DNA of 64,000 nt from positions 197,804 to 261,803 of the forward strand of contig NW_003314402.1 in the NCBI RefSeq assembly GCF_000143415.4, given 5' to 3'. Below are positions 1-64,000 of the stretch, one piece after another; position 1 is the stretch's first letter, and each line of letters begins with the position of its first letter. The notes beneath the pieces were generated by a model. That model made no database searches and had not been told where the DNA came from. It saw only the letters and a list, made by a program, of their open reading frames with translations. Source of the stretch: Selaginella moellendorffii. Taxonomy: Eukaryota; Plantae; Lycopodiophyta. The translations under genes and the position numbers were made by a program.

Positions 1-1077
1 CGATGCATCTTTCTTGACAGTGATCCATACAATGTTGTCATGGAAATGCTGCCGGACCCTCTGGTCATTGTTCACGAAGCTTGCAAGGGTGGTCTTGCCA
101 CATCCTCCCATTCCCAGGAGTCCAAACCATTTCCCCGGGGCTTGTGGATCCAGGAGGGCATTCACCACCTCATCCAGCTGCTCCCCATGGCGGCCAAACA
201 TGTCGTTGGCCTCGGGAACACCACGCCGTACATAGTTTACGAGACCTCTGTCTTGTGGACAACTCCGTACGGAAAAGCTGGTGCTCGGCTGTATCACTCT
301 CAACTCTTCTCGCTCGTACCTTTCAATGTGCGGGAGGAGATCGTTCTCGCAAGTGCGTACCAGCTCCAAAATCGCGCCAGATCGCTTCTCCCTGCGCGAC
401 AGATCCATCTTTTAGCTCCATTGCTTCAAACATGAATTCGAATAAGCCTTACTGTGATCCAAGCAGCGCTTGCGCCTTCTCAGTCCATTCAGTCAGTTCA
501 GTCAGCCACGCCTCAGCCTCACCAGAGTAGCGGAAATCTGGATTCCTGTGCTTGGGAGCATTAAACTTGTCAAGCGTGGCCTGGATTCTGGATGCCCTCT
601 TCTTTAGCTCCTCAATGTGGACATTCAGCTCATGCTCGTGACCCTGGATCTGCGACAGGAGATCGCCGTAGGCACTTAAGGACTTCGCGATCTCGTTACT
701 CCGCTTGTACCTATAGGAAGTGGAGAAGTTCAACCAGCTGCCTGCCATTTGTACACACACACACACAAAAGATAAAATGCTACTGTACCCACCGCTTTAT
801 GGGGCTCCAGATCCTGTTGTCGCGTGATCCCAAGAGTGCTTGTGCCTTGGTGTTCCATTTCCTGACACGCTCCAAGCATTCCTCGGCCGCTTCAGAGAAC
901 ATAAAGCCAGGTCCATTTCGCTCCTTGTGGCGACCGAAAGCGTTGATCTTGTCCCGGATGTGGGGCGCCGGATTTGTTCTCCAGCGTTTCAATGTTGGCA
1001 TTGCAGTCCCATACCTTCTTAGCAGGGCCCAGAGCCAAGCCACACAAGGCGCTTGCCAAGGAGCCCACAACCTCCAT
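1..1077 (-). pseudogene. NLR copy 1 (CC-CC-NB-ARC, runs off the left edge) with a frameshift in exon 1
   Basis: Same layout as copies 2-4: exon 1 793-1077, exon 2 453-710, exon 3 <1-391, which includes P-loop GMGGCGKTT. Exon 1 is 285 nt versus 278/281 nt because of a 4-nt insertion (ggat, ~970-973). This splits it into ORFs 892..1185 and 780..1172. Confidence 0.8.
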
Positions 1078-1762
1078 GGCTGTAGACCTACAAGTAAAGG
1101 TTGTCTCCCTCCCAGAAAGAAGCGCAACATTAACTCTTGACCTTGTAGATCGGAATTCTTCACTTTTTTCACAGCTGTGGCTCACTCACTCTATGAGATT
1201 CACAGTGAGCACCGCAACGATCGCTACATCGCTCGCAAAAAACACGTAAAGTACTTGTGTCTTTGGCCAAAACCCTAAACATCGACACGCCCGAGAAGAA
1301 CATCGTCTTTTCTCTTGTACGGCGTTGATCCAGGCGTACGGGAATAGAGGGCTCCTCTGCCGATCTTTGATGGGATCCGGGCGATCTTGTCACCGACGTC
1401 TTGAAAGATCTTAGATTCTATCCGCAATCGCCCAGTCAATGCGATCCTGGCAATGGGTGCTCCATATCATTCTATTCCCGCCCGGACGTGATCTCCAGGA
1501 TTTGCGAAGAAGAAGGTCGTCGATCAGATGCGCGATGCTGGCGCGCAATTGATTGGGGCTTCCCGCTACATTTTCCCGCGCTACTTCTCCATTCTAGGGT
1601 TCTTTCTTGGAGGCGACGTAGGTTTTCTATTGCCCGCGTGGTCGAGGAGACGGCGCTGGGGGGCGGCCTTGATCGGCGTTGTGGAGCTGCACAAGGTAAT
1701 GGGGCTCGACACTCCGGGTTTTAGAAATAGGAAGAGGCTCCAGCTTAAGGCTCCGACGAGCA

Positions 1763-3509
1763 GTGCCAAGGCGAGGAGCCCCAGCCAGCGTTGGTAAATC
1801 GTGGACGACAGGGAGCTCTAGATGTACGGTGACAACAAAGGTCCCTGCGGCAAAATGTTCCATCGGCAGTGGATCGCCAAAAACTCCTGCAAAAGCTGAG
1901 GCTTCTAGGACAGCAAAAATTGCCGAGGTGAGCAATGATAGTGGAGCAGAGGATTTAGATGATTCGGGAGTAGAAAGTGGAGCAATCGATGGTGGGGAAG
2001 AAGAGGTAAACAAGATTATGACTGGAGGAGGAAACGATGCCGAGGTGGAAAGAACAACAGTGGTGGAGAGCTCCATTGAGACTGTCAGGAAACATGGCGA
2101 GGCTGTTTCTAGCGCCTTAGCTGGACTTTCAATCAGAGGTAGTGCCTTGACCCACGGTAATCCCGTTAAGATGGAAGCTGGCTGTGATTCCGTGAAAGCT
2201 GAAGCTTCGGTTTCGATCGCAGCTGGATGTGATCCTACGAAAGTAGATGGCTTGGTGAAGATGGAAGCTGGTTGTTTTAGATGCAGAGAGGTGGTGGCTT
2301 CTCCAAGAGACTGAAGTTGCCGGGTACTCGACGTCCAGGGGATGCCGGATTCGTGTTGGCGAGTTCGTGTCCTTCAATTTTCCCAAGCCTGAAGCCGAAA
2401 GTAAGAAGAAGTTCTTCCAGCCGACTGGTGATACCTTTGGGAAGTGCAAAATGGCACCAGAGGCTCTTTCTCTTATGAGCAGCATAGTTCTCCATTTGAG
2501 GTAGAGTTTTCTGTGTTTACCAGAGACGTTACGTATATGATGTGCTTGCAGAGTTTATATCAACAAGTCAGAAGCCTTACGAGGAGGGGGATGAGCGCGG
2601 ATTGAAGCTTCTGCAAGCTATCTTGAAGCCGTTAATGCTTCGGAGAACAAAAGATTCAACTGATAAAGAAGGAAGGTAAGCATTTTTTTTCTTTGCACTG
2701 TGCCTTGTCTTGTATTCACTCACAAGTTGGATTCACAGACCAATTCTTGTTCTCCAACCGGCTCAATATGAAGTTATTGTATCCATATCCATAGCTATCA
2801 TGCAGGCGTTCCTGTACGAAATAGGAACTCATAACTGTACCAACAAGTAATCGGTTTCGAATAAATGTCGAGGAGCAGTGGAAGGAGTCGTCCAAAGTCG
2901 AGGCTCTGCTGCACCACCTCCAGACGTTAAGTGAGGCCGGGTCGAAAAGCGTTGTTTTTAGTCAGTGGACAGCGTTTCTCGACTTGTTAGAGATACCATT
3001 GAAAAGGTACGAGCGTCTTTCCTTTTGGTGCTTTCTCTTTGTTTGTGTTTCTAACAATGCACTGCCAGGAAGAACTTCTGTTTCGTCCGCTTGGACGGAA
3101 CGCTATCGCAGCGTCAGCGAGAACAAGTGCTCAAAAGCTTCAGCAATATTCCAGCCGTGGCCGTAAGCTTTTTGTGTTTCTTACCTCCAAAAACCACTCT
3201 ATTTTGTGGACAGGTCATGCTCATGCTTTTCTCATGGTACGCGCTATAGTTTTCTTTTTTAGCCATCTTCCGAGTCGAGAATGTGGACGATCGAGCATCG
3301 GTCAGACGAAGAACGTATCGATCAAGCGATTCATCGTCAAAGTAAGCGCCACTTGAAACTCTCTTTGACGTTTCTCATGTCTCTAGAGCAGGACTCGGTG
3401 GGGGAGAGAATGCAACAGGTCCAAGCGAGGAAGCAGCGATTTCGCGAGGGCTCTCACAGACGAGGTGCGAAGCGCTCGAATCGAGGAGCTCAAAATGCTA
3501 TTTAGATGA
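1763..3509 (+). pseudogene. RAD5-like (HIRAN-SNF2-RING helicase) gene fragment, unit 1
   Basis: HIRAN-like WWLLQETEVAGYSTSRG; SNF2 LKLLQAILKPLMLRRTKD; helicase-C SSKVEAL..KSVVFSQWTAFLDLLEIPLKR and RLDGTLSQRQREQVL; C-terminus RIGQTKNVSIKRFIVK..ARIEELKMLFR*. Introns are retained, with large deletions and frameshifts. Confidence 0.85.
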
Positions 3510-3940
3510 GAGTCCTTAGCAACTTATATCAGTGTACATAGTTAAAGAGGGGAATATGCTTCTAGCATCGGCGCGTATATTCTTCGGATAGTTCAATGTA
3601 GGTTTCTTCGCGGCTATGGCGGACAGCAGGCGATCGCGTCGCAAGCGGCGACGAGCAAGGTATGCATGCTAGGATCGCCTCGAGAAGCTGCAGCAGCGCC
3701 AGCGCCGGCGCTGCGCCGCGATTTCGCTGGCCTAGAGCCGGAGTAGCCGATTTCCTAGAGATTATGATCTCTAGGAAATTGAGCTGAACGCTGAGGCTTT
3801 GCAGGCGATCGCGTCGATTCCTCTCGTCTCCGCGGCCGGGGCGGCTAGAAAGCCGGGGCGCATTCTAGAGTTTCGGGGTTTCTGGGGCGATCAGTCATGT
3901 AGCGGGCAGTGATTCTCTCACAGAGAGCTGGAAGTCAGCC

Positions 3941-5979
3941 ATGACGTGGAATCCGCCACAAGTAGCTTGTCCGCCTTGACTGCCACTACTCAGGCCGAGG
4001 ATGAACTGGGCGTGGATGTGTCGTCTCCCAGCGGCGATTTGCTGCTCCATTTTCTCAAGAGCGGTGGGGGCGACGAGCAGCTGAGGAGCAGTAGCAGCTA
4101 CAGGACCCAGCAGTCGCAGCTCACCGTCCCTGCCACAGCTTTGCTCCTTCTGGAGGACCTGGAGGAGGAGGAGAAGGTCCTCCTCCACGACCACTCTACG
4201 TCCCAGCAATAAGATTTGGTGGGTGGTCACCTCACTTCCAGCGGCACCAAGACCCACTTTTCCCTCCGGATCCATTCTTGACTCCGTCGGACCACTGATT
4301 TCTACGCTCGTTTGCTCCTCTTCCCGTTCCATCCGCCAGTGCCGTATCCTTTTCCAAATGCTCCGACTTTCCAGCCTGCTGATAATGTGGTTCATCCGCC
4401 GCATTCCTCTGGGGAGCTTAAAGCTCGTCCTGGCCTTCACTTCGAGTCTCCGGTGTTTGGACCCAGCGCAGCAGAGACCTCGGACTCCAAACGCGCCCCA
4501 GAGCAGTCGAGGAGATCGGTTACACCTGCGAAGGATGACAAGCAACAATTCCACGGCAATGGTTCCGAGCTCCTTCAGTTGTTACAGGGTGGTCCTGGTC
4601 GTGTGAAGCCCACAGCCTCCACAAAGGTGGATGCTACACAGGACAGTGGGGATTCTGGAGAGCCATCACAGAAAGGAAGTCCATCTGCTGTTCACGGCCC
4701 CATAGGACCGCCGAGGCGTCATGTCGTTTCTCCTCCGCAGAGTCCAAATGACCTCCTTGGACGTTTGTGGGCTGCTCTTCCGTCGTCAAGCCACACTTCG
4801 TTTGACGGAGAAAGCGAACGCAAGACGTCAGCCCGGAGCTTTGGCGTTGAAGTGAACGAGATGTCCCGGGAAGTCGATGGAGGTGAAGCTGCTGGTTTCG
4901 CACTTTTGAAGCGAAGGGGATCGGAGCCTGCCGCCTCGCACTACCTTTAAACGACTACGACTATAGGACTCTAAGACAAATGATAAGCCGAGGACAAACT
5001 CAGCATCCGGAAGACTACAGGACTATCGTGGGAGATACGTAAATGGAGAGGCCGAATTTGAGCCCGGAGGCGATGACTTTCGAGGTGCGGGAACGCGTCG
5101 AGTTACCGGTCGTGCAGACGCCAGACGCGGTGGTCGGGGTGCTGTTGGCCAGTGGATTGCGGTAAATGAGAGGCATAAAGATGCTGAGCCAAGTGACATC
5201 ACCTCCTGCGATATCTCTGATGGAAGGGACGAGTCGCTTAAATCTTCAAACGGGACTTAGTCGAATGCTCGGAGAAAACATCAACAGGAATGGAAGATAA
5301 AACAGGCTGACTCAAAGTCAGCATTTCCAGCGGAGAAAAAACAGGACTACAAGGTTCCAAAGGCACGGTCTTTGGCATCTCAACTTGAACGTCCAGGCTT
5401 GCCATCGGGAAGTACGCAAAACTCTTCTGTTGGTGCGGCTTTTGAGGAGTCCAAACAGAGGCTCCATAATCTAGATGCTTTGGAAGGAGAAGGCGTGACG
5501 ACCTCTCTAGATCTCGAGGAGCTACAAATTGACGGTCACCGTCGTGAGGGTAAAGCTCCACAGTTTTACAAGGTTTGTGCTTGCTTTTTTTCTTTCTTTA
5601 TTTTCATGTGTTTGTATCTCTGGTTACAACCGAAGGAGAACCGTTTCAGGGAGTCCAGACGCGTCATTCCCATGCACAGACGTGATCTTCTTTACCGACT
5701 GGATCTGCTGAATTTCACTCGTGAGCTTTTCTGGCTCTACGACGAGCTTGTACCAACTGAAGAAGGGGAGGTCCGGAGAAGGAAGTTCTTCTCGAAGCTT
5801 GAGTCCCTTTTCGAGAGGGAGCTCCCGGGAACACGGCTCTTTCTTTTCGGATCGTGTGTCAATGCGTTTGGAGTTTGTAACAGTGACATCGATGTTTGCC
5901 TCTTCGTTGATCAGGAAGAACCAAGCTGCTTGTTCAAATGGCAACTATCCTCGAGTCAGATGCCATGTTAAACGTACAG
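3941..5979 (+). pseudogene. URT1-like terminal uridylyltransferase gene fragment, unit 1
   Basis: Disordered N-terminal region with leucine motifs (GDLLLHFL, SELLQLLQ). It is followed by the nucleotidyltransferase start LVPTEEG..LFLFGSCVNAFGVCNSDIDVCL..ILESDAMLNVQ. Interrupted and truncated. Confidence 0.7.
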
Positions 5980-6039
5980 GAGGCGTAGGACTCAACGTGA
6001 CTCATGGTACCCGCTATAGTTTCTTATCCGAATTCTTAG

Positions 6040-6435
6040 CCATCCTCTGATCCAGAGAACTTTCCTTTCATTGTTCTTGGCAACAAGGTCGATGTTGATG
6101 GAGGGAACGATAGAGTGGTGAGCTCTTTTGTTTCATCTCTCGCCTCACTTTAAAGCTTGTGTGTCCAGGTTTCCGAGAAGAAAGCCAAGGCTTGGTGTGC
6201 TTCCAAGGGAAACATTCCATACTTTGAGGCGTCTGCCAAGGAAGACTACAACGTGGAGGCTGCGTTTCAATGCATTGCCAAGAATGCCTTGACGAGCGAA
6301 CCCGAGGAAGACTTGTAAGTTTTGCTTGTTTCTTCTTGTGATGTTTCAAGCTCACATTTAACTTTTGGCAGCAGCTATCTTCCAGACACGATGGACAACA
6401 ACAGACGGCCAAGATCGTCTGGCTGCGAGTGTTGA
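6040..6435 (+). pseudogene. 3' fragment of a Rab7/RABG3 small GTPase gene
   Basis: [61 protein letters not shown] and terminal SSGCEC*. Introns are present and the 5' half is absent. Confidence 0.88.
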
Positions 6436-7211
6436 TCTACTACTACTGTCCCTCTATCGATAAGTGTTTTCGCTTTCATTTTATATGTTTTTTTAATTTC
6501 TTTTTATTTTTACTCTCTCCTTTCGGTCGTTGGCCTTGGATTTTTCCCTTCTCAAATTTTTTTTTTCTTTTTGCTACGAAATAATTTTTCTTCTTCGATG
6601 TTGTATCTAGTTACTACTAGTAGTGCGCAAATTCTTGTGTTTGTGTATTATTAAATTTTCTTCGTTTCTAATGGATTGCTAGTTGACGAGAATTGTGTCA
6701 CAACATGCCTAGATTTTCTCGATTCCACAAGTCTGGGTTGCAAGTAAGCAAAGGCTGTGATTGACACTGCATCACAAGAGTTTCCAATCCTTGGCAGCGA
6801 TGCAACTTCGAAGCTGTGCAACCCTTTCGTTGTCTTATTCAGCCGCCAACTTCATTGTCCAAAAGTATGGGGAATGTGGCGATGTGGATGGCTTGCACAA
6901 ACCAAACCAATCAGGATCGAGGGAGATCACTACATTGATCTCGAAAAGTGCATATTCTTAATATTGTTATGTTTTCCATGTTTTACCATTTACTCTGTAC
7001 ACCAGGTTTTAAAATACTCAAAACCACGAGAGTAAAGTAATATCCCGAGAATACGATTTGTAAGGAAAAAAAGAAACTGTTTCTTCTCCAAACGCTGCTG
7101 ACGCTGTGAAAACTCTGTTTTCGTTTTTTGATGTTCTGCTTGTGATGCAAAATGGTGTAGCATTTGCGCAGATCTTCGAAAACCCAATCGATGTCCACTG
7201 AAGGAGCAAGG

Positions 7212-10200
7212 TTATACCTCGAAGCTTATATGGACATCCGGCCGCTCCTCAAGCCATGGTGGAACTTTCGTACCTTTTTGGCAGCGTAGGACTTTGAGCC
7301 TGGGAAATAAGCCAAGGCCGTGATTGTCTGAACTCAATTGGGGCCACACTACATCATCATGATCAGAGAGCACAAGTGTCTCCAATCCTGGAAGGGATGC
7401 AATGGATGATGGAATATCTTCGATCCCATACAAGTGCACACATCTTAAAAGAGTCATCTGGTCTGTTGGCTCAAAGAAATCATTGGGGAGCTGCCTCATA
7501 CAGCCCTTCCACAAAGATAATGCGAACCGTTTCACCGTCAGCTGTGATCTCTGGGTTGGCATCAAGAGTCTCCTCATGTAACCTTCTACATCCAGTTCAT
7601 CAAGGTCTTTGGGGAGTTGTGTCACAAAGAGAGGCAAATGCTCCCATGTATTATCAGGAGCCAGATAGAATAGTAAACTCTTCAGGTTTGGAAGACTTGC
7701 GGCCAAATCGTCCTTGAACTCGGACTGTGCAATGTGTAGATTTTGAAGCTCCAGAGCTTCAAGGCATGGGAACGATCCATCCAGACTGAAGAACTGGATA
7801 CCACTGCAGTCTATGTCAAGTTCCTGTAGCCGTTGAAAGCCCTTTAACCAAGACAGGTCTTTCATTGTCTCATTGTTTGTGATACTTAAAAATTGTAGTT
7901 GTGGCCATTCAAGGCTTTCGGCATTGTTTTCACCGTCTTGTACCCCGACAATGGAAAAGTCCTCAAGCTGTTTGGAATTCTTAAACATTCGCTTCCAGTC
8001 AAGTTTGATAGTCGATTTCGCCCAAATGTGACATTGTCTTAGATTGACAAGTTGCCACAGGCCGGTGAAATCTGCAAAGTCCATGCTCTTTGCCTCCAAC
8101 ACCAGTGTCTCAATGTTCTTTAGTGCACCAAGGCTGTGAGGTATTTTTATTGTTGCACGATAGGAGAGGTCTAGCTTTAAATGTCTTAGCTTGTGTAGGC
8201 TTGAAATTCCACTCAAATCCACAGCTAACTCCTCATTGCACTCAAGCTCCAGCTCTTCCAAGTTGAATAATTGGGGCAGTAATGCAAAGTTGAATTTTCT
8301 GATCTCATCGCATTTCAAAACCTTCAGTGATGTCAAGCTGAAGAGCGCATCTGGCAATTGAGGCACACTTGAACGTCGAAGGTCAAGCACTTGAAGGTTT
8401 CTCAGCTTGGATATGCTCTCTGGAATAAAACGGACCAAATTATACCATCCATTCAAGCTCAATACCTTGACATTTTGGATGTGATCTATAATAAGACTGA
8501 CATCCACACCAGAAATTCCATGACATCCATCGAGAAGCAAGACATCTCGCACATGAATATCAGACAAAAGGCTGCTTGTAACCTTCTTTCCAATGAATGA
8601 AACTTTAGAAAATGTCGGAGAAATCCCAGGTGGACAATCATAGCCAAACAGGCATCCCTTCTCGTGCTCTTCCTGGGGTGGGTACTTCCCTTTCAAGATT
8701 CTTATGCACAGCTTGCGTACCATATCGTGCACAGTTACAGACTTATACCATGTAGAATCAGTTGTCTTCACTAGGCATCTTCGTTCCAGTTCACTAACAA
8801 TCTGCAGAGGCGAGAGTTCTGACCCAACCGCTATCCAACATTTTCTCAGATCATCAAAGCGGATTGGCCAATCTTCTGGAAACGCAGCCACATAGAGAAA
8901 GCACTCTTGCAGCTTTTCATCCTTATTAAACCGTCCCAGCTCGTCATAGCTAAACTTCAAGTGCTGGAACATCCGCTTCTCAATGTCCTCGTCATTCAAC
9001 AAATGCATCTTCTGATAGCGTTCTTTCCACACCTGTGGCCCCTCATTCCTGTAGACAGCCATGGCACTGCCAATCACTTCAAGAGCTAAAGGGAGCCCCT
9101 CACATTTGCTAGCTATTCTCTCGGCAACTTTCACAATGTCCTGATCACTAGGTAGTGAATCACGAAAGGCAAACTTCCAAAACATCTTTTCGCTCTCGGC
9201 CTCTGATAGCTCATGCACAGGAAATACCTTTGCACCTAGCTTGCTCAAAATGTCTTCCTTTCTGGTTGTTACCAGCACCCGGCTGTAAGAGGACGGCCCT
9301 GCTATAAAATCCAGTCCCTTGGCCAAGCTCATCTCCCACACATCATCCAGTATCAGCAAGACACAAAGTCCACGAGCAACATTTTGTGCCAAGTGCTGCA
9401 CATGCTCAAGGGTGCCTGCATTTTGGGCCCTCTCTTTCATGCCGCCCCATTCAAGAGCGTTGAGGAGCTGGGCCCTGAGATCGCCCTCCGATGCATCTTT
9501 CTTGACAGTGATCCATACAATGTTGTCATGGAAATGCTGCCGGACCCTCTCGTCATTGTGCACGAAGCTTGCAAGGGTGGTCTTGCCACACCCTCCCATT
9601 CCCAGGAGTCCAAACCATTTCCCCGGGGCTTGTGGATCCAGGAGGGCATTCACCACCTCATCCAGCTGCTCCCCATGGCGGCCAAACATGTCGTTGGCCT
9701 CGGGAACACCACGCCGTACATACTTTACGAGACCTCTGTCTTGTGGACAACTCCGTACGGAAAAGCTGGTGCTCGACTGCATCCCTCTCAACTCTCGCTC
9801 GTACCTTTTAATGTGCGGGAGGAGATCGTTCTCGCAAGTGCGTACCAGCTCCGAAATCGCGCCAGATCGCTTCTCCCTGCGCGACAGATCCATCTTTTAG
9901 CTCCATTGCTTCAAACATGAATTCGAATAAGCCTTACTGTGATCCAAGCAGCGCTTGCGCCGTCTTAGTCCATTCAGTCAGTTCAGTCAGCCACGCCTCA
10001 GCCTCACCAGAGTAGCGGAAATCTGGATTCCTGTCCTTGGGAGCATTAAACTTGTCAAGCGTGGCCTGGATTCTGGATGCCCTCTTCTTTAGCTCCTCAA
10101 TGTGGACATTCAGCTCATGCTCGTGACCTTGGATCTGCAATAGGAGATCGTCGTAGGCACTTAAGGACTTCGCGATCTCGTTACTCCGCTTGTACCTATA

Positions 10201-10557
10201 GGAAGTGGAGAAGTTCAACCAGCTGCCTGCCATTTCTACACACACACACACACAAAAGATAAAATGCTACTGTACCGACCGCTTTATGGGGCTCCAGATC
10301 GTGTTGTGGCGTGATCCCAAGAGTGCTTGTGCCTTGGCGTTCCATTTCCTGACACGCTCCAAGCATTTCTCGGCCGCTTGAGAGAACGTGAAGCCAGGAT
10401 TCCGCTGCTTGTGAACACTGAAAGCGTCGATCTTGTCCTGGATGTGGGGCGCCTTGTTCTCCAGCGTGTCAATGTTGGCATTGCAGTCCCATATCTTCTT
10501 AGCAGGGCCCAGAGCCAAGCCACACAAGGCGCTTGCCAAGGAGCCCACAACCTCCAT
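7212..10557 (-). CDS. NLR copy 2: tandem-CC NB-ARC-LRR protein, ~1066 aa; exons 10280-10557, 9938-10195, 7212-9876
   Basis: Motifs: P-loop GMGGCGKTT, kinase-2 LLILDDVW (non-TIR W), RNBS-B SRVLVTTR, CEGLPLAL, RNBS-D CFLYVAAFPED, VHD, then LRRs. Two GT-AG phase-2 introns (84 and 61 nt) join the upstream ORFs in frame. Confidence 0.92.
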
Positions 10558-10711
10558 GCCTGTAGACCTACAAGTAAACGTCGTCTCCCAGAACTCTTGG
10601 CCTTGGTACCCCCTCTTAAAATGAACAGTAATTTTCAGAGAGGTATAAGCTGCAGTAGAGCGAGTAGTAGAGGGCCTCGTGCAGCACCCTCCCTCTTGCA
10701 ATGCCAGCTGT

Positions 10712-10712
<1 letters not shown>

Positions 10713-10742
<30 letters not shown>
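10713..10742. repeat. (CT)n/(GA)n microsatellite upstream of the NLR; also ~25678-25708 and ~40270-40292
   Basis: Seen directly. Length varies between copies. Confidence 0.9.
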
Positions 10743-10745
<3 letters not shown>

Positions 10746-10889
10746 GCTCCGACATTGTAAGTTTCTCCAGGAGAGGTAACTTTTGTCGCTTTGTTTTAGT
10801 TGCACACAGATAGGACGCCTTCCAGCTGACTGGGCCACGTGTTTGATTGCTTTGGGTCAGGAAAGCGTACTCTGGGTCATTCTTCACTA

Positions 10890-13800
10890 TTTTTGAGACT
10901 AGAAATGTATATGGTTTTATTTTTGAACTAGGATAGTTTATATGTTTTAATATAGTTAACACTCTGGAACTTGATTTATAATATTAAGGACATCAAGGAT
11001 TATTTTAAAATTGGACTAAAACTTGATTTTCCTTATGGATTTTCAACTACATATAAAAGATGTACATTCATGTAATTTATTCATATGACAATATTCTTTT
11101 GATAAGAGCATAGGTTGTGCTGTTTAACAAACATATGATGTTTTTGACTGGAACTTTTATGAAAAAATTCCCACACTTCAATAAGAAAATAAACAAATTT
11201 ATATTGTTTTTATTTGCTGCAGAATGTCCTTTTTTAATTCTATATGAATTGGGATTGTTGGTTACAACTTCCATACATATAACATATAAATGTTCTATTG
11301 CAAACATCTTTACCACATATTTAATTCTTCCTTGGATCCTCATAATATAATCAATTGCCACTTCTATAGAATTGTCTTTATTGTTACTTTTATAGTAGTG
11401 TCCTTATTGTGGGCACCTTCTGGAAATTTGTGATAAACTACATCCAAAACTAAATAAAAGTAATTCCAAACATTGTTATAGTATGGCACAATGTAAACTT
11501 CTCTAACTAGAGTATTCATTAGTAAGATGCAAATATGATTAAATTGAATATTCCCTAAAACTAAAATATGAGAACCTATGTGGTGATATTTCATTAGAGT
11601 TCTTCTTAGTTCACCTACATAGTAACTGAGAAAAAATTATTAACTTCTACCAAAGAAATAGATAGATAGACAATTTCTCACTAGTAGTATTTAACACAAA
11701 TAAAGATTTCAATTGCACCCCTAATCCCAACTAAGAATATCTTTATAATTTGAGTAAAATATATATCACTTGGAAAACCATATAGTTATAAGCATGAAAT
11801 ATAATATGATTATTACAAACCTACCACCATAGTTGTGTTTTGCTTTTGCACTATGATCTTAGCATGTATTGCCACAATTTTTAATTCTTCCTCTTTCATG
11901 ACATTTTCTTCAACCAAATTATCATTAGGTAAACTATTCATCACTCATTCCAACATCACTAATGACAAATATAATGTTCTCTCACAAATCATATCCAAAC
12001 CCATTTGCTAGATTATATGGTTTTGACTTTCCCCCCAAATCCACTCTATTATTTGTCATCGTGCTAACTTATGCATTTTTAGTGAGAGTAAGTGTTTGCC
12101 TATGCTTATAGAAAGTAGATTTGGTGAAAAAATAACCTTTTGCTGCCCTTGTTGCAACATATGATAGATAACAATAATTTTTCTTTCATTTTTGCTTTAG
12201 TTTGGTATGAACCATTGAGATGTGTCATTTTCTGGCTAATCTAGTGATTCCAATCCCCAGACAAATATTACAATCAACATTACAAGGCAAACACATTCTT
12301 GCAAAACTTGTGAAACTTAAAAATACACGATTATCACATATCTTTTAGTGTTTTTAATGTTGTCAACCTCGTGGTTTTTTGCTGCTTTCTTTCAAAAACA
12401 TAATATTGTTATAAATATTTTTTTTGAGGTATTTTTCAAGTCCTTATTTAGCAAATTCATAATGGAGGTAGAGGAGATAAATTGCCCAATCCGTAATGCT
12501 TTTTGGGATTGGGCTTATAAGTAACATTTGATAAGCATAGAACATAGGAAGGTTAAAGCTTTTTACTTGTTTTTATTGATAGAAGTTTTTTTATTTTGGT
12601 ATCATGCTTACTTTAGCAAAAATCTTTAACTCTTTGAGTTAGATAAGGATAATTGCTTTTCTCTAAGGCTATAAAGGTTTTAGTGAAGATCTTGCTTATA
12701 TCCTTATGCATCTAATGTGCCAGTTATGTTTTTAAATGATTTTTTATTTGATTTTGGAAATCTTTTATTTACAATTCTCATATGCACTACTATTTTGTGT
12801 TGTTAGAGCTTACCATTGCATCCACAATAACATTAATATGTCTTCAATTGATCTTAATATGATGCAAGATAAATGACTATTTAAGGATGACCTGTGATTT
12901 GCAAATGATTTTGGACTTGGAAGATGATTGAGGTTGGGATCGATGGCAGAGATGGCATGCTGTTGTTTTATATTATAGCAAGGTCCACCAACCATGGTGC
13001 TATTTGGCCTATAAAGCAATTAGAATTAGTAAAGTGATGTTTTTAATTATACATTTTTTAATATAGTTATGTGTTTGGATTATTAGGGTATAAGTTGTTT
13101 GAAAGAAACTCCATACCCTAGAAGTAATTAAAGAGTCAAAATAGTCTAATGATGCAACTATAGAGATAGAGCGAGCATAATTAGCTAAAATCAATATAAG
13201 TTTGTTACTTAATTTATATATATTTTTTACATTTGAACTTCCCACATGTGAGATAGGGTTTGCATAGTAGGGTTTAGTGGGCGGCGAGATTGTAAAGGTG
13301 TTAAGTTTTGTATCTGCTTATCGTTCTATTTGAATTGACAAGCTGAGATAAGGTAAGCAATGGGTGAAAATACACAAAGTGAATCCCTTTTTTTTTCCTA
13401 AAATATTGATGACCTTAGCAAAATTGAATGGACCATTTAGCAAGGGATTGTATAAATATATTATGAGTGTTTGTTTGGCTAGAGTGTTGCCAAACTTCCA
13501 TAACAAAATTGAGAGTGATGGATTTCTTAGAAAGGATTATTTCAAGCTTAACATTCCGATATGGATGAGCATTGGAGCAAAAAAAAAGGATGCAATCCAA
13601 TTGACAAAGAAACTCAAGAATCTCAATGATTCGTCGGAATAGATATGCTATAAAAAGCATGCCCAAAATAAAAGCCCTTCACGAAAACAATAGTACCAGC
13701 CAACACTCACTTAAGAATAAAACACACCAAATCAAGGATTATAAAAATAGCAACCAAGGTTTGCAACACCAATTTTTAATGTTAAATACTCCAAGCGCTT

Positions 13801-15800
13801 ACTAGATTTTTTATTAACTTTATTTAGCAAGAATCTACTTTATGAGTTATTGTAAATCTTTCCTAACTACAAAAGAGGATACTTCAAATGTAAAAGGTAA
13901 GTGGAGCAAAGAACTAAGCTAATTGAGCAAGTTTTTGAGTGTAAATTAAATAATCAGTTCCTTTTGTATTTATGAGTTCAAAATAAAAGAGATCTTCATT
14001 ATATTGTGATATCAACTTCAGAAAGTAGTGGTTGCTAAAATAGAGCAAATAAAAGAGTTTATAAAGTACTTGTATGACTAGAGTGTTGTAAATCTCCTTG
14101 CATTTAAGTTAAATATGTAGATCTTGAGTTTTTTAAGGTACAAACCATATTAGTTTCAATGGAAAAAACCTCATAGTTTTCAATATAACTTTTGCAATAT
14201 CTTCAAATAGCAAGGATAACAATTTTAGATAAATGGCAATGAGTTAGAACTACAATAGTTAAGAAAGTTTATAGTGGCACACTCATTTGAAAGTATAAAG
14301 CCCTACGAGTGAGGATAATTTCACTCATAGATAAGGATTTACTGGCCAATATAAAGGTTTTTTTCATATGTGAGGTAAATTGTTTTTAGGATGGCATTTT
14401 AAAATTATGCTCAACACTAAAGAAAAAGGTATGCACTAATTTTAAATTTTAAGTTCAGGAGATGTATTGGCCTAAGTGCATAAAGGCCATTGTCATTGGC
14501 AAGGATAATGAAAAAATTATTAAAGCAGTATTATTTTCAAAAGAATTTTATAGTTTTTTAATTTTTGTTTATGTAGCTCTAGACTGAATCATATGGCAAC
14601 GGATGTGAGGAGCAACCCCCATACCCTACTAAACAGAATTGATGAAGAAATTGAGTGTGAGATTATAACCAAAGAAGAAAAAGGTAAATTTCATAGTATA
14701 ACTTAATTGTATATATAATATTTTCTGGCTCTATTTACAAATAGAAGAACACTGAAAGTGCTTCCTTAAATAATGTTTTATTAAAATGTGGATAATATTA
14801 TAAAAAAAATTTATTGTTTTGCAACAATCTTCACTAAATTTATTTTTTTTTGCTTGTGTGTATTAATTATAACTAACTTGTATAACTTTGTAAGTGTCAT
14901 CCACAATAGTAAAAGCTTAGCCTATGGCCATAAATATTTATAAGGAGGTGTATTGATTCTTAAGCTTGTATATATTATATAATATATGAAGAAAAAGAAG
15001 TGGAATACACTGTAAATGCACAAAAAAAATCAACAACTATTAATAAAGTAGTATAATAACAAATCAATATAAGTAATTTTATTTTTTTCCACTCAAATTT
15101 AGCAAATACTTGCAAGAATTTTCTAAGCTTAACATAGCAATTCTAAGAAAATTAGTGGAATTGCTCCTTGAATTTAAGTTTTCTTTTGTTAACATAAAGC
15201 AATTTTATAAAAATGAAAACTATATTTACCAATTGCCAAATGCTTGCAAAATTAAAACTGAACAAACCTTAAAGGACATTGTTGATAAGAGTGTGAAGTT
15301 TGAACAATTGATTATATTTAAAGAGGCTTGGTCCATAAATACTTGGGACTACACCACTATGATATTAAAAAATTAAAATGTAATTAAAACCATATCTATA
15401 AATATGGTTCTATATATAAAAATTTATATGCAACACTATATCTGAATTGTGAATAAAATTATGTGAACAAAATTGGCAAACATTAGTTTCCAAACTATAT
15501 ATGTATCAGTAAACTATATACAAAAGTATATGTACATTTATTCTCAAAATACAACTCAATCATATTCAAAATTATACAAAAAGCCATTCCTTGTGATTGC
15601 CAAATAGCACATAAATCATGATGAAAACTATGTACAAAACCATTAGTGGTTGTGGTCCCAAAACCAATGCATTAACAATTAAGAAACCAGTCATGAAACC
15701 ATTAAAATCACATATGGTTTAACCACAAGCACAACCATTTTGTTTTGGTACTAGTTATAGTAAAAAAACCATGTTGATGAGCATATTGTGGTTGTGGTGC
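10890..15800. mobile_element. AT-rich degenerate block, probable transposon relic (unit 2)
   Basis: Abrupt shift to very AT-rich sequence with only short broken ORFs. AACCA/TGGTT motifs cluster near 15630-15800. Repeated at ~25890-31100 and ~40440-42140. Family not identified. Confidence 0.45.
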
Positions 15801-16589
15801 TAGACAACACTATATGGCATGGCATCTGGCAGCCAGATGTCTTTCCCATGGAGATGAAGGCCAAAGTGTTGGAACCTTTGGTGGATCACAGCTGGAAAAA
15901 TCAAAGTACTTGATAATGGAGAAGAAAATTTGTGCACCTTGACTTGAATCATGATCTGCTCCATAAGTTGTTGTGACAGCCATCAAGGCAATTTTGACGC
16001 TAAATCATCTTTGCAACCGGCAAGAACAACATTCTAGGAGTAGTGGCTCAAGGTGCTGTTTTAAATATCCTTGCAAAATGTTTGCACTATGCAAAACACA
16101 CAATACCCATTCCTCATTGAAACGCCATCATTTGCTCTCACTCACTTGTTTTCTTTTGCATCTCCACTCAGTGAGCTGCTAAGCCTTAGATTATCATCTG
16201 GAGGAAGTAGGGAATTCACAGCATAGAGTTTTGGAGTTGAAGTGTTGTTGGGATGTTAAGTATGAAGCTCAAATTGCATATGCATTGTATTTTTCTGGTA
16301 TGTTGTTGTGTGGTATTTTTTTTCCCAATATGTCTGTGGTACAATGTGGCTTGGTTTTTAAGGAGTCCTCGCACTTCCTAGTCCATTTCTCGTCACAGGG
16401 TCTTTTAGTGGTAATAAATTCCCACTCGAAGATAATATAAGCAAGGAACTAGTGGTTTCCAGAAGCCGAGTTTATTCGTCCCCAGTTTTTAAGTTGGAAA
16501 GTTGCAAGAGGGAGACTGCACAGGTGATGGAATTCTGCTGCTGTGCTCATCAGCAAAACTTGAGCACCCGAGTTGGATCAACCGGGGAT

Positions 16590-16970
16590 AAGAAACTGGG
16601 AGGCTGTATCAAACGTCATCCTGGCATATGACCAAAACGCTTAAGCAAAGAGGTTGTTTCTTTTGATGATTTATCCAGAGAGTTGCTTCTCGTGTAACAT
16701 TTTGATCAAGGGGTTTGTGGATGCCGGGAAGCAGCATTTGCCCTGGCATGGCATTTGGAAGAAGCAAAGGGTTTCGTTTGATGCAATGCCTCAGTATGAC
16801 GTGCTCGCAAGAAACACAATGGTCACTCTATTTATACAAACAGAAAACCTTGAACACACAAAGTACAGGTTGTCTCTTTTGCAAAGTTGAAACGTTTTCT
16901 CCCAGAAAGAAGCACAATATTAACTCTTGGCCTTGTAGATCGGAATCATACTGTTCTTCACTTTTTTCAA

Positions 16971-17017
<47 letters not shown>

Positions 17018-17600
17018 TAATAGCGTTTTGAGCAGCTGTTCTTCCATCCAGGCATTTGCTGTTTTGGTTCAATTTTGCTTAAACACCAGCGACCTTCACG
17101 ACATAAGAGCTAGATTGATTCACAGTGAGCACCACAACGATCGCTACCTCGCCAATCTCATCGTCCAAAAGTATGGGGAGCTGTGGGGTGCTCGACGGAT
17201 CATCGCTGGCTCTTGCGGAACATCTTGCTGGGAAAAATCGGTTGAGCGGAGATCCAAGAGGGATGTGGTCGCATGGAACTTGATCCTCGCAGCGTATGCC
17301 TAAAACGCTCAGTCAAAAGAGATGTTTCTTTGGATGATCGAGGAATGTTTTGATCAAGGTGGGTTTGTGAATGCCATGCGAGAAAGCAGCAGTTGCCGGG
17401 ACAAGGCATTTAGAAGACGCAAAAGTTTCAATTGACGGGATGCCTCAACAGAATGTGCTCGCAAGAAAAACAATGATCATTCCTTGTTTTACGAACGGAG
17501 CACGCTCTTAAAGACGCGATACGCCTGTTTGAGAGTATGAGCATCGTCTTGTCTCTTGTACGGCGTTGATCCAGGCGTTTGGGAATAGAGGGCTCCTCTG
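16590..17600 (+). pseudogene. PPR (PLS-type) gene remnants
   Basis: FSCNILIKGFVDAG, FDAMPQYDVLARNTM, DRYLANLIVQKYG and RDVVAWNLILAAYA, with stops and frameshifts. Shorter pieces occur at ~1190-1360, ~6800-6880 and ~42420-42730. Confidence 0.7.
16971..17016. repeat. Compound (CT)n(CA)n microsatellite; shorter allele at ~32280-32304
   Basis: Seen directly. Confidence 0.9.
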
Positions 17601-17995
17601 CCGATCTTTGATGGGATCCGGGCGATCTTGTCACCGACGTCTTGAAAGATCTTAGATTCTATCCGCAATCGCCGAGTCCTGGCGATGGGTGCTGCATATC
17701 ATTCTGCGTGACGTGATCTCCAGGATTTGCGAAGAAGAAGCTCGTCGATCAGATGCGCGATGCTGGCGCGCAATTGATTGGGGCTTCCCGCTACATTTTC
17801 CCGCGCTATCGTCTCTACTTCTCCATTCTAGGGTTCTTTCTTGGAGGCGACGTAGGTTTTCTATTGCCCGCGTGGTCGAGGAGACGGCGCTGGGGGGCGG
17901 CCTTGATCGGCGTTCTGGAGCTGCACAGGTAATGGGACTCGACACTCCGGGTTTTAGAAATAGGAAGAGGCTCCAGCTTAAGGCTCCGACGAGCA

Positions 17996-20270
17996 GTGCC
18001 AAGGCGAGGAGCCCCAGCCAGCGTTGGTAAATCGTGGACGACAGGGAGCTCTAGATGTACGGTGACAACAAAGGTCCCTGCGGCAAAATGTTCCATCGGC
18101 TGTGGATCGCCAAAAACTCCCGCAAAAGCTGAGGCTTCTAGGACAGCAAAAATTCCCGAGGTGATTGTTGATAGTGGAGCAGAGGATTTAGATGATTCGG
18201 GAGTAGAAAGTGGAGCAATCGATGGTGGGGAAGAAGAGGTAAACAAGATTATGACTGGAGGAGGAAATGATGCCGAGGTGGAAAGAACAACAGTGGTGGA
18301 GAGCTCCATTGAGACTGTCAGGAAACATGGCGAGGCTGTTTCTAGCGCCTTAGCTGGACTTTCAATCAGAGGTAGTGCCTTGACCCACGGTAATCCCGTT
18401 AAGATGGAAACTGGTTGTGGTTCCGTGAAAGCTGAAGCTTCGGTTTCGATCGCAGCTGGATGTGATCCTACGAAAGTAGATGGCTTGGTGAAGATGGAAG
18501 CTGGTTGTTTTAGATGCAGAGAGGTGGTGGCTTCTCCAAGAGACTGAAGTTGCCGGGTACTCGACGTCCAGGGGATGCCGGATTCGTGTTGGCGAGTTCG
18601 TGTCCTTCAATTTTCCCAAGCCTGAAGTCGAAAGTAAGAAGAAGTTCTTTTGACCACAAGAAGGTTCGGCCGAAAGCGAGCTCCGACATTGTAAGGTTCT
18701 TGACAAAAGCTTCAGGAGAGGTACGTTTCACTTGACTTGTTTCTTCGTTTTAATTCTAACCATTTGCTCACAGATAGGACGGCTTCCAGCCGACTGGGCC
18801 AAGTGTTTGATACCTTTGGGAAGTGCAAAATGGCACCAGAGGCTCTTTCTCTTATGAGCAGCATAGTTCTCCATTTGAGGTAGAGTTTTCTGTGTTTACC
18901 AGAGACGTTACGTATATGATGTGCTTGCAGAGTTTATATCAACAAGTCAGAAGCTTACGAGGAGGGGGATGAGCGCGGATTGAAGCTTCTGCAAGCTATC
19001 TTGAAGCCGGTAATGCTTCGAAGAACAAAATATTCAACTGATAAAGAAGGAAGGTAAGCATTATTTTCTTTGCACCGTGCCTTGTCTTGTATTCACTCAC
19101 AAGTTGGATTCACAGACCAATTCTTGTTCTCCAACCGGCTCAATGTGAAGTTATTGAATGCAAACTATCTGAGCCTGAACGTGATTTTTATGATGCCCTT
19201 TACCACAGATCTAAGGCATGAAGAACTTCTCTTTCTTTTATTTTCTCTTTTTTCTGAACACGTTTTTGCTTTTGTGATCAGGTAAAATTCGATCAGTTCG
19301 TTGAACAAGGCAAGTTCTTCGTTGAAAAAGCTGGCTAGATTTTTCTTGGACAAGAATTCCTCCCAGGTGCCTTCGACGGCGTATGTCAAAGAGGTATTCG
19401 TAAAGGAGAAAGTGCTGAGTGCCCAATTTGTTCGGAGATGCCAGAGGACGCAGTTCTTACATCGAATGTGCCGTGAGTGCCTATTTAATAGCTGGCGTAC
19501 TAGCGTCGGAGGTCCCTGTCCAATATGCAGGTAACATTTTTTTTTTTTTTTCGAGAGCTCTTTTCCATATCCATAGCTATCATGCAGGCGTTCCTGTACG
19601 AAAAAGGAACTCATAGCTGTACCAACAAGTAATCGGTTTCGAATAAATGTCGAGGAGCAGTGGAAGGAGTCGTCCAAAGTCGAGGCTCTGCTGCACCACC
19701 TCCAGACGTTAAGTGAGGCCGGGTCGAAAAGCGTTGTTTTTAGTCAGTGGACAGCGTTTCTCGACTTGTTAGAGATACCATTGAAAAGGTACGAGCGTCT
19801 TTCCTTTTGGTGCTTTCTCTTTGTTTGTGTTTCTAACAATGCACTGCCAGGAAGAACTTCTGTTTCGTCCGCTTGGACGGAACACTATCGCAGCGTCAGT
19901 GAGAACAAGTGCTCAAAAACTTCAGCAATATTCCAGCCGTGGTGGCCGTAAGCTTTTTGTGTTGCTTACCTCCAAGAAACCACTCTATTTTGTGGTCATG
20001 CTCAAGCTTTTCTCATGGTACGCGCTATAGTTTTCTTTTTTAGCCATCTTCCGAGTCGAGAATGTGGACAATCGAGCATCAGTCAGACGAAGAACGTATC
20101 GCTCAAGTGATTCATCGTCAAAGTAAGCGCCACTTGAAACTCTCTTTGACGTTTCTCATGTCTCTAGAGCAGGACTCGGTGGAGGAGAGAATGCAACAGG
20201 TCCAAGCGAGGAAGCAGCGATTGATCGCGGGGGCTCTCACAGACGAAGAGGTGCCAAGCGCTCGAATCGG
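17996..20270 (+). pseudogene. RAD5-like gene fragment, unit 2
   Basis: HIRAN SSDIVRFLTKASGE|IGRLPADWAKCLIPL, RING pieces (ECPI..MCRECLFNSWR..PCPICR), helicase-C and C-terminus. Its deletions differ from those in unit 1. Confidence 0.85.
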
Positions 20271-20749
20271 AGAAGAACTGGAGTCCTTAGCATTTTTTTA
20301 ACTTATAGTTAAAGAGGGGAATATGCTTCTAGCGTCGGCGCGTATATTCTTCGGATAGTAGGGGTACAAGCATTTCTAGGTTTCTTCGCGGCTATGGCGG
20401 ACAGCGAAGGAGCAGGCGATCGCGTCGCAAGTGCGTTTGATTCCGGCAGCATCGGCGACGAGCAAGGTGCATGCTAGGATCGCCTCGGGAAGCAGCAGCA
20501 GCGCCGGCGCCGGCGCCGCGCCGCGATTTCGCTGGCCTAGAGCCGGAGTAGCCGATCTAGATTCATGCAAGCATATGATCTCTAGGAAATTGAGCTGAAC
20601 GCTGAGGCTTTGCAGGCGATCGCGTCGATTCCTCTCGTCTCCGCGGCCGGGGCGGCTAGAAAGCCGGGGCGCATTCTAGAGTTTCGGGGTTTCTGGGGCG
20701 ATCAGTCATGTAGCGGGCAGTGATTCTCTCACAGGAGCTGGAAGTCAGC

Positions 20750-21815
20750 CATGACGTGGAAGCAGTAGCAGCTACAGGACCCAGCAGTCGCAGCTCACGG
20801 TCCCTGCCACAGCTTTGCTCCTTCTGGAGCACCTGGAGGAGGAGGAGAAGGTCCTCCTCCACGACCACTCTACGTCCCAGCAACAAGATTTGGTGGGTGG
20901 TCACCTCACTTCCAACGGCACCAAGACGCAGAGTCCAAATGACCTCCTTGGACGTTTGTGGGCTGCTCTTCCGTCGTCAAGCCACACTTTGTTTGACGGA
21001 GAAAGCGAACGCAAGACGTCAGCCCGGAGCTTTGGCGTTGAAGTGAACGAGATGTCCCGGGAAGTCGATGGAGGTGGAGCTGCTGGTTTCGCACTTTTGA
21101 AGCGAAGGGGATCGGAGCTTGCCGCCTCGCACTACCTTTAAACGGCTACGACTATAACGACTCTAATAAGCCGAGGACAAACTCAGCATCCGGAAGACTA
21201 CAGGACTATCGTGGGAGATACGTAAATGGAGAGGCCGAATTTGAGCGCGGAGGCGATGAGGTCGAGGTACCGGTCGTGCAGACGCCAGACGCGGTGCTCG
21301 GGGTGCTGTTGGCCAGTGCATTGCGGTAAATGAGAGGCATAAAGATGCTGATCCAAGTGACATCACCTCCTGCGATATCTCTGATGGAAGGGACGAGTCG
21401 CTTAAATCTTCAAACGGGTCTCAGTCGAATGCTAGGAGAAAACATCAACAGGAATGGAGGATAAAACAGGCTGACTCAAAGGCAGCATTTCCAGCGGAGG
21501 AAAAACCGGACTACAAGGTTGCAAAGGCACGGTCTTTGGCATCTCAACTTGAACGTCTAGGCTTGCCATCGGGAAGTATGCAAAACTCTTCCGTTGGCGC
21601 GGCTTTTGAGGAGTCCAAACAGAGGCTCCATAATCTAGATGCTTTGGAAGGAGAAGGCGTGACGACCTCTCTAGATCTCGAGGAGCTACAAATTGACGGT
21701 CACCGTCGTGAGGGTAAAGCTCCACAGTTTTACAAGGTTTGTGCTTGCTTTTTTTCTTTCTCTATTTTCATGTGTTTGTATCTCTGGTTACAGCCGAAGG
21801 AGAACCGTTTCAGGA
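20750..21815 (+). pseudogene. URT1-like fragment, unit 2 (heavily deleted, no catalytic exon)
   Basis: Co-linear pieces of 3941-5650. Confidence 0.65.
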
Positions 21816-22092
21816 CCTCTGAAGAACTAAAGGTATGCATATGCATATTCTTAATATTGTTATGTTTTCCATGTTTTACCATTTACTCTATACACCAGAT
21901 TTTAAAATACTCAAAACCACGAGAGTAAAGTAATATCCTGAGAATACGATTTGTAAGAAAAACAGAAACTGTGTCTTCTCCAAACGCTGCTGACGGCTTG
22001 GAAATCTCTGTTTTTGTTTTTTGAGTGATGCAAAATAGTGTAGCATTTGCGCAGATCGAGAACCCAATCGATGTCCACTGAAGGAGCAAGGT

Positions 22093-25000
22093 TTAATCCC
22101 AGAATGTTATCTGGAGATCCGGCCGCTCCTCAAGCCATGGTGGAACTTTCGTACCTTTTTGGCAGCATAGGACTTTGAGCCTGGGAAATAAGCCAAGGCC
22201 GTGATCGTCTGAACTCAATTGGGGCCACACTACATCATCATGATCAGCGAGCTCAAGAACCTCCAATCCTGGAAGGGATGCAATGGATGATGGAATATTT
22301 TCGATCGTAAACAAGGTTACACCTCTTAGAGCAGTCATCTGGTCTGTTGGCTCAAAGAAATCATTGGGGAGCTGCCTCATACAGCTCAAAAATAATGTGA
22401 ACCGTTCCACCTTCAGCTGTGATCTCTCGGTTGGCATCAAGAGTCTCCTCATGTAACCTTGTACATGCAGCAAATCAAGGTCATTGGGGAGTTGTGTCAC
22501 AAAGAGAGGCAAATGCTCCCATGTATTATCAGGAGCCAGATAGAATGTTAAACTCTTCAGGTTTGGAAGACTTGCTGCCAAATCATCCTTGAACTCCGAC
22601 TGTGCAATGTGCAGATTTTGAAGCTCCAGCCATTCGAGGCATGGGAACAATCCATCCAGACTGAAGAACTGGATACCACTGCAGTCTATGTAAAGTTCTT
22701 GTAGCCGTTGAAAGCCCTTTAGCCAAGACAGGTCTTTCATTGTCCCCATCCTTAAATATTGGAGCTGTGGCCATTCAAGGGTTTCGGCATTGTTTTCACC
22801 GTCTTGTACCCCGTCGATTGAAAAGTGCTGAAGCTGGTTGGAATTCTTAAACATTCGCTTCCAGTCAAGTTTGATAGTCGATTCCACATAAATGTGACAT
22901 CGTCTTAGATTGACAAGTTGCCACGGGCCTGTGAAATCGCCAAAGTCCATGCTCTTTGCACGCAACTCCAGTTTCTCAATGTGCACTAGTGCACCAAGGC
23001 TGTGAGGTATTTTTATTGTTGCCTTGTGGAGGCCTAGCTCTAAATGTCTTAGCTTGTGTAGGCTTGAAATTCCACTCAAATCCACAGCTAACTCCTTACC
23101 GAATTGAAGCTTCAGCTCTTCCAAGTTGAATAATTGGGGCAGTAATGCAAAGTTGAATTTTGTGGTATCATCGCATTTCAAAACCTTCAGTGATGTCAAG
23201 CTGAAGAGCGCATCTGGGAATATTGTCACACTTGAACAGGACACGCTTGAATATCGAAGGTCAAGCACTTGAAGGTTTCTCAGCTTGGATATGCTCTCTG
23301 GAATAAAACGGACCAAATTATAGCTTTCATTCAAGCTCAATACCTTGACATTTTGGATGTGATCTATAATAAGACTGACATCCACACCAGAAATTCCATA
23401 ACATCCATCGAGAAGCAAGACATCTCGCACATGAATGTCAGACAAAAGGCTGCTTGTAACCTTCTTTCCAATGAATGAAACTTTAGAAAATGTTGGAGAA
23501 ATCCCAGGTGGACAATCATAGCCAAACAGGCATCCCTTCTCGTGCTCTTCCTGGGGTGGGTACTTCCCTTTCAAGATTCTTATGCACAGCTTGCGTACCA
23601 TATCGTGCACAGTTACATACTTACGCCATTGATCATCAGTTGTCTTCACTAGGCATCTTCGTTCCAGTTCACTAACAATCTGCAGAGGCGAGAGTTCTGA
23701 CCCAACCGCTATCCAACATTTTCTCAGATCATCAAAGTGGATTGGCCAATCTTCTGGAAACGCAGCCACATAGAGAAAGCACTCTTGCAGCTTTTCATCC
23801 TTATTAGACAGCTCGTCATAGCTAAACTTCAAGCGCTGGAACATCCGCTTCTCAATGTCCCCGTCATTCAACAAATGCATCTTCTGATAGCATTCTTTCC
23901 ACACCTGCGGCCCTTTGTTCCTGTAGACAGCCATGGCACTGCCAATCACTTCAAGAGCTAAAGGGAGCCCCTCACATTTGCTAGCTATTCTCTCGGCAAC
24001 TTTCACAATGTCCGGATCACTAGGTAGTGAATCATAAAAGGCAAACTTCCAAAACATCTTTTTGCTCTCGTCCTCTGATAGCTCATGCACAGGAAATGCC
24101 TTTGCACCCAGCATGCTCAAAATGCCTTCCTTTCTGGTTGTTACCAGCACCCGGCTGTAAGAGGACGGCCCTGCTATAAAATCCAGTCCCTTGGCCCAGC
24201 TCATTTGCCACACATCATCCAGTATCAGCAAGGCACGAATTCCACGAGCAACATTTTGTGCCAAATGCTGCACATGCTCAAGGGTGCCTGCATTTTGGGC
24301 CCTCTCTCTCATGCCGCCCCATTCAAGAGCATTCAGGAGCTGGGCCCTGAGATCGTCCTCCGATGCATCTTTCTTGACAGTAATCCACACAATGTTGTCA
24401 TGGAAATGCTGCCGGACCCTCTGGTCATTGTTCACGAATCTTGCAAGGGTGGTCTTGCCACACCCTCCCATTCCCAGGAGTCCAAACCATTTCCCCGGGG
24501 CTTGTGGATCCAGGAGGGCATTCACCACCTCATCCAGCTGCTCCCCATGGCGGCCAAACATGTCGCTGGGCTCGGTAACACCATGCCGTACATAGTTTAC
24601 GAGACCTCTGTCTTGTGGACAACTCCGTACGGAAAAGCTGGTGCTCGGCTGTATCACTCTCAACTCTTCTCGCTCGTACCTTTCAATCTGCGGGAGGAGA
24701 TCGTTCTCGCAAGTGCGTACCAGCTCCGAAATCGCGCCAGATCGCTTCTCCCTGCGCGACAGATCCATCTTTTAGCTCCATTGCTTCAAACATGAATTCG
24801 AATAAGCCTTACTGTGATCCAAGCAGCGCTTGCGCCCTCGCAGTCCATTCAGTCAGTTCAGTCAGCCACGCCTCAGCCTCACCAGAGTAGCGGAAATCTG
24901 GATTCTTGTGCTTGGGAGCATTAAACTTGTCAAGCGTGGCCTGGATTCTGGATGTCTTCTTTAGCTCCTCAATGTGGACATTCAGCTCATGCTCGTGACC

Positions 25001-25432
25001 CTGGATCTGCGACAGGAGATCGCCGTGGGCACTTAAGGACTTCGCGATCTCGTCACTCCGCTTGTACCTATAGGAAGTGGAGAAGTTCAACCAGCTGCCT
25101 GCCATTTCTACACACACACACACACAAAAGATAAAATGCTACTGTACCGACCGCTTTATGGGGCTCCAGATCCTGTTGTGGCGTGATCCCAAGAGTGCTT
25201 GTGCCTTGGTGTTCCATTTCCTGACACGCTCCAAGCATTCCTCGGCCGCTTGAGAGAACATAAAGCCAGGTCCATTTCGCTCCTTGTGGTGATCGAAAGC
25301 GTTGATCTTGGCCTGGATGTGGTGCGCCTTGTTCTCCAGCGTTTCAATGTTGGCATTGCAGTCCCATATCTTCTTAGCAGGGCCCAGAGCCAAGCCACAC
25401 AAGGCGCTTGCCAAGGAGCCCACACCCTCCAT
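22093..25432 (-). CDS. NLR copy 3, ~1064 aa; exons 25152-25432, 24813-25067, 22093-24751
   Basis: Same motifs and splice sites as copy 2. Exon indels are multiples of 3. Confidence 0.92.
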
Positions 25433-25675
25433 GCCTGTAGACCTACAAGTAAAGGTCGTCTCCCAGAACTCCTGGCCTTGGTATCCCCTTTTAAAATGGA
25501 CAGTAATTTTCAGAGAGGTATAAGCTGTTACAAAGGTAAATTGGAGTTGACTGCTTGCAGTAGAGCGAGTAGAGGACCTCGTGCAGCACCCTCCCTCTTG
25601 CAATGCCAGCTGTGACCAATTGGAGTTGATTGCTTGCAGTAGAGGGCCTCGGGCAGCACCCTCCCTCTTGCAATG

Positions 25676-25709
<34 letters not shown>

Positions 25710-25889
25710 AGAAGAAGACCTTTGAGCACATGGGCTCGTCTGAAAGCATGCTCCGACATTGTAAGTTTCTCCAGGAGAGGTAACTTTTGTCGCTTTGTTT
25801 AGGACGCCTTCCAGCTGACTGGGCCACGTGTTTGATTGCTTTGGGTCAGGAAAACGTACTCTGGGTCATCGTTCACTATTTTTGAGACG

Positions 25890-28800
25890 AGAAATGTATA
25901 TGGTTTATTTTGTAATGGAAAACAATATACTTTTGAACTAGGATAGTTTATATGTTTTAATATAGTTAACACTTTGGAACTTGATTTATAATATTAAGGA
26001 CATCAAGAATTATTTTAAAATTGGACTGAAACTTGGTTTTCTTTATGGATGACATTGTAGTTGATGATTTCATGAATAATAGACCAATGAGAATGGGAAG
26101 TGTGTTATCTTCCTTCCAAAACCCATTTTCAAATTACATATAAAAGATGTACATTCATGTAATTTATCTGTGACAATATTCTTTTGATAAGAGCATAAGT
26201 TGTGTCATTTAACAAACATATGATGTTTTTAACTGGAACTTTTATGAAAAAATTCCCACACTTCAGTAAAAAAAAAAAAAACAAATTTATATTATTCTTA
26301 TTTGCTGCTGAATGTCCTCTATTAATTCTATATGAGTTGGGATTGTTGATTACAACTTCCATCCATATGACATATAAATGTTCTATTGCAAACACCTTTA
26401 CCACATATTTAATTCTTCTTTGGATCCTCATAATATAATCAATTGCCACTTCTATAGGATTGTCTATTCTTACTTCTATAATATTGTCTTTATTGTGGGC
26501 ACGTTTTGGAAATTTGTGATAAACTACATCCAAAACTAAATAAAAGTTTGTTATAGTATGGCACAATGCAAACTTCTCTAACTAGAGCATCCATTAGTAA
26601 GATGCAAGTATGATTAAATTGAATATTCTCTAAAACTAGAATATAAGAACCTATGTGGTGATATTTCATTAGAGTTCTTCTTGGTCCACCTGCATAGTAA
26701 CTGAGAAAAATCATTAGTTTCTACCAAAGAAATAGATAGATAGACAATTTCTCACTAATAGTATTTAACACAAATAAAGACTTCGATTGCCTCTCTAATC
26801 CCAACTAAGAATATCTTTATAATTTGAGTAAAACATATATCACTTGGAAAACCATACAATTATAAGTATGACATATAATATGATTATTACAAACTTACCA
26901 CCATAGTTATGTTTTGCTTTTGCACTATGGCCCTAGCATGTATAACCACAATTTTTAATTCTTCCTCCTCCAAGACATTTTCTTCAACCAAATTATCATT
27001 AAGTAAACTATCCATCACTACCTCCAACATCACTTGTGACAAATATAATGTTCTTCCATAAATCATATCCAAACCCATTTACTGGATTATATAGTTTTTA
27101 CTTTCCCTCTAAATCCACTCTATTATTTTCTATTGTGCTAACTTGTGCATTTTTAGTGAGAATAAGTGTTTACCTATGGTTATAAAAAGTAGATTTGGTG
27201 AAAAAATAACCTTTTGGTGCTTTTGTTGCAACACATAATAGACAACAATAATTTTTCTTTCTTTTTTGCTTTGGTTTGGTATAAACTATTGATATGTGCC
27301 ATCTTTTGGCTAACCTAGTGATTTCAATCCTTACATAAGTATTGCAACAAACATTACAAGGCAAACACACTTTTGCAAAACTTGTGAAATTTAAAAATAC
27401 ACAATTATCACATATCTTTTAGTGTTTTTAATGTTGTCATCCTTGTGGTTTTTTGCTGCTTTCTTTCAAAAATATAATATTGTTACAAATATTTTTTTTG
27501 AGGTATTTTTTAAGTCCTTATTTAGCAAATTCATGATGGAGGTAAAGAAGATAAATTGCCCAATCCGTGATGCTTTTTGGGATTGAGCTCATAAGTAACG
27601 TTTGATAAATATAAAACATAGTAAGGTTAAGGCTTTGTACTTATTTTTATTGATATAAGTTTCTTTATTTTGGTATCATGCTTATTTTAACAAATTTTTT
27701 TGACTCTTTGAGTTAAGTAAGGATCATTTGCTCTTCTCTAATGCTATAAAGGTTTTAGTAAAGATCCAGCTCATATCCTTGTGCATCCAATGTGCCAACT
27801 ATGTTTTTAAGTGATTTTTATTTGGTTTTGGAAATCTTTTATCTACAATTCACATATACACTACTATATGTGTTGCTAGAGCTTACCATTGCATCCACAA
27901 TAACATTAACATGTCTTTAATTGATCTTGACATGATGCAAACTAAATGACTGTATTCAAGAATGCCCTATGATTTGCAAATGATTTTGGACTTGGAAAAT
28001 GGTTGAGGTTGTGATTGGTGGCATAGTTAGCATGCTGTTGTTTTACATTATAATAAGGTCCACTCACTATAGTGCTATTTTGCTTGCAAAGCAATTAAAA
28101 CTAGTAAAGTGATGTTTTTAATTATACATTTTTAAAAATATTTATGTATTTTGATTATTAGGATATAAGTTGTGGCTTGATTTTAGAAGAAACTCCATAC
28201 CCCAGAAGTAATTTAAGAAGAAAAATAGTCCAATAATGCAATTATGGAGATAGAAAGTCTCTCTAGAGAGACCACAATATTAGATATGGTAACAAATAAA
28301 TTTGATTTTAGAGAAAGTGAAGCAGAAGTTTTTAGTGCACATAGTTATAATAGCATAATTAGTTAAAATCAATATAGGTTTGTTAATCAATTTATATACA
28401 TTTGAACTTCCCACGTATGAGCTAAGGTTTGCATAGTAGAGTTTAGTGGGTGGCAAGATTGTAGAGATGCTAAGTTTTGTATCTTTCCATTGTTGTAGTT
28501 AAATCGACGAGTTGAGATAAGGTAAGTAATGGGTAAAAATACATAAAGTGAATCCTTTTTTTTTCTTTAAATGTTTATGACCCTAGCAAGATTGAATGAA
28601 CCATCTAGCAAGGGATTGTGTAAATATATTGAGAGTGTTTATTTAGCTAGAGTGTTGCCAAACTTCATTAACAAGATTAAGAGTGATGGATTTTTTAGAG
28701 AGGACTATTTCAAACTCAACATTTTGATATGGATGAGCATTGGAGCAAAAATGGGGGATGCAATCCAAATGACAAAGACACTCAAGAATCTCAATGATTC

Positions 28801-31100
28801 ATCGGAGTAGGTATGCAATAAAAGGCATGCCCAAAATAAAAGCCCTTTACGAAGACAATAGTGCGAGCTAACACCCACTCAAAAACAAAACACACCAAGT
28901 CAAGGATTATAATAGTGGCAACTAAGGTTTGCAACACCAATTTTCAATGTTAAAAAATACTCCAAGCGCTTACTAAATTTCCCATTAGCTTTATTTGGCA
29001 AGAATTTACTTTATGAGTTATTATAAATCTTTCCTAACTACAAAAAAGGATACTTCAAATGTGAAAGGCAAGTGGAGCAAAGAATTAAGCTCAATCAAAA
29101 GAGGATACTTCAAATGTAAAAGGAAAGTGGAGCAAAGAACTAAGTTAATTAAGTCAGTTCATGAGTGCAAATTGGATAACCATGCCTTTTGTGTTTGTGA
29201 GTTCAAGATAAAAAAGATCTTCATTGTATTGCGGTATCAACTTAAAAAAGCAGTGGTTGTTAAAATAGAGCAAATAAAAGTGTTTATAAAATACTTATAT
29301 GACTAGAGTGTTATAGATCTCCTTGCATTTAAGTCAAATATGAGGTTGGTATTGATAGATCTTGAGTTTTTTAAGGTACAAACCATATTAGTTTCAATGG
29401 AAAAAACCTCATAGTTTTAAATATGGCTTTTGCAATATCTTCAAATAGTAAGGATAAAAATTTTAAATAAATGGCAATGAGAAAACTACAATAGTTAAGA
29501 AAGTTTATAGTGGCACACTCATTTAAAAGTATAAATCCCTACGAGTGAGGATAATTTCACTTATAGATAAGGATTTATTGGCCAATATAAAGATTTTTTT
29601 TGCATGTGAGGTAAATCTTTTTTAGGATGACATTTTAAAATTATGCTCAACACTAAAGAAAGAAGTATGCACTAATTTTAAATTTTAAGTTCAGAAGATG
29701 TTTTGGCCTAAGTGCATAAAGGCCATTGTCATTGGTAAGGATAATGAAAAAACTATTAAAGAGGTATTCTTTTAAAAATGATTTTATAGTTTTTAATTTT
29801 TGTTTGTGCAGCTCCAGACTAAATCATATGGCAACGGATGTGAGGAGCAACCCCTATACCCTACTAAACAAGATTGATGAAGATATAGAGTGTGAGATTA
29901 TAACTAAAGAAAAAAAATGTAAATTTCATAGTATAACTTAATTGTATATATTGTCTAATATTTTTTGGCTCTATTTACAAGTAGAAGAACACCTAAAGTG
30001 CTTCTATAAATAATTTTTTATTAAAATATAGATAATATTATAAAAAAATCTCATTATTTTGCAACAATCTTCACTAAAAATTGTTGCTTTTTAACTTTTG
30101 TGTATTAACTGTAACTAATTTATATGACTTTGTAACTTTCATCCATAATAGTAGAAGTTCAACTAATAGCCACAAATATTTATAAGGAGGTTTAAGCTTG
30201 TATATATTATATAATATAACTTTATTTATTTTTTTAGTTAACATTAGCAAAATTACGAAAAAACAAAAGAGTCCAGATAAATGATAAGATTACTCTTCCT
30301 GTGTATGAGGCAAAAGAAGTGGAATACACTATAAAGGCATAAAAAGAATCAACAACTATTAATAAAGTAATATAATAACAAATTAATATAATTAGTTTTA
30401 TTTTTTTCACTCAAACTTAGCAAATACTTGCAAAAAATTTTTAAACTAAACATAGTAATTCTAGAAAATTAGTGAAATTGCTCTTTGAATTTAACCTTTC
30501 TTTTGCTAACATGAAGTAATTCTATAAGAATGAGAACCATATTTATAAGTTGCCAAATGCCCACAAAATTAAAACTGAGTAAACCTTAAAGAATATTGTT
30601 GAGCAAAGTGTGAAGTTTGAATAACTGATTATATCTAAAGAGGCCTTATCCATAAATACTTGGATTACATTAAAAAATTAAAATGTAAATAAAACCATAT
30701 CTATAAATATGGTTCTATATATAAAAATTTATATGCAACACTATATTTGAATTATGAATAAAATTATGTGAACAAAATTGGCAAACATTAGTTTCCAAAC
30801 TATATATGTATCAGTAAACTATATACAAAAGTATATGTCCATTTATTCTCAAAATACAACTCAATCATATTCAAAATTATACAAAAAGCCATTCCTCGTG
30901 ATTGCCAAATAGCACATAAATCATGATGAAAACTATGTACAAAACCATTAGTGGTTGTGGTCCCAAAACCAATGCATTAACAATTAAGAAACCAGTCATG
31001 AAACCATTAAAATCACATATGGTTTAACCACAAACACAACCATTTTGTTTTGGTACTAGTTATAGTAAAAAAACCATGTTGATGAGCATATTGTGGTTGT
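25890..31100. mobile_element. AT-rich degenerate block, unit 3
   Basis: Homologous to 10890-15800 but visibly more diverged. Confidence 0.45.
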
Positions 31101-31899
31101 GGTGCTAGACAACACTATATGGCATGGCATCTGGCAGCCAGATGTCTTTCCCATGGAGATGAAGGCCAAGGTGTTGGAACCTTTGGTGGATCACAGCTGG
31201 AAAAATCAAAGTACTTGATAATGGAGAAGAAAATTTGTGCACCTTGACTTGAATCATGATCTGCTCCACAAGTTGTTGTGACAGCCATCAAGGCAATTTT
31301 GACGCTAAATCATCTTTGCAACCGGCAAGAACAACATTCTAGGAGTAGTGGCTCAAGGTGCTGTTTTAAATATCCTTGCAAAATGTTTGCACTATGCAAA
31401 ACACACAATACCCATTCCTCATTGAAACGCCATCATTTGCTCTCACTCACTTGTTTTCTTTTGCATCTCCACTCAGTGAGCTGCTAAGCTTCCTTAGATT
31501 ATCATCTGGAGGAAGTAGGGAATTCACAGCATAGAGTTTTGGAGTTGAAGTGTTGTTGGGATGTTAAGTATGAAGCTCAAATTGCATATGCATTGTATTT
31601 TTCTGGTATGTTGTTGTTGTGGTATTTTTTTTCCCAATATGTCTGTGGTACAATGTGGCTTGGTTTGTAAGGAGTCCTCGCACTTCCTAGTCCATTTCTC
31701 GTCACAGGGTCTTTTAGTGGTAATAAATTCCCACTCGAAGATAATATAAGCAAGGAACTAGTGGTTTCCAGAAGCCGAGTTTATTCGTCCCCAGTTTTTA
31801 AGTTGGAAAGTTGCAAGAGGGAGACTGCACAGGTGATGGAATTCTGCTGCTGTGCTCATCAGCAAAACTTGAGCACCCGAGTTGGATCGACCGGGGATA

Positions 31900-32890
31900 A
31901 GAAACTGGGAGGCTGTATCAAACGTCATCCTGGCATATGACCAAAACGCTTAAGCAAAGAGGTTGTTTCTTTTGATGATTTATCCAGAGAGTTGCTTCTC
32001 GTGTAACATTTTGATCAAGGGGTTTGTGGATGCCGGGAAGCAGCATTTGCCCTGGCATGGCATTTGGAAGAAGCAAAGGGTTTCGTTTGATGCAATGCCT
32101 CAGTATGACGTGCTCGCAAGAAACACAATGGCCACTCTATTTATACAAACAGAAAACCTTGAACACACAAAGTACAGGTTGTCTCTTTTGCAAAGTTGAA
32201 AGGTTTTCTCCCAGAAAGAAGCACAATATTAACTCTTGGCCTTGTAGATCGGAATCATACTGTTCTTCACTTTTTTCAACTCTCTCTCTCTCACACACAC
32301 ACACTAATACCGTTTTGAGCAGCTGTTCTTCCATCCAGGCATTTGCTGTTTTGGTTCAATTTTGCTTAAACACCAGCGACCTTCACGACATAAGAGCTAG
32401 ATTGATTCACAGTGAGCACCACAACGATCGCTACCTCGCCAATCTCATCGTCCAAAAGTATGGGGAGCTGTGGGGTGCTCGACGGATCATCGCTGGCTCT
32501 TGCGGAACATCTTGCTGGGAAAAATCGGTTGAGCGGAGATCCAAGAGGGATGTGGTCGCATGGAACTTGATCCTCGCAGCGTATGCCTAAAACGCTCAGT
32601 CAAAAGAGATGTTTCTTTGGATGATCGAGGAATGTTTTGATCAAGGTGGGTTTGTGAATGCCATGCGAGAAAGCAGCAGTTGCCGGGACAAGGCATTTAG
32701 AAGACGCAAAAGTTTTAATTGACGGGATGCCTCAACAGAATGTGCTCGCAAGAAAAACAATGATCATTCCTTGTTTTACGAACGGAGCACGCTCTTAAAG
32801 ATGCGATACGCCTGTTTGAGAGTATGAGCATCGTCTTGTCTCTTGTACGGCGTTGATCCAGGCGTTTGGGAATAGAGGGCTCCTCTGCCG
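31900..32890 (+). pseudogene. PPR gene remnants, unit 3
   Basis: Near-identical to 16590-17600. Confidence 0.7.
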
Positions 32891-33291
32891 ATCTTTGATG
32901 GAATCCGGGCGATCTTGTCACCGACGTCTTGAAAGATCTTAGATTCTATCCGCAATCGCCCAGTCAATGCGATCCTGGCGATGGGTGCTGCATATCATTC
33001 TGCGTGACGTGATCTCCAGGATTTGCGAAGAAGAAGGTCGTCGATCAGATGCGCGATGCTGGCGCGCAATTGATTGGGGCTTCCCGCTACATTTTCCCGC
33101 GCTATCGTCGCTACTTCTCCATTCTAGGGTTCTTTCTTGGAGGCGACGTAGGTTTTCTATTGCCCGCGTGGTCGAGGAGACGGCGCTGGGGGGCGGCCTT
33201 GATCGGCGTTGTGGAGCTGCACAGGTAATGGGGCTCAACACTCCGGGTTTTAGAAATAGGAAGAGGCTCCAGCTTAAGGCTCCGACGAGCA

Positions 33292-34866
33292 GTGCCAAGG
33301 CGAGGAGCCCCAGCCAGCGTTGGTAAATCGTGGACGACAGGGAGCTCTAGATATACGGTGACAACAAAGGCCCCTGCGGCAAAATGTTCCATCGGCAGTG
33401 GATCGCCAAAAACTCCTGCAAAAGCTGAGGCTTCTAGGACAGCAAAAGTTGCCGAGGTGAGCAATGATAGTGGAGCAGACGATTTAGATGATTCGGGAGT
33501 AGAAAGTGGAGCAATCGATGGTGGGGAAGAAGAGGTAAACAAGATCATGACTGGAGGAGGAAACGATGCCGAGGTGGAAAGAACAACAGTGGTGGAGAGC
33601 TCCATTGAGACTGTCAGGAAACATGGCGAGGCTGTTTCTAGCGCCTTAGCTGGACTTTCAATCAGAGGTAGTGCCTTGACCCACGGTAATCCCGTTAAGA
33701 TGGAAGCTGGTTGTGGTTCCGTGAAAGCTGAAGCTTCGGTTTCAATCGCAGCTGGATGTGATCCTATGAAAGTAGATGGCTTGGTGAAGATGGAAGCTGG
33801 TTTTGAGTCTGCAAGAGTCGAAGCTCCGGTTGGCTCAGTGAAGATGGAACCTGGTTATGATACTGTGAAAGTTGAAACTCCATTCGGGGGTGGTAAAGCT
33901 GCCCATTTGTGTGAAGCGAAGGTGGTTCCAATAGAAAATGACACGGCTAAAGCTGCAGAGAAGCAACCGGTTGTTTTAGATGCACAGAGGTGGTGGCTTC
34001 TCCAAGAGACTGAAGTTGCCGGGTACTCGACGTCCAGGGGATGCCTGATTCGTGTTGGCGAGTTCGTGTCCTTCAATTTTCCCAAGCCTGAAGCCGAAAG
34101 TAAGAAGAAGTTCTTTGAGCGCAAGAAGGTACGGCCGAAAGCGAGCTCCGACATTGTAAGGTTCTTGACAAAAGCTTCAGGAGAGGTACGTTTCACTTGA
34201 CTTGTTTCTTCGTTTTAATTCTAACCATTTGCTCACAGATAGAACGGCTTCCAGCCGACTGGGCCAAGTGTTTGATACCTTTGGGAAGTGCAAAATGGCA
34301 CCAGAGGCTCTTTCTCTTATGAGCAGCATAGTTCTCCATTTGAGGTAGAGTTTTCTGTGTTTACCAGAGACGTTATTGTGAAGTTATTGAATGCAAACTA
34401 TCTGAGCCTGAACGTGATTTTTATGATGCCCTTTACCACAGATCTAAGGCATGAAGAACTTCTCTTTCTTTTATTTTCTCTTTTTTCTGAACACGTTTTT
34501 GCTTTTGAGATCAGGTAAAATTCGATCAGTTCGTTAAACAAGGTAAAGTTCTCCATAACTATGCCTCGATCCTCGAACTGCTACTTCGATTACGGCAAGC
34601 TTGTGATCATCCTTTTCTTGTTCTGAGGTAGAAAATGCATCCTCTTATGTCTGAAGTTCCTGACGTTTTCTTCGTCACGCAGCCGTGGCGATACTGAAGA
34701 CTTTGCGGACCTGGGAAAGCTGGCTAGACGTTTCTTGGACAAGAATTCCTCCCAGGTGCCTTCGACGGCGTATGTCAAAGAGGTGGTGGATGATATTCGT
34801 AAAGGAGAAAGTGCTGAGTGCCCAATTTGTTTGGAGATGCCAGAGGACGCAGTTCTTACATCGAAT
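33292..34866 (+). pseudogene. RAD5-like fragment, unit 3 (longest N-terminal/HIRAN part; ends within the RING)
   Basis: 302-aa ORF with VKxE repeats and the HIRAN start. It continues with [34 protein letters not shown] and ECPICLEMPEDAVLT, then fuses to the URT1 piece. Confidence 0.85.
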
Positions 34867-34869
34867 GTA

Positions 34870-36475
34870 AGACTTTCTCAAGAGTGGTGGGGGCGACGAG
34901 CAGCTGAGGAGCAGTAGCAGCTACAGGACCCAGCAGTCGCAGCTCACGGTCCCTGCCACAGCTTTGCTCCTTCTGGAGGAGGAGGAGAAGGTCCTCCTCC
35001 ACGACCACTCTACGTCCCAGCAATAAGATTTGGTGGGTGGTCACCTCACTTCCAGCAGCACCAAGACCCACTTTTCCCTTCGGATCCATTCTTGACTCCG
35101 TCGGACCACTGATTTCTACGCTCGTTTGCTCCTCTTCCAGTCGAGAGACCGTTCCATCCGCCAGTGCTGTATCCTTTTCCGAATGCTCCGACTTTCCAGC
35201 CTGCTGATAATGTGGTTCATCCGGCGCATTCCTCTGGGGAGCTTAAAGCTCGTCCTGGCCTTCACTTCGAGTCTCCGGTGTTTCGACCCAGCGCAGCAGA
35301 GACCTCGGACTTCAAACGCGCCCCAGAGCAGCCGAGGAGATCGGTTACACCTGCGAAGGATGACAAGCAACAATTCCACGGCAATGGTTCCGAGCTCCTT
35401 CAGTTGTTACAGGGTGGTCCTGGTCGTGTGAAGCCCACAGCCTCCACAAAGGTGGATGCTACACAGGACAGTGGGGATTCTGGAGAGCCATCAAAGAAAG
35501 GAAGTCCATCTGCTGTTCACGGCCCCATAGGACCGCCGAGGCGTCATGTCGTTTCTCCTCCGCAGAGTCCAAATGACCTCCTTGGACGTTTGTGGGCTGC
35601 TCTTCCGTCGTCAAGCCACACCTTGTTTGGCGGAGAAAGCGAACGCAAGACGTCAGCCCGGAGCTTTAGCGTTGAAGCGAACGAGATGTCCCGGGAAGTC
35701 GATGGAGGTGGAGCTGCTGGTTTCGCACTTTTGAAGCGAAGGGGATCGGAGCCTGCCGCCTCGCACTACCTTTAAACGGCTACGACTATAACGACTCTAA
35801 GACAAATGATAAGCCGAGGACAAACTCAGCATCCGGAAGACTACAGGACTATCGTGGGAGATCCGTAAATGGAGAGGCCGAATTTGAGCCCGGAGGCGAT
35901 GACTTTAGAGGTGCGGGAAGGCGTCGAGGTACCGGTCGTCCAGACGCCAGACGCGGTGGTCGGGGTGCTGTTGGCCAGTGGATTGCGGTAAATGAGAGGC
36001 ATAAAGATGCTGAGCCAAGTGACATCACGTCCTGCGATATCTCTGATGGAAGGGACGAGTCGCTTAAATCTTGAAACGGGACTTAGTCGAATGCTAGGAG
36101 AAAACATCAACAGGAATGGAGGATAAAACAGGCCGACTCAAAGGCAGCATTTCCAGCGGAGAAAAAACCGGACTACAAGGTTCCAAAGGCACGGTCTTTG
36201 GCATCTCAACTTGAACGTCCAGGCTTGCCATCGGGAAGTACGCAAAACTCTTCCGTTGGCGCGGCTTTTGAGGAGTCCAAACAGAGGCTCCATAATCTAG
36301 ATGCTTTGGAAGGAGAAGGCGTGACGACCTCTCTAGATCTCGAGGAGCTACAAATTGACGGTCACCGTCGTGAGGGTAACACTCCACAGTTTGACAAGGT
36401 TTGTGCTTGCTTTTTTTCTTTCTTTATTTTCATGTGTTTGTATCTCTGGTTACAGCCGAAGGAGAACCGTTTCAG
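34870..36475 (+). pseudogene. URT1-like fragment, unit 3
   Basis: Co-linear with 4055-5650. Confidence 0.65.
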
Positions 36476-36754
36476 GACCTCTGAAGAACTAAAGGTATGC
36501 ATATGCATATTCTTAATATTGTTATGTTTTCCATGTTTTACCATTTACTCTATACACCAGATTTTAAAATACTCAAAACCACGAGAGTAAAGTAATATCC
36601 TGAGAATACGATTTGTAAGCAAAACAGAAACTATGTCTTCTCCAAACGCTGCTGACGGCTTGGAAATCTCTGTTTTTGTTTTTTGAGTTATGCAAAATAG
36701 TGTAGCATTTGCGCAGATCGAGAACCCAATCGATGTCCACTGAAGGAGCAAGGT

Positions 36755-39700
36755 TTAATCCCAGAATTTTATCTGGAGATCCGGCCGCTCCTCAAGCCAT
36801 GGTGGAACTTTCGTAGCTTTTAGGCAGCGTAGGACTTTGAGCCTGGGAAATAAGCCAAGGCCGTGATCGTCTGAACTCAATTGGGGCCACACTACATCAT
36901 CATGACCAGAGAGCTCAAGTTCCTCCAATCCTGGAAGGGATGCAATGGATGATGGAATATTTTTGATCCCCATCAAGTGCGCCCATCTTAAAAGAGTCAT
37001 CTGGTCTGTTGGCTCAAAGAAATCATTGGGGATACAGCCCTTCCACAAAAATAATGTGACGCATTTCACCTTCAGCTGTGATCTCTCGGTTGGCATCAAG
37101 AGTCTCCTCATGTAACCTTCTACATCCAGTTCATCAAGGTCTTTGGGGAGTTGTGTCACAAAGAGAGGCAAATGCTCCCATGTATTATCAAGAGCCACAA
37201 CGAATGTTAACCTCTTCAGATTTGGAAGACTTGCTGCCAAATCATCCTTGAACTCCGACTGTGCAATGTGTAGATTTTCAAGGCCCAGAAATTCAAGGCA
37301 TGGGAACGATCCATCCAGACTGAAGAACTGGATACCACTGCAGTCTAGGTGAAGTTCTCGTAGCCGCTGAAAGCCCTTTAACCAGGACAGGTCTTTCATT
37401 GTCTCATTGTTCCTGATGGTTAACAATTGTAGCTGTGGCCATTCAAGGCTTTCGGCATTGTTTTCACCGTCTTGAACCCCGTCAATCGAAAAGCCCTCAA
37501 GCTGTTTGGAATTCTTAAACATTCGCTTCCAGTCAAGTTTGATAGTCGATTTCACCATAATCTCACATCGTTTCAGATTGACAAGTTGCCACGGGCCGGT
37601 GAAATCGCCAAAGTCCATGCTCTTTGCGCACAACTTCAGTTTCTCAATGTCCACTAGTGCACCAAGGCTGCGAGGTATTTTTATTGTTGCATTGTAGAGT
37701 GTTAGCGTTAAATGTCTTAGCTTGTGTAGGCTTGAAATTCCACTCAAATCCACAGCCAGAGCTAACTCCTTAAAGGATACAAGCTCCAGCTCTTCCAAGT
37801 CGAATAATTGGGGCAGTAATGCAAAGTTGAGATTTCTGGTAGCCTTGCATTTCAAAACCTTCAGTGATGTCAAGCTGAAGAGCGCATCTGGCAATTGAGG
37901 CACATCATCGTAGGATGGAAGGTGAAGCACTTGAAGGTTTCTCAGCTTGGATATGCTCTCTGGAATAGAACGGGCCAAATTATAGCATCCATTCAAGCTC
38001 AATACCTTGACATTTTGGATGTGATCTATATCCAAACCAGAAATTTCATGAGGTCCATCGAGAAGCAAGACATCTCGCACATGAATGTCAGACAAAAGGC
38101 TGCTTGTAACCTTCTTTCCAATGAATGAAACTTTAGAAAATGTTGGAGAAATCCCAGGTGGACAATCATAGCCAAACAGGCATCCCTTCTCGTGCTCTTC
38201 CTGGGGTGGGTACTTCCCTTTCAAGATTCTTATGCACAGCTTGCGTACCATGTCGTGCACAGTTACATACTTTTCCCGAAGTATACTAGTTGTCTTCACT
38301 AGGCATCTTCGTTCCAGTTCACTAACAATCTGCAGAGGCGAGAGTTCTGACCCAACCGCTATCCAACATTTTCTCAGATGATCAAACTGGATTCGCTCAT
38401 CTTCTGGAAACGCAGCCACATAGAGAAAGCACTCTTGCAGCTTTTCATCCTTATTAAAGCGTCCCAGCTCATCATAGCTAAACTTCAAGCGCTGGAACAT
38501 CCGCTTCTCAATGTCCCCGTCATTCAACAAATGCATCTTCTCATAGCGTTCTTCCCACACCTGTGGCCCCTCATTCCTGTAGACAGCCATGGCACTGCCA
38601 ATCACTTCAAGAGCTAGAGGGAGCCCCTCACATTTGCTAGCTATTCTCTCGGCAACTTCCACAATGTCCGGATCACTAGGTAGTGAATCACGAAAGGCAA
38701 ACTTCCAAAACATCTTTTCGCTCTCGGCCTTTGATAGCTTACACACACGAAATATTTTTGCACCCAGCATGCTCAAAATGTCTTCCTTTCTGGTTGTTAC
38801 CAGCACCCGGCTGTAAGAGGACGGCCCTGTTATAAAATCCAGTCCCTCGGCCCAGCTCATGTCCCACACATCATCCAGTATCAGCAAGACACGAATTCCA
38901 CGAGCAACATTTTGTGCCAAGTGCTGCACATGCTCAAGGGTGCCTGCATTTTGGGCCCTCTCTTTCATGCCGCCCCATTCAAGAGCGTTGAGGAGCTGGG
39001 CCCTGAGATCATCCTCCGATGCATCTTTCTTGACAGTGATCCATACAATGTTGTCATGGAAATGCTGCCGGACCCTCTGGTCATTGTTCACGAATCTTGC
39101 AAGGGTGGTCTTGCCACACCCTCCCATTCCCAGGAGTCCAAACCATTTCCCCGGGTGTGGATCCAGGAGGGCATTCACCACCTCATCCACCTGCTCCCCA
39201 TGGCGGCCAAACATGTCGTTGGCCTCGGGAACACCACGCCGTTCATACTTTACGAGACCTCTGTCTTGTGGACAACTCCGTACGGAAAAGCTGGTGCTCC
39301 GCTGTATCACTCTCAACTCTTCTCGCTCGTACCTTTCAATGTGCGGGAGGAGATCGTCCTCGCAAGTGCGTACCAGCTCCGAAATCGCGCCAGATCGCTT
39401 CTCCCTGCGCGACAGATCCATCTTTTAGCTTCATTGCTTCAAACATGAATTCGAATAAGCCTTACCGTAGTGCTTGCGCCTTCTTAGTCCATTCAGTCAG
39501 TTCAGTCAGCCACGCCTCAGCCTCACCAGAGTAGCGGAAATCTGGATTCCTGTGCTTGGGAGCATTAAACTTGTCAAGCGTGGCCTGGATTCTGGATGCC
39601 CTCTTCTCTAGCTTCTCAATGTGGACATTCAGCTCATGCTCGTGACCTTGGATCTGCGACAGGAGATCGTCGTAGGCACTTAAGGACTTCGCGATCTCGT

Positions 39701-40076
39701 TACTCCGCTTGTACCTATAGGAAGTGGAGAAGTTCAACCAGCTGCCTGCCATTTCTACACACACACACACACAAAAGATAAAATGCTACTGTACCGACCG
39801 CTTTATGGGGCTCCAGATCCTGTTGTGGCGTGATCGCAAGAGTGCTTGTGCCGTGGTGTTCCATGTCCTGACACGCTCCAAGCATTTCTCGGCCGCTTCA
39901 GAGAACGTGAAGCCAGGATTCTGCTGCTTGTGAACACTGAAAGCTTCGATCTTGTCCTGGATGTGGGGCGCCTTGTTCTCCAGCGTGTCAATGTTGGCAT
40001 TGCAGTCCCATATCTTCTTAGCAGGGCCCAGAGCCAAGCCACACAAGACGCCTGTCAAGGAGCCCACAACCTCCAT
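36755..40076 (-). CDS. NLR copy 4, ~1058 aa; exons 39799-40076, 39466-39714, 36755-39404
   Basis: Same motifs. A 9-nt deletion just before the exon-2 donor keeps the frame and the GTAAGG donor. Confidence 0.92.
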
Positions 40077-40439
40077 GCCTGTAGACCTACAAGTAAACGT
40101 CGTCTCCCAGAACTCTTGGCCTTGGTACCCCTCTTAAAATGAACAGTAATTCTCAGAGAGGTATAAGCTGTTACAAGTGACTTGAGTTTAATTGGAGTTG
40201 ATTGCTTGCAGTAGAGCCCGTAGTAGAGGGCCTCGTGCAGCACCCTCCCTCTTGCAATGCCAGCTGTGGCTCTCTCTCTCTCTCTCTCTCTCATTGCTCC
40301 GACATTGTAAGTTTCTCCAGGAGAGGTAACTTTTGTCGCTTTGTTTTAGTTGCACACAGATAGGACGCCTTCCAGCTGACTGGGCCACGTGTTTGATTGC
40401 TTTGGGTCAGGAAAGCGTACTCTGGGTCATTCTTCACTA

Positions 40440-42140
40440 TTTTTGAGACTAGAAATGTATATGGTTTTACTTTTGAACTAGGATAGTTTATATGTTTTAA
40501 TATAGTTAACACTCTGGAACTTGATTTATAATATTAAGGACATCAAGAATTATTTTAAAATTGGACTAAAACTTGATTTTCCTTATGGATTTTCAACTAC
40601 ATAAAAGATGTACATTCATGTAATTTATTCATATGACAATATTCTTTTGATAAGAGCATAGGTTGTGCTGTTTAACAAACATATGATGTTTTTGACTGGA
40701 ACTTTTATGAAAAAATTCCCACACTTCAATAAGAAAATAAAAAAATTTATATTGTTTTTATTTGCTGCAGAATGTCCTTTTTTAATTCTATATGAATTGG
40801 GATTGTTGGTTACAACTTCCATACATATAACATATAAATGTTCTATTGCAAACACCTTTACCACATATTTAATTCTTCCTTGGATCCTCATAATATAATC
40901 AATTGCCACTTCTATAAAATTGTCTTTATTGTTACTTCTATAGTAGTGTCCTTATTGTGGGCACCTTCTGGAAATTTGTGATAAACTACATCCAAAACTA
41001 AATAAAAGTAATTCCAAACATTGTTATAGTATGGCACAATGCAAACTTCTCTAACTAGAGCATCCATTAGTAAGATGCAAATATGATTAAACTGAATATT
41101 CCCTAAAACTAGAATATGAGAACCTATGTGGTGATATTTCATTAGAGTTCTTCTTAGTTCATCTACATAGTAACTGAGAAAAAATTATTAGCTTCTACCA
41201 AAGAAATAGACAGATAGACAATTTCTCACTAGTAGTATTTAACACAAATAAAGATTTCAATTGCACCCCTAATCCCAACTAAGAATATCTTTATAATTTG
41301 AGTAAAATATATATCACTTGGAAAACCATATAGTTATAAGCATGAAATATAATATGATTATTACAAACCTACCACCATAGTTGTGTTTTGCTTTTGCACT
41401 ATGATTTTAGCATGTATTGCCACAATTTTTAATTCTTCCTCTTTCATGACATTTTCTTCAACCAAATTATCATTAGGTAAACTATTCATCACTCATTCCA
41501 ACATCACTAATGACAAATATAATGTTCTCTCACAAATCATATCCAAACCCATTTGCTAGATTATATGGTTCTGACTTTCCCCCCAAATCCACTCTATTAT
41601 TTGTCACCGTGCTAACTTATGCATTTTTAGTGAGAGTAAGTGTTTGCCTATGCTTATAGAAAGTAGATTTGGTGAAAAAATAACCTTTTGTTGCCCTTGT
41701 TGCAACATATGATAGACAACAATAATTTTTCTTTCCTTTTTGATTTAGTTTGGTATGAACCATTGAGATGTGTCATTTTCTAGCTAATCTAGTGATTCTA
41801 ATCCCCAGACAAATATTACAATCAACATTACAAGGCAAACACATTCTTGCAAAACTTGTGAAACTTAAAAATACACGATTATCACATATCTTTTAGTGTT
41901 TTTAATGTTGTCAGCCTTGTGGTTTTTTGCTGCTTTCTTTCAAAAACATAATATTGTTATAAATATTTTTTTTGAGGTATTTTTCAAGTCTTTATTTAGC
42001 AAATTCATAATGGAGGTAGAGGAGATAAATTGCCCAATCCGTAATGCTTTTTGGGATTAGGCCTATAAGTAACATTTGATAAACATAAAACATAGGAAGG
42101 TTAAGGCTTTTTACTTGCATTTATTGATAGAATTTTTTTT
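40440..42140. mobile_element. Truncated AT-rich block, unit 4
   Basis: Near-identical to ~10890-12590. Confidence 0.45.
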
Positions 42141-42308
42141 CTACTGCTTGTGATCACTGAAAGCGTTGATCTTGGCCTGGATGTGGTGCGCCTTGTTCTC
42201 CAGCGTTTCAATGTTGGCATTGCAGTCCCATATCTTCTTAGCAGGGCCCAGAGCCAAGCCACACAAGGCGCTTGCCAAGACGCTTGTCAAGGAGCCCACA
42301 ACCTCCAT
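42141..42308 (-). pseudogene. NLR copy 5: 5' stub of exon 1 only (MEVVGSLTSVLASALCGLALGPAKKIW...DHKQ*)
   Basis: Near-identical to exon 1 of the other copies. It is cut off and fused to AT-rich sequence at ~42140. Confidence 0.85.
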
Positions 42309-43124
42309 GGCTGTAGACCTACAAGTAAAGGTTGTCTCCCTCCCAGAAAGAAGCACAATATTAACTCTTGACCTTGTAGATCGGAATTCTTCACTTTTTT
42401 CACAGCTGTGACTCACTCACTCTAAGAGATTCACAGTGAGCACCGCAACGATCGCTACATCGCTCGCAAGAAACACCTCTATTTGTACAAACAGACAAAC
42501 GTGGAGCACGTAAAGTACTTGTGTCTTTGGCCTAAAAACGGGCATCTTAAACGCCATAGCCAGAAAATGGACGGCGGAGATCTTTTGAGCAAGAACCCTA
42601 AGCCCCAATTTCTCTTGGCGAGGCGGCGAGAGAGCGATGGCGCAGAGAGATGCGACACGCCCGAGAAGAACATCGTCTTTTCTCTTGTACGGCGTTGATC
42701 CAGGCGAACGGGAATAGAGGGCTCCTCTGCCGATCTTTGATGGGATCCGGGCGATCTTGTCACCGACGTCTTGAAAGATCTTAGATTCTATCCGCAATCG
42801 CCCAGTCAATGCGATCCTGGCGATGGGTGCTCCATATCATTCTATTCCCGCCCGGACGTGATCTCCAGGATTTGCGAAGAAGAAGGTCGTCGATCAGATG
42901 CGCGATGCTGGCGCGCAATTGATTGGGGCTTCCCGCTACATTTTCCCGCGCTATCGTCTCTACTTCTCCATTCTAGGGTTCTTTCTTGGAGGCGACGTAG
43001 GTTTTCTATTGCCCGCGTGGTCGAGGAGACGGCGCTGGGGGGCGGCCTTGATCGGCGTTCTGGAGCTACACAGGTAATGGGGCTCGAAATAGGAAGAGGC
43101 TCCAGCTTAAGGCTCCGACGAGCA

Positions 43125-45089
43125 GTGCCAAGGCGAGGAGCCCCAGCCAGCGTTACGGTGACAACAAAGGCCCCTGGGGCAAAATGTTCCATCGGCAGTG
43201 GATCGCCAAAAACTCCTGCAAAAGCTGAGGCTTCTAGGACAGCAAAAATTGCCGAGGTGAGCAATGATAGTGGAGCAGAGGATTTAGACGATTCGGGAGT
43301 AGAAAGTGGAGCAATCGATGGTGGGGAAGAAGAGGTAAACAAGATCATGACTGGAGGAGGAAACGATGCCGAGGTGGAAAGAACAACAGTGGTGGAGAGC
43401 TCCATTGAGACTGTCAGGAAACATGGCGAGGCTGTTTCTAGCGCCTTAGCTGGACTTTCAATCAGAGGTAGTGCCTTGACCCACGGTAATCCCGTTAAGA
43501 TGAAAGCTGGTTGTGGTTCCGTGAAAGCTGAAGCTTCGGTTTCGATCGCAGCTGGATGTGATCCTATGAAAGTAGATGGATTGGTGAAAATGGAAGCTGG
43601 TTTTGAGTCTGCAAGAGTCGAAGCTCTGGTTGGCTCGGTGAAGATGGACCCTCGTTATGATACTGTGAAACTTGAAACTCCATTCGGGGGTTGTTTTAGA
43701 TGTTGAGAGGTGGTGGCTTCTCCAAGAGACTGAAGTTGCCGGGTACTCGACGTCCAGGGGATGCCGGATTCGTGTTGGCGAGTTCATTTCCTTCAGTTTT
43801 CCCAAGCCTGAAGCCGAAAGTAAGAAGAATTTCTTTGAGCACAAGAAGGTTCGGCCGAAAGTGAGCTCCGATATTGTAAGGTTCTTGACAAAAGCTTCAG
43901 GAGAGGTACGTTTCACTTGACTTGTTTCTTCGTTTTACTTCTAACCATTTGCTCACAGATAGGACGGCTTCCAGCCGACTGCGCCAAGTGTTTGATACCT
44001 TTGGGAAGTGCAAAATGGCACCAGAGGCTCTTTCTCTTATGAGCAGCATAGTTCTCCATTTGAGGTAGAGTTTTCTGTGTTTACCAGAGACGTTACGTAT
44101 ATGATGTGCTTGCAGAGTTTATATCAACAAGTCAGAAGCCTTACGAGGAGGGGGTTGAGCGCGGATTGAAGCTTCTGCAAGCTATCTTGAAGCCGGTAAT
44201 GCTTCGAAGAACAAAAGATTCAACTGATAAAGAAGGAAGGTAAGCATTTTTTTCTTTGCACCGTGCCTTGTCTTGTATTCACTCACCGTGCCTTGTCTTG
44301 TATTCACTCACAAGTTGGATTCACAGACCAATTCTTGTTCTCCAACCGGCTCAATGTGAAGTTATTGAATGCAAACTATCTGAGCCTGAACGTGATTTTT
44401 ATGATGCCCTTTACCACAGATCTAAGGCATGAAGAACTTCTCTTTCTTTTATTTTCTCTTTTTTCTGAACACGATTTTGCATTTGTGATCAGGTAAAATT
44501 CGATCAGTTCGTTGAACAAGGTAAAGTTCTCCATAACTATGCCTCGATCCTCGAACTGCTACTTCGATTACGGCAAGCTTGTGATCATCCTTTTCTTGTT
44601 CTGAGGTAGAAAATGCATCCTCTTATGTCTGAAGTTCCTCACGTTTTCTTCGTCACGCAGCCGTGGCGATACTGAAGACTTTGCGGACCTGGGAAAGCTG
44701 GCTAGACGTTTCTTGGACAAGAATTCCTCCCAGGTGCCTTCGACGGCGTATGTCAAAGAGGTGGTATTCGTAAAGGAGAAAGTGCTGAGTGCCCAATTTG
44801 TTTGGAGATGCCAGAGGACGCAGTTCTTACATTGAAAGTGCCGTGAGTGCCGAGAATGTGGACGATCGAGCATCGGTCAGACGAAGAACGTATCGATCAA
44901 GCGATTCATCATCAAAGTAAGCGCCACTTGAAACTCTCTTTGACGTTTCTCATGTCTCTAGAGCAGGACTCGGTGGAGGAGAGAATGCAACAGGTCCAAG
45001 CGAGGAAGCAGCGATTGATCGCGGGGGCTCTCACAGACGAAGAGGTGCCAAGCGCTCGAATCGAGGAGCTCAAAATGCTATTTAAATGA
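43125..45089 (+). pseudogene. RAD5-like fragment, unit 5
   Basis: N-terminal VKxE repeats, HIRAN, SNF2 and RING pieces, and C-terminus RIEELKMLFK*. Confidence 0.85.
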
Positions 45090-45552
45090 GAAGAACTGGA
45101 GTCCTTAGCATTTTCTTAACTTACATCAGGTTAAAGAGGGGAATATGCTTCTAGCTTCGGCGCGTATATTCTTCAATGTGTCATAGCTAGGTTTCTTCGC
45201 GGCTATGGCGGACAGCGAAGGAGCAGGCGATTGCGTCGCAAGCGCGTTTGATTCCGGCAGCATCGGCGACGAGCAACGTATGCATGCTAGGAGCAGCAGC
45301 AGCGCCAGCGCCGGCGCCGCGCCGCGATTTCGCTGGCCTAGAGCCGGAGTAGCCGATCTAGATTCATGCAAGCATATGATCTCTAGGAAATTGAGCTGAA
45401 CGCTGAGGCTTTGCAGGCGATCGCGTCGATTCCTCTCGTCTCCGCGGCCGGGGCGGCTAGAAAGCCGGGGCGCATTCTAGAGTTTCGGGGTTTCTGGGGC
45501 GATCAGTCATGTAGCGGGCAGTGATTCTCTCACAGAGAGCTGGAAGTCAGCC

Positions 45553-46567
45553 ATGACGTGGAATCCGCCACAAGTAGCTTGTCCGCCTTGACTGCCACTA
45601 CTCAGGCCGAGGATGAACTGGGCGTGGATGTGTCGTCTCCCAGCGGCGATTTGCTGCTCCATTTGAGCGGTGGGGGCGACGAGCAGCTGAGGAGCAGTAG
45701 CAGCTACAGGACCCAGCAGTCGCACCTTACGGTCCCTGCCACAGCTTTGCTCCTTCTGGAGGACCTGGAGGAGGAGGAGAAGGTCCTCCTCCACGACCAC
45801 TCTACGTCCCAGCAATAAGATTTGGTGGGTGGTCACCTTACTTCCAGCAGCACCAAGACCCACTTTTCCCTTCGGATCCATTCTTGACTCCGTCGGACCA
45901 CTGATTTCTACGCTCGTTTGCTCCTCTTCCAGTCGAGAGACCGTTCCATCCGCCAGTGCCGTATCCTTTTCCAAATGCTCCGACTTTCCAGCCTGCTGAT
46001 AATGTGGTTCATCCGCCGCATTCCTCTGGGGAGCTTAAAGCTCGTCCTGGCCTTCACTTCGAGTCTCCGGTGTTTGGACCCAGCGCAGCAGAGACCTCGG
46101 ACTCCAAACGCGCCCCAGAGCAGCCGAGGAGATCGGTTACACCTGCGAAGGATGACAAGCAACAATTCCACGGCAATGGTTCCGAGCTCCTTCAGTTGTT
46201 ACAGGGTGGTCCTGGTCGTGTGAAGCCCACAGCCTCCACAAAGGTGGATGCTACACAGGACAGTGGGGATTCTGGAGAGCCATCAAAGAAAGGAAGTCCA
46301 TCTGCTGTTCACGGCCCCACAGGATCGCCGAGGCGTCATGTCGTTGCTCCTCCGCAGAGTCCAAATGACCTCCTTGGACGTTTGTGGCCTGCTCTTCCGT
46401 CGTCAAGCCACACTTTGTTTGACGGAGGAAGCGAGCGCAAGGCGTCAGCCCGGAGCTTTGGCGTTGAAGTGAACGAGATGTCCCGGGAAGTCGATGGAGG
46501 TGGAGCTGCTGGTTTCGCACTTTTGAAGCGAAGGGGATCGGAGCCTGCCGCCTCGCACTACCTTTAA
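45553..46567 (+). pseudogene. URT1-like N-terminal fragment, unit 5
   Basis: Co-linear with 3941-4950. Confidence 0.65.
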
Positions 46568-46770
46568 ACGGCTACGACTATAACGACTCTAACCCCAGGA
46601 CAAACTCAGCATCCGGAAGACTACAGGACTATCGTGGGAGATACGTAAATGGAGAGGCCGAATTTGAGCCCGGAGGCGACGACTTTAGAGGAGGCGTCGA
46701 GGTGCCGGTCGTGCAGACGCCAGACGCGGTGCTCGGGGTGCTGTTGGCCAGTGCATTGCGGTAAATGAGA

Positions 46771-47135
46771 GGCTAGCCGCTTCATCCCATGGTGCTCTGC
46801 CTTTGTCATTGGCATGACAAGCGGATAGGAATCTAAGTCTTGATCAGTCCTGCTCTCAGCCCAGCTGATAACAGGCTGCACTTGAAGGAGATTGTGCTCG
46901 ATCATGGAGTCAACACTATCTTGTGCGATCTTGAGCTCGCACTTGGGCACCACACCATCCGGCGCCTTTGCACACACCCTTATCACCTCAGTCCATTCCT
47001 CTGGCTTCCACAGCGCATCGCTTCTCCCATCAAAGCGCTCAAAGCGGCGGGGAGACCAGCCTGAAACCATATCCGAAACGGCACTGCTGGTCGAGAGCCC
47101 TGCTTCTCCTCGAAAGACCTCCGCAGCTTCGCCCG
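46771..47135 (-). pseudogene. Unique captured coding fragment, possibly the C-terminus of a P-loop ATPase-type protein
   Basis: Open frame WKPEEWTEVIRVCAKAPDGVVP..DSVDSMIEHNLLQVQP..PLVMPMTKAEHHGMKRL, absent from the other units. The family assignment is a tentative resemblance only. Confidence 0.3.
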
Positions 47136-47663
47136 GCTCAGTGGACAGCGTTTCTCGACTTGTTAGAGATACCATTGAAAAGGTACGAACGTCTTTCCTT
47201 TTGGTGCTTTCTCTTTGTTTGTGTTTCTAACAATGCACTGCCAGGAAGAACTTCTGTTTCGTCCGCTTGGACGGAACGCTATCGCAGCGTCAGCGAGAAC
47301 AAGTGCTCAAAAACTTCGGCAATATTCCAGCCGTGGCCGTAAGCTTTTTGTGTTGCTTACCTCCAAGAAACCACTCTATTTTGTGGACAGGTCATGCTCA
47401 TGCTTTTCTCATGGTACGCGCTATAGTTTTCTTTTTTAGCCATCTTCCGAGTCGAGAATGTGGACGATCGAGCATCGGTCAGACGAAGAACGTATCGATC
47501 AAGCGATTCATCGTCAAAGTAAGCGCGAGTTGAAACTCTCTTTGACGTTTCTCATGTCTCTAAAGCAGGATCCAAGAGGAAGCAGCGATTGATCGCGGGG
47601 GCTCTCACAGACGAAGAGGTGCGAAGCGCTCGAATCGAGGAGCTCAAAATGCTATTTAGATGA
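47136..47663 (+). pseudogene. RAD5-like C-terminal fragment, partial unit 6
   Basis: QWTAFLDLLEIPLKR..RLDGTLSQRQREQVLKNF..RIEELKMLFR*. Confidence 0.85.
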
Positions 47664-48172
47664 GAAGAACTGGATTTTTTTAACTTATATCAGTTAAAGA
47701 GGGGAATATGCTTCTAGCATCGGCGCGTATATTCTTCGGATAGTTCAATGAATGTGGGCTATGCGTATAGGAGCTTTGGCTAGGGTACAAGCACTTCTAG
47801 GTTTCTTCGCGGCTATGGCGGACAGTGAAGGAGCTGGCGATCGCGTCGCAAGCGCGTTTGATTCCGGCAGCATCGGCGACGAGCAAGGTATGCATGCTAG
47901 GATCGCCTCGAGAAGCAGCAGCAGCGCCGGCGCCGGCGCCGCGCCGCGATTTCGCTGGCCTAGAGCCGGAGTAGCCGATCTAGATTCATGCAAGCATATG
48001 ATCTCTAGGAAATTGAGCTGAACGCTGAGGCTTTGCAGGCGATCGCGTCGATTCCTCTCGTCTCCGCGGCTGGGGCGGCTAGAAAGCCGGGGCGCATTCT
48101 AGAGTTTCGGGTTTCTGGGGTGATCAGTCATGTAGCGGGCAGTGATTCTCTCATAGGGAGCTGGAAGTCAGC

Positions 48173-49086
48173 CATGACGTGGAATCCGCCACAAGTTCCT
48201 CCCAGCTTGTCCGCCTTGACTGCCACTACTCAGGCCGAGGATGAACTGGGCCTGGATGTGTCGTCTCCCAGCGGCGATTTGCTACTCCATTTTCTCGAGC
48301 GGTGGGGGCGACGAGCAGCTGAGGAGCAGTAGCAGCGACAGGACCCAGCAGTCGCAGCTCACGGTCCCTGCCACAGCTTTGCTCCTTCTGGAGGACCTGG
48401 AGGAGGAGGAGGAGAAGGTCCTCCTCCACGACCACTCCACGTCCCAGCAATAAGATTTGGTGGGTGGTCACCTCACTTCCAGCAGCACCAAGACCCACTT
48501 TTCCCTTCGGATCCATTCTTGACTCCGTCGGACCACTGATTTCTACGCTCGTTTGCTCCTCTTCCAGTCGAGAGACCGTTCCATCCGCCAGTGCCGTATC
48601 CTTTTCCAAATGCTCCGACTTTCCAGCCTGCTGATAATGTGGTTCATCCGCCGCATTCCTCTGGGGAGCTTAAAGCTCGTCCTGGCCTTCACTTCGAGTC
48701 TCCGGTGTTTGGACCCAGCGCGGCAGAGACCTCGGACTCCAAACGCGCCCCAGAGCAGCCGAGGAGATCGGTTACACCTGAGAAGGATGACACGCCACAA
48801 TTCCACGGCAATGGTTCCGAGCTCCTTCAGTTGTTACAGGGTGGTCCTGGTCGTGTGAAGCCCACAGCCTCCACAAAGGTGGATGCTACACAGGACAGTG
48901 GGGATTCTGGAGAGCCATCAAAGAAAGGAAGTCCATCTGCTGTTCACGGCCCCATAGGATCGCCGAGGCGTCATGTCGTTGCTCCTCCGCAGAGTCCAAA
49001 TGACCTCCTTGGACGTTTGTGGGCTGCTCTTCCGTCGTCAAGCCACACTTTGTTTGACGGAGAAAGCGAACGCAAGACGTCAGCCT
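48173..49086 (+). pseudogene. URT1-like N-terminal fragment, partial unit 6
   Basis: Begins MTWNPPQVPPSLSALT..GDLLLHFL and is cut at ~49086. Confidence 0.65.
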
Positions 49087-51307
49087 GGATCGATCACCGA
49101 CTGTGACAGTGGAGGAAGAAAGCTCGGACTATTCCCGCTCAGCACTTTCTCCGACGCTGGCGTTGGAAACGGCGGCACAGCCACCTCCAAGTCGGGCTGC
49201 TCCAGCATTTTCACCACCGGCCTGGAGCTGTCCACGCCATTGCGGACCCGGGGCTTAAAAACTTGGAGTGGAACGAGTTCGAGCGGATGATCAAGGTGGC
49301 GTTTTGATGCATCCAGCTCGACCCGCTCTCCGGCCACGTACTTTTGGAAAGCCCACACTGGAAAGTAGCGGTTCTGGCCGATTCTCGACTTGTCGTTGCC
49401 ACTGAGCAGCTCCAGTAGCACCATGCCGTAGCTGTAGACGTCCACTTTGGAAGTGATGGGACGGTCACCGACCCACACGGGTGCCATGTAACCTCGAGTT
49501 CCTCGGATGGTGGTCACGTCGAGAGCCCGCTCTTTGTCAATGAGCTTGGCCAGGCCAAAGTCCAACACCTTTGGACAGAAGTTCTCGTCGAGGAGAATGT
49601 TTTGCGGCTTGATGTCGCGGAGGATGCAATCGTAGCACTCGTGCAAGTACGTGATGCCCTTTGCAACACCAAGAGCAATCGAGAACCTGCGAACCAACTT
49701 AGTAGACAAACTTTGGAAAGATCACGAACATACCTCGTTCCCCAGAGATCGATACACTCTTGGTCCAGTGATCCGTTGCTCAGGAACTCGTAGACGAGTA
49801 AACGATGGCTTCCCTCAGCGCAGTAGCCCAAAAGTTTCACTAAGTTGACGTGATGAACCCTTCCAAGGGTCGTGTTTCTCGCCGTGGCACCGTCATATCC
49901 GGAAGAACACCCTTGTAAACACTTCCGAATCCACCGGCCCCGAGCTTGCAGCTAAAATGGTTTGTGGCAACTTCCGGCTGCTCGTACGAGAACCATGTCG
50001 GGCCGCGGTGATTCTTGGAGGCTTTCTTCCACATTCCACGAAGTGATCTTCGCCAGCAGAACCACGCCGCCGCCGCAATGCACAAGAAAAGGGCGAGCTC
50101 TCCAATTGCGATACCCGCGTCGGAGAAGTAACTCCAATTTCTCAAGGAATCGGTATCCAGGACCGTCACAAACACGTCCTCGGAGAAAGAAGTTGTCGAT
50201 GGATCCAGTGCCGAAACTTTGAGAAGTGCGATGGAGGTCCGCTCCATTCCCTGGACACCATTGAAGAGTTTTCCATCTTCACCACCAAGAAGACTACACC
50301 GTTTTGTCCCCGCGAGCATGTACGTAGCACCCAGGCAGCGGCAATCCTTCAAACAAGAGTCCTTGCACTGCTCGAGGGAAATCGGATCTTTGGATAGTTG
50401 TTGCAAAAGATTTCCAACGTACATGGCCCTCGGAACTTCCACCATCTTGCTCGCAGAAGAAGTAGCGTTGCCAGAAGAACAGCTGAGTGGAAAAGTTGCG
50501 GACGCATCCGGCCGATTCACTGGAATCCACAGCATGAAATCCCGGTGGACACGAACAGCACTTCCTCGGCTTGTATCCACACAAGCCAAAAGCTCCACGA
50601 GCAATGCCGACTGCCATACCACTCTCCGCTGCCACAGCTATAACTCCTCAACGTTCCATTTTTTTCCAGCGTGAGACTCCGCTCGTATTGCCGAGATCTA
50701 TCGGGTACTTTTGAGCGTTGTCGAATTTGTAGCGGTACCAGGAGCTTCCGTTGGCATAAAAAAAGGCAAGATGACCATCGATGCCGAAAGTGAACTTCGG
50801 AGTGGAAGTCATTGTCAAGTCTGAGGTGTTGAGCTGCTTGTTGATGATGCCCCAGTAGGATTGATTCAAGTAGTCTTGGAAGTAAAGTTCAATACCCTGC
50901 CTGTTCATGCTAAGCCGGTATTTTCCAGCGACCAAACTCGTATTTTCACGAAGTTCTTGTCCTGGAAGGAGGGTATCTGTTGGGAAGTTAAAACTTTGCC
51001 AAATCCTGTCCGAGCTACGGTCAAGCAGCACGAGGTTGCCAGTTTCTTGCAAGGATGCGGCGGTGATAGAACAATTATCACAGCGGACAAGCCATACTAT
51101 CATGGACTTGTCTGTAATCACGAGTCCAATTTCTTTAAGATCGAGCTCTCCAGTTTTGCCTACTTTGATCCTCCGTTTCTCAGTCGTACTATTGTTCTTG
51201 ATGAGCACTTCAGTGGCCTCCCATCAGATTGCGAGAGTAAAGAGTGAACTCCAAAACCTAGAACTACAATTTGACTTGGTCAATGTCAACTGCGAGATAT
51301 CCTCCAT
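49080..51307 (-). pseudogene. G-type lectin S-domain (SD2-like) receptor kinase pseudogene
   Basis: B-lectin LQETGNLVL..WQSFNFPTDTLLPGQ; EGF CSCPPGF; PAN CKDSCLKDCRC; kinase [46 protein letters not shown]. These are split over several frames. Confidence 0.9.
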
Positions 51308-51466
51308 GATTTCTCACATCCTTCTGATTTTTGTTACGAATTCAAGGCGTTAAAAACAATTTTAAAGAAAACTGATCATACCTCACAAGAACGTGTTGTC
51401 TTTCTAACATAATAGTAGTGAAAGCAAAGTCAACTTGAAAGTAGCTGACTTTCACAACGATTGACT
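51271..51466. promoter_or_regulatory. W-box cluster (TTGACY x4) upstream of the intact S-domain kinase
   Basis: TTGACT at 51271 and 51461; GGTCAA at 51278; AGTCAA at 51428. Confidence 0.45.
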
Positions 51467-51581
51467 TGGGCTTTGATCAATTCAATCCGGGAACGTAACT
51501 CCATACGAAAGAATCACATAGCTTAAAACGATAGAACTGCCAAAAAGAAGAAAAACTTGGTGAGAGAAAGCTTTGGAAAAC

Positions 51582-54149
51582 ATGAAACTACTTACTCTCA
51601 TGCTGCTGCTCTCTTCGATTTACTACAGCAGAGTCCTCGCCGACTTCTTGCGCGGAAGCACTGTCACAACAGGAAGCCCTTGGAGATCACCCGGAGGAAC
51701 CTTTGGATTTGGATTTGTAATGAGCACCCGGAACTTCAATCTAGCGATCTGGTATGATATAGATCCGAAGAAGACTGTCATCTGGATGGCAATGGCAAAC
51801 GGGCAGCTGATCCAGGTGAGTGAAAATGCCAAGCTTGAGTTGAAAGCCGAGGGAGGACTTTCCGTCACTGATGGCAGCTCCGTCCCCTTGTGGCAAACCA
51901 ATCCCGGACAGTGTTGTGCTGAAAGTGCTGCGCTGCTCGAGAACGGGAACTTAGTTGTCCTTGGGAAAGACAAGAAAGTTGCATGGCAGAGCTTCGACTC
52001 TCCAACGAACAACCTTTTGCCCGAGCAGCAGCTCCGCACGCAAGGAAATCCGTCCTTGGGATACATGAGGTTGATTTCCCAGTCTGGAGCATACCAGCTT
52101 GTTCTCAACAGTGGTCAGGTGCTGCTCAAGAACTTAAAGCTGGAGATCCCGCAAAAGTACTGGTCTATCGCGAATCCGACACTGAACTCCACCATGACTT
52201 GCCTGGATGACGAAACCGGAGAGCACGTCTTGAACAACAATGCTTGCCAGCCTGATCGTTCTCTCAAGTTCCCGGCCGTCATGAACTTGAGCTCTCAAGG
52301 GGTCCTTTCCTTTTACGACGCAACTGGAAAGAGCTGGGCATCAGGATCAATGAGTTCACAAGACTACGCGCTTGACTATGACGATGCGAATGTGTTGAGG
52401 AGACTTACGCTGGACGACGATGGCAATCTCAGGATCTACAGCTTCGGCCCGAAGAACAAGAGTGGCTCCTGGAGCGTCGTCTGGCAAGCCGTCATGCTCG
52501 AGTGCGACATCTTTGGAACATGTGGACCTTTCGCTCTCTGCACCTACAGGCCCACAAAAATTTGCAGCTGTCCTCCTGGATTTCACCGAGTTGATCCAAA
52601 CGACGAATCGAAGGGTTGTGACTACGATATACCTCTGGGAGCTTGTCAAAACTCCCCGAACTCGGTGAAGCTCGTCCAGGTGAACCGAGCAGACTACTAC
52701 TTCAACGATTACAACTTCGACTCGAGCATCAAGTCGCTCGAGAAGTGCAAGGACACCTGCATGCAAGATTGTAAGTGCCTGGCAGCCGCGTACAAGTACG
52801 ACGGCACGGGCTTGTGCTTCCTCAAAGGCAACTCCAACAAGCTCTATAACGGTAAGCAGACCTTGAACGAGATGAACATGGTGTTTATGAAGCTGTCGAG
52901 CCTGGACACATCTGCAGCCGACGACCAGCACGATCCCTTCCTCGCGGATGCAAACGCCACGGTGAGTGACCAAGCCATGCCAAAGATAAATAAACGGACA
53001 GTCTACCTCTCGCGGCACCTCCAGTCCATCATTCTGTCCGTGGCCATCGTCGAGTTCGGGCTGTTTGCCACTGGAGCCGCGATCGTGGCGGCTGTGTGGA
53101 AGAAAACCTCCCGCAAGAAATGGGAGGAGATGACGGCAGAGATCGAGGGGCTCCCGACCAAGTTCACGTATCGCCAGCTCCAGGATGCTACAGACAACTT
53201 CCGCGACGAGTTAGGCTCGGGAGGATTCGGGAGCGTGTATAGAGGAAACATACCGGAGAAAGGTGGCATTGTGGCCGTGAAGAAGATCACCACCGTGAAC
53301 CAGGCCAAGAAGCAATTCAAGGCCGAGGTGAGCACGATTGGAAGAGTACACCACGTCAACTTGGTCCGCCTCCTCGGCTACTGTGCCGAGGGAGACCACC
53401 ACCTCCTCGTCTACGAGTTCATGCCAAACGGTTCTCTCGACCACCACCTCTCGGCCTCGTCCTCGTTCGCTGCGTCGCAAGAGATCTTCTCAACCTGGGA
53501 GACACGACACTCAATCGCGCTGGGGATTGCCAAAGGATTGACGTACCTCCACGAGAAGTGTGGCGAGCGCATCGTCCACTGCGATATCAAGCCACAAAAC
53601 GTGCTGCTCAACGAGAGCTTCCGGCCAAAGGTGTCCGATTTTGGGCTGGCGAGGATGATGACAAAAGAATCGATGAGCATCACCACCGTGCAAGGAACCA
53701 GGGGATACCTCGCCCCGGAGTGGCTCGAGAGCCAATCCATCACCCCCAAGGCCGACGTCTATAGCTTTGGGATGCTCCTGCTGGATATCTTGGGCGGCAA
53801 GAGGAAGGCCCTCATGGAGCTGGGCAGCGGAGACAGAGAATACGAGAATGCGCCACTGCCACCGCCCCGCGAGTGGTATTTCCCGATCTACGCCTTCCAT
53901 AAGTACATGACCTCGGAGCTGGAGAGCGTTGCCGATCCAAACCTGGCGAGCGGCAGCGTGGATTGGGAGCAATTCGAGACGGCGCTCAAGATCGCGCTGT
54001 CGTGCATCCACCAGGATCCAGGATCTAGGCCAGCGATGAGCCGCGTGGTGCAGATCCTGGAGGGCAAAGCGGAGGCACCGCCGCCGCCATTTCCAGACGC
54101 TGGCGAAAATGATCTGTTCGTGGCGCTGCAAACCTCGACTATATGCTAG
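51582..54149 (+). CDS. Intronless G-type lectin S-receptor-like Ser/Thr kinase (SD2 type), 855 aa
   Basis: Signal peptide MKLLTLMLLLSS; B-lectin WQSFDSPTNNLLP; EGF; PAN; TM IILSVAIVEFGLFATGAAIVAAVW; kinase GSGGFG, VAVKK, HCDIKPQN, DFG, GTRGYLAPEW. Confidence 0.96.
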   Translation: MKLLTLMLLLSSIYYSRVLADFLRGSTVTTGSPWRSPGGTFGFGFVMSTRNFNLAIWYDIDPKKTVIWMAMANGQLIQVSENAKLELKAEGGLSVTDGSSVPLWQTNPGQCCAESAALLENGNLVVLGKDKKVAWQSFDSPTNNLLPEQQLRTQGNPSLGYMRLISQSGAYQLVLNSGQVLLKNLKLEIPQKYWSIANPTLNSTMTCLDDETGEHVLNNNACQPDRSLKFPAVMNLSSQGVLSFYDATGKSWASGSMSSQDYALDYDDANVLRRLTLDDDGNLRIYSFGPKNKSGSWSVVWQAVMLECDIFGTCGPFALCTYRPTKICSCPPGFHRVDPNDESKGCDYDIPLGACQNSPNSVKLVQVNRADYYFNDYNFDSSIKSLEKCKDTCMQDCKCLAAAYKYDGTGLCFLKGNSNKLYNGKQTLNEMNMVFMKLSSLDTSAADDQHDPFLADANATVSDQAMPKINKRTVYLSRHLQSIILSVAIVEFGLFATGAAIVAAVWKKTSRKKWEEMTAEIEGLPTKFTYRQLQDATDNFRDELGSGGFGSVYRGNIPEKGGIVAVKKITTVNQAKKQFKAEVSTIGRVHHVNLVRLLGYCAEGDHHLLVYEFMPNGSLDHHLSASSSFAASQEIFSTWETRHSIALGIAKGLTYLHEKCGERIVHCDIKPQNVLLNESFRPKVSDFGLARMMTKESMSITTVQGTRGYLAPEWLESQSITPKADVYSFGMLLLDILGGKRKALMELGSGDREYENAPLPPPREWYFPIYAFHKYMTSELESVADPNLASGSVDWEQFETALKIALSCIHQDPGSRPAMSRVVQILEGKAEAPPPPFPDAGENDLFVALQTSTIC

Positions 54150-56440
54150 GACTTTAAATATTAAATTATTTGAATTTGTGAGGTTCAAATGCAATGAATT
54201 TAATGAGATTTTAATATTTGTTAGATTGAACCACTCACTCTTATATATAACTTAGGGTTTTTGGGCTAATTAATATATATATTTCTGTATTTCCTTTTCA
54301 TATTATGCACTCATAAATTGAAAGTATTATATAAAAATAATAAATAAAATTTAAAAATATTATGGTTATAGACAAGATAATTGATATACCAAATAGACAT
54401 ATATGAAAAACTGATGTAAAATCTTTGAAAACCTCTTTATATCCAACCATTCACTATTCCCATTTTATAAAAGGACTGTACAAGTGAGAGGTGAGCATTT
54501 TGGTTTCATATTTCAAATAGAACAAAGTTAATGGAATAACATGAAATGAAAAAAGGTGATGGAGTAGATGTTTGTGATTTTTATGGCTTTTGACTAATTC
54601 CTTGGATCATCCTTTCATTATCTAAGTTTAAATATGGTTAAGATTAAGCCAAACCCAAGCCAAGACATGCCCGCTCATGCTGGATTCTAATTAAAAGAAA
54701 AATATTTATTTTTATTTTTATTTTAAGAAAAATATGATCTAGCTGTTGAAAATAACAAGAATAAGAATGGTGATCAATTGCAGCATCTTAGGTGTGGGTA
54801 GAGGTGCCTAATTTCATTGCAAGAAAGTGTGAAAGCCAAGCCAACCTAGCTCACCCTATATGAACTCTCCTGTCAACTCACTATTGCTGGGCTGGATTCT
54901 AGATTGAAGGTATTAAGCCCTTCAACCAAGACAGACCTTTTGGTCCTCCAGAACCATGAAAGTAAACCCAATAATAAAGAGGTTGGCATTGACATCAATG
55001 CTTTTATAGACTTCTAAAAAGAATATGACATAGCTGTTGAAAATAGCAAGACTAAGAGGTGTTGACCAGAACTTAATCAATTGAAGCATCTTTTGGAAAT
55101 CCACACTATTTTCACAAATAACATCCAAGTACAATAATGATCTAGCTGCTAATTTCTTGAGCATTGCAAGAAAGTGTGAAATGAAAGACAAAAGAACCAG
55201 AATATACTTATTTACTTTGACCTTGAAAAGAAAAAGAAAAGTTATTCTGAGAATATTCTCTTAGACTAGGTTAAAGGTTAAAAGGAGATTTACAGCTTAC
55301 ACATATATTACATAAAAACTTTTGCATTAGGAAATTTGTGGTCCATAGAGATCTAGGTGAGATGTTTGATGTTAACATATATACACCTATTCATATGCCC
55401 ATGTGGCATAAGGATGGGCATCTAGATAAATTCAACTTTGAGAATATTCTTTTTTAATCTAGGTGTTAAAAACCATTTTAATCAATTAAACCAATACTTT
55501 CTAATTAAATTTACTGAGTATTATTATTATTACAATTTTAAGAAAATATTTTTATTAAATATTAATTTTTGCTGTAAAATTCAATAAATAATATTGAATA
55601 TTCTTTCTTATTCGATATATTGTAAATCACTTACCAACTCTGCTAAAATAATGATGGTTAGCCATCCAAATTCTTTTAAATCAATGTATAGATAAATGTT
55701 TATTCTTTCAATAAGGTTTATTATGAGCTTATTATTGTTATTCTCAAAGTTAAGAGCAAAAGTATTAAAAGCATAAGCCGGATAATTATTCAAGGATGTG
55801 GGAGGATGGTAGGCATCATTAGAAGCTGAGAGTCTCATGCAGACACTGTGGATGGAAGTAATGATGGAATTAGTGGAAGTGTAAGGTGGTGGATTGCTTT
55901 TAAAAAATCTGGGAATGCTTGTGGAGTGGCTGTGTAGAGCATCTGCATGATGGCATTCTGCTGAAAGAGGCTAAACGAGAGGAGAAAGAAGCATAAGGGT
56001 GGACGATTTCTAAACTACTGGACATGACAGGAGCAAATGTTACAATTAAGCAACTTTCAACTAAGCCTAAGCTTAACCTCTGAGGAAAGAAGTGTCTTGT
56101 TCAATCTATGGTGTCCAGGAGAAAAACTTGTTTCATTTTTTTCATCTCATAGATGTTCCAGCTCTCTGTCCTGCTTGCTTTTTAGTCACGCCAGGGATGT
56201 TCAAGTGTAGAGCCAACTTCAGGGCGCGATAATCTCGGACTTTGGTACCGCCGGGGATGCTTGGGATTGCATGCCTTACGTACCAGATACGTCGAAGTGG
56301 CGATGCTTCGTTTCTCTCTGCAGGAGCCACAGACACTATGAGGATAGTGCACTAACTGCGAAGCAAAAACCCGGCAAGCAACTTACGGAATGAAATCGAA
56401 AACGCACCTTGTTAGCTTACACGGTGCTGCTGTTTAATGC

Positions 56441-58647
<2,207 letters not shown>

Positions 58648-59674
58648 TTCCCCCCTTCTACTCGCATTCTAGGGTTCTAGGGCTTGCTCGAGAGCAGGGT
58701 TACCGCTGGCGTGGAGCCCGCGTGGAGCCCACGTGGAGCCGTACCTTTGAAACAAAATGAGCGGGAAACGCTCGAGATAGCGAATTTGGAGAGCTTGGAA
58801 TCTCCTGTAGAGAAACACGACTTTAGCGAGACAATGGGGAAGAACTAGGAACTCCAGCAACTTCTTTGAGGCACGAAAGAGAAAAAGAGCAAACTCTTGG
58901 TCGTTTTTGCCTAGCAGAATACGAAGGCTTGTTTGGATGAGACCATTCAATCCAAGCTAGCTTACCGGGACTCGATCTGTATAGAGATCATTCGAAAACC
59001 ATCAGATGAAAACATGCCTGCTGAGCATACAAGGAACTTACCAGCAAGAAGCGGTACGTTTTAGATCAACGCATGGTTCCTTTCCTTGCCTGTGACCTAC
59101 AAAACATTAGAAACAGCGATGCATTGAAACAAATATCCATTAGGAGTACCGTCACGAACAGTGATATACCGAAACCTCCCATCGGCATAGCGATCTTCAG
59201 GAAAAGGAAGTGGAGAACGTCCTGTCCATCACAGAAACTCAGAACTAGAAGAAATAAGCATAGAAACAACGGAAGAAAGCGTAGCTTACCTCCAACCATG
59301 TTTGCCTATGATCGAAAAAGCTCGAGAACACAGCGTAGCGTTTTCTCCCTCCACTGTAAATGCTCCGCCACCATACTCATGGACGGTGAAACGAACATTA
59401 AATCCAGAAGGAGCGATATCTTCCACTTGCGTATTCCCATCCAAGCAAGAAAAACCTTATTTCTCAGCGCTAGAGATTGCTCTCAAAAGAATTCTTGGAA
59501 GGAAGAAGACTCATTGCAAGGATTCTCGCAGAGAAGATTTCCATTCGCATAGTCGTGAATCCTCCGAGGCGCAGTGATGGTGACGGAAATGGAGCTTGTA
59601 GTCCACCATCGCGACTCGAGAGGAAATAGGAATTATTCTAGCACAAAATATTTAGGGCTTTGTCTGTCCAGTCC

Positions 59675-61687
59675 ATGGAATCGCATCACGCTTCGCTGGG
59701 GCGCCGCAAGGTGAGCTCGCCGCCGTGGAATCCGCATTGCTCTAACGTTGATCCAGTGTAGCTGGAGGAGATCCGGCAAAAGAAAGCGACGGAGAAGAAT
59801 TCCGCGAAGCAATCGGAGCTAATTCCATCAGGTAGAGGCTCGAAACACCATGAATCTCATGTTTTTTGCTTTCTCTTTCTTGTTCTAGGCCAGGATCAGG
59901 ATGTCGAGGGTCTCAAACAAGAGGTGAGAGTTTTTCTTATCTTTGAGAAGAGAGAACTTATTTGTGAGTGAATATTATAGTTAAGTTTTAGTTTTTATCT
60001 GCAGCTAGAAGCAACTCAAAACGAACGAAATGCGCTGCAAAGGCAATTGGACGAGAAGATCGAGAAAATACAAGTTCTTGTCCGGGACCTTCAAACTTTT
60101 CAAGCTTCAGCCAGTAACGTATGTGCTTGTTAGTCTTCATGTCTTGTAAGATTCTAAGTTTTCTTCCTCGCAGGATGCAAAGCTTGTTTCGGAGCTGAAG
60201 CAGTCTGTAAAAAATCTTACTGTTGATAGAGATGCCGCCATTACATCCAAGGTAGGCTTTATACGTCATTGCTTCAAGCAACAAGGGAAAGCTTCGATTT
60301 TGCTAGGAAGATGTTACAGCTCAGCTGCGTCTCGCAAGAAAAAGACTCCAAGAAGCCGAGAACGAGCAGTACAAGGTCCATTAGCTTGTCACAAAATACT
60401 CTTTGCAGAAAGCTAACCTCCACTTGCCAGGCCGAAGAAGATGCTGCTGTTTTGAGAGCAGAGCTGAAGCAATTGCAACAGCAGATGGAGCACTCAGCCA
60501 GCTCTCAGTCTTTCCATGCAACAATGCTTACAGACCAATATGCAATCAGCGACCAAGAGCACAAGGCCGTCAAAGAGGAGCTCCATGTAGGTTCCTGCAA
60601 GTTTTTGCGTTTCTTACTTCTCTTCTGCTACAGGATGCGCTTTTCCAGCTTCAAAACAATCGGCAACTGTTGGCCATGGAGCAGCAAAAGGTTGCTCAAC
60701 TTCTTGCTGAGAAAAAAGAGCTCGAAGCTGCTCTTGCGTCATCCCGGAACAATGAAGCCGGTACGAAGTTTTCCCGTTCCTTATTTTTAATCCATGTCTT
60801 GCCTGTCTGCCAACAGAAGCAAAGCGAGCACTTGCGAATGCTGCAAGCACTACCGAACAACAATTCACGAGTAACAAATGGAAGTCCAAGGTTCGTTTTC
60901 CTTGGCACGGTAAAATTCTTAATAGTTTTGCTCCAGGTGGACAGAGGGAAATACGAGCAACACCTTCGTGAGCTTGCCTCTATGGTTGAACGACTTGAAA
61001 ATGGCCGGCAGAAGCTGCTCGCAGAGGTAGAAACGCTTCACCAGTATTTCTAATGGTAGCCTTTTTCTTTCTTTGCTAGATTGACCGGCAGTCCCTGGAG
61101 ATTGAAAAGCTCTTCATGGAAAACGAAGGTCTAGTGAGTGGGTTAAACGAAACCTCGGAGATTGCAGCACAATGGGAACGCCAGGTACTCGAGACAAAAG
61201 AACTTTCAGAACTCTAACAAATCCTTTTGTTTTTCCCAGCTTCGTGAGTGCGCTAAACAGAACACAGAGCTAGAAAACAAGTTGCAAGCGCATCAAACAT
61301 TATCCCAACTAGAGGATTTGGTCAAGGAGGAGGATTTGTCATCGACAGAAATACCAAAACTTAAGGTAACGCGCTGGCCGCTTGCTCGTCTTTTTGTCTG
61401 TGGAGTCTTAAACTCTCGGCTCTGGTGTTTTTCTTCTCCCTGCAGATGGATTTAACAAAAGCATTGGGCGAAAGAGACCAGCTGGCTTTGGAGTTGGCGA
61501 GTGTCAGGATCACCTTGAATGGATTCAACAGACTGTAAGCTTTTCTCCTTTGTTTTTGCTTTGTTTGGTTTTTTTCAGAGTTTTTTAACAGGCTGCTTGC
61601 AGATATAATCCGGTGCTCTCCAGCCTGGAGACGAGGCTTGTACAAATCAAACAAAACTCCGCGCAGCAAATCGATGTAAGTTTCTAA
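59675..61687 (+). CDS. Multi-exon coiled-coil protein of unknown function; 3' end uncertain (may extend to ~61783)
   Basis: Starts MESHHASLGRRK|LEEIRQKKA. Many short GT-AG introns separate heptad-rich exons such as AEEDAAVLRAELKQLQQQ, YEQHLRELASMVERLENGRQKLLAE and YNPVLSSLETRL. Confidence 0.75.
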
Positions 61688-62110
61688 GGATATATGTGGA
61701 AGTCTCCGTATGTTTCTAATCTTTTTAAGGCCCGGCAAAGGGTGTCTCTTCGTTCTTCTTGCTTCTATGTGACAGCCTTTTAAGTACACGCACAATGAAA
61801 GATCGAGGGCATTAGGGCTTTTCATCTTGTGGTGGTCGAGTTTTGAAGTACAATGCGGCAGCGCGCTGGAAGTTTTTGCGCTCTCGATCGCAGCAATCGT
61901 GGCCGTATTCCGTGCTGGGCAGCTCCATTTTCGAGGTAGGGATCTGAATTGCTAGGCTCTCGGGAAGAAGATGAGCTAAACTCTTGGCCGGGAGGATCTT
62001 CTAGAGATTCCAGTGCTCTTGAGTGATGAAGTGGGTCTCCTGGAGAGAGACGGGAAGGAGGAAATAGATCAGTGGAGCACAATGGGACCGAGCAGAGCGT
62101 AGTATAATTC

Positions 62111-62731
62111 ATGTTTAGTGGGGATGGAAGTCATGGCGGATCGGTAGCGGTTCAAATAGAAGGCTTTCGCTACAATGGCAAGGGACTCAAGAGAAAAGTG
62201 TCCGAGGTGCAAGGCACTGTTTTGACAGTGTCCGAGGAGGAAGAGGATTGCGAGTCCGAGGTTCTGGGAGGAGCTTATGGGAACTTGCAAGAGATCTTGG
62301 CAAGAAAGGAGAGGAACAAGAAGAAGAAGAAGAAGAAGAAGCAGGGATTTGACGAGGGATTTCCTTGCGAATCAAACTTTGTAGCTGTGGATGAAGAAGT
62401 CAGCACGACGACATCCTTGGAGACCGAGGATCAGCGGCGCTGGCAGGAGCAGCAGCAGGGGAAGCAAGAGGAGTGGATCTTCGCGCGGCGGATTGGCAGG
62501 GTGGACGAGGAAGAAGTGAGCAGCGGGGACGAGTTTATGGAGTTTTGCGAGGAAGAAGATGGGGTAAAGATCGTCGCCAGTGATGATGCCAATGGCGATG
62601 ACGAAGAAGATCGTGACAAACCCGGCTCGACTTACATCCTCTCGTCTGGGCGACAGACATCCCAAGTTGAGAAGAAGATCCCCACCATTGACGACGAGTT
62701 TGAGGAGTACTTTCGCCAACTCATGCTTTGA
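62111..62731 (+). CDS. Acidic low-complexity plant protein, 206 aa
   Basis: Open ORF with a poly-K NLS-like run and acidic tracts. The C-terminus IPTIDDEFEEYFRQLML* resembles a conserved plant C-terminal motif. Confidence 0.7.
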   Translation: MFSGDGSHGGSVAVQIEGFRYNGKGLKRKVSEVQGTVLTVSEEEEDCESEVLGGAYGNLQEILARKERNKKKKKKKKQGFDEGFPCESNFVAVDEEVSTTTSLETEDQRRWQEQQQGKQEEWIFARRIGRVDEEEVSSGDEFMEFCEEEDGVKIVASDDANGDDEEDRDKPGSTYILSSGRQTSQVEKKIPTIDDEFEEYFRQLML

Positions 62732-63487
62732 TATAAACAAGAAAAGTTCCAGTGAGAACATTAAACCCTAATGGAATATTCTACGGATTTGAAAATGATT
62801 TGCTTGCGTGTAATTGATCCAGTCTAAGATTCCCGGACGTGGAAGAAGCAACCATGCAGTCGCCGACAAGCGCAATCCCTCCGACATTACCACTAAACCT
62901 AAAATCGACAAGCCGCCCCTCCTTTTCAAGCAACACCTAGGTCGCTCGCAATGTATCCAAGTGTGTGATCCAACATCAACGTCCTATTGTGGGGTGGATC
63001 ATGCAAAATAGCGAGCCTTGACCTAAAATATTCGGGCTCGGCCCATAGATGATAAGCGCGACCACGTAACAAAAAAGACACCTGACCATCGAACAGCGTA
63101 AGAAAGTTGGTGGATTTGTCGGAAGCGGTCAACCAATTAGTTTTAATGCGACGTCCACTTCATCCATGGCGCGGGTGGCGTGGGCCGTACAGGTGGTCTC
63201 TGGCCGTACGGATGCAAGCGGCCAAAGCAACGTCCACATTTCTTGCCAGAGTGAATGTCCGTACGCCAACTCCTCCCAGGGAGCGGAGATCACGGGTCTC
63301 CCTGCCGTGCCCTAAAATCCGTGCGTTGTATCCGCCCTAAAGAGAGGAAAGTCTGAGCTCCACGGGTACCCCAGTCACTCTGACTCAATGCAAGTGTAAG
63401 TGGGCCTCTAGATTGGATAACACAATATTATACATTACAACTATACACTGTATTTTATCATTATTTTCGAGGAGCTAAAATTTATCT

Positions 63488-63610
63488 ACACGCGGACGTG
63501 GCAGGAGTACGAAGCTGGTATTCCCTGGGCACGTTTACAGGGTGATTCGTTATTTGAATTGCAAGCTTGCGGGGGATATGCCTTCGCGGGGACTGGCCAC
63601 TGCACGTGGC
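63488..63610. promoter_or_regulatory. ABRE/G-box motifs
   Basis: ACGTGGC at 63496 and CACGTGGC at 63603. ACACGCGG (CE3-like) lies at 63488. Confidence 0.35.
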
Positions 63611-64000
63611 CATAAACCAGTTTGCACGGCAAAGTTATGGCCCAAAGTGGCGCCGCGCAGAGCCGTTAGATTCCCGGGATCGTGCGGCTGATGGATGGAA
63701 TGATTATGTGTATGGGGTATGGGTAAAGTGGGCGTGTAAGTGTGTGTAACTTTCAGTGGTTGCCCAGTCGCATTCTTCTTAGGTAAAGACGCGAAGCTCT
63801 CTTTTGTTTCTTTAGGAGGTTTTTTGTTTTTTAGGGTAGGAGAAGGCGGCTTTCTTGCATCTGGCGATGGTGGAGCGATCGCGAGCTCTAGCGAGCGAAT
63901 AGCCTTGCGCCAGGGAGAAGGTTTTGTTTCGCAGGGAAATTTGGCAATGCAGGGCACTTCTGCGCGTGATGGTGCGTAATCTCGGTGGAATTCGTCCAAA

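Follow-up and report, generated by a model that had tools for sequence, protein, structure and literature searches.

The window, that is, the whole stretch of 64,000 nucleotides of Selaginella moellendorffii DNA analysed here, contains three complete copies and one partial copy of a CC-NB-ARC-LRR gene, repeated in tandem every 14.7 kb or so, and the doubled CC layout is found in every one of them. Copy 1 lies on the minus strand and its three exons (10557-10280, 10195-9938 and 9876-7212) give an open frame for a protein of 1066 amino acids. The features referred to in the text are listed below, the helices of the N-terminal region being numbered a1 to a4 and those of the second repeat unit a2' to a4'.

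10280..10557, minus strand: copy 1 exon 1, which begins with the start codon (10557-10555) and encodes the hydrophobic helix a1 followed by a2-a3 of unit A; RNA depth and RNA joint
10196..10279, minus strand: copy 1 intron 1, 84 nt, GT..AG, phase 2; RNA joint
9938..10195, minus strand: copy 1 exon 2, 258 nt, both ends in phase 2 (symmetric), with a4 of unit A and then a2'-a3' of unit B
9877..9937, minus strand: copy 1 intron 2, 61 nt, GT..AG, phase 2, at a site homologous to that of intron 1; RNA joint
7212..9876, minus strand: copy 1 exon 3, with a4' of unit B, a linker of about 40 aa, NB-ARC and LRR, stop codon included
10114..10488, minus strand: repeat unit A, residues 24-120 (a2, a3, intron 1, a4)
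9789..10113, minus strand: repeat unit B, residues 121-208 (a2', a3', intron 2, a4')
22093..25432, minus strand: copy 2, exons 25432-25152, 25067-24813 and 24751-22093; product identical to RefSeq P0009 (1064 aa)
36755..40076, minus strand: copy 3, exons 40076-39799, 39714-39466 and 39404-36755; product identical to RefSeq P0012 (1058 aa)
1..1109, minus strand: partial fourth copy, with exons 1 and 2 and the 5' portion of exon 3, the rest lying beyond the edge of the window

Gene structure and splicing

The initial annotation had proposed that three segments of each gene join in frame through two phase-2 GT-AG introns, and RNA agrees with the coordinates that it gave for copy 1; the same splice pattern in copies 2 and 3 yields proteins identical to RefSeq entries. 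Exon 1 of copy 1 ends in ...WSPIKR, where the R codon is split (phase 2), and the spliced product reads ...WSPIKR/YKRSNEIAK... and ...LLGSQ/EKRSGAISE... across its two junctions (marked by slashes). The description of the exons as hidden in separate small ORFs was mistaken, as RefSeq already models a three-exon gene, and its entries P0009 and P0012 are the spliced copies 2 and 3.

The RNA evidence consists of short unitigs from four runs of four studies, with flanks of only 27-29 nt at the joints. At the proposed junction 9937/9877, a joint skipping exactly 9877-9937 was present in all four runs. At 10279/10196, a joint skipping 10196-10279 was present in three of the four, with a matching loose end in the fourth run. 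One RNA contig spans 9937-10196, which covers exon 2; a single RNA molecule across exons 1, 2 and 3 was not seen among the short unitigs of the four runs. Copy 1 is confirmed to be spliced and expressed as predicted.

In three runs, unspliced contigs that retain intron 1 (10167-10307) are present at about a third of the depth of the spliced ones. Intron 1 holds a (GT)n run and a stop three codons past the donor, and within it lies an in-frame ATG (MAGSWLNFSTSYR-), which is the start used by RefSeq isoform X3 (P0001, P0002). The retained intron and the intronic start speak for an explanation in which the doubling serves isoform switching. A transcript that retains intron 1 would then encode either a peptide of CC1 alone or a receptor that lacks a1 and begins at the intronic ATG, and skipping of exon 2 would yield the ancestral single-CC receptor; because exon 2 is symmetric, its loss would regenerate the single-CC form. 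The frame arithmetic holds for both skipping and retention, and intron 1 is identical at 84 of 84 positions in the three complete copies. However, a joint of exon 1 to exon 3 was absent from the four runs (contigs drop rare forms), and the unspliced contigs could derive from pre-mRNA or from DNA carried over. Moreover, intron 1 of the divergent doubled paralogs P0015 and P0017, which keep both phase-2 introns, is 53 nt long and lacks the in-frame ATG. Isoform switching is considered a very improbable reason for the doubling.

Domain identity of the protein

The NB-ARC of copy 1 was detected by Pfam with an E value of 9e-39 and the LRR with one of 1.9e-25 (LRR_14), in addition to LRR_4 and LRR_8. 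The translation shows the NB-ARC motifs GMGGCGKTTL (P-loop), LILDDVW, GLPLAL and VHD; the reading of the MHD motif as VHD and the lack of a visible EDVID motif in copy 1 are as described in the initial annotation. In structural comparisons, LRR proteins were matched with Z scores of 20-25, and the NB-ARC-LRR model, which is canonical, matched NRC1 and NRC2 with Z of about 27 (NRC1 NB-ARC: Z 27.5, 25% identity). The protein thus has the NB-ARC motif set, a C-terminal LRR and a predicted N-terminal four-helix-bundle CC, which are the marks of a CNL.

The first CC aligns with the MAEPL/CblN-type CCs of bryophytes (hhalign probability 97.3%, E 1.8e-11, 107 columns, residues 3-113) and, on this profile comparison, is homologous to the CC found in the MAEPL/CblN-type CC-NLRs of non-flowering plants, namely bryophytes, lycophytes and ferns (Chia et al. 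2024, PMC11218826; Castel et al. 2025, PMC12512272). The Selaginella proteins further resemble these receptors in having a similarly long stretch before the P-loop and an NB-ARC on the non-seed-plant side of the tree. They differ in a shorter N-terminus (ME-VVGS...), in which the MAEPL motif is doubtful, and in a long branch. In its published alignment the motif reads MAE-LVSV / MVEPIAVS / MADPLFTP. The bryophyte CC alignment begins only at residue 9 of those proteins and the Selaginella protein starts ME(V/G)VGSLAS, so the N-terminal motif that is essential in MAEPL-type CCs may be truncated in the doubled proteins. With Pfam, Rx_N was found in register on the intact N-terminus, below threshold (E 0.007; 16.9 bits against a cutoff of 27.7), and nothing useful was obtained on the separate exon pieces. 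Rx_N clusters account for 52 of 100 feature neighbours in the ESM Atlas, and a PDB sequence search with the CC1 profile returned only insignificant SNAP-25 coils.

A likeness of the CC to that of the CCG10-NLRs (RPS2, RPS5, RFL1, SUMM2; the ANL clade of Lee et al. 2020, PMC7756659) had also been suggested. The two share the lack of an EDVID motif and a 'RY-K/G-R/K-x-x-I' motif at the start of a4 (RYKRS here, SYKLGK there), and the RefSeq names and best angiosperm matches belong to the CCG10 group. The profile match is nevertheless weak: hhalign against angiosperm G10-type CCs gave a probability of 18.6% over 22 columns at the a4 start. The G10 CC HMM scored 6-10 bits. In four members only 0-4 of 1500 shuffles did better, but for P0019, a single-CC paralog, 168 of 1500 did; this corresponds to p values near 0.001-0.003 in some members and to no signal in P0019. 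In an NB-ARC tree, which was unrooted, built from a quick search and contained a long Selaginella branch (1.67), a split with 99% SH-aLRT support parts seed-plant CNLs from those of Selaginella and bryophytes, and the angiosperm G10-type NB-ARCs form a 99% clade across it. Membership of the CCG10-NLRs was rejected on the tree and the profile comparisons; in published analyses, G10/ANL is confined to seed plants or angiosperms and is missing from Selaginella.

The repeated unit and its origin

Homology of exon 1 and exon 2 had been proposed on the basis of 25 identities in 57 positions. The count was reproduced, and the local BLOSUM62 score of 123 compares with a shuffle mean of 24 (z = 22), none of 2000 shuffles reaching 123. 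When units A and B were aligned with hhalign, a probability of 99.7% and an E value of 1.1e-25 were obtained over 86 columns at 41% identity. With both phase-2 introns at homologous sites, the layout a1-[a2a3a4]-[a2a3a4] is upheld, as is the restriction of the hydrophobic a1 to the first unit: in unit B, whose first helix a2' follows a4 immediately, the core residues of unit A are kept but there is no second a1.

The doubled family comprises at least 12 paralogs on several scaffolds, whose introns agree and whose ORFs are intact, at 1051-1082 aa or more. The main expanded NLR family of S. moellendorffii is a family of full-length, expressed CNLs. A word-index search with residues 1-215 returned 16 proteins, all from S. 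moellendorffii (other Selaginella species were beyond its scope), and in a profile search of 1.84 billion representatives only P0015, P0002 and P0019 were genuine; the matches P0121-P0123 were discarded as spurious low-complexity repeat proteins. The repeated unit was absent from the other 100-odd NLR matches checked, their self-similarity being at most 47 compared with 116-175 in the doubled proteins.

P0019 aligns to the doubled proteins with one clean gap of 87 residues, and unit B is the 87-88 residue block that is missing from it. It has one phase-2 intron of 63 nt, at KVR/YERYG, which is homologous to both introns of the doubled genes. As P0019 lacks exactly one unit and has a single phase-2 intron at the matching site, the layout is explained by an intragenic tandem duplication. 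In an ancestor of the doubled subfamily, the genomic segment [a2 - a3 - phase-2 intron - a4] was copied in tandem within the gene, giving three exons for a1-[a2 a3 a4]-[a2' a3' a4']-linker-NB-ARC-LRR. In the NB-ARC tree, 12 doubled proteins form one clade (98%) that is sister to P0019 (100%). The Ks between unit A and unit B, about 0.84, lies between that of the split of clades I and II (0.4-0.6) and that of the split from P0019 (1.5 or more). The duplication took place after the split from P0019 and before the divergence of the two doubled subclades, and the later growth of the family was by tandem gene duplication. It is nearly certain that the anatomy and evolutionary origin of this N-terminus are those of one intragenic sub-domain duplication in the CC of a Selaginella CNL family.

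Selection on unit B

In comparisons with P0015 and P0017, the Ka/Ks of unit B was 0.41-0.49 at a Ks of about 0.5, equal to that of the NB-ARC; on these ratios, unit B is under purifying selection as strong as that on the NB-ARC. The three complete window copies are very recent, and their Ka/Ks of about 1 in every segment and in the whole gene was discarded as a gauge of constraint, the comparison being too shallow, in favour of P0015 and P0017. The value could reflect relaxed constraint among recent tandem copies and not diversifying selection. It would also suit an artefact of mis-assembly or a decaying pseudogene family, yet spliced RNA was present in four studies, intact ORFs and introns recur across the paralogs, purifying selection is apparent at greater depth, and the window copies are about 7% divergent with no stop or frameshift. 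An artefact or pseudogene family is largely refuted and is given almost no weight.

Within N-terminal codons 1-248, nonsynonymous change is 2-4 times silent change among the tandem copies, the introns being nearly identical. Fisher p values for this excess were 0.001-0.03 in four of six pairs, where the counts are small, the pairs are non-independent and gene conversion could mimic the pattern.

This excess would fit an arms-race surface and bears on the possibility that the role of unit B is regulatory, through auto-inhibition or as a decoy. With only three helices and the a1 groove left vacant, the bundle might sequester a1 (or a4) at rest, or bait pathogen effectors that target the CC, and the doubled CC would tune activation beyond mere domain spacing. 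The retention of the unit A core in a unit that has no a1, and the purifying selection on it, are consistent with such a role. Set against this are the ambiguity of the codon counts and the AlphaFold models, in which a1 is not confidently docked on unit B; the regulatory module is thought unlikely. Equally doubtful is a wider version in which unit B would be a lineage-specific control element of the resistosome, with a surface under pathogen-driven diversifying selection and an isoform switch in addition. The unit might here auto-inhibit a1 (or a4) or lift the executioner bundle off the NB-ARC ring, and intron-1 retention and exon-2 skipping might produce seven-helix, four-helix and a1-less forms.

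Predicted structure and proposed function

The initial annotation had suggested that the N-terminus might be a seven-helix executioner or regulatory module. The AlphaFold model of the N-terminus contains six or seven helices, but both unit B and the packing as a whole are modelled with low confidence (pTM 0.43; pLDDT 45-73 in unit B and below 50 in a1), and the helix packing is accordingly predicted only weakly. In the full-length model the NB-ARC-LRR is good, the N-terminal units are not confidently placed and the structural matches exclude residues 1-235. Foldseek gave nothing below an E value of 0.27 for the N-terminal model against the PDB. With VIA-align, residues 3-124 of the model superposed, N-terminus to N-terminus, on the resistosome CCs of ZAR1 (6j5t), NRC2 (9fp6), NRC3 (9ri9), NRC4 (9cc8) and Sr35 (7xc2), which make up seven of the top 13 matches (Z 9.3-10.6, rmsd 1.9-4.2 Å); a Z of about 10 is within reach of unrelated helical bundles, so the likeness of the modelled CC to these domains is not decisive. 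In ZAR1, the NRCs and Sr35, a4 runs straight into the NB-ARC at about residue 150, whereas the Selaginella protein has about 85 extra residues (unit B) and its NB-ARC starts at about 238.

The low pLDDT of unit B would agree with a tolerated structural passenger, a duplicated helical linker that only keeps frame and solubility. So would the loss of detectable similarity to the CCs of other plants (probability 4.6%) and the varied N-terminal lengths that CNLs tolerate, the P-loop lying anywhere from residue 179 to 317. The Ka/Ks of the unit at the level of the NB-ARC argues against a passenger, as do its intact state in all 12 doubled paralogs and an RNPxF loop and AQALLGS motif that are invariant or nearly so among them. 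This explanation is regarded as improbable.

The explanation favoured overall, with a probability of roughly 0.6, is that of a duplicated sub-domain in which unit A is the executioner and unit B a neck or spacer. Helix a1 and unit A would form a canonical four-helix CC, the membrane-acting executioner of a resistosome-forming CNL, and would match the MAEPL/CblN-type CC of non-flowering plants along its full length. Unit B would be a diverged three-helix copy without a1 that keeps the ancestral a4'-linker-NB-ARC junction, and would act as a conserved neck or spacer between CC and NB-ARC, possibly with a regulatory part. It would also restore an N-terminal length like that of bryophyte CNLs. The P-loop lies at residue 268-285 in most of the non-seed-plant CNL matches listed, bryophytes included (one is at 317), at about 270 in the doubled Selaginella proteins and at 179 in P0019. 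The division of labour between the two units, taken by itself, is put forward tentatively, with the odds somewhat against it.

Comparison with other repeated N-termini

S. moellendorffii is a model lycophyte and is usually credited with almost no NLRs or with only 'NBS-only' genes. Depending on the survey, the published counts are 2 NLRs, 16 NBS-only genes, or 10 (NBARC) and 3 (NBARC)(LRR), with no CC class. The divergence of the CC of these proteins, and its distribution over small exons, kept it from being recognised; it carries a clean, datable sub-domain duplication. Literature searches on CC-CC architectures and Selaginella NLRs turned up no description of this duplication.

The initial annotation had put the seven-helix layout outside the characterised NLRs. 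This is overstated, as tandem CC-CC-NLRs have been predicted in Marchantia polymorpha (Mp3g09180 and Mp3g09210) and both of their CCs assayed; in Mp3g09210 only the internal CC triggered cell death (Chia et al. 2024, Plant Cell, PMC11218826), and the two modules thus appear functionally unequal. As in Selaginella, two CC-type modules precede one NB-ARC-LRR in a non-flowering plant, and the CCs are of the non-flowering group (OG6 / CblN-type). The arrangement, however, is different. The internal CC of the Marchantia proteins, which lies next to the NB-ARC, is complete and begins with a MAEPL N-terminus of its own (MAELVSV), and an external CC lies before it. In Selaginella, a single a1 at the extreme N-terminus is followed by two a2-a4 units, and the duplicated piece is a three-helix sub-domain with its intron. 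The tree and the dating within Selaginella suggest that the two doublings arose independently, the Marchantia proteins being compared by description only. The Selaginella doubling is real and only moderately new, since its gene models are public and the two-CC layout is known from a liverwort.

The family offers a natural experiment on how large an insertion between the a1-a4 bundle and the NB-ARC is compatible with resistosome function, and on which helices must adjoin the NB-ARC. As a second case beside the Marchantia proteins, it raises the question of whether N-terminal repetition is a recurrent NLR innovation in non-seed plants. In practice the gain is modest and consists of better annotation of lycophyte NLRs and of design ideas for engineered CC domains.

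Repeated N-terminal domains are also listed in genome surveys, as 'CC-CC-NBS-LRR' classes and as RPW8-RPW8 and RPW8x3 proteins of strawberry. Those entries come from coil or domain predictors; they do not demonstrate that the repeats are homologous and give neither intron evidence nor an analysis of selection. The strawberry proteins are not NLRs.

Gene model and splicing of copy 1

The doubled coiled coil (CC) of the Selaginella NLR family is real; its anatomy, a hydrophobic first helix (a1) followed by two three-helix units, A and B, and its origin are well supported, and unit B may serve as a neck before the NB-ARC. In copy 1, the exons 10557-10280, 10195-9938 and 9876-7212 (minus strand) join into a 3201-nt frame of 1066 residues with no internal stop, and the two introns, of 84 and 61 nt, are both GT..AG and both phase 2.

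Start codon and introns of copy 1, and corresponding introns in copies 2 and 3
10557-10555, minus strand: start codon ATG, opening MEVVGSLASALCGLAL... (sequence read from 10700 to 9700)
10279-10278, minus strand: intron 1 donor GT, after ...WSPIK-CG
10197-10196, minus strand: intron 1 acceptor AG, then G-TAC-AAG (YKRSNEIAK)
9937-9936, minus strand: intron 2 donor GT, after ...LLGS-CA
9878-9877, minus strand: intron 2 acceptor AG, then G-GAG-AAG (EKRSGAISE)
24752-24812 and 25068-25151: matching introns of copy 2
39405-39465 and 39715-39798: matching introns of copy 3

RNA-derived contigs from four runs, each of a different study, were placed on 6900-11100; they are short unitigs whose smaller flank at each joint measures 27-29 nt, and paralogs of 93-97% identity also map to this region. 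A 61-nt skip, exactly 9877-9937 after a +1 shift and with CT..AC ends on the plus strand, was present in all four runs and the 84-nt skip (10196-10279) in three; in the remaining run, a loose end at 10196 continues into the final bases of exon 1. Exon 2 is covered from junction to junction by one 260-nt contig, and no single record among the contigs of the four runs carries all three exons. No RNA coverage extends upstream of about 10706, in keeping with transcription that starts just 5' of the ATG. A (GA/CT)n microsatellite lies directly upstream of the transcribed region (10704-10750) and a (GT)n run within intron 1 (10230-10266); both were passed over as repeats in the placement.

When the same splice pattern was applied to copies 2 and 3, the products were identical, residue for residue, to the RefSeq proteins P0009 (1064 aa) and P0012 (1058 aa) of Selaginella moellendorffii. 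The three-exon splicing proposed in the initial annotation is thus borne out by the RNA joints and by two adjoining copies, but the gene is not hidden, as had been claimed, since its exons are already joined in public gene models. An artefact or a pseudogene is essentially excluded. Some RefSeq isoforms of paralogs (P0003, P0013) run 120-160 residues upstream of MEVVGS through a (GA)n-encoded ERERER stretch, and others are extended at the C-terminus to 1117-1399 aa; both kinds have the look of alternative or over-extended models.

The idea that the doubling works as an isoform switch draws on contigs retaining intron 1 (10167-10307), found in three runs, their depth about one third that of the spliced form. 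When the intron is retained, a stop follows after three codons; the intron also contains an in-frame ATG (MAGSWLNFSTSYR-), from which RefSeq isoform X3 (P0001, P0002) starts, and this form would be without a1-a3. Exon 2 is also symmetric, so that its skipping would recreate a single-CC form, but the required joint of exon 1 to exon 3 was not found in the RNA contigs of the four runs.

Anatomy of the repeat

The local alignment of exons 1 and 2 scores 123, where shuffled sequences average 24 (z = 22), and the earlier hand count of 25/57 identities between them was reproduced. The likeness does not stop at the exon borders: exon 2 opens with a stretch (YKRSNEIAKSL..DLLLQIQGHEHEL) that resembles the opening of exon 3 (EKRSGAISELV..DLLPHIKRYEREL). 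This makes a2-a3-(intron)-a4 the true repeat unit, with a length of about 88-97 residues. Profiles of unit A (residues 24-120) and unit B (121-208) built from paralogs match with a probability of 99.7% (E 1.1e-25, 41% identity, 86 columns). No comparable internal N-terminal repeat was seen in the other NLR hits that have a recognisable P-loop and an N-terminal region of scannable length.

The helices predicted by AlphaFold at the N-terminus (4-52, a1 running into a2; 61-85; 91-117; 120-148, broken; 156-177; 183-212) fit the pattern a1-[a2 a3 a4]-[a2' a3' a4']. The N-terminal model resembles two consecutive three-helix bundles, the spectrin-like repeats of EzrA (Z 9.0, residues 17-207); its helix packing is not established, given the low pLDDT of unit B (45-73) and a pTM of 0.43.

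Origin and spread of the duplication

The single-CC paralog P0019 (946 aa) is 47% identical overall and leaves one clean gap of 87 residues in the alignment, exactly one unit. Its gene has one 63-nt GT..AG phase-2 intron, which splits the R codon of KVR|YERYG; this site corresponds by homology to both introns of the doubled genes. These two introns, again phase 2, recur at the same sites in P0015 and P0017, divergent doubled paralogs of about 65% identity. The 12 doubled proteins group together as a single clade in the NB-ARC tree (98% SH-aLRT), with P0019 as its sister (100%). Synonymous divergence is about 0.84 between units A and B within one gene, 0.4-0.6 between two doubled subclades and at least 1.5 (saturated) to P0019. 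These comparisons fit one intragenic tandem duplication of the genomic block [a2-a3-intron-a4], which occurred after the split of the P0019 lineage and before the expansion of the family.

The window contains three complete copies and, truncated at its edge, part of a fourth, spaced about 14.7 kb apart (array segments 1-1109, 6949-10652, 21842-25527 and 36504-40170), and at least 12 paralogs are found on other scaffolds. The sequence between the NLR copies is largely repeated as well, at 88-98% identity.

Selection on the units

Comparison of the three complete window copies is little informative, with a Ks of only about 0.06 and a Ka/Ks of about 1 everywhere.

Ka/Ks against P0015 and P0017
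Unit B: 0.41-0.49
NB-ARC: 0.41-0.49
LRR: 0.46-0.53
Unit A: 0.60-0.94

The values for unit B indicate that selection has preserved it no less strictly than the remainder of the receptor; judged by these ratios, it is not a decaying spacer.

The exons of the three complete copies differ by about 6-7%. The introns of copy 1 (9877-9937 and 10196-10279) were compared with the matching ones of copies 2 and 3: intron 1 is identical at 84/84 positions and intron 2 differs by 1 nt; across all four window copies, both are identical or differ at 1-4 positions. Beside these near-identical introns, nonsynonymous differences in codons 1-248 exceed silent ones 2-4-fold in the four copies (four of the six non-independent pairs have Fisher p 0.001-0.03), and the first 60 NB-ARC codons mostly show the opposite (pN < pS in five of six). 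Diversifying selection on the CC-CC-linker region, or gene conversion, may lie behind this pattern. The near-identical introns, the excess and its reversal in the NB-ARC together keep alive the alternative that unit B is a regulatory or decoy module.

Class of the coiled coil

The initial annotation had likened the CC to the RPS2/RPS5 (CCG10) type. RefSeq names and best angiosperm hits of the doubled proteins do point to that group, but the first CC profile matches angiosperm G10-type N-termini weakly (probability 18.6%, 22 columns around RYKRS/SYKLGK), and shuffle tests of the likeness gave p of about 0.001-0.003 for some members only and nothing for P0019. Against bryophyte CNL CCs (MAEPL / OG6 / CblN-type), the same profile reaches 97.3% (E 1.8e-11), with residues 3-113 aligned to 9-117, the whole a1-a4 domain; with unit B alone, the profile match to MAEPL-type CCs is lost (4.6%). 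The NB-ARC tree places the family on the non-seed-plant side (99% split), apart from the G10-type and EDVID-type seed-plant clades. This placement agrees with the reported absence of the ANL/G10 clade from Selaginella and the separate 'Cbl-N' group of non-angiosperm CC-NLRs (Lee et al. 2020, PMC7756659; Castel et al. 2025, PMC12512272), and the G10 assignment was not upheld.

Structure- and feature-based matches point in the same direction, though softly. Model residues 3-124 superpose on the resistosome CC domains of ZAR1, NRC2, NRC3, NRC4 and Sr35 (Z 9.3-10.6), and resistosome CCs make up 7 of the top 13 structural matches, with the tool's own warning that helical bundles reach such Z by chance. 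Pfam Rx_N aligns in register, below threshold, and Rx_N accounts for half of the nearest clusters in the ESM Atlas. The doubled protein begins ME(V/G)VGS and aligns to MAEPL-type CCs only from their residue 9; the extreme N-terminal motif, which was shown to be essential (Chia et al. 2024, PMC11218826), may therefore be shortened.

Receptor chassis and proposed working

The chassis of the doubled receptor is that of a canonical CNL: copy 1 has Pfam NB-ARC (E 9e-39) and LRR_14 (E 1.9e-25), and the full-length AlphaFold model (pLDDT 82.6) matches the NRC1 NB-ARC and resting NRC2 with Z 27. The start of the NB-ARC is shifted by one unit, from about residue 152 to about 238. In the proposed arrangement, a1 and unit A would form the standard four-helix executioner bundle, and unit B would retain the ancestral a4'-linker-NB-ARC junction as a conserved three-helix neck between bundle and NB-ARC.

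A neck of this kind may be nothing unusual. The P-loop lies at about residue 270 in the doubled proteins, at 179 in P0019 and at 268-285 in most CNL hits checked from bryophytes and other non-seed plants (one at 317), so that the duplication may restore a spacing that relatives reach with non-repeated sequence. Bryophyte MAEPL-type CNLs (P0040, P0050, P0070 and others; P-loop at about 270-285) have, between CC and NB-ARC, an additional helix-rich and non-repeated stretch of about 100 residues, which matches the doubled Selaginella CC in length and seems little discussed.

Comparison with published NLRs

The layout, unrecognised in the initial annotation, is not new as a CC-CC-NLR: tandem CC-CC-NLRs (Mp3g09180, Mp3g09210) were predicted in Marchantia polymorpha, where both CCs were assayed and cell death was obtained from the internal CC of Mp3g09210 only (Chia et al. 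2024, PMC11218826). According to the supplementary constructs of that study, the internal CC has its own MAELVSV N-terminus; the Marchantia case is therefore a whole-domain tandem, unlike the sub-domain (a2-a4) tandem behind a single a1 in Selaginella. Literature searches returned no description of the Selaginella duplication. Surveys list for S. moellendorffii 2 NLRs, or 16 NBS-only genes, or 10 (NBARC) and 3 (NBARC)(LRR), with no CC class, and the CC of the doubled family has evidently gone unrecognised so far.

Neighbouring features

5372-5971, plus strand: exon-like ORF resembling a TUTase / poly(A) polymerase-type nucleotidyltransferase
6157-6318, plus strand: exon-like ORF resembling the C-terminal part of a Ras/Rab GTPase
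49840-51208, minus strand: fragmentary ORFs resembling pieces of a G-type lectin receptor-like kinase gene
51573-54149, plus strand: single-exon 858-aa ORF, G-type lectin S-domain receptor-like kinase (B_lectin, S_locus_glycop, PAN, Pkinase)

The stretch 4051-5650 recurs in the repeat units and includes just the start of the nucleotidyltransferase ORF; the Rab exon had no repeat match in the self-comparison of the window. With the S-domain receptor-like kinase ORF, a second class of putative immune receptor adjoins the NLR array.
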